This document shows positions 1 to 62,511 of a stretch of DNA of 62,511 bases, in pieces; the stretch's first letter is position 1, and each line of letters begins with the position of its first letter. The stretch comes from Elsinoe ampelina (taxonomy: Eukaryota): positions 62,001 to 124,511 of the forward strand of contig ML992518.1 of NCBI GenBank assembly GCA_010093995.1, given 5' to 3'. A program made the translations under genes and the position numbers. A model generated the notes under the pieces. That model did not search any database and had not been told where the DNA came from. It was given only the letters and a program-made list of their open reading frames with translations.

Positions 1-3000
1 AAAGAGAATAACTTAGATATTATTATTAATAAGAATAAGAATAAGAATAATAAGTAGTTATTACGCTTATTACTTATAGGTTAGCTATATAAAGTATATA
101 TAGTATAGGTGTTTCTAGCGTTATTCTTATAAAGATACTAGGCTAAAGAGCTATAGATAGAAATAGATAGTCTTAATCCTTAAGCTAATATTCCTATTAA
201 AGTTATAAAGCTAAAGTCTCTAGTACTAAGTATCTTATTATAAGTATATAATAGTATTACTACGAGTTATCTACTATCTACTACTAAGTTACTTATTCTT
301 CTCTTAACTCTAGCTATACTTACTACTTTCTCTAAACTCTCTTAATAAGTTATCTATCTCTTTAAAGTTCTTTTTCTTTATCTATAAGCTCTTAGTCTTA
401 TTATACCTCTCTTACTTAAGTAGATATTTCTTCTTTCTTATACGTATAGTATACTTTATAAGAATCTTTTCTATATACTAAACTTGTTCTCTATCTTCTA
501 CTAACTCTAGGGCTTTTATATTTAGTAATTCTTCCTCTTCCCTAGAGTAAAAGAGCTCTAGGAGAGATATATAAAATACGTTATATATACGATAAGAGCT
601 TAGTAGCTATAGGTAATATACCTAAGAGTTAATTGCTTCTTTAATACGAAATAGGCCTATAAATTTGTCTATTAGCTTTCTACTTAGGGCTTTAAGCTTA
701 AGGTTCTTTATATTTAGCTATACTAAGTCCTTTAGCTTAAACTTTATTAGGGTGTACTTCTTATTATAGTATTAGGTTTAATACTTAACTACGGCCTTTA
801 AGCGCTCTTAAAGATTTACTTATAGTATATATATATTTTACACTTATTATATAGCTACTAGTACCTCCCCCTCTAGCTGCCTATCCTTAGGCGAGTTATA
901 GAGGATTAGGTACTTTCCTAGAATAATAAAGAACGGAGTTTCCTTTGTTACTATATATATTAAGTTATTATATATAAATTTAGCTATATAAAGCAAATTT
1001 AGCTAATCTTTAGAATACTCTCCTATAAATACTTAGAGGTAGTATTCGAGTGTCTAATTCTAGTATTTTGTTTACCTATTAGTTTATAGATAGAAAGCTA
1101 TACTTAACCTACGCTTTACCTATAGTTAATAGCAAATTGTAGTCTAGAACTAGCTTATAAATAGAGATTCTCTATCTAATATAATTCCTTTCTATATACT
1201 ATATTTGCAAATTATATACTTAAAGTAGATATCTATAAAGTCCTTTATAGTCTATATCTCTTTAGCTATAATATAGATTACTAGCTTTAATAATCTATTA
1301 TAGATTACTAAGATTACGTTATATATACTACTATTATATATTATAGAGGAGAGCTTTATAATAAAGTCTAGTATAACTTCTTTAAAGATATTAGAAGGAA
1401 TAGGTAGAGATAATAGCTTACTATATAGTATATACTTTAGTGCTTTTAACCTTTAGCACGTGCTATATATCTTAATATACTTATATACTTCCTAATCTAA
1501 TAATAGCTAGTAGTAGTGTCTACTAATTAGATTATACGTTCTTATAGCGCTATAGTAGCTAGCTATACGAGAGTTATAGTATTAATATAAGATTTCTTAT
1601 CTTAGACTTAGTTTATTAGGAACATAGAGCCTGCCCTTATATATAAGAGTTCTATCTTTATATTTACGCTATACTAGCGACTTTTTACTACTTCGGGTAT
1701 ACTCTTCCTACTCTAGATCGGCTATACGTTTTAAAGTAAAAGCGTCTCTCTACTAAAGTATATAGATAGTCTATAATATTAAAGTATCCCCTACTAATAT
1801 AAGTTCGCTAGTAATAAGCACTCTTACTAGATAGTGTAGTATATATAGTATATATTCTATAGTACTAGTAGTTAGGCTAGATTCGCGTTTATAGGTTATA
1901 GGCTATTAACCTATAACCTCTAAGCTATACTTAGAGGTAGAGCTAATTCTACTAATAAGTTACACTCTTATAGTAACTAGATCTAATCCTAGTTTACTTA
2001 CTAAGTTTAGCTTATATTATAAGGTAGAGAGTAATTTTATAAGCGCGTAGTTCTCCTTAAAGTAGTTTACTCTTCTTAAGGGCCTATCGGCTAGATTTAA
2101 CTTACTAGAGTAGTACTAGACTTCGAAGTTAAAGGCTCCTAAGTAGGACGCCTATTATACCTAGCGCGGGTTAAGCTTACTTATATTATATATACCTCGT
2201 AGGTTATTATAGTTACTTAGAACCTATATAGTATACTAAGTGCCCTTAAGGTAGTAACGCTACTACTTAAAGTAATAGACAATTACGTATAGTTCTTAGT
2301 TATATACCTCCTAGATATGCTCTACTCCCTAAAGCTTCTTAGAAATAAAGGTAACTAGGTACTATTTCTCGTCTTTATATAGCTAGGAGAGGATACCTAC
2401 TACTATAAAGGTTAATATATCTATCTCTAGGTATATTAGTAGCTAGAGGTCGAAATATTATAGTAAAGGCGCTTCTATAAAGCACGCTTTAAGCTAAATA
2501 AAGCTAGCTTCTATAGCTTCTAGCTATATAAAGGTAGATTGCTTCTTCTTTAAGAGATCTATTATAGGGGCTATTAGTTTTATATAATTCTAAATAAATC
2601 TATAATAGAAGTTAGTAAAGCTAAGGAATAACTAAAGCTCCTTAATGCTAGTTAGTCGAGGCTATCTAGAGATAGTTACTACTTACGTAGGATTAGCGTA
2701 GATACCTTACGTATCTATAATAAACCCTAAGAAGGACATCTACTTTATAGTAAAGATATACTTAGATAGGTTTATAAATAGTTTAGCCTATCTTAACCGT
2801 TTAAGAATAGCGCTTACTACTTACTAGTAAGTATCTAGATCTTCGCTATAAGTATAGATAAGAATATTATCTAGGTATACTATATATAGATAGTCTACTA
2901 ATCCTCTAAGAGTCTAGTTAATATAGGCCTAGAAGGTAGTAGGCGCGTTAGTAAGCCTAAAAGGTATAACTAGGTATTTAAAATAGCTATAACATATTCT

Positions 3001-5302
3001 AAAGGTAGTCTTCTACTTATCTCCTAGGCTAATATAGATTCTATTATATATATCCTTTAGATCTAGAGTTATATAGTAATATACGCCTAATAGGTAGTCT
3101 AGCATCTTACTAATTAAAGAAAGTAGGTAGTAATCCTTTATAGTAATAGAGTTAAGGCCCCTATAGTTAATATATAAACGAAGAGTACTATCCTTCTTTA
3201 GTATAAATAGGATAGGTACCTCTACTAGGCTTATACTATAACGAATCTAGCCCTTCTTAAGTATATCTTCGAGGTATAATTATAGTACCTTAAGCTTATA
3301 TAAAGAGAGGTTATAGAGTAGGCTATAAGGTAGCTTCTTACCTAGTAGAATAGGAATTTAATAATTCTCTTCTTTAGTAGTAGGCAGGATTTTAGTAGTA
3401 TTAGTATTAAAGATATTCTAGTAGTCTAATAATACGTCTAGTACCTAATTTTCCTAAGAGATACTAGCGATTTAGATACGAGCAATAACTTTCTTACCTT
3501 AGAGGTTACTATAAACTACGCCTAAGAAGTATATATAGCTCTCCTCTTGTTCTAGCTACTAGATTATTACTATCTAGATATGTAACTTATCTTTAATACT
3601 CTAAGCCTAAGTCTACTATCTATAGTCTAGCTATATAGCTTCTCTTTATAAGAAGGAGTTACCTAAGAGTAGCTCTAGTTCTTCTTTATCTACTCTATAA
3701 GTAATAGTTTTAACCTAGTATATCACACCTCAGTCATTAGTAAGTATTACCTATATCTTATATATAGTATATATAGCTTTCCTTTCTAACTCTACCTAGG
3801 CTAGTTAAGGTAGGTTACTTAGTACTAAGTTAAGGTTTATCTTAATTACTATATACTAGCTAATAAGGCTAACCTTTACTTAAGAATCTAAGATAACTTC
3901 TACCTTATAGTCGACTCTAGTTACTCCTATTATAATATAGATGTGATATATCTCTAGTAAAATATTAATAGCTCTATACCTCGTAGTTCTAGAGGTAACT
4001 ACGAGGCTTAGTCTTTTCCCTAGGCCTATCTTATATAAGTAATAGGCTCCTTATTAGCGTCTAAGAGTTAAGCTTTCTTTCTATACTTATTTACGTAGTA
4101 GCTTATCTTCTTATAGAAGTAGTATTTAACTTTCGACTTATAGGAGAAGTCTTTCTTAGGGGCTAACTTCTCTTTATATTAATCCTCGCGTTATAGCTTT
4201 TAGCTATATCTAGCTAAGTAATTATAATAGTTCTATAGCTTACCTACGCTCTATAGGTTATACTCTAGCGTAGATCCTAAGATAATAAGACCTTCTCTTA
4301 TTAGAGGTATAGTATAGTAGTTTATAATTACTTACTAAAGTTTAGAGCGGAGTTTTAAGAATAGGTGCTATATATAGTACTCCTCTAAGTAGAGAGGTAG
4401 CTAGTCCTTAATTATTTCTAAATAGGTAGCGAAGGTCCTAATACTCTATCTAGAAAGTTATAGCGTAGTAGTATACGTAGTAGTTGCTTCTAAGGTGCAA
4501 TTAATAGGATTAGAGAGTATATCTAGTAGAAAGGTCTTAAATTAGCTCTAGGTATACGATTTTATAAGTAGCTTATACTCTATATAAGAGTACTATACTT
4601 TACGCAAGTCTCTTATAAGATACTAGCTTACCTAAGTAACCTTCTCTTATTCTAACTAGAAGTTCTCTAGAGTAAGCTAGAAGACTATCTTATAGCTCCG
4701 AGTAAATTCCTTATATTCCCTTAGGTATTTCCCTTTATATTCCTTAGGATCCTTTAGCCTTATACTATACTTTACGCGCGAAGGTTCTATATCTTAAGAG
4801 GTATAGCGCTTATAACTTCTAGCTACTAATCTTGTTCCTATATCGCTTTAGATCTTAATACTATCTAGATTTGCTTCTCTCTTAAGAAGAGTAATTTATT
4901 TCTTAATCTATCGAAGAGTTTATTCCTATAGGAGATAATCCCTTTACTATTCTACGTCGTAGATATACTTCTCGAGCGAGGTAGTTACTACTAGTAGTTC
5001 TCCTAGAGTAGTTATAAAGGTTCCTATACCCTTCTTATTACTAATAGAGCCTAACTATATTCTTATAATAGCTATCCTTAGACTACTTCCTAAGTAGAGT
5101 AAGGAAGTATTATTATATTAGAGGTAGATTATATTAATACTAGTAAGTATATATAATAATTAACTTATAGTAGTATAAGGATAGCTCTTAATTAGTAGTA
5201 CAAATAATACTTAAGGAAACTATCTTCCTCTACTAGTACGTAGTAAGATTAGAGCCTATATATATAGGCTATCTAAAGCTAGCTAGACTCTAGATTCTTA
5301 TA
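1..5302 (-). mobile_element. RIP-degraded Ty3/Gypsy chromovirus relic D (gag-pol; 3' end outside window)
   Basis: Minus-strand de-RIP reading gives RT '[22 protein letters not shown]...VVYLDDILIY' (~2990-2860), integrase 'GIISDRESLFTSQFW' (~1190-1140) and chromodomain 'WYVEKIL...KYLLKW' (~490-400). Probable 5' LTR at ~5111-5302 is tentative because its partner LTR is not in the window. Confidence 0.85.
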
Positions 5303-6150
5303 CCTAATTAGAAGCTTATACCTTATCCCTAAAAATCCCTATAATACTACTATATAGAGCTATAGAACGACTAGGCTAAATGTCTATTATAAGCGGAATT
5401 TGTAAGTAATAATAGTATTTATACTACGCTATATATAAGCCTCTTTTAAATAATATATAGCTACTATCTAGAGCTAGAAGTAATAGCTATTAAGTCTCGG
5501 GACAAGACTTTAGAGAGAAGAGTACTAGTAGTAGTAGAGTTAGCGTAATACTTATAAGATATATATATAAAGCTAGTAGAGTAATAGAAAGAGACTTTCG
5601 CCTACTAGGCTAAGTACTATAATAGGAAGTATACGCTAAAGGTATATAGTATAAGTAACTTAGTACTACTCTCGGCTAAGAACTTATAGCTACCTATACT
5701 AAAGAAGAAGATAGAACTATAATTCTTTAGCCTATTTCGTATACTTAATATAATTAAATCGTAGGTGTATTACCTAGCTTTACTAAGTTAGTATTATATC
5801 TATAATATCTTTTATATATCTCTTTTTAAACTATAGATAGATAGAGCTAGTAAGGAGCTAGAAGAGAGTATATCTCTTACTAACGAAGTAGATAAGTAGA
5901 TAGTAGAGAAGATCCTAGGTAGAAGAACTATAAAGGGTAAGGTATTCTACTTAGTAAAGTAGAAGGACTAGCCTATTAAGTTTAATAGCTAAGAACCTAA
6001 AGAGAATTACGTAAATACGAGAGAGCTAATTACTATATATAAGTCATAGCTTAGAGTAGCTAAGAAAAGTTGCTAAAGGCGTAGATTATAGAGTATATAA
6101 GTAGATAGATTATATAAATATATAAATAGAGTAAAGAGTAGACTCCTTAT
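5303..6150 (+). mobile_element. Truncated Ty3/Gypsy relic E (integrase C-terminus plus chromodomain), probably interrupted by element D
   Basis: De-RIP reading 'NDWAKCLSQAEFxSNNS...SPFQMMYGYHPE' (~5365-5475) and chromodomain '[37 protein letters not shown]' (~5897-6008). Boundaries approximate. Confidence 0.75.
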
Positions 6151-6199
6151 CTAGGGAAATGTATTTTAATAAAGCACTATACTTACGCTATTATTATAG

Positions 6200-7370
6200 G
6201 TATTAACCTAAACTCTATACTCTATTATACTCTATATAAGGCCTTATTATAGGTATAGTACTAGGGACGCGTACCTAGCTTATATATACCTACTTATCTA
6301 TATTACTACTCTCGTCTACCTCTATACTAAGATTCTCCCCTATAAGTACTATAGGGGCTATAAGCTACCTACTAGCTATAATATAGTTAATTTTAGTAGT
6401 AGAACTACTAGAGTTATATACTATCTAAACCTATTAGTCGTGTTTATAACGTATAAGGAGTATAGTTTAACTTACCTTCTTACCGATAGTAATTAAGCTA
6501 TAAAGGCTATACTTAATCTTCTATAGCTCCTTAACCTTCTTACGCTCGAGCGTAATACTACTAAGCGAGCTACCTATAGGCTCTATATAAGGAGTTAAGA
6601 CCTCGCTAATAACCTTATTCTTATTAGTATAGTATACCTTAAGTATAGTCTTAAACTTCTTAACCTTAGGGACGTTTTTATAGGCTATAGCACGTATATA
6701 CTTCTTAGCTATAGTAATACTAGCCTAGTCGGAGGCCTTAAGCTTAGTAACTATATTAAAGGCGTTAATATATATATTATATAGGAGAGATAGAAGCAGC
6801 TCGTATATATACTTACTATAGGCGTAGTATTTATACTTATAATAGAAGAAGATACTAAAGTTACCTCTAGTATAGATATAATCTACTACGAATTAGTTAT
6901 GTCTCTTATAAGAGCTCTATTAGCTTACTCTTAGTAATACTATTAGCGTACCTAGTATAGGTATTAGTCTTCTCTTTAGGAAGTAAAAGAGTTATAGAGT
7001 CGGCGCTAGTAGTAATAGCTCTCTAGGCGCTAGTAGACTTTACGCTATAAGTATTAGCTATAGGGGGGCTAGAGTTAAATAATATAATAGTTATAGGTAG
7101 TACGCTTATATAGTAAGAGATTAACAAAATATAGATATATTTTAGGTAGAAAAGAAGAATATAAGGAAGAATAATAAGATTATATAGACTAACCTCTAGT
7201 ATACTATATCTTTATTATAGCTACTAGCGTAAGGTATACGTCTCCTACGATACTACTAGGAATTCTAAGAAAAGTAATATTATTGCCGCCGATTAGCTTT
7301 AGCACTATAGTAACTAGATAAACGCCCCTCTAGGAACTAGATTCTTAGGACTACTACTACTAGACATTAT
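6200..7370 (-). pseudogene. RIP-killed, probably multi-exon ORF remnant of unknown function
   Basis: Long minus-strand frame (~6890-6470) whose stops are only TAG/TAA; intron-like GTTAGT...GCTAAT...TAG at ~7193-7046. No recognisable domain. Confidence 0.35.
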
Positions 7371-7766
7371 ACGAGATATATATAAGGCCTTTATAAAAAT
7401 ACCTTAACTACCTTATATCTATATTACCTCCGAATAATACTATATATTATATACTTCTAGTCGAGAGCTAAGGATAGCTCTCCTAGAGGAGGAGACAATT
7501 ATAAGGGCTTAGTATTAGAGCGGCACTTAGTAGCGGCTAGTCTCGCTTATATAATATACTTAAATATCCTACGTAGCGCTTATGCCTAGGGCTTAATAGT
7601 AATTAGTTCTACTACTAACGGACTATTCGGTTAGATAGGCGTTCTCTATATTACGACATATATAGCTTTAATATAAGGCTTTAATAGATACTAATTTACA
7701 TAGCGTAAACTAGGTAAAAGTATCTAATTCGACTACTAAGATAGTAAGGTATCTAGCTTACTTAAT

Positions 7767-8559
7767 TTAATCTAGCTCGTATAACTATCTTAGAGTAATA
7801 CTAGCGCTTAAAAGGGCTAATTTAGCTTTAAATCTAGTATAGAAGGCCTTTATTAAAGGCCTAGGTATCTCTCTACCTATCCGAGCGTATACCTCTTATA
7901 CTATTAAGGTCGTAATTCTCCTTCTTTAGCTTAAATTTAACCTAATCTAGTACCTAAATATCTCTTTTAAAGCTTCTCTTTCTCTTTATCTACTTAAAGA
8001 ATTTAGTTAAAACTTTGTAAGGGTTAGCCTTAAAGGTAATAGGTAAGGATCTTAAGTCGTTTATAGGCCCTAAGCGCTACTATAGCTAGTAAGGAGTAAT
8101 CGAGTTTATAATATTAATATAGTTAATAGGTGTTAGAGAGAGTATAAAAGGTACTAAAGATACTAAAGGTATTAGTATTAGTAGTGTTAGTAGAGCGCTT
8201 TTAATACTCCTCGAGGCCTTTAAGCGATTAAGGCTTAATATAAGGCCTATAGAAGAACAATTAATAGTAGCTTTACTATTATAAATAGTAGTAGCCTAGG
8301 TATACTTATTCTCCGTTATAATCTAGTAGTACTTACTAGTTAACGTACGCTAGTATAACCTCTTATAGTTATAGTAATTACAATTAGTATAAGTCTATAC
8401 CGACTCTAATAGAGGCTTCTTATTACTATTTACGCCCTCGAGCGTACTACGTAATTAGCTCGTTACTAAGCCTTAACCTTATAATAGTAGCGCTAGCTAT
8501 ACTACCTATAAAGACAGTAGTATTATACTAGCTACTAGAGTCTATACCGTCCTTACTAG
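7767..8559 (-). pseudogene. 3' part of RIP-killed ORF C1 (continues from 23625-22740 across the element B insertion)
   Basis: The reading frame stays in register when element B and one copy of its ACTAG TSD are removed; only TAG/TAA stops. Confidence 0.55.
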
Positions 8560-8645
8560 TAATACGAGATAGATACGAACTAGATTTAGTTAGGATCTAG
8601 TTTAGGAATTAGTTATGTAATCTTAGTATCGTAGCCTAGGCTTCT

Positions 8646-8856
8646 TATAATAGGAACTATAAACTTATAGCTAGTAGACAGATGTCGAAGATACGTTATT
8701 CTAGCTACGATTCTATATAGTATATATAGTAGTAGTTCCTAACCTTCTATAGAGAGGTTAGGAATTTATTATTATATTTATATAGTATATACTTCTCCTC
8801 TATTACTTCTCTATCTTAGAGACATTATACCTACTCTATCTAGATACTCTATTATA
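8646..8856 (+). repeat. 5' LTR of Gypsy A
   Basis: Near-identical direct repeat of 16350-16560; termini TA...TA are consistent with RIP-mutated TG...CA. Confidence 0.93.
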
Positions 8857-11800
8857 ATTTAAATTCCTCCTAAAACTATAGTTAAGATAGCTTAAGTCAA
8901 TAGTCTTAACGTAGTTAGCTTAATAAAGAACTAACGGATTATCCGCTATAGATACTATATCTACTAGCTCGGTAGAAGCTACCTAATTAAAACTTATTCT
9001 CTCTAATATATCTAAGGAGGAGCTATATACTACCTAAGAAGAGCTAGCTTAACTCCGCTAGAATAGAGAGTATATAGAGATCTAGAGAGCTCTTATAATT
9101 AAGCGTAAAGGACCCCTTTAGAAGAGAACCTATATCGATACGTAGGAATAGTAAGAGAAGTCTAATAATAATAATTAGTTATACTAGAATAGTATCTCTC
9201 GAGGAACCCCTAATCTAGATATTTCTCTAGAGATACTTTCTCTTTAAATTAACCTTAAGAAAGTACAAAAGCTAGAAGTACTAGAGAAACTAAAGAGATA
9301 TATATACCTTACTAACGTAAAGGCGTTTATTCGATTATACTATACTATCTTTAGAGTCTATAAGTATATTTATCTTACTAGTAAAGATCGAGTCTAGTTT
9401 ATAGCTAGCTATCTAAATAGATTCCTCGCTATAATATAGAAGAGCTATATTAATAACGTAGGACCTTAGGCTAAGAACTAGAGCTACTTTTAAGAATAGA
9501 TTAAAGATTATATTATAGATAAGAGTAACTAAGCTTTAAAATATACCTAACTATTCTATAATAGTGCTTAGAGATTAAACTAATTAGTCGCTAAGTTTGC
9601 CTAATACCTCGAAGAGTATACTAAAGAAATTAGTAATACTACTATAGATAAGGCTTAATTTATAAGCTACCTTATTAATAGTGTAAAGCCTACGTATTAA
9701 TAGAGCTATATAGCGCTCTAAGACCCTCTAAGGGGTAAAGATAAGGCTATCTCCTACTTTACTTATATTAAGAGTATATTTAGAAGCTAAGCTATCTCTA
9801 AAACGATATATATCTCTCGCTACTTCGTAGATAAGCTAAAGAGAGGTAACTAGAAATTCTAGAATAACAAAAATAAGAAAAAAAGAAGATTTAAAGACCT
9901 TATATCTAGGGTTAATACAACTCTAATACTCTATTACTCTAACCTCTTAGAGGTAAAGTACTATAGGTATAAGTAACTTAGCTATATCTACTCTAACTAC
10001 CCTTATAATAAGATAAAAAACTAGATACTCTAGCTATAGATCTCGCCTCTATATAGCTAGGAGTATCTAAAGGAGGTTCGCTACTAAGCTAACTAAGGAT
10101 AGACATTTACCTTAGTTAGAAAGGTAGAGCTCTATCTACTAATTACGTAGCTATATCTCTTATAGATTTAGGAGCTAATATTTGTTTTATTAACTACTAT
10201 TACGTAAAGGAGAAAGAAGTCTACCTATATACTAATAGCGTAATAAGAGTAAAGTCTCTCGACTAGTACGAGATATACTTATATAGATACTACTATCTTA
10301 TAGTAGAAGCTACTAACTACTATAGCGTTATAAAGGAGATTCGATAGTACTTTAAGTTAGTAGAGATAAAGAGATATAACTTAGTACTAGGCTAGACGTA
10401 GCTCTTTAGTATTAATCTAGACATCGATTAGTAAAGCTAGAGATAGAGATATTACTCTACTAGCGTTAATATAACGCTCTTAATAGTAGAAGAATTTACT
10501 AAGGAAATATTAGAGTAGCTATAGTACTATATAGTTTTCTTAAATATAATTTATAAAGATAATACTCTAACGTTATAGAGTAAGCTTCTAAGCTAGCTCT
10601 ATAACTTCTTAGATATATTCGATAATAAGGAAGCTATTACTATACTCTCTCTAGCGCTATATAACTACTTAATTAAACTTATCGAAGAGAAGTAACCTCT
10701 ATAGAGACCTATTTATACCCTTATAGAGACGGAGCTAAGTACTCTTAGAGAGTACCTAGCTAAGAATTTAAAGCTAGGCTATATTCGCTACTCTACTAGC
10801 CTTATAGAGGCTCCTATCCTCTTTATGCCTAAGGCTAATAAGTTACTATATCTCTACGTCGACTACTAAGGTCTTAATAATGTCTTAGTAAAGAACTACT
10901 ACCCTTTACTCCTTATTACCGAGATACTTAATAGAATCTAAAGGGCTAAGGTATACTTAAAAATAGATCTTAGGGATATATACTACTATATTTAGATTAA
11001 GGAGAGCGACGAATAGAAGATAGCGTTTTAATATAGATATAGACATTTTAAATATATAGTTATACCTTTTAGCCTTATAAACGCTCCTACTACCTTCTAG
11101 TTATATATTAGCTAATACCTTAATAGCTTAGTTAATTACTACTATATTGTCTATATAGATAATATTCTTATCTACTCCTAAGACTCGTTATAGTACTATA
11201 GGTATATTAAAGAAGTTCTAGCGTAACTTAGGAAGTATCTTCTTTTTATAAAGGCTTCTAAGTATACCTTTAAAGTTAAGAAAGTATAGTTTCTAAGATA
11301 TGTTCTAAGCCCTAAGAGTGTCTCGATAGAGCCTTAGAGGGTTTAAGCTATTATAGACTAGCTAGAACTTACTTCTCTAAAAGAACTCTAGATCTTTCTT
11401 AGATTTATAAACTTTTATTAATAGTTTATTAATAGCTACGTAGAGATAATAAGACCTATAATATAACTACTTATAAAGAGTAAAAATAGAAAATAGATAG
11501 GTCCTTTCTACTTTACTAATAGTACTAGGTAATTATTCTAATATCTTAAAGACTACTTTATAACTACTTCTCTCCTATAGTTTTTTAATAAAAGTAAGAA
11601 TATAAGAATATATACTAACTCCTCTAGATTTACTATCTCTAGGATTACTATATAACTATTTAGTAATAGCGGAGAGAAGGTAGTCTAATAGTACTCTATT
11701 ATATACTATTTATAGAAACTATAGGGAGTAGAGTTAAACTAGCCTATATATAACTAAGAGCTACTTACTATCCTCGAGGTAGTATACTACTAGTAGTAGT

Positions 11801-14123
11801 ATCTCCTCTCTATTTCTTCTACTACTATCGTATTTATATATTATAATAATCTAAAATACTTCTTAATAACTAAGATACTCTTAGCTTAATAGACCTACGT
11901 TAGCGAAGAGCTATTATAATATAATATCTAGATTACCTATAACCTAGAGAAGCTTAATTCTACTAATAGACTATTAAGAAGACTAGACCTAGATACTAGA
12001 GATAAGTAAGCTAAGGTAGACTTATACCTATAGGTCCTAAGAGACTTATATAAGAGACTAAAGAGATATCTCCTCCTTAACGCTATAATAGTAGCTAAGT
12101 AAGTTAAGTTAACCTAAGATATATAAGATAAGATACTAGATATAAACTTAGTAGTTACTAAGGACTCCTTACTAAGATAGCGTAGTAAGATAGAGTATAC
12201 TAGGAGATCTAAAGATACCTAAGAGAGTATTATAGCCTAAGGCGAGATACTAGATATAGATATAGAAGCTAAGATAGCTCCCCGCGAGGGTAGAGATAGT
12301 AGATCTACTCCCCTAGAGGTAAGTAGTTCCTTTTACTATTCCCTATAGATAACTATAGTAGAGAGATTATAGAGAGATTATAGAGAACTTACTAGCCCTA
12401 GACATCTATACGCGATAGCTACAAAAGAAGATAATATATATAAAGAGGCGCTACTAAGGCTACTTAGCCTAGTAAAGAGGCTATAGTAGTAAGATACTAT
12501 AGTAGAGACAACACTAAAGCGTCTTAGTAATCCTAAAGAAAGAGAGACTACTAAGAGAGAGAGCTAGAGATAGTAGAATAATAGCGTCCTACTATTCTAA
12601 GATAAAGTCTTTATCCTAGCTATAAAAATACTAACTACGGAGATACTCTATAGGAATTATAATAATCTAATAGTAGGCTACCTCGGAATAGAAAAGATAC
12701 TCTTTATACTAAAGTAGAAGTACTATTAGAAGAGTATAACGATAGACGTTACTAAATATATAAATTACTATAATAAGTACTAAAGAATAAAGGTTTCTTA
12801 ATATTAGCTCTATAGTAAAATATAGGCTCTAAGATTACTCTCTATTAGAGAAGTACTCTAGTATTAGTTAATAGACTTTATTACTAATTTACCTCTAGCG
12901 AAGGACTAATAGAGCTCTATTACTAATTTAATTTTAGTACTAGTAGATAAAGTGTCTAAATATGTTAGATATATTCTAGTAAGAAAAGATATAGAGGCCT
13001 AAGAGTTAGCTAATATTATAGAGAGGAAGATCCTTAGTTACTATAGGTTCTAAGAAGCTAGATTACTAATAGGGGTACTCTATTTAAGTCTAAATTTTAG
13101 ATATTTCTCTACTAGAGATAGAAGGTCTAGAGATACCTCTCGATAGTGTTCTACTCTTAAACTAATAGCACTACAAAGAGGTAGAACTAGATAATTAAAT
13201 AGTACCTAAGGGTATTTATTAATTTCTACTAAGATAACTAGCTATACTAGCTATATTAGGCTAAGTTTACCTATAATAGCTCCTATAGCGCATTACTAGA
13301 GGCAAGCCTACTCTATTATATTTATAGAATAGTCCTATATCTCTCTAATAATATTAAAGCTAACGCTATAGAGAAGAAGGTAGCTCTATAACTACTAGAA
13401 GTACTAGTAGTAGAAGTAAAAGTAAAGGCTCTATAAGATATAAAAGAAGAACTTAAGTAGTATAGGCTTAATACTATTATATAGTAGAAGGTATACTATA
13501 ATAAGAAGTACTAGCTAATAAGGTTTAAGAAAGGCTAAGAAGTTATACTAAGTACTAAGAACCTCTAGTCCCTCTAGCTAAAGAAGAAGCTAGTAGCAAA
13601 GTTTATAGGTCTATTTACTATCGCTAAGATAGTAAGCTACTAAGTATACTAACTTAACCTTCTAGTATATATAAAATTAATCTACTTAATCTTTTATATA
13701 TCTCTCCTTAAGGCTTATTAACAAGGTAATAATATTACTCTACTACTAGTAGAGATTAAGAGGGAAGAAGAATATAAGGTTAAAGAGGTAGTTAATAAGA
13801 GTCTTATTAGGGGTAAGACTTACTATAAGATACTCTAGAAAGGCTATTCTAAAGAGGAAGCTAGCTAGGAGCTAATAGAGTATCTATAGAATACTATTAG
13901 TAAAATTAAGAACTTTAAGAAGAAGAGCCTTATTCTAAGTATAATAGTAAAGTAACGCTATATTAAGTAAGAGACTTATAAGGCTTAAAGAGCTTAAACT
14001 TACACTATAGAGAAAGAGAGAGATAAAGGAATAGTATAAGATTAAGATTTAAAAAAGTAAGTCTATATTATAAAAAAGTATTATATTAGCTTAACAATAT
14101 ATCTCTAATATAATACTAGCAAA

Positions 14124-14671
14124 TTATAAGAGGTCTATCTTAACTCTATTCTCTAAATCTTTAGGCTTATCTAGCTCTACTAGCTTAAGGATAAGATTAT
14201 TATATAGAGACTCTATTATATCTTTATTAAACTTCTAAATATAGATAGTAGTATTAAAGGTATACTAGGTTAAAATAAGACTCTCGATAAGTAGAGTATA
14301 AGAGACGTTATACTACTATAGGTTAGCTATTATAGTAACGATATAGAATAAAAACATATAAAGACATATTTAGTATAGAAGTATTAATAGAGGTAGTAGT
14401 AGAGGAAAGTACCTACGTTATTATTATAAATATATTAGGACTAGACCTACTTATAGTTAAGGTATATAGTAGTCTAGTAGCAAATATAAGGCTTATACTA
14501 ACGGTAGTACACTAGCGTAGCGTAGTTAGAAGGGGTCTAGAACTATAGAAACTTAGGCTTAGAGCTCTTACTATAGTTATAGTTATAGTTACTAGAGAAG
14601 TCTCTACTAAATCTAAGACGGCATATTACTTCTATAATAACGTTAGTAATCTCTAGAGACTCGAAGGACAT
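14124..14671 (-). pseudogene. Antisense accessory gene 1 inside Gypsy A (two exons, putative Cys-cluster protein), RIP-killed
   Basis: Intact ATG at 14671 (MSFES...). Intron 14359-14316 with (G>A)TATGT donor, GCTAAC branch site and TAG acceptor. Exon 2 is acidic after de-RIP and ends at TAA 14126-14124. Confidence 0.6.
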
Positions 14672-15071
14672 AGTATAGCTAGAGTTATTAATCTAATTAG
14701 TAGAGATATAGTAGGTCGTAATACTATAGAATTCTAATATTATAGCGTAGAAGTTAAGTAGATAGAAAGAATAAGAGGTCTAAGAAGATTAAGGAGAAAG
14801 AGAGAGAAGATAATATATATATATTACTTCTCTATTATCTAAATAATAATACTCTCCTTAATAATACTTACCTTAATAATAGACTCTTAATAATATAATA
14901 ATACTTAAGGGGATAATAGGCCTCTAATAAAGAAGTAAGAGTAATCTAAGAGCTATAGCTCTACTAAGGGCTATAAAATAAAAGACTTAAGCAAAAAGAA
15001 GAAGTAGAAAGTAAAAAACTCTATAAACTCTAAAAGGTAAAATCTATCTCCGATAGCTCTAAGCTATTATA

Positions 15072-15832
15072 TTAACTAAGGAACCTATACTTATACCTAG
15101 AAAACCTAAAGACTATACTAGTAACTACTCTAACTCTCTAAATCTCTTAAGCTCTACTAGTAGTACTACTAAGGGCTAGCGTAGTAGCGTAGGTAAAAGC
15201 CTTCCTAGTAGGCTAGGTACTAATAATTCTTACTAATAACTTGTTAGTCTTTTAGCTACTAGTAAGTAAGGTAGCAAAGTTCTTATAGGTCGTAGGTAGA
15301 TTATTATTAGAGTTAGATTTTTCTCTCTTTCTCTTCTTCTCGGTAGAAAAATATTTAGCCTTAAGAGTAGTAATATATCTCGCTATTATAGTATAGGCGT
15401 CGTAAATATACTACTTATCGGCTAGTATAGCGTCTAACTTCCTATTCTTATTAGTATAACGACGGACGTAGATAGCCTTATAAGTAACTCTAGTAGCTTT
15501 AAGTTTATTACTATAGCGCTTAGGGAACTAGGAGTATTAGTATTACTCTAATAGAGAATAGACGTTAGACCTATAAAGGTATAGCTATTATAGTAGAGCC
15601 TATAGAGCTAGTAGAAGGTATAATTATTCTACTCCTTATAGTAGTAAGAGTCGTTAGTAAAGTTAGTATTATCTAATATTATATATTTAGTAGCGAGCTT
15701 AAGGTAGTTAATATAAGGGCCTCTCTTAATAAGAATAATATTAGCGTAACTAGAAAATAATAGCGAAGTACCTTCGCGCTAGATCTAGCTATAGTTAGGT
15801 CTACTAGAGGTAGTACTTACTAGAGAAGATAT
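15072..15832 (-). pseudogene. Antisense accessory gene 2 inside Gypsy A (two exons, putative Cys-cluster protein with basic NLS-like tract), RIP-killed
   Basis: ATA (probable RIP-mutated ATG) at 15832. Intron 15574-15528 with (G>A)TAGGT donor, CTAAT branch site and TAG acceptor. EKKRKREK is read directly at ~15340-15318. The stop position is uncertain. Confidence 0.6.
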
Positions 15833-16349
15833 ATTAAAAGAAGATTTCTAATAGTAGAGAAAGAATAATAAGACGTTAGAGAGATACTAGGAGATATTAG
15901 TATAGAATATAAGATAGAGAGTAAGGAGCTATACTTTAGTAAAAGAGTTTTTAGAAGAAAGAGAAAAGATATTCTAATAAGAGAGAAGCCTTATATATAT
16001 ATCGAAGCGTCCTATTATTCTATTATTACGAACAATAGAAGGCTTCTATACTAATTAAGAGAAGAAGAATATAAGAAGAAATAAGGTAGCCTACTAATTA
16101 TTATTATAGCTAGTATAATAGTAGCTAGGAGATAAAGGAATAACGTTATTATATATACTAGATAAGGTAAATTTATATATAAAGTTAAGTAGAGCTATAC
16201 TTTATATTTCTTACCTAATACTAAGATCCTATATATAGACCTCTATATATAGTATAATAATACTTCGAAGGTAGTCTACTCTTTCTCTACTACTAGAGAG
16301 TTTTAATAAGGGACTAGCCTAAGGATAGGCCTATAGAAAAGAAGGTAAT

Positions 16350-16560
16350 TATAATAGGAACTATAAACTTATAGCTAGTAGATAGATGTTAGAGATACGT
16401 TATTCTAGCTATAATTCTATATAGTATATATAGTAGTAGTTCTTAACCTTCTATAGAGAGGTTAGAAATTTATTATTATATTTATATAGTATATACTTCT
16501 CCTCTATTACTTCTCTATCTTAGAGACATTGTATCTACTCTATCTAGATACTCTATTATA
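16350..16560 (+). repeat. 3' LTR of Gypsy A
   Basis: Direct repeat of 8646-8856, followed by TSD CTTCT. Confidence 0.93.
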
Positions 16561-19500
16561 CTTCTAGCTACTTTGCCCTCGATATTATATATACTTTATA
16601 TACTAGCTTTTCTTCTTCTTCTTTTAAGTCTTAATATTTTAATAAATAGACGTAATTAACTTCTTATCTTACTAGTTGTAATTACTATATCGAGACTTTA
16701 AAATAACTACGACTAAGTAACGGAGCTATTAAACTATCTAGTTATTCTACTACTTATATAACTACTAATAACTACTACTTATAAAGAATTAAAGAATTAA
16801 AGAAGAAGCTATTATAACTATAGTTCCTACGTATACTATAACAGATCCTTACTACTGCCGTATAGGTTAATACTATAAACTATAAATATAAGAAGAAGGT
16901 AATAAGTTAAGTTACTAACGACTTAAGAAGAAAGTAAGCTACTAGCTAAATTTTTAAATATTCTCTTTATTACGTATTAACTTTTTCTACTATTATATCT
17001 ATAACTAACTACGCTAAGTATAGCTTAATCTAACTATAGCAATAAAGAGCGCTACTAAAGTAAGCTACTTTAACCTATCCCTAATAATAATAATATCTCT
17101 ATCTACTCTCTCTACTATAATCTTTTTACTCTCTCTAACGCTATACTCCTTAAGAAGCTATAGGAAGAGTATAGTATATAGGCACTAAGAGACGTATTTA
17201 ACTATATTAAGTTCTTCTATAATAAGTAAACTATATAGGTAAAAGGCGCTTATACTAACGCTCTCTACTATTACTACGAGTTAGATACTACTTAGGCCTA
17301 GCTTAGTAATCTCTAATCCGAACTAGACGTATCTTAGTCCTATACTAATAGCGTTACTACCTAAGCTACTTACTACCTAGACAAAATCTAAGAGCTTAAG
17401 GCTAAGGTAAATTAACTAAGAAACGAGATAGAGCGTAGTATACTAGCCCTTTCTATACGTAGCTCTACCTTATTAGAAAAGATACTAGACTCTACTATCT
17501 TTAGTACAGGTATACCAGAGTAGTTTAAGGTCTTTAAGTACTAGATAAGAAATAAGATATACACTAACATAGATCGTTTCTCTATAAGAGATACCTAGTT
17601 TACCTATCTATACTTATACCTCTCTAGAGAAGCTTATACTCTTATTATAGACTTAGCTAATAACGATGTTATTAGCGTTAAAAAGGTTCTTACTCTTCTA
17701 GCTTAGCGCTTTAAGGATCCTAACTATAGAGCTACTATATGTACTTAGTTTACTAACCTCTTCTAGCGTAATAGTATATTTAACTCCTTTATTAGCGAGT
17801 TTAATAAGTACGCTCTTTACGCTAAGATTGCTAAAGAGGAGTAGCTATACTAGATCTATTAGAAGATATCTAATAAGCTACGTAATACTCTAGTTAACTA
17901 CGACACTAATAACCTTACTACCTTTATTACTAAGGCCTACGCTACTAACTATAATATCTAATAGAATAACCTTATTACTAAGTGCACTTAGGCTTTACGT
18001 TCTATACTAGCTATAAGCTACGCTACTACTATACCTACTTACGTACCTTATTCTACCTCCGCGCCTATAGCTCTACCTACCTTTTGCCCTATTACTAGAG
18101 GTACTCTATAGCCTTTCCGTCTAGCTCTAGTACTTACCTATTATATATATAGTAAGCCTAGATATATCTCTACTAAGTATATAGCTAGCGCCTTAGAGAA
18201 GGCTACTTACGCTACTATACGCCTCGTACGTATTAGCGCTATAAAGAAGATATAGTAGCTTTAGAATTACTTAGCCGAATTAAGTAACTAGGTCGATACT
18301 AGTTTAGCCTACGAACTAGATCTAGTTTAGCCTTAGTTCGACCCTAAAATAGACTACGAGTCTACTAACTACTCTAGCTAGAGAAATAAGTAGCTAGAGG
18401 ATAAGTTCTATTCTCTAGTAGAATAAGAGTAATTCGAGATAGATCTAGAGAAGGTATACGTTTAATAAATAGCGTTATTAGCTACTATATCCCTACTATT
18501 ATAACTCCTATTACTATTTATAACTCTTATAACTACTCTTATACTATTACGCTCTAAGCCTTTATTAATACTAGCGCGCTTATTAGCGCCGTAGTTAATT
18601 ATAACGTCCTTAATAAGCTAAAGAGCTTTAGCTACTCTATAGCGTTAGCTAGCTCTATTTAGCTTTAGGCTTATAATAGTGTTCTAATAGAGTAAGTTAC
18701 TTATAGCGTTTCTCTTACTACTACTATCTCTAGTAAGCTAAATACTCTTACTACCTTCTATATTATAGATATTAGCCGTTTTAATATTATTCTTAGCCTT
18801 AGCTAGCTTAAGGCTAATAGGGCTACTATTAACTACAAGTATAGCTTAGTTATATATAAAGAAGAGTTTTTACTAGTTATTATTAAGTAGAAGCTACTAT
18901 AGCTAATTAAAAGGCTAGGATCTAGATCTAAGCCTAGCTTAGATCTAGGAATTTAGCTTAGTAAAGCTACTACTCTAGTTCGGAACTAGTTTAGTTCTAG
19001 TTTAACCTACGAACTAGGTTCTAGTTCGGCTACTAAGATAGAACGAACTAAATTATATCGACTACTAGCTCTTAGGTCGAACCTTAAGCTAGATTAAGAG
19101 AAGTTTAAACTAGTCTCCTATAGTACTTAGTTAATATATAAGTTCTCCTACGTACCTACTTATATAAGTAATACTAAATAAGAAGAACTAACTATTGCCT
19201 TTATCGGCGCTACTACTTTTACATCGGTAGCCTAATACTAAGAGAATAAGGTATTTATAATCTTAGTAAAGAACATTAAGGATTACTACTAGATAGTCTC
19301 TAAGCTAGAGCTAGACTCTATAGTAGTTCTTCTAGAGGAGCTATATAGATTTACTAATATCTTCTCTAAAGAGTAGTCTAATACGCTTCCTCTATACTAG
19401 CTAGATTTTAATAATTGAATTATACTTAAGAATAGAGCTAAACTACTATATACTAAACCTCTACGCTACCTTTTACTAGAAGAGCTTAATATAGTAGAAT

Positions 19501-22500
19501 AGTTTATCTATAAGTACCTCGATAAGAGCTTTATTATACTAAGCTCTACTAGCTACTCTTTACCTATTCTTTTTATTTATAAGCTAGGCGGTAGACTTCG
19601 TCTCTATATTAACTACTATAGCCTTAATAAGGTAACTAAGCGAGACATCTATCTACTACTTCTTATCGAAGAAACACTTATATATATAAGTAAAGCTAAG
19701 TAGTTTAGTAAGATCGATATCTACTAAGTCTTCTACTACCTCTATAACTCTATCGATAGTAAGAACCTTACTATATTCTCTATACGTATAGGCAACTTTA
19801 AGTAGCTAGTAATACTATTTAGCCTTACTAACGCCTCTACTATATAGTAGAGGTTTATAAATTATAATTTTATTAATGTACTAGAGCGCTTCGTATTAAT
19901 CTATCTTAATAATATTCTTATCTATACTAATAGCTCTCGCTATAAGTATACTAAGTATATTAAGCTAGTACTCTAGAGACTCTACGAATTAGGCCTAAAT
20001 ACTAATATTAAGAAGAGTAAGTTCTACCTAATAGAAGTAAAGTACCTTAGTATTATCGTTAGCCGAGATAGAGTTAAAATAGATTCTAAGAAGATAGAAG
20101 CTATTTAAGCGTAGAAGTAGCTAGCCTCTAGTAATACTACTTAGGTAAGAAGCTTTATTAGTTTCTATAGCTATTATTACTACTTTATTAAGGGATTTAG
20201 TACTATCGCTAAGCTACTAAATAATCTACTTAAGAAGGACACCTTACTCTAGAACGATAAGTATACTATAGCGTTTAATTATATAAAGTATACTATTACT
20301 ACTATACTAGTCCTTACTTACTTTAACTACTTAAAATAGATAGTTCTCGAGACTAACGTATCTAACACTACTACTACTAGAGTTCTATTATAATATAATA
20401 GGTCTAACGTTCTCTACCCTATTACCTTTTTTAGTAAGTCTATAAGTAAAGCTAAGCGTAACTATACTATCTATAATAAGGAATTACTAGCTATTATCTA
20501 AGCTTTCGAGGAATAGGCCTCTAAGCTTATAAGTACTTAATCTAATAAGGCTATCTACGTCCTTACTAACTACTAATCCTTAATATACTTTATAAAGACT
20601 TAAAAGCTATTACGCTACTAAGTACGCTAGGCTCTCTACCTTACGTAGTTTAACTTTAAGATTATATATAGGCCTAGTACTACGAACGGTAAAGCTAATA
20701 TACTTACGAGAAGAAATAGAGATATACTATACTTAAAGGAAGACTCTAACCTTCGCTAGATACTACTACTATATAAAGTACTTAATCGGCGCATTATTAA
20801 TAAGCTATATCTAGGCTATATCTAAACTAGACTAGCGACTTAAGCTAAACTAAGAACTAGTTTAGCTACTAAACTAAAATCTAGTTCGTAAACTAGTTCG
20901 CTACCTACTTTACTACCTATATTAGCGCCTACTTTAGCTACTAAACTAGGTATCTATGTAGTACCTATAATAGCTATAGAAGAGCCTTTATCTCTTTTTA
21001 AAGAAGTAGCTAAAGCTAACTTATAAGACGCTAAGTATAAAATAGTTTAAGGTATCTACTATATAATAGAGACCTTTCTAAAGAGGAAATAGCTACTATT
21101 AACCGATGTTACTATTAATAAAGGAATGTTATAGGTCGCCGGCCGACTATTCGTACTATAGTTAATAGCTATAAAGGTTATCTAAGAGGTCTATATATCG
21201 AAGAACTACATATATACTAGAGCTACTAAAATAGCTACTATAATTAAGACTACCTTTTTTATTCTAGGCTATATAAACTTTATTAAGAGGTTCGTTACTA
21301 ATTACTATAACTATAAACGCTTAAAGGCTCGCTATAGCTTACTAGCTAGCCTTCTATTACCTTTACCTATTCTAGAGAGGCTCTAGTAATATATTACGAT
21401 AGACTTTATTACTAGTCTACTCTTAGCTAATAGCTATAATGCGGTGCTCTATATCGTCGATTATTTATCTAAGGAACAATACTTAATTCCTTACTTCTCT
21501 AGAGATAGAGAGACCTTAGCGTTCGAGACTACTAAGCTATTATTCTTCTACGTATAGAAACTATATAGTCTACTAGATAGTATTACCTCTAACTACGGCC
21601 CTTAGTTCGTTAGCGACGTATAGAAAAGACTATACTAGATCCTAAAGATTACTACTAAACTATCTACTATAGGGTATCTATAAATAGATAGCTAATTAGA
21701 GGTTATAAATCGTAAGTTCGAGCGAGTTATCTATTTATACACTATACGCTTTAGTAATTAGACACTTATTCTACTAGTTATAGAATTCTCTACTAATATT
21801 AACCTATTAGAAAGTACTAAGCTATTACTATTCGAGGTTACTAGAGAATATAAGCTAAGGCTAAGCTTCTAGCTCCCTTCTAATATACTATTAATAAGAG
21901 CTAAGCTAAATAAGGTCGACATCCGCGTACTTACTAAGTAACTAGAAGAGGCACTAGCTATTACTAAGGCTAACCTCGCTGTCGCCTAGTTATAGATAGT
22001 AGAATAAGTAAATAAGTACTACTAGCCGATTAAGTTTAAGGCTAGCGATTTAGTTTAGCTATCGATAAAGAACCTCTAGCTATAGAGTAATCTAAAGCTA
22101 CTACTAAAGTATATTAGTCCCTATAAGATCCTCGAGAAACAATTACTACTAGTATATAAGCTTAATCTACTAGCTATACTATAGAGGATTTACCTAGTAT
22201 TCTACGCTAATCTCCTTACTAAGTACCTAAATAACTCTCTACTAGGCTAAGCCTTTAATAAACTACCTCTAGTAGAGGTTAATAGTAAAGAAGAGTATAA
22301 GGTAGATAACGTAATTAATATACGTATACTATAAGGGAAGCTAGTTACTTATATAAGCTAGAAGAGCTATCTAGAGAATCTTATCTAGTAGCTAATTAAT
22401 AATCTTAAAGGAGTAGCCGACGTGCTACGTAACTATCTAGACTATTATACAAATAAGCTAAGGCTAAAATAGATCGACGAATAATATATAATAGCGTTTA

Positions 22501-22529
22501 AGGGTAAATGTATTTAAGAGAGAAAGTAG

Positions 22530-22734
22530 TAATATAAGATAGATACGAACTAGATTTAGTTAGGATCTAGTTTAGGAATTAGTTACGTAATCTTAGTATT
22601 ATAGCTCGGGCTTCTAGCTACTCCGCTCTCGATATTACGTGTACTTTATATACTAGCTTTTCTTCTTCTTCTTCTAAGTCTTAATATTTTAATAAATAGA
22701 CGTAATTAACTTCTTATCTTACTAGTCGTAATTA
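22530..22734 (+). repeat. 3' LTR of Gypsy B (uninterrupted copy)
   Basis: Matches 8560-8645 joined to 16566-16684 with a single CTTCT; followed by TSD ACTAG. Confidence 0.93.
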
Positions 22735-22739
22735 ACTAG

Positions 22740-23625
22740 CGTTAATCTAAGGGAGAATTACTATAAAGGTAGTAGTAGTAGACCTATTAAAGAGCTTAGA
22801 ACTAGTATAGTTAAAGGTAGTTATATAACTCTTAAATTTACTATAGAGTTTATAGCTATTAGTACCTTCTTTATCTTAGTAGTAAGGCCGAGCCTAAGCT
22901 ACTAGTAATCCTTAGTAAGCTAATCTTTAAGCTTATTAACTAGCCTCTATATCTTAGCTAGCTCTAATATTACTACTCTAAATAGCTACTATATACTAAG
23001 ACGCTTATAGGTAGTAGTATAATTAAGTAAAAGAGACTCGAGTATAGCTTAAGTAATAAGACTACTCTTCTCTACTACCTAATTAGCTAGTACTAACTAC
23101 GATAGATTACTTAGCTCGCTAAATACATACTTATTATAGTATAGAGTCTTACTTCTAAGCTTTACTACTAGCCTTACCTCTACTATCTAACTAATATAGA
23201 GCGTATCTAAGTTACTAGAATTAGTCTCTAGTAACTCTAGTACTTATAATAACTATAGTACCTCTATTACCTATATATCTAGCTCTTTCTCTAGTACTAT
23301 ATCCGACTTAATCGACTACCTCGGCTAGTCTAGTATAGGTATTAGAAGCCTTAATTAAAGAGATAGCTACTAAGATCTAGCTTGTAATCTAGCTTATAAA
23401 GGTAGTATAACTTAGTTTATAGCTTACTCTATAAGCCTCTAAAGAGCTAGGTTAGTAGATATAACTTCTAGATAAGGTACTACCTACGCTAGCGCTAGTA
23501 TATAGCTCTTTAGCTAGATAGTTAGACTATAACGAAGGTCCTCTAGTACCTTCTCTAACGAGCTTAAGGAGTGCCTTAAAGAAGAAGAGACTAGTAGTAA
23601 CGACGGAGGAGTAGAGGATATTATA
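22740..23625 (-). pseudogene. 5' part of RIP-killed ORF C1 (unknown protein)
   Basis: About 290 in-register codons ('SSTPPS...EKVLEDLR...') interrupted only by TAG/TAA; the start is approximate. Confidence 0.55.
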
Positions 23626-24409
23626 ATTACCTTCTATACTACTCTTAAAGGTTTCTTCGTATAGCTAGAGTAATAGTTAGTTATAGAAGAAGAACACTTA
23701 TAAGCTATAATTTAGTAACGTTAGTATATACTAACTAGTCTATTATACCTTTTCTCGGCTTCAATTTTATTTAAATAGACAGCGTTATCAAGCTATTCAA
23801 CTCTATATTCTCTATAGACTTCTAGCCAGCCAATTTTGGTGAGCAGAAGTCGGTGAAGAGTACCGCCAAGCCCGGGGTGGCTCGGTTGAACTCAAAACGA
23901 CTGTAGCCCTAGACGATGGATCATCAGACAGAGTGCAACAGTCATCTCAGACCCGTCTGTACAATGGGAGAGAAGCGATACCTAGGGTGCTTTCAAGCCA
24001 CACAGCGGGGAAGCCTGCAAGACATGTCACCAAATCACTGCTGCAGCAGAACAGAGACGTAAAATTTACACAGAAGCCCGCACTCGACTCCCACAGCAAC
24101 TAGGATGTCGCAGAAGCCGTTTCAACATCAAACTCAATGGTCCAACGACTTCATATCGAGCCGCAAGACATCAAGCCGTCATCATCATCACATCTCACGT
24201 GCGGCACGCGCAGACGGTCAGCGTTGCGCAGAGTATATTGGCTCGGCGGCTCTGAAAGGCATAGCCTCAGCGAATGAGGCAAATGAAGGTGAGATGTGCG
24301 TTACGGCGCAGAATCAACATGGATCACATGTCGGGATTATAAAGTAAATGAACAAAGGCCCCAGATTCCAGGCCACCATCTCAGCAAGCTCCAGCCCGGT
24401 GTCATCAAT

Positions 24410-25160
24410 ATGCAAGCCTTCATTCAACGCATTATTCCGTTCCTCTTCATGTTGGTAGTCGCCACAGACGCCATCGCCATTACCGATCCTCGTGTCTTTT
24501 TCCTGCTCACCAAGCTCAAGGATGGCCAACCGGACAAAGTCCGTTTCGATAACAATGCAATCTGCATAGGTGGAGGCTGTGAGTCGTGCAAATGACATTT
24601 ATTGCCACCAATTGGCTTATCTACTTGCAGACGATGGCTTAAGAAGTAATCTAGGTGTAGTCACCAAACCCACAAAGGCTGGCGATACTTGGGCGTCCGG
24701 CTTCGTCTACACCCAATTCTTGACCAGGAAAGGAGAGACGATCACTTCCAGCCCGAGCGACGGCCGGCAGCCAATGTTCCAGATGTTCTCTTTCGGAAGA
24801 AAAATCAATAAGAACAGAAAAATCATAAGCTTGGAACCTTACGAAAACGTCACTGTTGGTCAAAAGGTAATCCTTGACCCATATGACAAGCCGACCCGGT
24901 TTAGCACTGTGACCAGAGAGGAGGATTTCACCCAGTTCGGTGTCAAACCTGGCGCCGAGAAGAGTGGCGTTTCGGCTTTTTTCATCCAGGATGGTAAGCT
25001 CAAGATGTATCGCGACCGGAACGTGAAGGAATTCTTTGGCTGGATGGCGTGCGACTGGCAATTTGGAAAAGCTCTGTACAGCAAGAACAGCCAGGTCGAT
25101 ACTCCGGCCAATTGCGCTGATGTTGAATTGGTGCTCAACAAGATTCAGGTCCGGGACTGA
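24410..25160 (+). CDS. Small secreted protein (232 aa, 2 exons), candidate effector or cell-wall protein
   Basis: Signal-peptide-like MQAFIQRIIPFLFMLVVATDA. GT..AG intron 24579-24630 joins in frame to ORF 24570..25160. The C-terminus 'FFGWMACDW...PANCADVEL' resembles a fungal secreted family of unknown function. Confidence 0.8.
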
Positions 25161-25544
25161 GACTGCCGTAGGAGAGAGGTGATGTCCGCGGCCGAGGCAT
25201 AGAATTCGGCGTTGGGGACAGTTCAGGTCGGACAAGCATAGTAGCTTACATAGCAGCTTCTCAATCTCGTTAGGACTGGCTCCAGAGCTGATGGTCTTGT
25301 ACATGACATGTCATCCACTTGGCCAATCTTGTAGGCCATCATCTGGAACAATGGGCCACCGGTACTTGAACGGCGCGACTCAACGGTTGTGAAAATCTGT
25401 TCGCTGTGCTTGACTATAGAAAGACAAGCCAAGTCCGCGGTACTTCTCATAATCGAAGATAGGTACGTATGATGCATTGCATCGGGACATGGTCGTGGCC
25501 AGCAAAAGTGTCATTCATAGAAATGAACTTGTAAAATTCGCTAA

Positions 25545-27290
25545 TCACAGCTTGGTCCTGCCTTCATCGGTCAACCGTCTCCGAGGAGCGCTGATTGCAG
25601 CTGCGACTGCTTCGGCACCGTCTGCTCGGCTTGGCATGGTCCGGCTCGTAGCCAAGGCGGTAGTGGGAGGGTTGAATGCAGGTCCCCTTGTCGCGTTGTC
25701 TTGTAGACGAAGGCCGGTGAGCCAGCCCACCTGTCGGCCCAAGCCGCCAACTTGACCACCAATGTAGGCAAGCTCTTCCTTCAGACGAAGATTCTCATTG
25801 AGTATCATCATACTATGCCGACCGTCCAAATCCGTGAGTGCGGAGCTGACCCTTGTAACCTCATCTCGTAGAGACTCATGTAGTGATAAGAGATGAGTGT
25901 ATGGTGTGAGATTTGCTGGTTGCAGGGTCGATTCCCAGACATGGGACTGAGAAAGAGGGGGCTGCATGGGCCGGACGCCTTGGTCAAACGCAGAAAATGG
26001 AGGATCCACCGGGGCAATACTGGGACCAAGAGCCAGGTTCCCTCGTATCCTCGTTTCCAGTGGCGATGTCATCGAGTTTGATGCCAAGGGCCAAGCGGGT
26101 GTGTCGTAAAAGTCATTCGGAGAGAGCTCTGTATGAAGGGAAGGGACCGTGGAGTTCGTGTCGAGTGGACCGGAGAGTGGATCGGAGAGTCCATCATCAT
26201 CGATGATTGCCATGGATGAGCGGTTGGAGCCGGGGCGAGATTGAGATGCGTGGTGGACCTCTGAAGACTGAAGTATTCTCTCCACCGAGCTGAAACCACC
26301 TTCGAGTACTTGCATTTTCCGTAACAGTAGAGTTTGCTGTTCCTCCAATTCAGCCAATCGTCTGGATTGAGCGTCCAGAAACGGGGCAAATGAAGCAAAA
26401 GTACATTGCTTCGTATGTTGATTGATAGCACCTCTTTTGGCCCTGAGCGTACAGCCGTACGTAGCGCCGGTGCAAGGAATTGTGATGGCCGGGCACGATT
26501 CTCGTGCGTGGAGGGATATCTCCCGATAGAAGACCATTGACTCACACAGGTCACACGAGACCTTCCTGTCCGGGCATTCACTCTTCCAATGTGTTTCCAG
26601 ATTAGCCATGTGAGTAGTCTGTCGGCAATCTATGCATGTCACTCCAAAGTGCATGCATTCCTCAGCATCTTTGCGACGAAGTGGCAATTCGCAGTCTTGA
26701 CCGGGACACTCCACCCATGTATATGCGCAATAGTTGTTGACATGATTTTGGACCTCGCTCCTTTTGATCTCGGATGTACATCCCTCCTCGTGCTTCGGGC
26801 ATCGTACCACCAAATCGTCCAATATGTTGACCAAGATTCTTGAGACCGGCCCACGGCCCATCAATTTGCAATGGGTCCGGCATGTCGGGCAATTGCCTTT
26901 TGGTATCCCAGGCTGGTATTCGGAGATGGACCAGGTCTGGCGTAGGCAGTCTCTACAGAAGCAGTGGTCGCACTCCTGTAAGACAACGGGGTCGACAAAT
27001 GGAGAGTGGCAGATCGGGCACATGAGATTGTTGTCATACTCTGAGACGTAGTCGAGCAAGTGGAAATCTACCGGTGAATTCCAGGCGCTTCTCCTCGAGC
27101 TGTTGTTCCATGATTCTGCGAATGCTAATCGTCGTTCAATCCTCCGCATGCCGAAAGGGTCAGAAGGTACCGAGCTTGATGGCAGCGAACTTGATTCGGC
27201 GCTATGAGAGTGTCGTTGCTGGCCGGCGGAGCCGGCAGGCGGTGACCGGCGGAGCGGCAGTGTAGTGTGTCGACGTGATGGGAGTGACAT
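25545..27290 (-). CDS. RING finger plus TRAF-type zinc-finger protein (putative E3 ubiquitin ligase)
   Basis: C3HC4 RING 'CPICHSPF...CDHCFCRDC...CPTC' followed by repeated TRAF-type C/H zinc fingers and a coiled coil; likely ATG at 27290 (MSLPSRR). Confidence 0.85.
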   Translation of the reverse strand: MSLPSRRHTTLPLRRSPPAGSAGQQRHSHSAESSSLPSSSVPSDPFGMRRIERRLAFAESWNNSSRRSAWNSPVDFHLLDYVSEYDNNLMCPICHSPFVDPVVLQECDHCFCRDCLRQTWSISEYQPGIPKGNCPTCRTHCKLMGRGPVSRILVNILDDLVVRCPKHEEGCTSEIKRSEVQNHVNNYCAYTWVECPGQDCELPLRRKDAEECMHFGVTCIDCRQTTHMANLETHWKSECPDRKVSCDLCESMVFYREISLHARESCPAITIPCTGATYGCTLRAKRGAINQHTKQCTFASFAPFLDAQSRRLAELEEQQTLLLRKMQVLEGGFSSVERILQSSEVHHASQSRPGSNRSSMAIIDDDGLSDPLSGPLDTNSTVPSLHTELSPNDFYDTPAWPLASNSMTSPLETRIRGNLALGPSIAPVDPPFSAFDQGVRPMQPPLSQSHVWESTLQPANLTPYTHLLSLHESLRDEVTRVSSALTDLDGRHSMMILNENLRLKEELAYIGGQVGGLGRQVGWLTGLRLQDNATRGPAFNPPTTALATSRTMPSRADGAEAVAAAISAPRRRLTDEGRTKL

Positions 27291-28467
27291 TGCTATGATC
27301 GGCAACGTGGGAGATGGCCGACCAGAGCCGCGATAAGGAATGGGGACGGAGGCTGGCAGATAGATCGGTGCTTTTGCGGGCGTGGTGTCACCATCCTCGG
27401 AGGGTGGTACAGAGCAATGGGTTAAGCTCGAAGGCTCGTGAGCGGCTTTGCCGTGTGCGGGCACGTTGATGCAGGTCCCAATGCAGGTGCTTTCGGCAGC
27501 GGTCTAGCTTCGGCGGTCTGGCCAGCTGGGGTCGGAAGACTGTGATGATTGCTGTTCAGGTCACTGATGGTGTCTGCTGAGGATTTTTAATGATCGAAGT
27601 GATGGATTGGCCGTCTTGAGACTCTTGATGCTGCACTCGAGCGTCGAGGCGTCCTGGTCTCGTCAAAGCATGTTCGGCAGTCTATCCCAAAATAGCAACA
27701 AAGTGACACTCTCCCTCACTCCTTGTCGATTCGGCCGAAGTCAAGGACTCAAGAGTGCAAGGGTGGAGGTCCGCCCCCACGCTTCGACGATCACGCGGCT
27801 CGGCGGATAGCAGTACGGTGGTCCAGACGCCCGTCCACGCACCGCGTATAAGTACAGAATTTCCCTCGCCGTCCTCCTCTTTTCTTTCTTAGGCGACTCG
27901 TGAGTATCATACCGACAGGCACCTCGCAACCATGCTGATTTTCTCGCAGTACTTCATAGAATCAATTCTATAGTAGACGACCTTATCTGAACTCTTTACA
28001 AGAGCCACAGAACTCCAACCTGGCTGATGATGGATATCTCCGACACCCAAGAGTGAAGCCGTTTTTGGTCCTGTCCTTCTTGGACGGACTGGCAATGATC
28101 TCGTCCCTCTCAAGCATGGTTTCGATCGGCTGGATTGGGTGGGTGCCGCGAGACTTCTGACAGGTTATCCTCGACATGCGGTCGCTGTCCTGCCCCCGAG
28201 TGGGCAACCGGCTGGTGCACCCCGGAATGATGATGATGTAGACCAATGGCATTCACCTTTTCACTTTAAACTCTGTGGACCCTCCGTCTTGAGATTGTGC
28301 GTGCGCTTTTGGTATTACAGAGATGAGATTTTTGTACAGTTTGTTGAAGTGCCTCCTTGAATGACATTTCTGGTGCTCCGCCCACGCCGTGCTCGCAACG
28401 GAACTACTGATCGTCTGTCCCTTATATCCATGCTTCCATTTTACAATCGCGATCGTACACTGCGTTC

Positions 28468-28888
28468 TTACTCGTTGATCTTGGCTAGGAGCCTACGGTT
28501 TTGTCAGCACCGTGTTTCATGAAGCGGTGCAAACAACTTACTCGTGATCGCGGAACAGGTGGAACTCGTCGTCTCCAACCTTGAGGGAGCTGCCTCCGAA
28601 TTGAGGAATGAGAACCTTGTCACCCGAGTTGACGCTCATGGGTATCCGCTTGCCGTCCTTGTCCAACCCGCCGGGTCCTACAGCCAATACCTTCGCTTCA
28701 TTCAACTCCTTGACCGAGCTCTCTGGGAGAAAGATGCCGCCAGCTGTCTTCGCTTCGGCTTTGACGCGCTGTACCAGTACGCGGTCCAGCAGAGGGACAA
28801 GCGACTTGATGGACTTGATTGCAGTAGACTAGTCATGACTCGATTAGGACTTTTGCGTGCAATTCTTCCATCCACATTCACCTACCAT
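28468..28888 (-). CDS. HSP10: Mitochondrial co-chaperonin Hsp10 (3 exons; missing from the ORF track)
   Basis: Manual translation 'M|STAIKSIKSLVPLLDRVLVQRVKAEAKTAGGIFLPESSVKELNEAKVLAVGPG...FRDHE|LLAKINE*'; introns 28885-28829 and 28541-28493 have canonical ends. Confidence 0.97.
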
Positions 28889-28996
28889 GATTCCCGTCAC
28901 TGTAGGACTCTTTCTGATATCGGGGGAAGCTGTTGGTGCGATTCAAGGCTAAGGTGCAGAGTCAAAATGTTTTGGGAGTCGTTGTTCTCCCAGCCC

Positions 28997-29011
28997 AGAA
29001 ATTTCCAGAAG
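28997..29011. promoter_or_regulatory. Perfect heat-shock element (nGAAnnTTCnnGAAn)
   Basis: AGAAATTTCCAGAAG, about 110 bp upstream of the HSP10 ATG. Confidence 0.75.
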
Positions 29012-29067
29012 TCCGTCCTAACATTGGAAGCTTGGGCCACATCTTCAGAACATGACCTCGGCATGCT

Positions 29068-30336
29068 ATGGATTCACTGTCCTACACAACTGCATTATCT
29101 GCACATCGCCATGATGTTATGATCGAGGCGGTCGAGGCGCATGGGGCCTCTCTTCCTGCACACCTCCTCGCTTCCACCCTGCCGCGCACCTATCCGTCAA
29201 CAACTTTGTTGCACAACCACTCTCAACCAAACTCCCCTCGACCGCTTCATCTGTCCCCCGACGGCACTGTCCTCTTAGCACACAGCGAGGACCTTCATCT
29301 ACGCAGTTTTGTCCTCCCTCCGGATCTCCTCACATCTCCGCCACCGCTAGCCTTGAATCCCTACTCCACTATTGGCCCAATCCAATCTCACACCCAAGCG
29401 ATCCCGCCCTACTTCTCCCTCTCCGACCCCACCACCACTCACGTCCTCGTCTCGCTCCCCGATCTCCCCCTTCGCCTCACCAACGCACTTGACCTCTCCC
29501 ACGTCCACGCCACATACCCTCTCGTCCATGGTTCGACCGAGGCCTTCATCGCGCCCCATAGCCTCGTCTTCTCCGCCGACGGCACCCGCTTCGCCGCCGG
29601 CTCCAAGGCCCGCATCAGCATATTCGACCTAGCAAGAGATGCTCAGGGGCCAGCGAGCAGCATCTCCACAGCTCAAGAGCGGCGACGGACCGCGGGATCC
29701 GGGCTGCATGGGTATATCATTGCGCTAGACGCCTGTCCGTTCACTGGCCAGCTCGCGGGGGGGTCGACAGGTGGGCAGGTTGGGATATACGATGCGCGGG
29801 AAGCGGGGAGGGAAGTCGTGAGCTTCGATGCCGAGCAAAGCAGAGGGGTGGGACAGGTGAAGTGGATCGGGGAGGGGACTTACCTTGCTGTTGCGGGGAG
29901 GAAGAGCCAGGGTTTGGCGTTGTGGGATCTGCGAATGGCGAGGAGGTTGTGCTGGTTGGCGGGTAGAAAAGGAGGGCTCGCCATGAGAATGGGATTTGAT
30001 GTTCAGCAGACGGAGGGTGGGTGTCATGTCCTTGCTGGCGGAACGGATGGCGTGGTCAGAGTTTGGAAGGACGTGGCCAGTTGTGAGGGGACAAGGCTGC
30101 ACGAGGAGGAGTGGAAAGCCCACGATGATGCAGTGACAAGCGTGCTGGCTCATCCTTGCGGAGACGTCGTGATCACTGCAGGTGGGAGCAGGAAAGACAT
30201 GGGGCTTTACGAATGTGACGACATGGACGCTGGGATATCGTTCGGCGATGGTGGTGAAAGTGCTGCCGGCATCAAAGTCTGGTCACTCCCAGCACACAAC
30301 CTCAGCACGTCCGCCAATGATTTGAGTGCAACCTAG
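29068..30336 (+). CDS. WD40 protein, WDR79/TCAB1/Swt21-like
   Basis: 'SPDGTVLL...LRSFVLP', 'TEAFIAPHSLVFSADGTRFAAGS' and 'GGTDGVVRVW' match my recollection of fungal WDR79/Swt21 homologues. Confidence 0.8.
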   Translation: MDSLSYTTALSAHRHDVMIEAVEAHGASLPAHLLASTLPRTYPSTTLLHNHSQPNSPRPLHLSPDGTVLLAHSEDLHLRSFVLPPDLLTSPPPLALNPYSTIGPIQSHTQAIPPYFSLSDPTTTHVLVSLPDLPLRLTNALDLSHVHATYPLVHGSTEAFIAPHSLVFSADGTRFAAGSKARISIFDLARDAQGPASSISTAQERRRTAGSGLHGYIIALDACPFTGQLAGGSTGGQVGIYDAREAGREVVSFDAEQSRGVGQVKWIGEGTYLAVAGRKSQGLALWDLRMARRLCWLAGRKGGLAMRMGFDVQQTEGGCHVLAGGTDGVVRVWKDVASCEGTRLHEEEWKAHDDAVTSVLAHPCGDVVITAGGSRKDMGLYECDDMDAGISFGDGGESAAGIKVWSLPAHNLSTSANDLSAT

Positions 30337-30403
30337 CACCAAGAGTCACGTATGTAATGACCAATCAAGCATCAACAAATCATCAAAAATTCGCAAATGG
30401 CAT

Positions 30404-31719
30404 CTACGGGAGCGGACCATCCACCATAAGCTTATCGTAAGCAGACGGCGCCATCTCTTCATGTATCCGATTCCAATCCCGCTTGAGCTGATCGTAAAAA
30501 TTGTGCATGAATCTCAAAGAGACAGCCTCGTTCGAAGCCTCCTTCAGGTGCCACTTCTCTCGTTTGTTCCAGTAATGCCGGACGAATTTGCCGAGATGTA
30601 CTTCCTCGACGGGTACCTCACGGACATAGGGCTCGTAGTCGTAGCGTACGAAATTGGAAAAGGCAGCCTGCTCGTGCGACCACTTGTTTTTCCAGAAACT
30701 GCAGTTTGTGTATTTGACATCGGTCGGGCAGTTGATCCAGTCTCGCATCATGCTGGGAAATTGCGGCGTGTTCTGCGTGATGACAAAGCCAGTGTTGAAT
30801 AAGACTCGGCCTTTCGTGTCCTTCTGTCGATCCAGGTCGCGGCCTCCGAGTATGGCTATCGAGGTATCCATCTTCCAGTGGCTTAGAAGGGTTTCCATGG
30901 GGATGCGTAGGTCGGTGATGATGGTGTCCGCATCCATTGTGACCACGAACTTGCAGTCCTCAAGCATGGTCATTCGGAACTGTTCCTTGACCTTGACCCA
31001 GGTAAAGTGCAAGCCTTCTTGTGGTGAGACCTGAACATGCTTGAAAGTGTATCCGTGGATCTTTGCTACAGCATCGGTCAATCTCAAGGTGGCATCGCTA
31101 GCATATGCTTGATTGGACATACCATAGATGTAGTGATTCAAGTTTCCCCAGTGAGTGTCCTCGGCGACGTCTAGATTGATCTGATCCGGGCGCCACGAGC
31201 GAGTATCGACATTCAGAATACAGACTTGCTCACGCAGCGCCGTGGGGAAGAGGGTGAGCTCCTCCGGACCGATCCCGTAGTCTTGTTGTAAGTTGACGGG
31301 TGGTAGTGATCTCAAGAGGTCGAACATGTGATTGTTCGTCATTGGTTCTGGTGTGGCCGACAGTGATGCGCTTAGACTAAGACCAGCCGGTCTGCCCATT
31401 GCCGCAAGCATCTTATCCACTTGACTTGGGTGTTGTCTGGAGCAATGTTAGAGCATCGCTAGGAGAGAACGGTCCGTCCAAGCTGTACATACGCATCTGA
31501 TCTGTACCCAGAACGATCGCCCAAGAAGAATCCCACGCTCAGGTTGCAAATACACAACAGCAGAATCCACAAGGCACGCCAAATGCGATCCCTGGGCCAG
31601 GCGGGACTTCGTCGTTGCCTTTCAAGAAGCTGTTTTGCACTTCCGTCATACGCTGCATCCTCGTCGTCAAATGAGTCGCGCCTTGAGAGCATTCGATCGT
31701 GGGGCGAGGGACTGTCCAT
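30404..31719 (-). CDS. Type II membrane glycosyltransferase, GT34/MNN10-like (3 exons)
   Basis: N-terminal TM 'ALWILLLCICNLSVGFFLG', DxD motif 'MDADT', 'NTGFVI', 'WSHEQAAF'; introns at ~31492-31437 and ~31121-31067. Confidence 0.75.
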
Positions 31720-32450
31720 GGCTCGGACCGCTGTGGAAGGTGCCTCGTATGCAGATTGCAGGCACGCGCGACAGAGAAGTCGAATGTGATATAGAAGTCA
31801 ACTTTACAAACCGCGATACGCCCCTGTTGGTCTGGTCTAGGTACTAGGTACTTGGCGGTGGATCCGAGCACTGCAACAGGGGCATCTTCAACGGTCGTGC
31901 ATGACCTGACTGACGAGGCGAACCTGAGATCCGCCACCCTCGCCCGTTGCCATGGCCGTTGGAGCGCCGAGAAAGTAATTTCGCTCCGGTGATGAAGCGG
32001 ATCTTGTGCCGCTACCTGTCTGTAAGTCCAGGCGCAGGCATGAGGACGAGGGGAAACACAAGCCTTGTCCGCGGGAGTCTAGACGGCAGCATGCGGGCGG
32101 GAGAGTCAGATACAGTCAGTCCTTTTCAAGGTCATCGTACTCATCCAGATGGAATAGGAATAACTGCACGTACTGCGCATTCGATAGGTAGTGAACGCTT
32201 ATGAAGTTGGTGATGACGCTGCATTGTCAACGTCGCCACGCGGATAAGGAGTTATTCCTCAACAGAACGGCACAAATCTGCCATGGTGAGGGCACCGCGA
32301 CGGCGCCGCCAATGTCAAATTTGCCAGGATGAAGTCATGTTTCGTAGCAGCTGATAAGCCTCTAAGCGGCGGTGGATTGGCTCAAGAACGTAGAGGACGG
32401 AGTATGCAAGAAGAGATGTGAAAGAATTATAGTATTTGTAGTCGACCGTC

Positions 32451-34566
32451 TCATGGCATGCATGTTTCCTCACCATCGTCATTTCCATCGTATCGAGTGT
32501 CGCGGTACCGGTGTAATTCCACACTGTGCTTCCCTGGCGATGGATACAAGTCCTCATGATAATCCATGCGGCCGTCATCCGCATAGAGCGCCATAGCTTG
32601 AGGTTGTACTCGCCGATATCCCTGCCTCCGTCGGCGATATGCAGTGGGTACCGCGAAAAGAAGAATGCTTACTAGAGCTCCTGCTCCAATCAAGCCTGCT
32701 ACGAATCCGTAAGAGTCTCCCGCTCGCTCAACGACGATCTGGTACTGCTGCCTCACGCTGCTTATGATATTCTGGCTGGATTCGTCGGCGAGGAAGGTCT
32801 GCCACGATTGACTCAAGTCGTCAACTTCCCACGCACCGTTTTTGTCACCCCTTCCTATCGGATCGTGCTCGTCTCCAGTGTCCATGGTCAAAGTGCCGGT
32901 CCTCGATAACACTCTGTCGTCTTCGTCCATCGCGAAGACAGTTGCAAACTTCGTTGCCGAACCCACGAAGCAGTTGTCCTCAAATCCTGTCTTGTCCACC
33001 CTTGCCCAAAAGTGACGTTGCAATGACCAGGGTTCCGTTTCATTCGACGTCAGAACGACATAGTATGCCACCCGTGTCGCTCCATTCCAGCTGAAATAGA
33101 TGTGATCGTTTGTGAGCATCTGTCCCTCATCGTCTTGGAGCTTGATGGAGAAGTGGCTGTCGTCCGAATTGAAAGCGTACACAGGTTTCGGACCCCTGGC
33201 GATCCTCGGTGGCCATCGCGGCCGACCTGTAAAGTTGACCTTCAGCGCGCGGTAATTGTCCGGACTGTAACGATTAATGGACATTGGCCCAAAGGCAACG
33301 TCCCATAACACAGTGCCGTTCTGCGAGTACTCAGTCCAGCTCGGGTCGCTGCCGAATCCTAGTAGCACATTTCCTTCATCAGGCGAGTCACCCAAGACTT
33401 GCATACTACCCTCGCGGATTGATTTCTGGCCGTTGGCCGCAAGATACATCCGATCAAGTCGAACCGTCTTCTTCGAGAAATCGAGCTCGACGATCAGGCC
33501 ACGCGACAGTGGGTCCGCTGCTAGCCCATTCTCCGAGTTGCGATCATCAAAGATGGAGATCTTTGTGCGCCTTGCATCGACCCAGCGTGCCATGTGCTGA
33601 TACTTGAACGATGTCGCCTTGCCGTGGCTCAAGTCCTCGAATGAATTGGCAATGCCGCCAAGAGTCCACAGTACTTCTCCATTGAACCCGGAGACGTAGT
33701 AGACAGCGTTGGTGTGTCTCGCGCTCAGAAGGTAGTTGCCCTCGACATCCTTTTCTATACTATTCAAGTGGAAGTAGTCCCATCCCCGGGTCTCGTTGTA
33801 CCCGCTATCTGTCTGCGAAGGTGACCAGTTTGATGCCTCTTTGATGTCGACGAATTTCGAAGCTTGCCACTCGAAGAGAAGTTCGCCGGTAGCCATGTCA
33901 ATTTCTTGGAAGAATGAATCAACCAGCCATCCATTGGTGATGTTGAAGTAGGAGAGATCGGCTTGCACAGGTTGATATGCGCTAATGACAGCGGTGCACT
34001 GTGGTGTTAAATACAATTCGTGAACGTCAGCCCAAGCAAGATTGCCATGGGCCGTGAGGTTGAAAGCAAGCTCATACTGCCGATCGTACTGTTTTACTTG
34101 GTGAGCATAGCAATTCGTGTTTCTTTTGTCTGATACTTACAAGGTACCATCGACCTCGTTTATGGTTTTGTGCGTTGATGCCAGACCACCAAGTGATGTA
34201 GTCGGTGCCGTTACAACTTTGTACCGTGGGACCCATGGTACTCCGTTCATGTATCGGACCAGACCACACCATATTTAGCGTCGCAGCATCGATGATGGCC
34301 GGCGGCATGAAGCCGTATTCGGGACCACTGGCGGCCCATAGAACGTACTTGCTGGGTGACACATCATTGGCAGGACCGACGATTAGATTCGCCACGGGAC
34401 CAGTCATGCGATCGTTCGAAAGATATCTTTGACGAGTATAGTTGCCGTATTTGCCTTGCATATATTCGGGACTGTTGTGAAAAGGCGGAACGTCGGCTGC
34501 GACGTGAGTTGTGCATAATAACAGGTAAAGAAAAGACGCCAGCGCAGTGATAGTAAGCAACACCAT
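32451..34566 (-). CDS. ASST arylsulfotransferase-like secreted protein with C-terminal membrane anchor (2 exons)
   Basis: Signal peptide MVLLTITALASFLYLLLCTTHVAA; 'DVHEL', 'FQEIDMATGELLFEW', 'WDYFHLNSIEKD..GNYLLSARHT', 'YQHMARW', 'SWNGAT'; C-terminal TM followed by RRRR; intron ~34140-34090. Confidence 0.85.
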
Positions 34567-36197
34567 GATGAGACAAAGAATGACTGAATGAAGGACGACC
34601 GAGTGGATGGATGAAAACGAAAAAGACAGGCCTTGAAGAAGTAGGAGAAGCGGCAAGTCAATGGCGGGCGGAAATTTTGGACCATTGCAGCAACGGCAGC
34701 ATGTTCCGCAGCTTGAGTCTGGTATTATTGGAGGCCCCTTTGTGAGCAATAATGTAGGAGATTGGACGGCAGAGTTCCGGACATGAAAAGTTGTTGCCAA
34801 GGGCGTTGAGCGAGAGCGTTACAGGAGAGTGATGGTCGGCAACGGTCGACTGTGACGGCGGGGTGAAATTCTGAGACTAGACAAGGTACGAACACATCCT
34901 TCGCATCCCGAACTCGTACAGGACGGCCGCCAAGGGAGTCAAACAAGCCTCGACGTGCCAGTGATACATGAGACGAGCGAGTACAAGCATATTCGTCTTG
35001 CACAAGAGAGCGGGCGGGATGGTCGAAAAGAGAAGGATGCAACCGAACAGCAATGATGATGGAGCGGGATCCTTATCGATGGATCACCGTAGCGACAGTT
35101 GGAACGACTGATGATTGAGGGAGGGACATGGGCCGCGTGAGCCTGGCTTGGCAGAGTCGTTCGTCTGTCTGATCTAAGCGCGTCATGGGAATCAATTCGA
35201 GTCGACTTGGACGATAAAATCAGGGTTGGTCGTTTGCATCCCTGATACGTTGTCCAGTGAGCCAGCTGCCATGTCTACAGCACATGGCAAGGCGGGATGA
35301 GGTTGAGCGACAACCTCGGATATAGATACTGGCCCAACCACGAAAGTGTGTCGATGCACCAGTGAGCAAAGAGGAGAAATGGGCAGCTGGACCGGGGTTC
35401 CGGAATCGTGATCGAACACGCCCCGCATGAACGGAGAGGAGGGGGTACAGTACCAAACCACCCTCGCCACACGTGGAGCTCCGAAGCTATGGGCCTTGGG
35501 CGAGTCCGGGTGAACAGCATGAAGCTCACTCCGACCGCTAAAGAGTGCGAAACCGGGGCACATGAATTTCACGTCGATGAGAGTCCAGTCCATTCGTCGA
35601 TACAGTAGCAGCTCGGGAGCCATTCCAAAGAGCACCGAGCAAATTTTTGCTCGACCCAAGAGTCCAGGACTGGCTCTCGGTCATCGTGAGATTGAGTGCC
35701 GAGGAAGAGCTGCCGTCGTCACTCGATGCGAGGTCCTCTGGTCTCAAGCACATGCACCGCTTGTAAGGTACAGGCTTCAGACCCTGTTCTTCCCGTGTCG
35801 AGGACGGCGCAACGGAGGGAGCAGAGCAGACCTGCCATCCGTGCTGCAGGCCAGAAGGCCAGGGAAGGCAACATAGCGGGGTAGGCTTCCGGCAGGTGCC
35901 ATGCTTCTTGCAGACATGGCTGTCCCAATGCCGTCCGAGAAAGGCCATGATCGTGGCTCCCGCTACGCCGAGCTGTTACGTTCTTGTCTGGTTCCGGCGT
36001 AGTGGATGGTCAATGGCACACGCTGATTCGATCATCGTCTCGAGACGTGTGCAATTAGCTTCACGAAAGGTGGGGGCGTCCAAGGGTCTGTCCTTCACGT
36101 CAGAGCCGCCACTACTTAACTTCACCGCCCTGCTACACTCCTGTTCTTGCGCTACCTTTTGCGATACACCTCTCTCCAAACACCAAACACAACCATC

Positions 36198-37978
36198 ATG
36201 GCATCCTCAGTTACTCTCGACACGCCAGCAGGCAAGATTGAGCAGCCCACTGGCCTGTGAGTAGACCCCACGTCCTGACGCAGTTTCTTCACTCGAGCGG
36301 GGTAGACAGTCGGGTAAACAGCTACCTGATGCCTTCTTCGCGCTTCACCCCTACCATTGTTGCAGATGCGGACAAGAGCTGACCACGGTCATTTCAGGTT
36401 CATCAACAACGAGTTCATCAAGGGCGTCGACGGAAAGACGTTCGAGACCATCAACCCCTCCACTGAAGAAGTAATCACATCCGTAGCCGAGGCCTCTGAG
36501 AAAGATGTGGACATTGCCGTCGCTGCGGCCCGCAAGGCCTTCGAGGGAGATTGGAGAAAGGTCACACCAGAGAACAGGGGCAAGCTTCTTGTAAATCTCG
36601 CAAACCTGTTCGAGAAGAACTTGGACACCCTTGCCGCCATCGAGTCGCTCGATAACGGCAAGGCCATCTCCATGGCAAAGGTCGACGTCAGCATGTGCGT
36701 TGGCTGCTTGCGATACTACGGAGGCTGGGCAGACAAGATCACCGGCAAAGTCATCGACACCACCCCCGACACGTTCAACTACATTCGCAAGGAGCCAGTA
36801 AGTCGATCCCAAGCTTCCCAATTGCAACATCTAACATGACCAGATCGGTGTCTGCGGTCAGATCATCCCATGGAACTTCCCACTCCTCATGTGGTCGTGG
36901 AAGATTGGCCCGGCCATTGCCTGCGGTAACACTGTCGTCCTCAAAACTGCAGAGCAGACTCCTCTGTCCGGTCTCTACGCCGCAAAGCTCATCAAGGAGG
37001 CTGGTTTTCCTCCAGGTGTCATCAACATCATCTCAGGTTTCGGTAAGGTCGCTGGTGCTGCCCTCTCTGCACACATGGATGTCGACAAGGTCGCCTTCAC
37101 CGGATCTACCGTCGTCGGTCGTCAAATTCTCAAGGCCGCAGCTGGCTCCAACTTGAAGAAGGTCACTCTTGAGCTTGGTGGCAAGTCTCCAAACATTGTC
37201 TTCGAGGATGCCGACATCGACAACGCCATTTCATGGGTCAACTTCGGTATCTTCTTCAACCACGGTCAGTGCTGCTGCGCTGGTTCCCGTATCTACGTCC
37301 AGGACACAATCTACGACAAGTTTGTTCAGCGATTCAAGGAGCGAGCTCAGAAGAACGTCGTCGGCGACCCATTCTCCGCCGACACTTTCCAGGGTCCTCA
37401 GGTCTCTCAGCTCCAATTTGACCGCATCATGGGTTACATCCAGGCCGGCAAGGATGCTGGTGCGACCATTGAGACTGGAGGTGCACGAAAGGGTGACAAG
37501 GGTTACTTCATTGAGCCAACCATCTTCTCCAACGTGTCTGAGGACATGAAGATTATGCAAGAAGAAATCTTCGGACCCGTCTGCACCATCTCAAAGTTCA
37601 AGGACAAGGAGGAGGTCATCCGCAAGGGTAACGCCACCACATACGGTCTCGCAGCCGCGGTCCATACCAAGAACCTCAACACCGCTATTGAGGTGTCCAA
37701 TGCGCTCAGGGCTGGTACCGTCTGGGTCAACACTTACAACACTCTACACCACCAGATGCCCTTTGGTGGTTACAAGGAGTATGCTTTTCCATTCATGATA
37801 CCGATCAGAGTGTATGCTAATCTGATTCCAGGTCTGGTATCGGACGCGAACTTGGCGAGGCAGCCCTTGACAACTACTGCCAGGTGAGGATTTGCAACGA
37901 CAAAGTGAAATGCACGTGACTAACAATCTCCAGACCAAGACCGTCTCCATCCGTCTCGGGGACGCCCTCTTTGGTTAA
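36198..37978 (+). CDS. aldA: NAD-dependent aldehyde dehydrogenase (5 exons)
   Basis: 'IIPWNFP', 'FTGSTVVG', 'LELGGKSP', 'GQCCCAGSR', 'EEIFGPV', 'PFGGYKESG'; introns 36257-36397, 36798-36843, 37779-37831, 37884-37933. Confidence 0.95.
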
Positions 37979-38083
37979 ATTGTACATTGAGATAGCGCTT
38001 TATGTAAATGTTTGCATGATTTATCATGTTAATGAAAAGATTATCGAGCAGTCCATTTATCATCTCCTTGGCGGATCGTGTTT

Positions 38084-39001
38084 CTACAGTGTTCCTCCCA
38101 ATGCATTGCTCGTCCATTGGTAGGATCCTAGGAATACAGCTCCCCCGATACTAATCCACATGGTCCTGGGACCTATTCCTCTCAAGAACACAGCCGCTCC
38201 TTCATCTTTGTAAATTCTCCTCGCAAGGCTGACCACGTTCTGCTTCTCCTTGGCCAACATTAACCTCGTCTTTAACACATCTAGTGGTGTCGTCAATCCT
38301 GCCGCCACGGCGCCACTCACGCTGCCGAACACGGCTGATATGCCCGCCGACACGTCCCCATCCTTCTGCCCCGGCGCCAACGACCACCTCTTCATGCCCT
38401 CCCACAACGGAAATTGGATCACCGTGAAAGGCACCTCCCTCATCACCGTGATCGACCACCCCCTATACAACTCCATCCACATCCTCCCCCACCCCTCGGT
38501 CCTCCTCAACGCCAAGATTGACCCCAATGCCGCCCTCGACGACGCAAACTGCCCCGCCTGCGCCCTCTGCTTCACCACCTCAGTCGGCACCCTGACCGCA
38601 CAAGCCGCCACCTCCCCCACCGAAGCAGCGAGACTGTGTACTCCAGCATCATACAGCCGCGACCCTTCCACGCCAAGCTGCTGCGGCCGTGCGAGGAATC
38701 GTTTGATCCCGTCGTAGGAGACGAAGAATAGCGCCGCGCCAGGGGCGGAGCCGACGACTGCGCTGCCTAGACCTGCGTAGACGCCGCGGAAGCCGCCCGA
38801 GGCGAGGAAGCCCGAGGGGGATTGCAGGCGGGTTTTGAGCGTGTCGAGGGGGAAGAGGGAAGTGTCGACTGTCGTGCCGGCTATACCCCCTGCCTTTGTG
38901 GGGTGTTAGTGGTATGGGAGTGGGCGGGGGAGATGGAGACTGACGAGTAGGGAGCGCAGGTAGGGTGAGTCGATGAGTGGTGGGGAGTGTTTTGCCTCCA
39001 T
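38084..39001 (-). CDS. PET8: Mitochondrial S-adenosylmethionine carrier (2 exons)
   Basis: '[37 protein letters not shown]', '[20 protein letters not shown]', '[14 protein letters not shown]', '[10 protein letters not shown]'; intron ~38944-38894. Confidence 0.92.
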
Positions 39002-39303
39002 GGCTGTTTGGGACAGCTAGACCACTGGACGCTCTGTTGTCACCGAATTGTGGGCATGGTGGGAACTCTTGTGAGGGCTAGAAAATAGTGTGATACATCT
39101 TGCATGCACAAAATGGAAAGGTCGCGGGTGATTCTATGGACGATTTCGAATGGCAAATTTGTTCATCGGGAAGCCGAAACGGGAAATTTTGAGGCATCCC
39201 CGACTTCGGTCGTTGGATGGAAACAACATCACGCATGAACCATCATCACAACCGCAACAAGTTTCAAATCTAGTATTGAAGAGCGAGTGGCATCCTCATC
39301 TGG

Positions 39304-41115
39304 ATGTTGCGACAGGCTCTCCACGATGTGAGCTTCATCGACAGCGTCTACGCAAAATTCCATGCTGCCATTTTCCCAGTATGGCGACAATTCCGACGTC
39401 CGCCTCGCATGGGCATCGCGCTGAGTGGCGGGTCAGACTCGATCGCGTTGGCATACCTCTGCCACAAGTTTCAGTCTTCCCCGGCCATCAGCAGAGCTTC
39501 CTTCACAGCGTTCATCGTCGATCACGGTGTCCGACCTGAATCTCTTGATGAGGCGCAAAAGGTTCGGAACATCATTCTCTCCAAAACTGGTCCGGCAAAG
39601 ACGACGTATGTTCAACGAGGTGGCCAAAGTATCGAAAAGATAAATGGCATGGACGTCAAGATACTCAAATTGGACTGGACCACGCATGTACCACCACTTC
39701 AGCTACCAAACTTTGAATCGCTGGCTCGGAGACTCCGATATCAGGCTCTGGCAAAGGCTTGTATCGCTCACGACATTTCCACTCTGCTGTTGGGACACCA
39801 TGCGGATGATCAAGCCGAGACAGTCCTGAGTAGAATTGCGAGTGGTTATGTCGGACCAGGTTTGAAGGCGATCGCAAGGGTTGGAGATATTCCCGAATGC
39901 GGTGGCTTTTACGGCTGCAAGTCTGGAAGACCTAAGCATGTTGCTACGAGATCTCCTACAGGTGCATTGAGTATAGACAGAGCGACAAGGATGATAGAGG
40001 ACGGAGGAATCAAGATTCATCGACCACTACTTGACTTCTCAAAGGAACAACTACGTCAAATTTGCTTGAAGAGTAGAATGAAATGGGTAGAAGACAAGAC
40101 GAATCGCGACCCGACCCTGACAGTCAGGAATACCGTTCGGAGTATGCTGCAAGAGGAAAGCATGCCGAAAGCGTTGAGTACAAAGTCCCTGGTGGAGTAT
40201 GCCAATAAACGAAGAACCCACGACGAGGCCGAAACGAAGGTGGTAGATGACATGTTCAAATCATGTACCATCCAATTGGACCTTGCAATAGGCAAGGCTG
40301 ATGTCCACTTTCCATCCAACATCAGCGATCTATTGGACGACAACGATCAGCTGCATGACAGGAATACAAGAGCTGCCCGACTGCTTCGGCGCATAGTCGC
40401 GCTTGTCAGTCCGCTCGAGCAGATCAGCCTCAAGGATATGGAAGTACCAGCACGACTGGTGTTTCCGTTCCTGTTTTCGAACGGTGGGTCAGACAAGGTC
40501 GACACAGGAGGAGTTGCACCCGTTGGCAAAGTATTGTTCCGAGTGCCCTCTGCTACTACTCCGCCGCAGGGTATAATTGACCAGCGGCACTTCAGCTGCC
40601 AAGTCTCGAGGGCACCACCCACCGGCAAGGACATTGTTGAACAACGGAAAATTCTTATACCAGAGATTGACCGACGATCAGAGTCCTTTGACTGGGCACA
40701 TACTAAACGGCAGCTATTCGACGGTCGATTTTGGATCAGCCTCAATTATCGCAGGTTCAATCTGATACCCGGCCATCGCTTCTCCGTACGCTTCTTGCAG
40801 TCCGCTGATCTTGAAAAACTCAACGAGAACGAAAGTAGATACGCTGTTTGGAAACCACTCAAAGAGCTGCTCAGGAAAAGGGCACCGGGTGCTGTACGAT
40901 TCACCCTACCCGCCATTATTGAGTCGTACTACACAGCCACTCCGTCGGGTGGTAGAGGGATGGTCGAGAATCTGATCGCCTTGCCTACGCTGGATTGGAG
41001 CAGTGCTGGTTGGTATGCTTATGACAAACGACTTCATCGAGAGGCTTGGACGTGGGAGTTGCGGTATAAGCAGATAGACTTTGGCCAAGGCTCAGGACAC
41101 ACGTTTGTTGCATGA
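39304..41115 (+). CDS. PP-loop ATPase, tRNA(Ile)-lysidine synthetase (TilS/MesJ)-like
   Basis: 'IALSGGSDS', 'IVDHGVRPES', 'ESLARRLRY', 'LGHHADDQAET', 'IHRPLL', 'EDKTN....TVRN'. Confidence 0.88.
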   Translation: MLRQALHDVSFIDSVYAKFHAAIFPVWRQFRRPPRMGIALSGGSDSIALAYLCHKFQSSPAISRASFTAFIVDHGVRPESLDEAQKVRNIILSKTGPAKTTYVQRGGQSIEKINGMDVKILKLDWTTHVPPLQLPNFESLARRLRYQALAKACIAHDISTLLLGHHADDQAETVLSRIASGYVGPGLKAIARVGDIPECGGFYGCKSGRPKHVATRSPTGALSIDRATRMIEDGGIKIHRPLLDFSKEQLRQICLKSRMKWVEDKTNRDPTLTVRNTVRSMLQEESMPKALSTKSLVEYANKRRTHDEAETKVVDDMFKSCTIQLDLAIGKADVHFPSNISDLLDDNDQLHDRNTRAARLLRRIVALVSPLEQISLKDMEVPARLVFPFLFSNGGSDKVDTGGVAPVGKVLFRVPSATTPPQGIIDQRHFSCQVSRAPPTGKDIVEQRKILIPEIDRRSESFDWAHTKRQLFDGRFWISLNYRRFNLIPGHRFSVRFLQSADLEKLNENESRYAVWKPLKELLRKRAPGAVRFTLPAIIESYYTATPSGGRGMVENLIALPTLDWSSAGWYAYDKRLHREAWTWELRYKQIDFGQGSGHTFVA

Positions 41116-41899
41116 GGTGGTGGACAGTCACAAGCATGCCAATGGCGGAGGGATCTGATTTGCAGGGAGCAGAGATCGATGGAGTACGAGTAGGACTCGT
41201 CCACTGTGTATCTTCAACATCAGCTTCGTAAAGCATCAACTTGCCCACTCTTTGGGTTATCGAGAAGGATGATACCGCAACCCATTCGTCAACGGAATTT
41301 TGACCAGCTCATGGTGACAGCTGTTCTATGGCATCATGGGAGATTGTGCGGGACCGATGATGGAGGAGGCGGCGCCACCGGTCACAAAAGCTGGAGAAAC
41401 ATCCTTCGGTGGCATTTGTTCCGAGCACAGAAATCCACTTTCACCCCTCTTTTCTCCAGACGACAGGGCAAAAGTTCACGCTGATCACGGCTTGTTTCGA
41501 CGCTTGAACAAGTACAACCAAGTGCAACCCAAGCGCACCGGCCTGTCTCTAGCTCCCTGGTCTCCACGCTTGGTTCTGCAACTAAAAGAGCACGAGAGCA
41601 AGTCGTCGACATGTCCATCACATTCTCTTGCTACCCCAGCTCGGCCAAGACTTCTGGAGTATCCGCGACATGACGCTCATTGGATACAACTCCAGATCGA
41701 GAGTGAGTCTTTGCAAATCGTGCCAGGTTTGCTGCACGGACGGTCTTGTGCCAACCACGACTGCGTCTGTCCTGCGACGAAGATCGCTGTCGACGTATAT
41801 GAGGCTATCGGTGACCCTGCACCTCTAAATGAAGCACCTTGCTCTTCTCTCGAGCGCTAGACAAACCTTTCCGCCGAGTCATAACTTTCCCCCGCCATC

Positions 41900-43369
41900 A
41901 TGAAGCTCTCCTGGCTCAAGAAGCAGTCTCTCAGGACGTCAGACAGCCAGCGCACAAAAGCTGCGGAGCTCACTCTCAGACAGTCGTTGTATCCTATCAT
42001 CCTGGTGACATCTCTGTTCTTCTTGTGGGTAAGTGATATCTCAACAATCCCTCTTTGTACCTCGACCTGACTGCAACCCTAGGGATTCTCATATGGCCTT
42101 CTCGACACTCTCAACAAGCACTTCCAAGTCACTCTAGGCGTCACCCGCGCCCGCTCCTCCGGCCTCCAAGCAGCCTACTTCGGCGCCTACCCCTTTGCCT
42201 CCCTCGGCCATGCCAACTGGATCATGAGAAAATACGGCTACAAGCCCGTCTTCATCTGGGGCCTCTTCCTCTACGCCGTCGGCTCCCTCATCGCCTGGCC
42301 ATGCCTCCTCTACCGCTCTTTCGGTGGCTTCTGCGCCGCCATCTTCGTCATCGGCAATGGCCTCGGCGCCCTCGAGACCGCCGCAAACCCCTACATCACC
42401 GTCTGCGGGCCCCCGAAATACGCCGAACTCCGCATCAACCTCTCCCAAGCCTTCAACGCCGTCGGCACCGTCGTCTCCCCCGTGCTAGGCTCGTACGTCA
42501 TCTTCCTCCGCACAGGCGAGGACGAACGCGCCCTCCGTAACGTCCAATGGATCTACCTCGCCATCGCATGCTTCTGCTTCCTCCTCGCGGCCGTCTTCTA
42601 CTTCTCCCCGATCCCGGAGATCACGGATGCAGACATGGCGTTCCAGGCCGAAGAGACTTACTCTCCCTCGGCCAGCAAGCCGCTCAGCAAGCAGTACAAG
42701 CTGTTCCACGCCGCGTTTGCCCAGTTCTGCTACACCGGCGCGCAAGTCGCCATCGCGGGCTACTTTATCAACTACGTCGTCGAGACGCGCGCCAACACCG
42801 ACGCATCATTGGGGGCCAAGTTCCTCGCCGGGGCCCAGGGCGCTTTCTCAATAGGACGTTTCGCCGGCTCTCTCATCATGAAGTTCGTCAAGCCCCGCAC
42901 CGTCTTCCTCGTCTTCATGTCCGGGTGCATCGTCTTCATCGCCCCCGCCATCGTCCACTTCGGCAACGCGGGGCTGGGCCTCATGTTCTGCGTCTTCTTC
43001 TTCGAGTCGATTATTTTCCCCACCATCGTCGCCTTGGGCATGCGGGGGCTGGGGCGGCACACGAAATTCGGCTCGGGCTTCATCATCGCTGGTGTCTCGG
43101 GCGGTGCGGTCGTGCCGCCTCTGCTCGGTGTGGCTGCGGACCGGTACAATAATACCGGCAGGGCCATGATTGTGCCGCTCATGTTCTTCGTCGCGGCTTG
43201 GTCGTATGCCATTTGTGTCAACTTTGTGCCGGCGTATAGGAATGTGGCGGATAGTTTTCATGAGACGAAGATTGGGATTGATCAGGTGGTCAAGAAGGAT
43301 GAAGAGGCGGCGAGTGATGCTGAGGTGCCGGAGATTAAGGAGGGGGAGGCGAGGAGGGAGAAGGTGTGA
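41900..43369 (+). CDS. MFS sugar transporter, L-fucose permease (FucP)/glucose-galactose family (2 exons)
   Basis: 'LVTSLFFLW|GFSYGLLDTLNKHFQ', 'LETAANPY', 'RINLSQAFN', 'FESIIFPTI'; intron 42029-42082. Confidence 0.9.
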
Positions 43370-43748
43370 GTACAGCTGAGTGGACGAGGTAGGGAAGGTG
43401 TGAGTAAAGCTGAGGGGAGGAGGTAGGGTAGTGGTGGAGCATGTAAATATGATTGATACCCTTTGGAAATACGCTCGTTCTTGTTCTATCTCGACCATGT
43501 GCCTTGATGATGATGAAAAGGCTACTCTCGAGCCGAACGGTCTGTTCAGATACAAAGCCCCATCTGGCGGAAGCGTCCAAGCAAAGTGCCTCGACCGCCA
43601 AGTCAAAAATGCACTTCGATCGTCTTGATAACATTCCGGAACCACATGCTTGGATGTCGAATGCAGCTGAACCACTGCACCACTTCCAATGCTGGACGGG
43701 TCACGACCTTTCCGTACGCCAAAGACTCAATGAAACCTGGCCATACAC

Positions 43749-45381
43749 TCAACCAGACTCCTCCTCCGTCACTTCAGCCGTCTTCTTCTTCACTGGTCTA
43801 CCGTACGCCCTTTCGGGCAATTTCCTAACAAAAATCGACAATGACGCCGCCAGCGTAATAATGATGATCCAGATAAAGTATCCGCCGAGGATCTTATGGC
43901 CAACACCAAAAGCGAAGAGACTGGCAAAGCCAGCAGGCGCTATTGCTCTGATGCCAGATACGAGTGTGAGAGCAAGAGCGTTGAGTGTGCCGAGAGTCTG
44001 ATGTGAAGGAGCAACGTCGTTGAGCGCGAGTTGGATGCCGGCTGTGCTGGGTCAGGACATGGTCAATTTGGGACGTGGGACGACTCACTGAATGTCATGC
44101 TCATACTGCTCCCCGCCAATGCTGCGATAATGGCAAATACCCAAAATTCCACTTCCTTGCCGTTTCTCCGCAAAATGCTGTTAATAGGCAACATCAAGTA
44201 GATGAAGCTGTTGTAGCTGTAGCAAACCTTGAGAACTCCCCCAGTGCCCATTCTCTTCTGAAACGGCGGAAAGACAAACAGCGTCCATAGCGCCTGACTC
44301 GCACCTGCAAGCGCGAGAAACATGCTGATCTGAATCGGTGACAATCCGTAGCCCCCCAACTCCGGACTCGTGAACCAAAAGACCGGCGCAACAGCCGTGT
44401 ACCCCAACGCCACCATCGTGTTCCATCCGTACAGAAACAAAGTCCATCCCACGCCTGGACTCTTCAACAGCTCCTTCGTCGACATTGGCTCGGCCTTCTT
44501 CCCTCCCGCCTTGCCGCCCAACGTCTCCTTCAACCCCACCGCACACAACACCGCCGCCGACACGGCAAACGCCCCACTCACCATCGTGGCCAACGCATAC
44601 GGATACTTCCTGAACAACTCATTCCCGCCAAACAAACCGGGATACTGCTCCACGGGCTCCGCCAATCCCCCACCAATAAACGGGCCGATAAAAATCCCAA
44701 AATTCCCCGCCACCGCGAAAAAACTAAACGCCCTCGCCTGCGTCTTCTTCGTGCTGACCTCGCTGAACATGGCCCTCACCGCCACCAGACTCCCCGCGAA
44801 AACGCCCGCCAGGCACCGGAACGCAATCATCTGCCACACGTCGGTCGCGAAGCCGAAGAGCGTCATGCCCACGGCTATGCCGAGGATGGAGACGATGAGG
44901 ACGGGACGACGGCCGTAGCGGTCCGATAGCCTGCCCCAGAAGAGCATGAGTGCCATTTGGGTGAGGGAGAAGAGGGATTCGATGAGGCCCGAGTAGAAGC
45001 CGACGCTGGATTCGGGGAGGCCGGTGAGGTAGATCATTTTGTTGACGAAGGGGAAGATGGAGAAGAACTGGTTCGGGAATGAGTCAGTGGGTGAGGTTTG
45101 GGAGGGATGGTGGTGGGGAGACGTACGGCTATGGGTTCTACCATGCGGGCGTAGCATAGGATGAGGATTTGGCCCTTGGGGAGCGGCGTGTCGTCGTCAT
45201 CGTCGGCGGCGGCAGGGGGGGCGTCGGCGGGGACAGTGTGCGTGGACGGTCCTTTGGCGAGAATGGCTTCTGCTTGGGCATCTTTGAGTCCTGCTACGGC
45301 TTCGGCGGCGATCAATGGTGTTCTCTCGTCGATAAAGTCTGGGACTTGGACGTTGGCGATGGTCGGCAATTGCGGCGACAT
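43749..45381 (-). CDS. MFS transporter (ZIFL/YCR023C-like drug:H+ antiporter type), multi-exon
   Basis: 'LPKGQILILCYARMVEPIA|FFSIFPFV', 'VGFYSGLIESLF', 'WGRLSDRYGRRPV', 'LGTLNAL'; stop TGA at 43751-43749. Confidence 0.85.
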
Positions 45382-45853
45382 GTCGGCGATTGGATTTGAG
45401 GGAGGATTTTATGACTGGATAGCGAGTGACATTGCGTGTAATGGCCTTGTGACAAGACTATGAGATGAGTGCTATTTGATGTCCTTGGATATAAATGCTT
45501 GGGAAACGAAAAGACAATTGCTGATATCAGTACTGTAATTGCCAACAACTCAGTAAATTATTATGGCGAATGGCCGATCCTTGACCAACCAGCAAGGCGC
45601 TATGCCGAAATGGGAAGGTGGTCGGTTCCCGGCAATCCAGCAAAATTCGACCAAAACCTCACCACTCGGCTTGGAATTACTTGATATATTGATCATGGTC
45701 CCAGCATAAAATGTAACGTTCAGCAAATGATCATTACTCGACTATGATACATAGTCTATGATCCATCCTGGCTGACCCTTGTGACGTTCTGTGAGCGTGC
45801 TTCACGCCCTTCAATTGCCATCCATGACCGGGCTTGTCCATAACATTACCAAT

Positions 45854-48800
45854 TCACGCGAGCCAACCTCCAAGTCTCTCCTTCTCGCTCTCTGTAAGTC
45901 TTCCCCAAACCTCTTCCGCCCCAGGTCGGCGTGCTAGCCCCTTGAACCAATCCACCAAGTACCTTTGTGTCTCATCGTCCCTTCCTCTCTGCTCGGGTCG
46001 ACCTTCACCAAATGCCATCAGCTGCTCTTTCGTCATACCGCTGCCAAGATCCAGGAAATCATGAGGGTCATCTTCCCACTCCTCTTCGTCATCGTCCTCA
46101 AGCCCTCCTGAACCGCCGGTAGCTGCCGAGATCGCACTCTGAGGCTCAGGGCCGGTGGCAGGCAGGAGCTCTTCGACAAGGATCTTGAGAATCTTGAGGT
46201 CAGCAGGGACTGAGGTGAATTGCGTAGGGTTCTGCTTCGCTCTGGATCTGGTCATGATGCGGGAAGACTGGGTGACGATCAAGTCGCCCTTGACAGTGAT
46301 ATTAGGCAGTGGTGTAGAAGGTAGGTCGTAAAGTCGGGTCAGTGCGATTACGCTGCCGCCTTATTAGTATACGTTATCCAGGATCCTGGAGCACTCACTT
46401 GACTCGAATGTCATCGTAGCCGGCAAAATTGATGCTGTTCTCAACCCATTTTGACATGACCACCTCGAATGCACTTCGGCCTTCAACTTCAGTCTGACTG
46501 AGGAAGTCGACCACCTCCCTTGCATTGTCGATACTGAGCCTAGCAAAGACCAAGATCAAGCTTTGGATGATAGCAGCCCTTTCTGCTGTAGCCAAGCGGA
46601 CGGCAACAGCTCTCAGTAACTGACCTAGGTACGGTCCCAGCCTTTCGCTACCGGCCTTCTCGACCAGTGTCGCAGCCAGTCCACCGACTTCTGATCCAGC
46701 ATTATCGTCGACCGTGGGAGACAGCAATCGGTCGACGACGATGAGGATCACTTCGAGACCGCCTTTACCCCCAGCGTCGTGCCAAGCAAACACTTGTTCA
46801 GCATCATGTGCCAGCATCTCTTTGACTACAGTGGTGGCTGACTTGAGTAATTCATCATGTGTACTGACAAGAAGAATGTGCTGAAGCTTGGGCATGACTG
46901 CGCTAACGTAGCCTGGTGGTAGTGGGCTGGATCCATTTTCGGTAAGGACAGAGAGCATGTCGGCAGCCAAGCTGGTCAAAGCGTTCTCCTCGGTCAGGTT
47001 GGCGATGTCAAAGGCTCCTGTAAGTGATGGGAGGACCTTGGCACAAAGGGCGGAGAAGGATTCTGGCGATGTGGAAGCAAGTGTCGAAGCCACTTCTTCG
47101 AACGTCTCGGTGATGAGCATGGCGAGCTGGAAATTTGAAGCTCCGTGCGCAGCCATTGTGAAGAGAAGGTCCAGACCAGATGCGTTATCAGCAAGCACCA
47201 CTCGAGTGTCCAGTAATATGGCGTCCCGGAGGGTTTCGAGAAGGGCAATCATAACATCCTCGGATTCGGCCAGATCATTTAGGTCCTGTGTAGCCAGAAA
47301 CTGCGACAGCGATGCAATGATGGTCACCTGCAATGGATGCGTCTGTGAGTGTTCGAGGGATGAGAGATACGACTGTAGAGCTCGGACACAAGAGACCTTG
47401 ACGACGTCTGACTCGTCCGAGGTCATGGCCGATAACGAGTTTGAGAGAAATTGCGTTCCAAGAGAAGCAAGAGAGGGCCCAGACGTCTTGATCAGCGAGC
47501 CTGCCACCAAGTGACCGCGGGCACGAAGGAAAGCTTCTTCATGATGGATGGCTTGACCAACAAATTCGACAAACCTGTGCGCTGCTTCAGCAGGTATGGT
47601 GCGATCCACCTCTTGAATGTCCCGCAGTAGGGAGTTCAAGGTGTACAGAGCCGCTTCCTTTGCCTTCCATTTCGATTCTCCAGAGAAAATAGCTTGTGAG
47701 TGTGCCAACATGCCATGAATTGTGGCATCTGGGATCCACTCTCCGAGCTTAATGGCAAGCTCACCGCAGGCTGTTCGTGGTGTGTAATTGGCAGTGACAC
47801 TAGACTCTTCTGACAGAAATATGTTGAGGTCAATGTCCCATAAGCCCTCCTCTTCGGTCGTGATATGGGCGTAGTTGACAGCCAGACGCATCACTTCGGT
47901 GACCCAATTCGCCGTTTCTGGTGACTGAAGCTGCCTTTGAAGCTCTTTGCGGACCGGTGGCGCTCTGAGACATGCCTGCATAAAGTCCAGCTCTTCCAGA
48001 ACAAGGAAGTCGAGAGTGTATGGCAGACCGTCGCCGTCTTCGAGACGACCCTGGCGATCATCTTCTATGTAGAATGCCTGGTACTGGCTTTGCAAAGTAC
48101 TGAGATCCTCCCAGACTGCCGAGAAGAGAGCCAAGCTCTGCGGAGCGAGAACGGATGGGAAGACGGACCGGATACGCATCAGTACCTTGACGACTTGCAG
48201 CTTCAGAGCTACAAGACCTCGGTAGCGTTCGGAAGCTGCCGACTTCTCGTCCTCGGCGGGAGGTTGGGGCAATTGCGATTTGATCGTGGCAAGCAAGAAA
48301 GGGTTCCAAGCATTCAACGTCTCTTCGGCGAATCCAGTTACAGCCAGCTTGTGGTCTTCCATGATCATTTCCAATGTATCAAAGCTTGATCGGAAGACGG
48401 AAATGGCAAGCGCTCTCAAGGTCGGCTTTCTCGACTCGTTCGCAGCGACGTCGTAGACAGTGCGGATGAGATCCCGTGCAACTTTGAAGAACTGCTCCTC
48501 ATTGAGGCAGTCATCAACCAGGTCCTGAAGTACTTTGAGCGCGCCATGGAGCTGGCCATCCGTGGCTTGGGGGATCAAACGAAGGAGGTCCGGTAGGAGA
48601 TCTGGCCACTCATCTGGGAAGTCAGCAGTGGCTATCTTACTGACGACCAGACTGGCTGCGCTCTTGATCTTCCTCTCCTGGGCATCGCCGGTAGCGATCT
48701 CGAAGAGCTGATGCCTGAGCTTCGCCTTATTCTCATCGTTAATTCTGACTTGGCCTTCAAAGTCGTCGAGATTAGGGGACCAGCTGGTTTCGACAAACTT

Positions 48801-48986
48801 CTTCAGTACCAGTAGAGCAGATTGTTGGATGTTGACAGGTACTGTATCGTGACTGGCAAGAGCGACAAGTCCGATTGGAAATTGATCGTGTTGGTAGAGT
48901 TGTTTGAGCTGTAGCTCGGCCTGCTTTCGAGGAGTCTCCTGAGCCGATTGCGTTTCCGCCAGGAGTTGCGCTAGTTGCTGCTCCAT
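45854..48986 (-). CDS. KAP114: Importin-9/Kap114-like karyopherin (2 exons)
   Basis: IBN_N start 'MEQQLAQLLAETQS...RKQAELQL', 'DFPDEWPDLL', HEAT repeats, and C-terminal 'GDLIV...RIMTRSRAKQNP.QFT' with an acidic loop; intron ~46398-46354. Confidence 0.88.
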
Positions 48987-49441
48987 GGCGTTCGTGCGTT
49001 AGGGCCGCGCCCGGCGAATGAACGAGTTTTGTTGCAGCTGCAGATGGGTATAGCTCCTGGACCTTGAGAGAGGGCAGCTGTCTTTGAGGGAAAGTTTGAG
49101 GAGTCCAGGCTGCGAATAATGTGTCTTTTGTGCGGTGGAGCTGTCATTCGTTTTTTTTTCGAGGTTAGATTAGTCGGCACATCCAATGACAGGATGCGTT
49201 CGACACCCCAGAGTTGCGATTAATAGATTTTGGCAGTATGGAAACCTGATCCAATGTGATTGATAGAGTGTTTGCTGCCTTTGTCGCCATCTGTGCCGCG
49301 TGTTGATCGTCAAAGCGATTTCTTGCCAAGACTCCGCCCCGCAACGCGTGAGGCAGACAGAATGCTCACATTTCGCTCGCATTTTGCGTGAATTGATTAT
49401 CCCATCACTGTTCCACAGTATGAGCTGACTACCCACTCGTC

Positions 49442-50179
49442 ATGGCCGACGAGGTCACGTATCACCATCTTGTCACAGCATTCACGACCTTCCTCACCGT
49501 CTCCGTCCACACGATCCTCTTCGAGCGGGCCATCTACCCCACCAACTCCTTCATCACCGCCCGCAAGTACAACTATCCAGTCCGTCAGAATCGACACCCA
49601 CGAGTATGCAAATGGATTACAGACGCCATCTCTGCAGTCGAGACTGAGCTGTTGAAGTGCTCTGTTGATCGTGTCGCAGTGGTCATCTACAATGGTCAAG
49701 ATCGTCCTCTTGAAAGATTCATGTTTGACGTCTCGCGCTTTCCTACGGTGCCCACGACCGAGCAGAACACACCATTGGAGCGACGCGACGAGAAGGGGAA
49801 CAAGATCGCGATATTGCCTGCAGGAGATCTGGAGGAGCAATTCCGAGCGACCATGAGCAGACTGAGTGGCTGTGGGACGCGGTTGAGAAAGATTCCAGAT
49901 GGTTGCACGTTCACCATTGCTGTGGAGCTCAAAGATGACAAGGAACCGCCGATCGGACATCCACAAGCATGGATACCTGCTCAACCGCAACTTCGAAAGA
50001 CCACAAGAAAAGATGGAGATAAGAGCCATGAGATCAGGGGTGAAGAGCTGGGTGGGCAAAAGGTCATTCCTGTCAGAACCATCAGTGCGGGCGACATGTT
50101 GCTCGAAGTCTGGATGGAGGAAGGCAAATCCAAATTTGAAGAGCGGAGACATAGCGATGGGAGTACAGATTCGGGTTGA
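49442..50179 (+). CDS. REV7: DNA polymerase zeta accessory subunit Rev7 (HORMA domain)
   Basis: 'FLTVSVHTILFERAIYP..SF..ARKYNYPVRQNRHPRVCKWI', 'LERFMFD', 'PPIGHPQAWIP'. Confidence 0.92.
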   Translation: MADEVTYHHLVTAFTTFLTVSVHTILFERAIYPTNSFITARKYNYPVRQNRHPRVCKWITDAISAVETELLKCSVDRVAVVIYNGQDRPLERFMFDVSRFPTVPTTEQNTPLERRDEKGNKIAILPAGDLEEQFRATMSRLSGCGTRLRKIPDGCTFTIAVELKDDKEPPIGHPQAWIPAQPQLRKTTRKDGDKSHEIRGEELGGQKVIPVRTISAGDMLLEVWMEEGKSKFEERRHSDGSTDSG

Positions 50180-50209
50180 ACAATAGATCCGAGCTATGTA
50201 TTGACTCGA

Positions 50210-51852
50210 CTACACATCACGATCGAAGCTCGGCTCACTCAGTTTCTCCCGCCATTGTCGACCCTTGAACATCAGAGCGACGATACCGGCATACAATACA
50301 GCTCCGATGATGGCCATGACAGCCCACGCGATACCATACGTTGTCTCCTCCGCAAACGGGGTCATGTAGAAGCCTAATGTGAATGAGAAGATCTGGCGGC
50401 CAAAGTTGAGGAGCGTGGAGATTTCGGCAGATTGTGGTTTGTAACACTGACAAGGTCAGTAGAAGGCTCCCCAACCAGATGTTTATACTGACGTCAGTGA
50501 TATAGGCGTAGATGTTGGTTGTCACAATTTGCAAACCAAAGGCTGCGATGGAGATACCCATGATCGGTCCCATCCAATGCGTTTTGAACTGGAAGCATAC
50601 ACCTTCGATGACGACGCCAATAGGTATGAGGATAGCCCCAGGTATTGTCGCAAACAGTCTGGTCTCTGCTTTCTGATCGCCGTCGTGGGCTTTGGCATAG
50701 AGATACACCAGTCGATCCGATACAGGTCCGGCTAGCAGCTCACCAACAAGTGTGCCAACAAAAGTAGAGACGCCGATGGCCAATCCGACTCCGACTGTAT
50801 CCTGCAATGTGTCAATTCGCCATTCCCATCCGACCAATGGCTCAGACTTACAAAGTGGTAGATCCCGCCAAAGGCTGCCGCTCCAGTGACCGCAAAGAGC
50901 ACACTGCCCAGACCAAAGTGTATGCTGTAATACAAGGTAGGGAACAGCACCGAAGGATACCTCAGCATGACAAAGACATGGGTAAAGTCCCACAGCTTCA
51001 GCCCTCTCCCTCCCGTGTTGGCTCTGAAGGTCAAGTTCTTCCACCAGTCCACCTTATCAATTCCAACATGATCTCCTCTTCTCCTATACAACGTCTCCGG
51101 TAGCGCGACAGCCATCACCACAAGCTGCGCACCCAGAATAATCGCCGGTATCCAAAAGCAAGCCCTCACACCAATCTCCCTCGCAATCGGCCCCCCAATC
51201 ATGGCAGCCACATGCGCCCCGTTGGTCACAAATACAGTATACACCCCCATCATCCGTCCCCTCTCATGCAAGAAATACAAATCCGCCACCACCGCCGCGC
51301 CAACACCCATGCCCGCACTCGTCCCCACTCCAACAAAGAACCTCGCCACCAAAATCCCCGACCACGTCTTCGCCACCGCGGACGCAGCATGGCTCGCCAC
51401 CCCCACGGCCGTGACGGCCAAAAACACCGGCCTGCGCCCGTACACGTTCGCCAACGGGGAGAGGAACAACGGCGTCAACCCTGCCCCCAAGATGGCGACG
51501 TTGGTCACATAGCTGGCCGTCGGGATGGCAATGTCGAAGCTGCGCGCCAGAGGGGCAAAGGCACTGTTGATGACGGCTTGGGTGAAGGGGCCGAGGAAGG
51601 CGAGGTTGGAGACGTTGAAGAGGATCCAGAGTTTGAGGAGGGGGGGCCAGTTGAGGGGGTCGGAGGGGGAGGCTGGGGGGAGGGGTCAATGAGATGGGTT
51701 GAGTGAGGGAGAAGGGGGAACGTACATGATGGTTGCGGACGGAGGGGAAAGCCATGAGGGTCCAGGCGGAGAGGGGAGGGTTTCTCGGACTCTTCCACGT
51801 GGGAGGTGGAGGTCTTGGAGGGGACTTGGATTTCCGAGTCGGTGGAGACCAT
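50210..51852 (-). CDS. MFS transporter (DHA1/HOL1-like), multi-exon
   Basis: 'LDPHGFPLRPQP..SDPLNW', 'PLANVYGRRPV', 'DLYFLHERG', 'PETLY', 'AETRL'; introns near 51724-51672, 50851-50801 and 50494-50448; stop TAG at 50212-50210. Confidence 0.85.
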
Positions 51853-52673
51853 GGCGACGAGGTCGTTGAAGGTGAGATAGGAAAATGATGCGGGGAATGT
51901 GGGTAATGTAGCACTCGCAGCAGGATGGAGATATACTTGCCGATGACCTACCCGATGACATGCGGCAGGGATGGTTAGCTCAATCACATTCCTCCAAACC
52001 ACGGGCGAGTTACCCATTCTGCCGTCGAGGGACGAAACTCCTCGTGGTGACCACGCGATGTCCCCCAACTGATCTGCACCCGGTCGCAAGCCATGCACGG
52101 GACGATCTGGAGCGGGATTGGGGCCTGGGGAGAGGAAAGAAGCGGAGAAATACAAAATGCGGAGAAGACGACGTTGGAAAAAAATCGGGTCCATCGGCAC
52201 ACGGCACCACGGCAATCATGCACAAGCAAGGACAAGCATTCTTGTCGTGAAGTCGACTTGCCGTCCTGCAGCTAAAAAAGACCGTGGCGTGAGGCTTGCA
52301 TGTACTCTTTTTGACTTTGGAGGTTGCAGAAAGACTAAAAAAGAGGCTGCATTGCATTGCGTCTGCTTAAGCGATGCAGAGACGCGATTAGACGAGGGCG
52401 GGGCCGCTCAACAAATGGCGGCAGTCGTGTGGCAGTGCGCAGGATCGCCGAGACGATTCTGCCAAAGCTTGTTTCAACGACATGTCTTGGACTGTCTGAT
52501 TGCTACTTGTGTGAGATACTATCCATATCCTCCTGTTGGTAGCCCATATTTTCCCTAGTACCACTCTAAGAGCAAGCACTTCGTCTTGATGTGTAAGGAA
52601 AGCGGCGATCGCGACGTGCCCATCGATTTGCCTTGCCCTGTCTCACTAAACCGAAGCCCCGTCATGACGAGTC

Positions 52674-54614
52674 TCAACCGTCGTCGGAGTCCTCATCATC
52701 AGAGTCCCCATCGTCTGAAGTGTCCTCGTCCTCGATAGCTCCGTCATTCAACAATCTCCACTGACTGACCCGCTCTAGACATTTCCCGGCTTTGCAGGCA
52801 CTGTAGTCTTCACCCATAACCATGCGCTCGAACTTGACCTGTCGGCCTGTTGCGTGCTGGTGCATTTCATCAAGCTCCTCCACGGAGTCAGCATGGTGGT
52901 GAATGGACCATCGCATTGGCTCGGCAACGTGGGCGAAGAAGCGATGTAACCCCTTGAGTTCCGCTAGCGGTTCCACGATGCGGAGGTACGTCTCTTCGAT
53001 CAACACAACTTCTGTGGGCGTGATGTGTGTACGGCGATGGCTCTCTTCCGTATCTGGTGTCGCATCGGCTGCGCAGAGGCTGAGGGTAAGCTTGTTGACA
53101 CGAAGCTCTTTGTTCATGAATCTGATCAACTTCAACCAGTCCTCGTGGACGGGATACCACTCGGCGAAGAACGGGAATGGAAGTGATGTGAAGACCGGGA
53201 AGACAATCTCCACGTAGCGCAGGTGTACCAATGCGGCCTTGGGCATGAAATCGCGAAGAAAGCGTGATGCAGGGTGGCGCTTGCCGATGCTTCCCAACTT
53301 TGGCACACCTGGCGGGTCATCCGGAAGAGTGATGAACTTGTTGCCCTTGAAGAAAATCTCTTGTGAGTCGGCGAGCATCTCCTTTGAAGTCAGCATGAGA
53401 GGAATTGGTGGTTGCCAGCAGTCACAAAGTCCGTGATATGCTGAGTGATAACGACCACAGAAACAACCTTCGTCCATATGCTGCCAGCATTGCTTGAAGT
53501 CATTTGACCCATCGTAGACGTCTGAGAGTGTATGTCCGACCTGACTGACCAAGCCAGAATAGATGAGATGGAATTTGAGCGAAGGTGACCAATTCACTTC
53601 GGACATTGGCGTGATGAGATCCGTATACTGCAGGGTCAGAAGACGTATCTCACGAGGCAGGTCGAGCCACTTGAACGCTGGAAGTCTAGACCTGTCGATC
53701 TGACCAGTGCAGAGGAAGGCGACCGACCTGGCGAGGCTTGCGATACGTGGTTCGTAGGTGGCAGCAAGCCTGATTGCGCAAAGCCTGAGCTTTGGTAGGA
53801 TGGTCAGAGGGGTCGCAAATTTGACTGCGAGTTGGTGACTGTCGACATCGCACGTGAAGAGGAGAATTAGCTGATCTGGTGTAATGTGCCCAGACAAGAA
53901 GTCAAGGACATCGATCAAGTGGCTTAGAAGAGTCTCGGTCTCTTCTGCGGCAGCATCGAGAGGCTCTGTGTGCGTCGTCATGCATTTGGAATTTGACTGA
54001 CCTGAAGGGCGACAGCACTCAATGAAGCCTCTCGTCTCGCAGGTAGCAGTATGGATGTTGATGACAAGATGGTGAAGATGTGCGACGGACGATGGACGGA
54101 GCTTGAGCAAGTCCAGTGGACTCCCATCCGTGCGAAAGCTGTACGATCCATACATGTACTCCGCCAAGTCATCGTAGAAAGTGCGACATGTAAGGAGCAG
54201 GCTGTAAGTGCTCTTCATTGGGACGCTGGTGGTGAAATGACGGGCTGAAGGCTGATGCGAGCAGTGACTACCTCTGCTTGCATTACTCTTCCCGCTGTCA
54301 TCAGTCTCGCTGCTGGTGTCGGTCCAGTCGCTCGGCTCGATGTGATCACTATCAAGACCGTCCACGAGACGGCCGTCGTGCGTAGGGACTGGTGCGGTGT
54401 TGTCGACGGAGCCAGACTCGTCGTCGCTGTCCTGCGGGCAGAAAGAGTCGTTCTCTGCGGCATTGTGGCCAGGAGTACCGTCGAACGAGACTTCGCAGAA
54501 TAGCGGAAAGCCACAAAGATGGAAGATCCTCAGCCTGACATGCTTCGGAAGACCCAGCAAAGAGGGCGTGGACATGTTCTTCAGTTCACGTTGGTCCATT
54601 CCTGTAGAAGCCAT
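52674..54614 (-). CDS. Intronless protein with two F-box-like motifs and a Cys/His cluster (paralog 1, 646 aa)
   Basis: 'SLLGLPKHVRLRIF' and 'FKWLDLPREIRLLTL', plus 'CFCGRYHSAY...CDCWQPP'; clear similarity to 55024..56877. Confidence 0.8.
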   Translation of the reverse strand: MASTGMDQRELKNMSTPSLLGLPKHVRLRIFHLCGFPLFCEVSFDGTPGHNAAENDSFCPQDSDDESGSVDNTAPVPTHDGRLVDGLDSDHIEPSDWTDTSSETDDSGKSNASRGSHCSHQPSARHFTTSVPMKSTYSLLLTCRTFYDDLAEYMYGSYSFRTDGSPLDLLKLRPSSVAHLHHLVINIHTATCETRGFIECCRPSGQSNSKCMTTHTEPLDAAAEETETLLSHLIDVLDFLSGHITPDQLILLFTCDVDSHQLAVKFATPLTILPKLRLCAIRLAATYEPRIASLARSVAFLCTGQIDRSRLPAFKWLDLPREIRLLTLQYTDLITPMSEVNWSPSLKFHLIYSGLVSQVGHTLSDVYDGSNDFKQCWQHMDEGCFCGRYHSAYHGLCDCWQPPIPLMLTSKEMLADSQEIFFKGNKFITLPDDPPGVPKLGSIGKRHPASRFLRDFMPKAALVHLRYVEIVFPVFTSLPFPFFAEWYPVHEDWLKLIRFMNKELRVNKLTLSLCAADATPDTEESHRRTHITPTEVVLIEETYLRIVEPLAELKGLHRFFAHVAEPMRWSIHHHADSVEELDEMHQHATGRQVKFERMVMGEDYSACKAGKCLERVSQWRLLNDGAIEDEDTSDDGDSDDEDSDDG

Positions 54615-55023
54615 TGGTTTGCTGCACCAGATAGTGCCGAGCTCAGCCTGCGATATACTCAGTCACCATACGAGATCCATCACATCACCACCGACTATCT
54701 CACCAACCAAAGATTTTCGTGTCTGCTATGCAGATTTGCAGCGAGCAACGGACACCCATCAACACCAAAAAATTGCACGACCTCCGCGAAGAAAAAACAA
54801 GAAGAAGTCATGTGAGAGGCCAAAGCTTTTGGGCAGGCAACAACGACAGCTACAAACGCGCGACGCGCCCAACACGGCACATGTCATTCACATTCATGGA
54901 TCACATCCGTATGAATGTTTCCAATTTACTCCAAGATCTGCAACTCTTTTCCTTCACATTCACATCGACATCTGTCTGTGAACGCCTCATAGGGCGCGCT
55001 CGTCCATTATACAATCATTCGGC

Positions 55024-56877
55024 ATGCCTGACAAGCAGATCAGAGTGTGCAACTGGCTTCCTGGTGCTCGATGCAAACATCGATCATTCCTGGACTTCCC
55101 AGAGAATGTACGGAACAAGATATACCGATACGTCGGTTTCACACGCTACGATTACATCCAATACGATGGCACATCGGAGCCCCAAGCCGCCATCGACAAG
55201 TCGAAGCAAGGTGAGGAGCAAGATCAGTCTGGATCTGGACAGGAGGACCAAGAGAAGGATGACGAGGAGAGCGTATACGACAGCGATCAAGAAAGTGAAT
55301 ATGACAGCGACGAAGATCCAGCCGAAGCCGAAGATCGCAAGCTTGCGCGACTGCTGAGAGATCCAGAAGTCAAAGGCTCCGTCTTCGGGAAGATCAGCCT
55401 TATGCTCTGCTGCAAGACAATGTATCACGAGATTCTGCGAATGACCTATGCTGAAAACAGGTTCGGCATAACTCACTCGCCAAAAGCCCTGAAGCGCATG
55501 ACGGCCGACTCAACTGCTTTACTCACAATGCTCGATTGCGACCTCCACAAGGCTGATGGAGGTATGGTTCCAGATCATCCCGGCCTAGGTAGCGAGGTGG
55601 ATCATGTGGGGCCCTTGGGAGATCAGCTACAGATTGCATCCCCACGTACCTCTCATCTATTGATGGGCTGGCTTGAGGCACTAGATCATCTCGCTCGACA
55701 CATCAATCCGGATACTCTTGATCTTTCACTGATCTGCGATGTGGAAAGCTTTGCACTGGCGTCGGCATTCGTCTCACCTCTCTTGACACTACCGCGTCTT
55801 AAGAAATGCTCATTGAGGCTGAGTGCACGTCCCGATCCACAGATTAGACAGCTTGTTCGCCGCATCTCTCAGACATGCACTGGTACGTCCAGGTCGGATA
55901 CCCCTGCGTTCCGATACATGGACCTTCCCCGAGAACTGCGACTACTTACCATGAGTTTTACCGATCTGGTGGCACCTCTTTGCGAGATTCACTGGAACCA
56001 GGAAGAAGGTTATCATCTCCAACGATCCGAACGATATGGAACACATGTCAGCGACACTTATGACAATTACGAACGTGGAGGCATGGACCTGCACGACTGC
56101 TGGATTTCCACTGACGAGAGGTGCTTCTGCAGCCGTTACCATGCAGCCTATTGTGAGGAATGCAACTGCTGGATGCCTCCCACACCACTCTTCCTCGTTT
56201 CCGCAGAAGTTCGCCTGGATGCCGTAGAGGTCTTTTTCAGGAGCAATCGCTTCTGCATATTGCCATTCACGTCACAAGATCTCCACCTCGGATGTCACCC
56301 TGTGGAAGATCTAATGCAGCCGTTGCCTATCCGTTCTTTCTTACGGTCCACTGTACCTGATCTAGGCTTGCCTCACCTGCGCTTCATTGAGTTGGCCTTT
56401 GGTCCTGTGAGAATGAATAACGCCCTTCATGCACAACTACCAGACTTCTACAACAAATTGACCACGGAAGTTACCTTCATCAAAGAGCACTTGCACCTTG
56501 GCCGCCTCACACTGGTGGTGCATATGGCGGATTTATGCCATCACAGCGCCTTCATTCCCACCAGAGCCGCGGTGCCAGACAAGGTCTTGAGAAGGGTTGG
56601 TACGATGTACGAAATCATCGGCAAGCGTCTCGCCAGCCTCTCAGGCCTAAAGTGCTTCTATGCCTTTCTGGCCGAGCCTTTGCGGTGGAGCATCGAGAGA
56701 GAAGCGAGCACCGACGAGGGTGAGGAGCTCATCAGGGATCTCAAGTCGGCGAAAGAGATCGACATGGAGCGCCTTGTCATGGGCGATGACTACGTGGCTG
56801 TGGATCATGGGAAGCTACAATACATCCAGTCGGCATGGTATGTGAAGAACGAGGGATGGGACGAGATATATGGATGA
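55024..56877 (+). CDS. Intronless protein with two F-box-like motifs and a Cys/His cluster (paralog 2, 617 aa)
   Basis: 'SFLDFPENVRNKIY' and 'FRYMDLPRELRLLTM', plus 'CFCSRYHAAY...CNCWMPP'. Confidence 0.8.
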   Translation: MPDKQIRVCNWLPGARCKHRSFLDFPENVRNKIYRYVGFTRYDYIQYDGTSEPQAAIDKSKQGEEQDQSGSGQEDQEKDDEESVYDSDQESEYDSDEDPAEAEDRKLARLLRDPEVKGSVFGKISLMLCCKTMYHEILRMTYAENRFGITHSPKALKRMTADSTALLTMLDCDLHKADGGMVPDHPGLGSEVDHVGPLGDQLQIASPRTSHLLMGWLEALDHLARHINPDTLDLSLICDVESFALASAFVSPLLTLPRLKKCSLRLSARPDPQIRQLVRRISQTCTGTSRSDTPAFRYMDLPRELRLLTMSFTDLVAPLCEIHWNQEEGYHLQRSERYGTHVSDTYDNYERGGMDLHDCWISTDERCFCSRYHAAYCEECNCWMPPTPLFLVSAEVRLDAVEVFFRSNRFCILPFTSQDLHLGCHPVEDLMQPLPIRSFLRSTVPDLGLPHLRFIELAFGPVRMNNALHAQLPDFYNKLTTEVTFIKEHLHLGRLTLVVHMADLCHHSAFIPTRAAVPDKVLRRVGTMYEIIGKRLASLSGLKCFYAFLAEPLRWSIEREASTDEGEELIRDLKSAKEIDMERLVMGDDYVAVDHGKLQYIQSAWYVKNEGWDEIYG

Positions 56878-57156
56878 AAGGACGAGAGGCCCGGACCTTT
56901 GGTCAAGATTCTGCGGACTGAACTGCTGTGGGGTCAAGGAACGCAGCGTCCCGCTTGATGGAATGCAGAGGGAGCAGCTATTGAAGCAAATTTCCCAGCA
57001 GTCCTTAGCGCTCGTGTGACAGACATAGCTTTGAGTATATCATATAGAACGCAATGACCCCCACATGTGTGTCTCATACCTCCGAAGCCGCCGTAATACC
57101 GCAGTATCGCTAACAAAGTGTGGCAGAGATGAAGATTCTGTTCATTGCCAATTGAT

Positions 57157-58155
57157 CTATTGCACCGGAAAGTTTGCCGGCTTGATGGGAGCAAATAGAT
57201 CTTCAAGTGCCACCATCTTGTCGATCAAGCCTTGCTCATACAGATAGAGCACCAACGCCTCCAGCGTCTTCCTGTTTGGCTCAATGCCATACGGCCAACA
57301 ATCCCCCCCGAAAGTCTCCTTGATATCGTCCAACGCCTCGGGCAACCACGGTAGCATATACCTCAACGCACTCGTGCTCTCCATCCTCTTCCTGGCCAGG
57401 TCCTTACTCTTCTCAAACGCCTCGAACAAACTCGTCGCAATCCAGGTATTCCTCTCCCACACCTCCCTCCTGATCGCGACCAGGTGCATAATCGGAAATA
57501 TCCCCGTGCGCTTGTAAAACGCCTTTTCCTCCTTCTTGAACTCAGGCCAAAGTCTCCTCACGCTCCCCTGCCCCAGACACGCCGGAGGATCCGCGCCGAT
57601 CGTGGCATCCACATCCCCGTCCCTCAGCAGATCACTCAACGACCTCCCCGTGTCCGTGTTCTTCTCGATCTGTACGCCTACAGGCGGGGGCAGACTCCCC
57701 GGCTTACCATGCGAGCCTGGCCCCTCCATCTTCCCTTCCACCCACGTCACGCCGGAGAGATCGACCCCGTAGTCATGCGCTAGTATGCCGCGCTGCCACA
57801 CGGCCGCCGTCATGGTGTAGTGCTGCACCCCGATGCGCTTCCCCTCGAGGTCTTTGGGCGATTTGAGCCTGTCCGAGTTGACGGCGATGAAGCTGTGGCG
57901 GAATGCGCGCGAGGGGAACACGGGGAGGGCGATGAAGCGGCGGTCCCCCGAGACGTGGAGGGTGATGTACTCGCTTGTGGAGAGCTCGGCGAGGTCGAAG
58001 TCGGAGGTGGTGATGAAGCGGTCGAAGACGTCGCGGGGGTGGTCGATGGGGAGGAAGCGGAGGGCGATGCCGCTGGGTCGGGTCTCGGTGTGGAGGAGGG
58101 AGAGGAAGCGGTCGTAGGGGGCGGAGGCGAATGTGAGGGGGAGGAGGTCGGACAT
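57157..58155 (-). CDS. 4,5-dihydroxyphthalate decarboxylase-like protein (periplasmic-binding-protein-like fold)
   Basis: 'LTFA..PYDR', 'FDLAELS', 'ALPVFPSRAFRHS', 'DLEGKRIGV..YTMTAAVW.RGIL', 'TGIFPIMH', 'WPYGIEPNRKTL' follow the pattern of the bacterial Pht5/OphC family; no introns. Confidence 0.85.
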   Translation of the reverse strand: MSDLLPLTFASAPYDRFLSLLHTETRPSGIALRFLPIDHPRDVFDRFITTSDFDLAELSTSEYITLHVSGDRRFIALPVFPSRAFRHSFIAVNSDRLKSPKDLEGKRIGVQHYTMTAAVWQRGILAHDYGVDLSGVTWVEGKMEGPGSHGKPGSLPPPVGVQIEKNTDTGRSLSDLLRDGDVDATIGADPPACLGQGSVRRLWPEFKKEEKAFYKRTGIFPIMHLVAIRREVWERNTWIATSLFEAFEKSKDLARKRMESTSALRYMLPWLPEALDDIKETFGGDCWPYGIEPNRKTLEALVLYLYEQGLIDKMVALEDLFAPIKPANFPVQ

Positions 58156-58156
58156 G

Positions 58157-58183
58157 GTTGGTGGTGGTGGTGGTGGTGGTGGT
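58157..58183. repeat. (GGT)n microsatellite immediately upstream of the decarboxylase ATG
   Basis: gttggtggtggtggtggtggtggtggt seen directly. Confidence 0.8.
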
Positions 58184-58701
58184 CGGAGGTGGGAGGTGGG
58201 AAGGACTTACTTTGGTGTGAGCATACCTTGTTCTTCAGTACAGCTTGTTGCGCTTTGTTTGAGCTCAAGGGACGTAGCTGCCGGGCCCAATTGCCAGCGC
58301 CATACCGTGGGAGTTGGTTGGAGGGGTTGCACGGCTGGTTGTGCCGATCGCGGGTGTAGATCTTGCGAGCTGCGAGCAGGAGGTCATGGTCGCCTTGGAG
58401 AAGCTTGGGGAAAGCTTGGAGAAGTAGCAATTGAGGATGAGTTGGTCGCCAACAGTCCCGTGCCGCTAGCTGAATAGACCTTGGAAGTCATGAGCAACAA
58501 TGAATGGTATGAGGGGCGAAGAGTATCTCTGAGTTCACACCCACCGGTTGGTGCTCAATCTGCCGACAAACCTAGATTCGGCTGATAATTGACATCCATT
58601 CCATTCGGCGATGGAGCTTGTCGACAGTATGTTGATCGATGGGACTGGTATAGGTGGTGCTCAAATCAGAGTGGCAAATTTGTGAAGATGAGGGCCGATA
58701 C

Positions 58702-58843
58702 TGTTGTAATGGAAGGCTGGTACAGCTTCTCTGGTACTGAAGAACTGGTACTGATGAGTCAGCGCACGCACAGTAGATAAATCGGTTATTGTAACTCTCT
58801 GAATAAAACACACGTCTCTCGATCCGATTTGCTAGTTATAACA
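58702..58843 (+). repeat. Probable 5' LTR of the Copia element (142 bp)
   Basis: Starts TGTTGTAA and ends TTATAACA (inverted termini with one C>T); contains AATAAA at 58802; directly followed by GGTTATAAGCCC, matching the copia-type primer-binding site GGTTATGAGCCC with one G>A. Confidence 0.7.
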
Positions 58844-61800
58844 GGTTATAAGCCCGGCGCTTCTACAAAAGCACTTAAAGCTATAGCAAATTAAGCGTGT
58901 CATTATTAAAAGGATTACTAAGCCGCCTATACTAAATTCTAGACTAGCTATATTAAGACAAATACTTGTAGTAGCCCGCATTAACCCTTTAATTAAACAG
59001 TTTAAACGGCTTAAACAAGCTAATTATATTAATTAAATTAATAGGCCTTTAGCTAATTACTATTATTATATCTAGATTAGCAAAAATGCTTGAGACTTAG
59101 ATTCTTAAGAGAGAAAGTAACTATAATACTTAGAAATTAACCCTTAAGGTAGCCCTCCTTAAAAAGGATATACTTAGATATACAATTTATAACATTGACT
59201 AGATACTAGCAGTTATAAAGCCTAAAGAACTAGCCCTAGATACTAGTAAAGGCACTAAGGCAATCTATAAGGTTAGGAATAAGACCTAGTATAAGAATAA
59301 TAGAATTACTTATAGTGTTATTATAATAAGGATTTATAAATCTATTAGACCTTACTATAGTACAACTTAGAAGACTTTAAAGAAACTTCTAGACACTATT
59401 AAAGCTACATTTAAACCTATTGTTTTATATAAGCTATATATAGCTATCTATAACCTTAATAAGGTAATTATAACAAGTTATAATACCTAAAGGTACTATA
59501 AAGATTTTATAAAGTACTATTATTAATACACTATTACTATAGAGCAAAGAGTAAGCACTATTAGTACTAAACTAGATAAGTTTAGGCTCCCTCTATACTA
59601 TATTAAGACTATGTTTATTATAGGAATAGAGACTACTAAATAGTTAAGGAGCTAGAGATCTAGCCTTAACTATAAGAAGAGTCTTAAAGAGATAATAGAC
59701 TCTCTTAGAATATAGAAGCCCCTATATAATAGAAGAACTAATCTAAACCCTATTTATAAAGTAGCTAGTTATATTAAGGATTAATACACTTAGTACACTT
59801 ATTATATCTACTCTAATATAAATTACTTTAAGTAGTACCCTAAGAAAGTACTAAAGAGTTAGAGTAAAAGGAATAACAAAGATAAGTTAAATAATAAAGG
59901 TATAAAGGCTAAAGACAAAGGTAATAAGTTAAAGACTAAGAAAGTTAGAGGTTAAGTAGCTATTAAAGAATCTAGAGAACCTACTAAGGTAGGTAAATTA
60001 GATAAACGCTCTAATACTAATATTAATATTATTATACTAGTCTATAGAGTAGTAGTAGTATCTATATTATTATCCTTAACCTATAGCAAGAATAGAGCAA
60101 TCTATAACTCTAGTATATTAAGGCACTTTATTAAAGATAGGTTATAGTTCTTAATAATTAAGGTATATAAAAGTGTTTTTAAATTTAAACAAGCTATTAG
60201 CATAAAGAAGCTACTTAATATAGAAGTAGGCATAGTTAGGCTTACTCTAACTAATAGCAAAGGCAAGAAGTTAATTATTAAGCTTTATAATTATATATAC
60301 TTACTATTATTACTAAATACTCTTATATCTAATCTTTAGAATAAAGAGAAACTTAGTATCTCTATAGTTAGTAAATCCTTAATAAAGGATAGAAAGGAAG
60401 TTAGCCTTATTAAACACTTTAAAAGAGTTAAATAGCTTAAGAACTTTAAAGTATATAAGCCTTAGAACTATAAGGAATTACCTATAAGGCTAAAACTATA
60501 GAAGCTATAGGCTATAAGAGTAAATCTAGCTATTATAACTACTTAAAAGCTAACATTAGAAAGATAGCACTAGAGATTAAGCTATATTAGTAACACTATT
60601 CTCTCCCTTACTAAAAGTTAAGCTATTAGATTAGAAGAACTTTAAATATTAGATCTTAGCTACTATAAACTATATACTATATTAAAGACATAGAGAGTAG
60701 TATTAAGGGAACTAAGGGATATACTAAAATACTTACTAGATAAGCTCTATCTAGACCTTATTAGTCCTATTAAACTATAGTTAAGTAAGGGCTATAAATA
60801 CCTTCTCCTTATAATATATAGTAAGAGTAAGTATAAGTTTATTACTATTCTCTTCCTTAAGAGTAATATACTAGTAGTAATTAAACTTATCTATACAAGG
60901 AATAAAATAGCCTATAATAAGCTTTTATTTATCTTTATCTCTAATAGAGGAGGTAAATTTAGGAACTATAAACTAGTAATAGCTATTTATCTTAAAGGGT
61001 AGAGATAGAACATCTCTATACCTAATACTTAATACTAAAATAGTAAATCTAAGGCTACTAATAAAGTAGTTATTCTTAGAATAAGGTATATCTTTGTTAA
61101 TTATAGAGCACTCCTTAAACTCTAGTATATAGTTATAAAGTTTATAATTTATATTAGTAATAGAATTACTTATACTAAAACTAAGAAGATCCCTATATAA
61201 GAGCTAAGAAAGAATCTTCTTAATAATAATAGGCTAGTCTTATTAACTTATATTAGACACTTTAGCTATAGAGCCTATATCTATAACTAACATATTTCTA
61301 AATTATATAAATTCTAAGCTAGAGTACTACTTAGTTAGTATATTAGTATATAGAACAACTTAATAACTAATTACCTTATCTAGATACTCTATTAGTATTA
61401 TACTTAGTAAGCCTAGAAGGAAAAGATTATTATATTACCCTATATAACATTTAATAAGAATATAGTCTATAAAGACTAGGCAATATAAGTCATTAAATAG
61501 CTATATATCCTATAGGTATAATAACCTAAAGCTTTATAGCTTTAGGGGGAGTAGACATTTAGTAGTAATTATAATTAAGGCTATAGCTATAACTAACTAC
61601 CCTTTAGTTATAAGAATCTATAAACTACTTAGGCTAAACAACCTTAAGTTAAACAACTAACATCTAACTACCCTTCTATCCCTAGATATAAATAACAATT
61701 ATCTACCCCTATTAAAGAATAGAAGGAGTAATACTAACATTCTAAACTAGATCCTTAACCTGTTAATAAATAGGGGAAGTAACTTAATATTACTAATTAT

Positions 61801-62511
61801 AAAGGTAAAGACCTTATAATACTATTACCTAAAGTTATTAGTAAACTATATTTAACCTTTAATCCTATAGTTAATGTTAATTAACTACTAATATATATAT
61901 AGAATAAGGATGTTAACTTCCTTATTATACTATTTAATATATAACCTCTAACTAGTAAAAGAAAGAGATTTCTCTTACTATAAGAAACTATTAGAAGGTC
62001 CCTTAGAACACATCGCTAGATTAATTATAAGAAACTTAACAATAGTAAGATTATTAGATCTATAGCTATTAATTTTAAGCTAGACCTATAAATAGTAAGA
62101 GATACACTATCCTCTCCTAAAGGTTATTACTAGTAAGCTATAATAGAGGCAGAGTAGAAGACTCTAACTAACTCTAAAACCTTTTTAATTATTAAGAAAT
62201 CTTAGGCACTAAGAGGTATTAGGCTAATAACAGACAAATAGGTCTTTAAGACTAAGAGGCTTACTAATAGCAAAGTTAAAAGATATAAGGCTTATTAGAC
62301 TATAAGGAGCTTTACTTAAAGAGTAGGTATTAACTTTGTTAGAACCTTTATACTAATACTAAGAGCTAAAACTAGGAGAGTAATTCTTGTATATACTCTT
62401 TATTATAACTAGGTTATTATAATAGTAGATGTAGTTACTATATTCCTTAGACTAGACATTAATATTAAGAACTATATCTCCTACCTAGAAGGCGTACTAA
62501 TTCCTAGTAAA
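58702..62511 (+). mobile_element. RIP-degraded Ty1/Copia retrotransposon (runs off the window end)
   Basis: De-RIP motifs in Copia order: protease 'IYDSGASRHF' ~60100, 'RWHQRLSH' ~60563, integrase 'LHLDLIGP' ~60745, 'SDGGGEF' ~60940 and 'QYQNGKSE' ~61030, then RT 'KWVFKTK...RYKARW.VRGFTQ..GIDF..TF' ~62237-62350 and 'DVVTAFL' ~62428. Confidence 0.92.

Follow-up and report, generated by a model that had tools for sequence, protein, structure and literature searches.

A probable pair of antisense genes, destroyed by RIP, between pol and the 3′ LTR of a fungal Ty3/Gypsy element

Element A and the interval downstream of its pol

The window, a stretch of 62,511 nucleotides from Elsinoe ampelina (contig ML992518.1, positions 62,001 to 124,511 of the forward strand), contains a complete, RIP-degraded Ty3/Gypsy element, here called element A, with LTRs of about 211 bp and the TSD CTTCT (Table 1). 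The repeat finder extends the LTRs slightly, to 215 nt at 95% identity, and a perfect 10+10-nt inverted repeat lies within the 5′ LTR at 8736–8764. The uninterrupted target, GGGCTTCTAGCTAC, is visible in the second LTR of element B, the host of element A. The pol of element A has the domain order RT – RNase H – integrase. Two of its Pfam matches are above cut-off, RVT_1 (E 2.6e-14) and RT_RNaseH_2 (E 2.3e-08), and three are below: Integrase_H2C2 (E 0.0011, 19.5 bits versus a cut-off of 25.5), SH3_Tf2-1 (E 3.5e-05, 24.2 versus 30) and, weakest in this RIP-damaged element, Chromo (E 0.17, 12.3 versus 25.1). The SH3_Tf2-1 and Chromo matches end near 13926, and the end of pol lies at about 13930–13970. 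Element A pol is matched by 72 Gypsy pol proteins (E ≤ 1e-5), and in a pol tree of 16 loci and element A, the latter sits on a branch of length 1.98 without supported placement.

The proposal in the first-pass annotation that some 2.4 kb separate pol from the 3′ LTR inside the limits of the element is borne out by the LTR pair and by CTTCT on both sides. This interval has a purine-rich plus strand (56%). A Pfam search of its six frames gives no match, and self-BLAST of element A detects the spacer only once in the window and reveals no internal duplication. An interval lacking from other copies had been named as a sign of secondary insertion; contigs from two runs cover every bin of the 2.4 kb with 80–99% likeness and at roughly 60–80% of pol depth (a depth of contigs rather than a count of copies, both runs being from a single sample), and one contig skips 14602–15898. 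Position 15101, in the spacer between the two proposed genes, carries a one-base difference in most other copies.

Table 1. Features of element A, with proposed genes on the minus strand.
Feature	Position in window	Strand	Remarks
TSD CTTCT, left copy	8641..8645	.	sequence read by eye
5′ LTR	8646..8856	+	repeat finder 8645–8859; ends read by eye
gag-pol, RIP-degraded	8860..13970	+	frameshifted, many stops; RT, RNase H and integrase zinc-binding domain matches
Gene 1 exon 2, proposed	14124..14315	−	includes TAA stop 14126–14124; moderately acidic end; weak periodicity
Gene 1 intron, proposed, 44 nt	14316..14359	−	ATATGT...GCTAAC...TATAG; donor G inferred by de-RIP
Gene 1 exon 1, proposed	14360..14671	−	intact ATG 14671–14669; putative six-Cys cluster
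Spacer between genes, candidate gene 1 promoter region	14672..15146	.	no coding signal
Gene 2 exon 2, proposed	15147..15527	−	readable EKKRKREK basic tract; TAA stop 15149–15147
Gene 2 intron, proposed, 47 nt	15528..15574	−	ATAGGT...ACTAAT...CCTAG
Gene 2 exon 1, proposed	15575..15832	−	first codon ATA as read; putative six-Cys cluster
Gene 2 to polypurine tract, candidate antisense promoter and 5′ UTR	15833..16334	.	plus strand purine-rich
Polypurine-tract-like AGAAAAGAAGG	16335..16345	+	4 bases upstream of 3′ LTR
3′ LTR	16350..16560	+	repeat finder 16349–16563; read by eye
TSD CTTCT, right copy	16561..16565	.	sequence read by eye

Damage and coding signal in the proposed exons

The two tandem genes proposed for the minus strand are visible in this copy as wreckage. 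Their frames, the stop codon of gene 1 and the basic tract of gene 2 were found where the first-pass annotation had put them, and the claimed acidic tail of gene 1 holds insofar as its end is moderately acidic. The same annotation had presented the two as reading frames restored by splicing; as read, neither is open, and both are riddled with stops (17 of 258, 3 of 126, 8 of 104 and 3 of 63 codons). Intron-sized segments of 47 and 44 nt do occupy the expected places, but their donors read ATAGGT and ATATGT, with AT at the splice position, so that GT appears only after de-RIP.

At the putative Cys residues, 11 of the 12 proposed codons read TAT or TAC (Tyr), and the sole TGC lies in gene 1 at 14482–14480. 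The putative cluster of gene 1 (14506..14362) runs TAC, TAT, TGC, TAC, TAT, TAT and then V-F, with a first half spaced x2, x4, not x6; that of gene 2 (15715..15577) runs TAT, TAC, TAT, TAC, TAT, TAT and then T-F, with spacings of x2, x6, x23, x2 and x6. In the long linker of gene 2, at which relatives have an in-frame intron, two ACTAAC and a TAG were found and no acceptable donor. Nothing of the antisense genes can still function in this window.

Purine/pyrimidine (R/Y) three-periodicity is a signal that RIP cannot erase, and with it coding signal can be recovered from DNA that RIP has made unreadable. Three of the four proposed exons show it strongly, and between exons it is missing. The strongest value in element A is that of gene 2 exon 2 (χ² 31.0, with purine shares of 0.70, 0.50 and 0.35 at the three codon positions), followed by gene 2 exon 1 (18.1) and gene 1 exon 1 (15.7); these values are reached by 4 of 644, 13 of 655 and 44 of 650 null windows, respectively, the null windows themselves including real transposon coding sequence. 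Gene 1 exon 2 is not significant (5.5, reached by 180 of 660), nor is the stretch 15833..16334 (5.4), and the intergenic parts give 2.2 (14672..15146) and 1.5. The phase of the periodicity shifts where introns are proposed, in gene 2 between 15484 and 15605, and the frame change across the proposed gene 1 intron is consistent with it. We regard it as supported that the proposed exons carry the coding signal and that the region belongs to element A.

In the proposed exons, pyrimidines make up 0.60–0.74 of third positions, a stronger bias than pol itself has. At first positions, purines are scarcer in the cluster exons (0.46–0.53) than after them (0.60–0.70), a contrast also present in the intact relatives described below (0.46–0.57 in the cluster, then 0.63–0.81). 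YRY codons make up 0.35 of the cluster in gene 1 and 0.26 in gene 2, the intact relatives having 0.21–0.29. RNY periodicity is symmetric and gives the same reading on both strands; stop density by frame does not discriminate, low-stop windows occurring on both strands and the plus strand being about as open as the minus. The minus strand is favoured because of the intron signals, the phase shifts and the 14:0 strand count in the relatives. A frame classifier based on R/Y codon classes and trained on host genes was dropped as too weak, being correct on the frame in 22 of 39 cases and on the strand in 23 of 39.

Compared codon to codon, gene 1 and gene 2 score 15.8 (null 12.5 ± 2.0), a similarity that 23 of 300 shuffles also attain, so that the two are not demonstrably related; we therefore discount the R/Y identity of 73–83% that they show over the last 60 nt when anchored at their donors. 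Searches with the window genes, which are weak for RIP-damaged queries, found no homologue. A word-index search returned none; phmmer against 1.84 billion representatives returned one match, P0005, which we rejected as spurious, since it consists of seven weak matches to a tandem repeat; and the 52-residue stop-free piece of gene 2 has no usable match in the Atlas. The tBLASTn search that had been suggested for homologues lying between a Gypsy pol and an LTR, run with all six window frames against 80 Gypsy loci, gave nothing below E 2.7. A RIP-aware likelihood alignment, for which the pol control reaches 60.9 bits against a null of 12.7 ± 1.5, yields best z values of 3.3 and 2.9 when the window genes are set against 12 proteins from the relatives; its wrong-frame controls reach 4.5.

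Antisense genes in related Gypsy elements

The relatives are metagenomic Gypsy loci, 40 of which have at least 900 nt downstream of pol. An antisense gene with the motif CxxCx6-8C...CxxCx6-8C lies downstream of pol in 14 of these 40, whereas none of the 40 has one on the sense strand; five additional loci match the relatives' antisense genes by tblastn. Where a locus has both an LTR pair and the antisense gene, the gene is inside the LTRs (5 of 5). There is one gene per element, which begins directly inside the 3′ LTR and reads in the direction of pol. Its product has a Cys cluster and a KRKR or basic patch, then a long helix, and ends in an acidic tail; the gene of L003, for example, has CSRCQRSKIKC-TF, with EKRKR as the basic patch and an acidic tail after it. 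Introns with GTAAGT donors are present, a short one often splitting the Cys cluster. The cluster that the first-pass annotation had read into the window, CxxC...C...CxxC-x6-C and then x-F, is thus displayed by intact antisense genes at the same position of related Gypsy elements, but in the window itself it consists almost wholly of Tyr codons.

The relatives' genes have dN/dS values of 0.15–0.27 in six pairs and 0.19 in a seventh, which indicates that they evolve under purifying selection. One subfamily has 126 protein homologues, and among the 120 listed, 11 are hypothetical proteins of Scleroderma citrinum. The commonest Pfam match is Zn_clus, which 17 of the 33 members show at E ≤ 1 (best E 0.00092), with scores of 11.8–15.5 bits in five single scans, never reaching the gathering cut-off of 21 bits. 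Structure prediction, which had been proposed as a check of the fold, was carried out with AlphaFold2 on a relative: a long helix is modelled at residues 123–167 (block-mean pLDDT 82–98), but the cluster region, residues 1–101, has pLDDT under 50. A profile search against PDB sequences gives nothing below E 1.4 and no solved Zn2Cys6 structure. In the Atlas, the L024 protein has as its neighbours short hypothetical proteins that come most often from Ascomycota, and its structural matches are weak (TM 0.25–0.48), some of them Zn(2)-C6 clusters. When two of the relative subfamilies are compared by hhalign, only the 15-column CxxCx6C motif aligns (probability 0.58%), so that their common descent is conjectural.

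Interpretation and comparison with known systems

The 2.4 kb are, we think, probably native Gypsy cargo: two antisense, intron-bearing genes for small nuclear proteins with a six-Cys, Zn(II)2Cys6-like cluster, destroyed by RIP. Two other readings have to be weighed against this one. According to the first, there is no antisense gene, and the spacer is a degraded non-coding or sense feature whose pattern arises from RIP composition and from the freedom to choose Y→C, Y→H and stop→Q or W. We consider this quite improbable, although a number of observations speak for it. The half motif [YC]xx[YC]x6[YC] alone is not above chance, with 67 occurrences across the AT-rich DNA and 13 in the six frames of the 2.5 kb, and with x-F added it is seen 3 times for about 2 expected (an estimate, 67 × 0.033). 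RIPped DNA is rich in the words ATA.GT, CTAAY and TAG, and the strand symmetry of the periodicity, a plus strand as purine-rich as a sense strand would be, the non-significant second exon of gene 1 and the failure to find any homologue of the window genes in our searches all fit. The complete pattern is another matter: ending in x-F and defined after the data had been seen, it occurs at two loci only in 27 kb of AT-rich DNA, and these are the two proposed genes. Residue shuffles contain it 0.22 times on average and reach two in 4 of 300, while two are reached in 0 of 2000 local-frame shuffles. Nor does this reading readily account for a periodicity that in gene 2 is matched by so few null windows (4 of 644 and 13 of 655, from a null that includes real transposon coding sequence) and that stops where the exons are proposed to end and shifts phase at the proposed introns, or for the sense-strand count of Cys pairs, 0 of 40, in the relatives.

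The second reading accepts the genes and denies them a role in the life cycle of the element, which would have captured one or two fragments of an ordinary host Zn2Cys6 transcription factor gene together with their introns. Spliceosomal introns and a codon-position bias stronger than that of pol are what a biased host gene would bring along, repeated independent captures would give lineages that align only at the motif, and no homology was detected between the window genes and their antisense counterparts in other Gypsy lineages. We nonetheless judge such a capture unlikely. Many divergent copies in the same sample cover the region, 14 of the 40 loci of other lineages have the same type of gene, placed and oriented alike, and purifying selection among element copies in the relatives is unexpected for a useless passenger; no host homologue was found either, in searches that are weak for RIP-damaged queries.

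Returning to native cargo, each ancestral protein would have had an N-terminal six-Cys cluster followed by basic stretches, that of gene 1 also a mildly acidic end, and both genes would later have been destroyed by RIP in element A. Antisense transcription may have started from a promoter in or beside the 3′ LTR, and the introns would outlast retrotransposition, the genomic RNA being the opposite strand. Such a protein might enter the nucleus, pair through its helix and bind DNA in the manner of a Gal4-type factor, where it would adjust, as a trans-activator or an anti-silencer, how copies of its own element are transcribed or packaged in chromatin. A broader proposition, that Gypsy elements of Ascomycota and Basidiomycota encode their own antisense, intron-bearing Gal4-type factor, expressed from the 3′ LTR side and binding their own LTRs to activate or shield copies, is one that we put forward tentatively and hold to be rather doubtful. 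We class the interval in element A as a real, if dead, example of an under-described class of accessory genes, the function of which we infer. Intact proteins on which it could be tested include the hypothetical proteins of Scleroderma citrinum and the products of the metagenomic genes L008, L023, L024 and L030.

To the question, raised with the original proposal, of whether genes of this kind had already been described, the literature gives an answer: for the fungal Boty element and for plant elements, antisense genes located after pol and before the 3′ LTR have been published (PMC7264820, PMC8365987). The Boty-like Gypsy elements of Botrytis cinerea and Sclerotinia carry the antisense gene brtn, reported by Zhao et al. 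2011, Virology 417:248, as cited in PMC7264820, PMC8365987, PMC4227169 and PMC5987419. Its host is a fungal Ty3/Gypsy chromodomain element with an extra antisense gene between pol and the 3′ LTR, a layout that element A, itself possibly a chromodomain element, would share. Element A differs in having two tandem genes, each with a proposed intron, and all the copies seen are RIP-mutated. Plant antisense ORFs are known from the same interval in Grande, RIRE2, Retand, PvRetro13 and the Tat lineages (PMC7264820, PMC4408406). They share place and orientation with the window genes, are found in most copies of a family and are of unknown function, some having a coiled coil. They carry PMD or transposase-28 domains (PMC4408406) rather than a six-Cys cluster and belong to the non-chromovirus Tat/Retand lineages. 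Antisense extra genes in LTR retrotransposons are known, but neither in plants nor in fungi has a function been assigned to them; no description of Zn2Cys6 or zinc-cluster antisense retrotransposon genes was found in the literature searched. If the fungal ones are selected zinc-cluster DNA-binding proteins, they would gain a concrete function, that of an element-encoded regulator.

Gal4-type Zn(II)2Cys6 factors (PF00172, Zn_clus) have the cluster CX2CX6CX5-12CX2CX6-8C, hold two zinc ions and bind CGG-type sites as dimers. Among the relatives, L023, L024, L047 and group II after splicing show CX2CX6CX(8-13)CX2CX6C, after which come a basic stretch, then a long helix and finally an acidic tail. 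With linkers of 11 (L023), 8 (L024) and 10 (spliced group II), three of them fit the Gal4-type pattern, L047 with 13 lies just outside it, and another subfamily, group I, departs from it with x8 in its first half; the linker of 23 in gene 2 exceeds the 8–13 of the relatives. Unlike Gal4-type factors, the relatives' proteins are short (about 170–360 residues), are without the fungal-specific middle homology domain, are encoded by retrotransposons and have Pfam scores below cut-off. In layout, an analogy is HBZ of the vertebrate retrovirus HTLV-1, an antisense bZIP transcription factor made from the 3′ LTR and possessing a spliced form. The likeness is that of a minus-strand nuclear factor encoded at the 3′ end of a retroelement, with no relation in sequence or fold. 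Should a self-encoded Gal4-type factor prove true, it would be a fungal counterpart to the retroviral trans-activators and HBZ, and a possible origin of host zinc-cluster factors.

Anatomy of element A and its spacer

Element A, a RIP-degraded Ty3/Gypsy element, is nested in element B, another Gypsy element: it interrupts one of B's LTRs, and the uninterrupted target is still visible in the other. When the plus strand of element A is translated with X at stops and scanned against Pfam, RVT_1 (E 2.6e-14) and RT_RNaseH_2 in its pol exceed the Pfam cut-offs, and Integrase_H2C2, SH3_Tf2-1 and Chromo fall below them, the last match ending near 13926. The LTR limits and this end of pol agree on 2.4 kb between pol and the 3′ LTR (the spacer), so the anatomy proposed in the first-pass annotation is right. 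The six frames of the spacer gave no Pfam match, and no similarity to it was found elsewhere in the window. The pol of element B reaches to about 130 nt before B's 3′ LTR; B is thus without an accessory spacer.

Features of elements A and B, with the purine/pyrimidine periodicity of the spacer segments (chi-square, and null windows reaching it)
Feature	Window position	Strand	Detail	Chi-square	Null windows
Direct repeats of element A	8645-8859 and 16349-16563		95% identical; repeat finder
LTRs of element A	8646-8856 and 16350-16560		ends TATAATAGG...CTATTATA; base-by-base reading
Target-site duplication	both sides of element A		CTTCT; sequence reading
AGAAAAGAAGG	4 bases upstream of element A 3′ LTR		sequence reading
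Element B LTR, split by element A	8557-8644 + 16564-16684
Element B, other LTR	22527-22734
Element B, internal part	~16685-22526
Gene 2 exon 1	15832..15575	minus		18.1	13/655
Gene 2 proposed intron	15574..15528	minus	47 nt
Gene 2 exon 2	15527..15150	minus	stop 15149-15147	31.0	4/644
Between gene 1 and gene 2				2.2	450/637
Gene 1 exon 1	14671..14360	minus	ATG at 14671	15.7	44/650
Gene 1 proposed intron	14359..14316	minus	44 nt
Gene 1 exon 2	14315..14127	minus	stop 14126-14124	5.5	180/660
Between pol and gene 1				1.5	436/662

The window itself consists of AT-rich blocks (24–34% GC, at 1–24000 and 59000–62511) flanking a gene-bearing block of 50–60% GC, the genes of which include an aldehyde dehydrogenase, MFS transporters and an importin-9-like gene. 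About 650–7000 is taken up by yet another Gypsy element, the third, in minus orientation; within it, 6100–7200 has frames with 1 stop per 100 codons on both strands and strong R/Y periodicity (chi-square up to 20.9). In the 5′ LTR of element A (8736–8764), TTCCTAACCT / AGGTTAGGAA form a perfect inverted repeat of 10+10 nt, the arms 9 nt apart; the 3′ LTR copy (16440–16467) is degraded. A dimeric factor might bind there, or the repeat might fold into a hairpin.

Of the words sampled from this stretch, 60–62% are present in two sequencing runs, both from one sample of one study. Thousands of short contigs at 80% likeness cover 30/30 bins of 8400–16800, with a summed word depth of ~3,100–6,400 in the spacer bins (14020–16267) against ~4,200–9,000 in the gag-pol bins (8962–14019). 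They differ from the window at about 900 places, nearly all by transitions (A>G at 240–254, T>C at 234–242, C>T at 139–150 and G>A at 153–165). Such coverage and such a transition pattern would be expected of many RIP-mutated copies carrying the spacer, contig depth not being copy number; a single contig from the same sample skips 14602–15898, within the spacer. Smaller differences were also seen: one contig lacks 28 whole codons of gene 2 exon 1 (84 nt at 15717–15802, in frame), and another is without 66 nt at 14057–14122, with CAG in their place.

Two proposed genes, now dead, with a coding-type signal

The two spliced minus-strand genes proposed for the spacer, gene 1 and gene 2, have their exon and intron segments where they had been placed, but their frames are closed by stops. 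Gene 1 has 8 among the 104 codons of exon 1 and 3 among the 63 of exon 2; gene 2 has 3 among the 126 codons of exon 2, and the 258 codons between the LTR and its donor contain 17. The two proposed introns have branch-like words (ACTAAT and GCTAAC) and TAG ends; their putative donors read ATAGGT and ATATGT. In the window both genes are dead.

RIP makes transitions only, and the purine or pyrimidine class of each base is therefore kept. In gene 2, the purine share at codon positions 1/2/3 is 0.53/0.53/0.26 for exon 1 and 0.70/0.50/0.35 for exon 2; in gene 1 it is 0.46/0.56/0.29 for exon 1 and 0.60/0.48/0.40 for exon 2. The null for this periodicity was same-length windows from the remaining AT-rich DNA, transposon coding sequence among it; among host coding windows the median chi-square is 5.2 and the 90th percentile 20. 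The contrast between exons and intervening segments, together with a phase shift between 15484 and 15605, at the site of gene 2's 47-nt segment, places a coding-type signal on three of the four proposed exons, in the frames proposed for them, and none on the intervening segments. The periodicity is the same from either strand (purines make up 56% of the spacer's plus strand), and neither stop density nor a classifier of R/Y codon classes decided which strand is coding.

The cysteine clusters claimed for both N-termini are read through RIP: 11/12 of the codons are TAT or TAC, and only 14482–14480 is TGC. RIP canonically turns TGY into TAY (TpG to TpA), and CAY into TAY as well; the cysteine reading is thus permitted by the sequence and not compelled. 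Across the AT-rich DNA the half-motif [YC]xx[YC]x6[YC] occurs 67 times in 54,624 codon positions and, with a trailing x-F, three times, all on the spacer minus strand; by our estimate about 2 such matches would be expected. The full pattern (first half, 8–30 residues, second half, then x-F) occurs in two places only, the starts of gene 1 and gene 2; two occurrences were reached in 4/300 residue shuffles (mean 0.22) and in 0/2000 local-frame shuffles, figures which are supporting evidence only, because the pattern was composed with the data already seen. The third x-F match, at 14110–14072 (minus) just past the gene 1 stop and sharing its frame with both clusters, could be a coincidence or what is left of a third copy.

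Antisense genes of intact relatives

The pol of element A, as damaged as gene 2 exon 2 and used as a control, matches 72 Gypsy polyproteins (E down to 9.6e-94); identity is highest, at 53% across 30% of the query, with a named protein of Elsinoe australis. A profile built from 14 of the matched pols retrieved 80 metagenomic loci, whose pols are only 31–35% identical to that of element A. In ten of these an LTR pair surrounds pol, and in 8/10 the distance from pol to the 3′ LTR is 1.2–4.1 kb. Long antisense ORFs in these spacers show the build that had been proposed for the window genes, a Cys cluster, a basic tract and an acidic tail: in L003, one such locus, ...PPCDRCR.SSNSDECELANSARTPTCSRCQRSKIKCTF... 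is followed by EKRKQGKK and EKRKRMKK, a helical stretch and an acidic tail.

By tblastn, these genes form at least three subfamilies, all antisense and 3′ of pol: subfamily 1 (L003, L008), subfamily 2 (L019, L020, L030, L042, L046, L080) and subfamily 3 (L036, L041, L027, L055, L059, L057). In subfamilies 2 and 3 the cluster is split by a 55–57-nt GTAAGT intron, with exons ending in CERCADFGILC (L019) and CERCMSARQDC (L036); spliced, L019 reads CERCADFGILC-IPQNLPHATS-CAPCAKAKAAC-KPF, a textbook CX2CX6CX10CX2CX6C. Unsplit clusters occur in L023, L024 and L047, with linkers of 11, 8 and 13 residues. Among the 40 loci holding the end of pol and at least 900 nt beyond, a half-motif pair within 3 kb was found antisense in 14 and sense in none (single half-motifs: 25 antisense, 12 sense). 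The gene lies inside the LTRs in 5/5 loci with both an LTR pair and the gene (L003, L019, L036, L041, L080), starting 118–170 nt from the 3′ LTR (L003, L019) and leaving 127–311 nt between its own end and that of the pol match. It fills the spacer and keeps spliceosomal introns, its product consisting of cluster, KRKR patch, helix and acidic tail.

The antisense gene of the relatives is under purifying selection, with dN/dS between element copies of 0.15–0.27 (six pairs, subfamily 2) and 0.19 (L008 against L003); that of pol is 0.10–0.20 in three well-aligned pairs, four pairs with non-overlapping ORFs being left out. For the L008 exon 2 protein, 126 homologues were found at E ≤ 0.001; no precomputed Pfam domain is assigned to any of them, and at least 11 are named hypothetical proteins (223–357 aa) of the basidiomycete Scleroderma citrinum. 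The L024 protein is identical, letter for letter, to an ESM Atlas entry, and its nearest Atlas feature clusters (scores 0.94–0.95; 62–210 members of 142–214 aa) hold hypothetical proteins that, where the phylum is known, come most often from Ascomycota; such genes thus occur in both fungal phyla. Copies in alignment A2, the basidiomycete set of the relatives' antisense proteins (P0078–P0197), differ mostly by R to C/W/Q/H and similar changes, which fits C-to-T mutation of element copies. A different arrangement was seen at L007:5379–8159 (+), where a 4-kb spacer holds a 927-aa sense ORF after pol with no Pfam family over cut-off (best TIP_N, E 0.0074).

Zinc-cluster likeness, the link to the window and known elements

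Cysteine spacing says that several relative lineages encode a putative zinc cluster. Zn_clus is the commonest Pfam match in A2 (17/33 members at E ≤ 1, best E 0.00092; the next family matches 3) and the top match in L003, L008, L023 and L024. We regard the proteins as Zn2Cys6-like by sequence and do not file them as family members, because the 21-bit Zn_clus cut-off was never reached (five single scans gave 11.8–15.5 bits), the A2 profile matched nothing below E 1.4 among solved structures, AlphaFold2 modelled only helix 123–167 of a relative's protein confidently (block means 82–98) and its cluster at pLDDT < 50, the Zn(2)-C6 clusters among the Atlas structure matches reach TM 0.25–0.48, and the subfamilies align with each other over a 15-column motif only.

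The window genes are tied to these relatives through layout and RIP-invariant composition, without detectable homology. Gene 2 exon 2 (X at stops) gave no match in a word-indexed library; its lone match among 1.84 billion representatives, a tandem-repeat protein with seven weak matches, was rejected. The pol control establishes that the search works on RIPped input, pol being a universal family and the comparison with gene 2 consequently unequal. The spacer matched none of the 80 loci in any frame. RIP-aware likelihood alignment picks up the pol control (60.9 bits, null 12.7 ± 1.5); with it the window genes reach best z values of only 3.3 and 2.9 against 12 relative proteins, and wrong frames or strands reach 4.5. 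The similarity of gene 1 to gene 2 was matched by 23/300 shuffles. What window genes and relatives have in common is place, orientation, cluster spacing, the trailing x-F and then a basic tract. At codon position 1, purines are scarcer within the cluster (0.46–0.53 in the window, 0.46–0.57 in five relatives) than beyond it (0.60–0.70 and 0.63–0.81). YRY-class codons make up 0.26 and 0.35 of the window clusters against 0.21–0.29 in relatives, so that a quarter of Tyr-class codons is not implausible for a real protein.

Introns can survive in a retroelement when they lie antisense to its genomic RNA. Antisense transcription would begin in or beside the 3′ LTR; the protein might then be imported into the nucleus, dimerize through its helix and bind DNA as a Gal4-type factor, its targets possibly being the element's own LTRs, with trans-activation or protection from silencing as the outcome.

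The window copy is a relic, and the wider pattern in the relatives is the point of interest. Whether this had already been described was left open in the first-pass annotation: the antisense layout is published, but a literature search of main texts, with few subscription journals among them, turned up no account of fungal retrotransposons carrying zinc-cluster genes. For plant elements and, as Boty brtn, for Botrytis and Sclerotinia, genes lying antisense in the interval from pol to the 3′ LTR are reported (PMC7264820, PMC8365987, PMC4227169, PMC5987419), and the plant antisense ORFs have PMD, coiled-coil or Tr28 domains (PMC4408406). Boty brtn, compared here by layout alone, likewise lies antisense between pol and the 3′ LTR of a Gypsy element.
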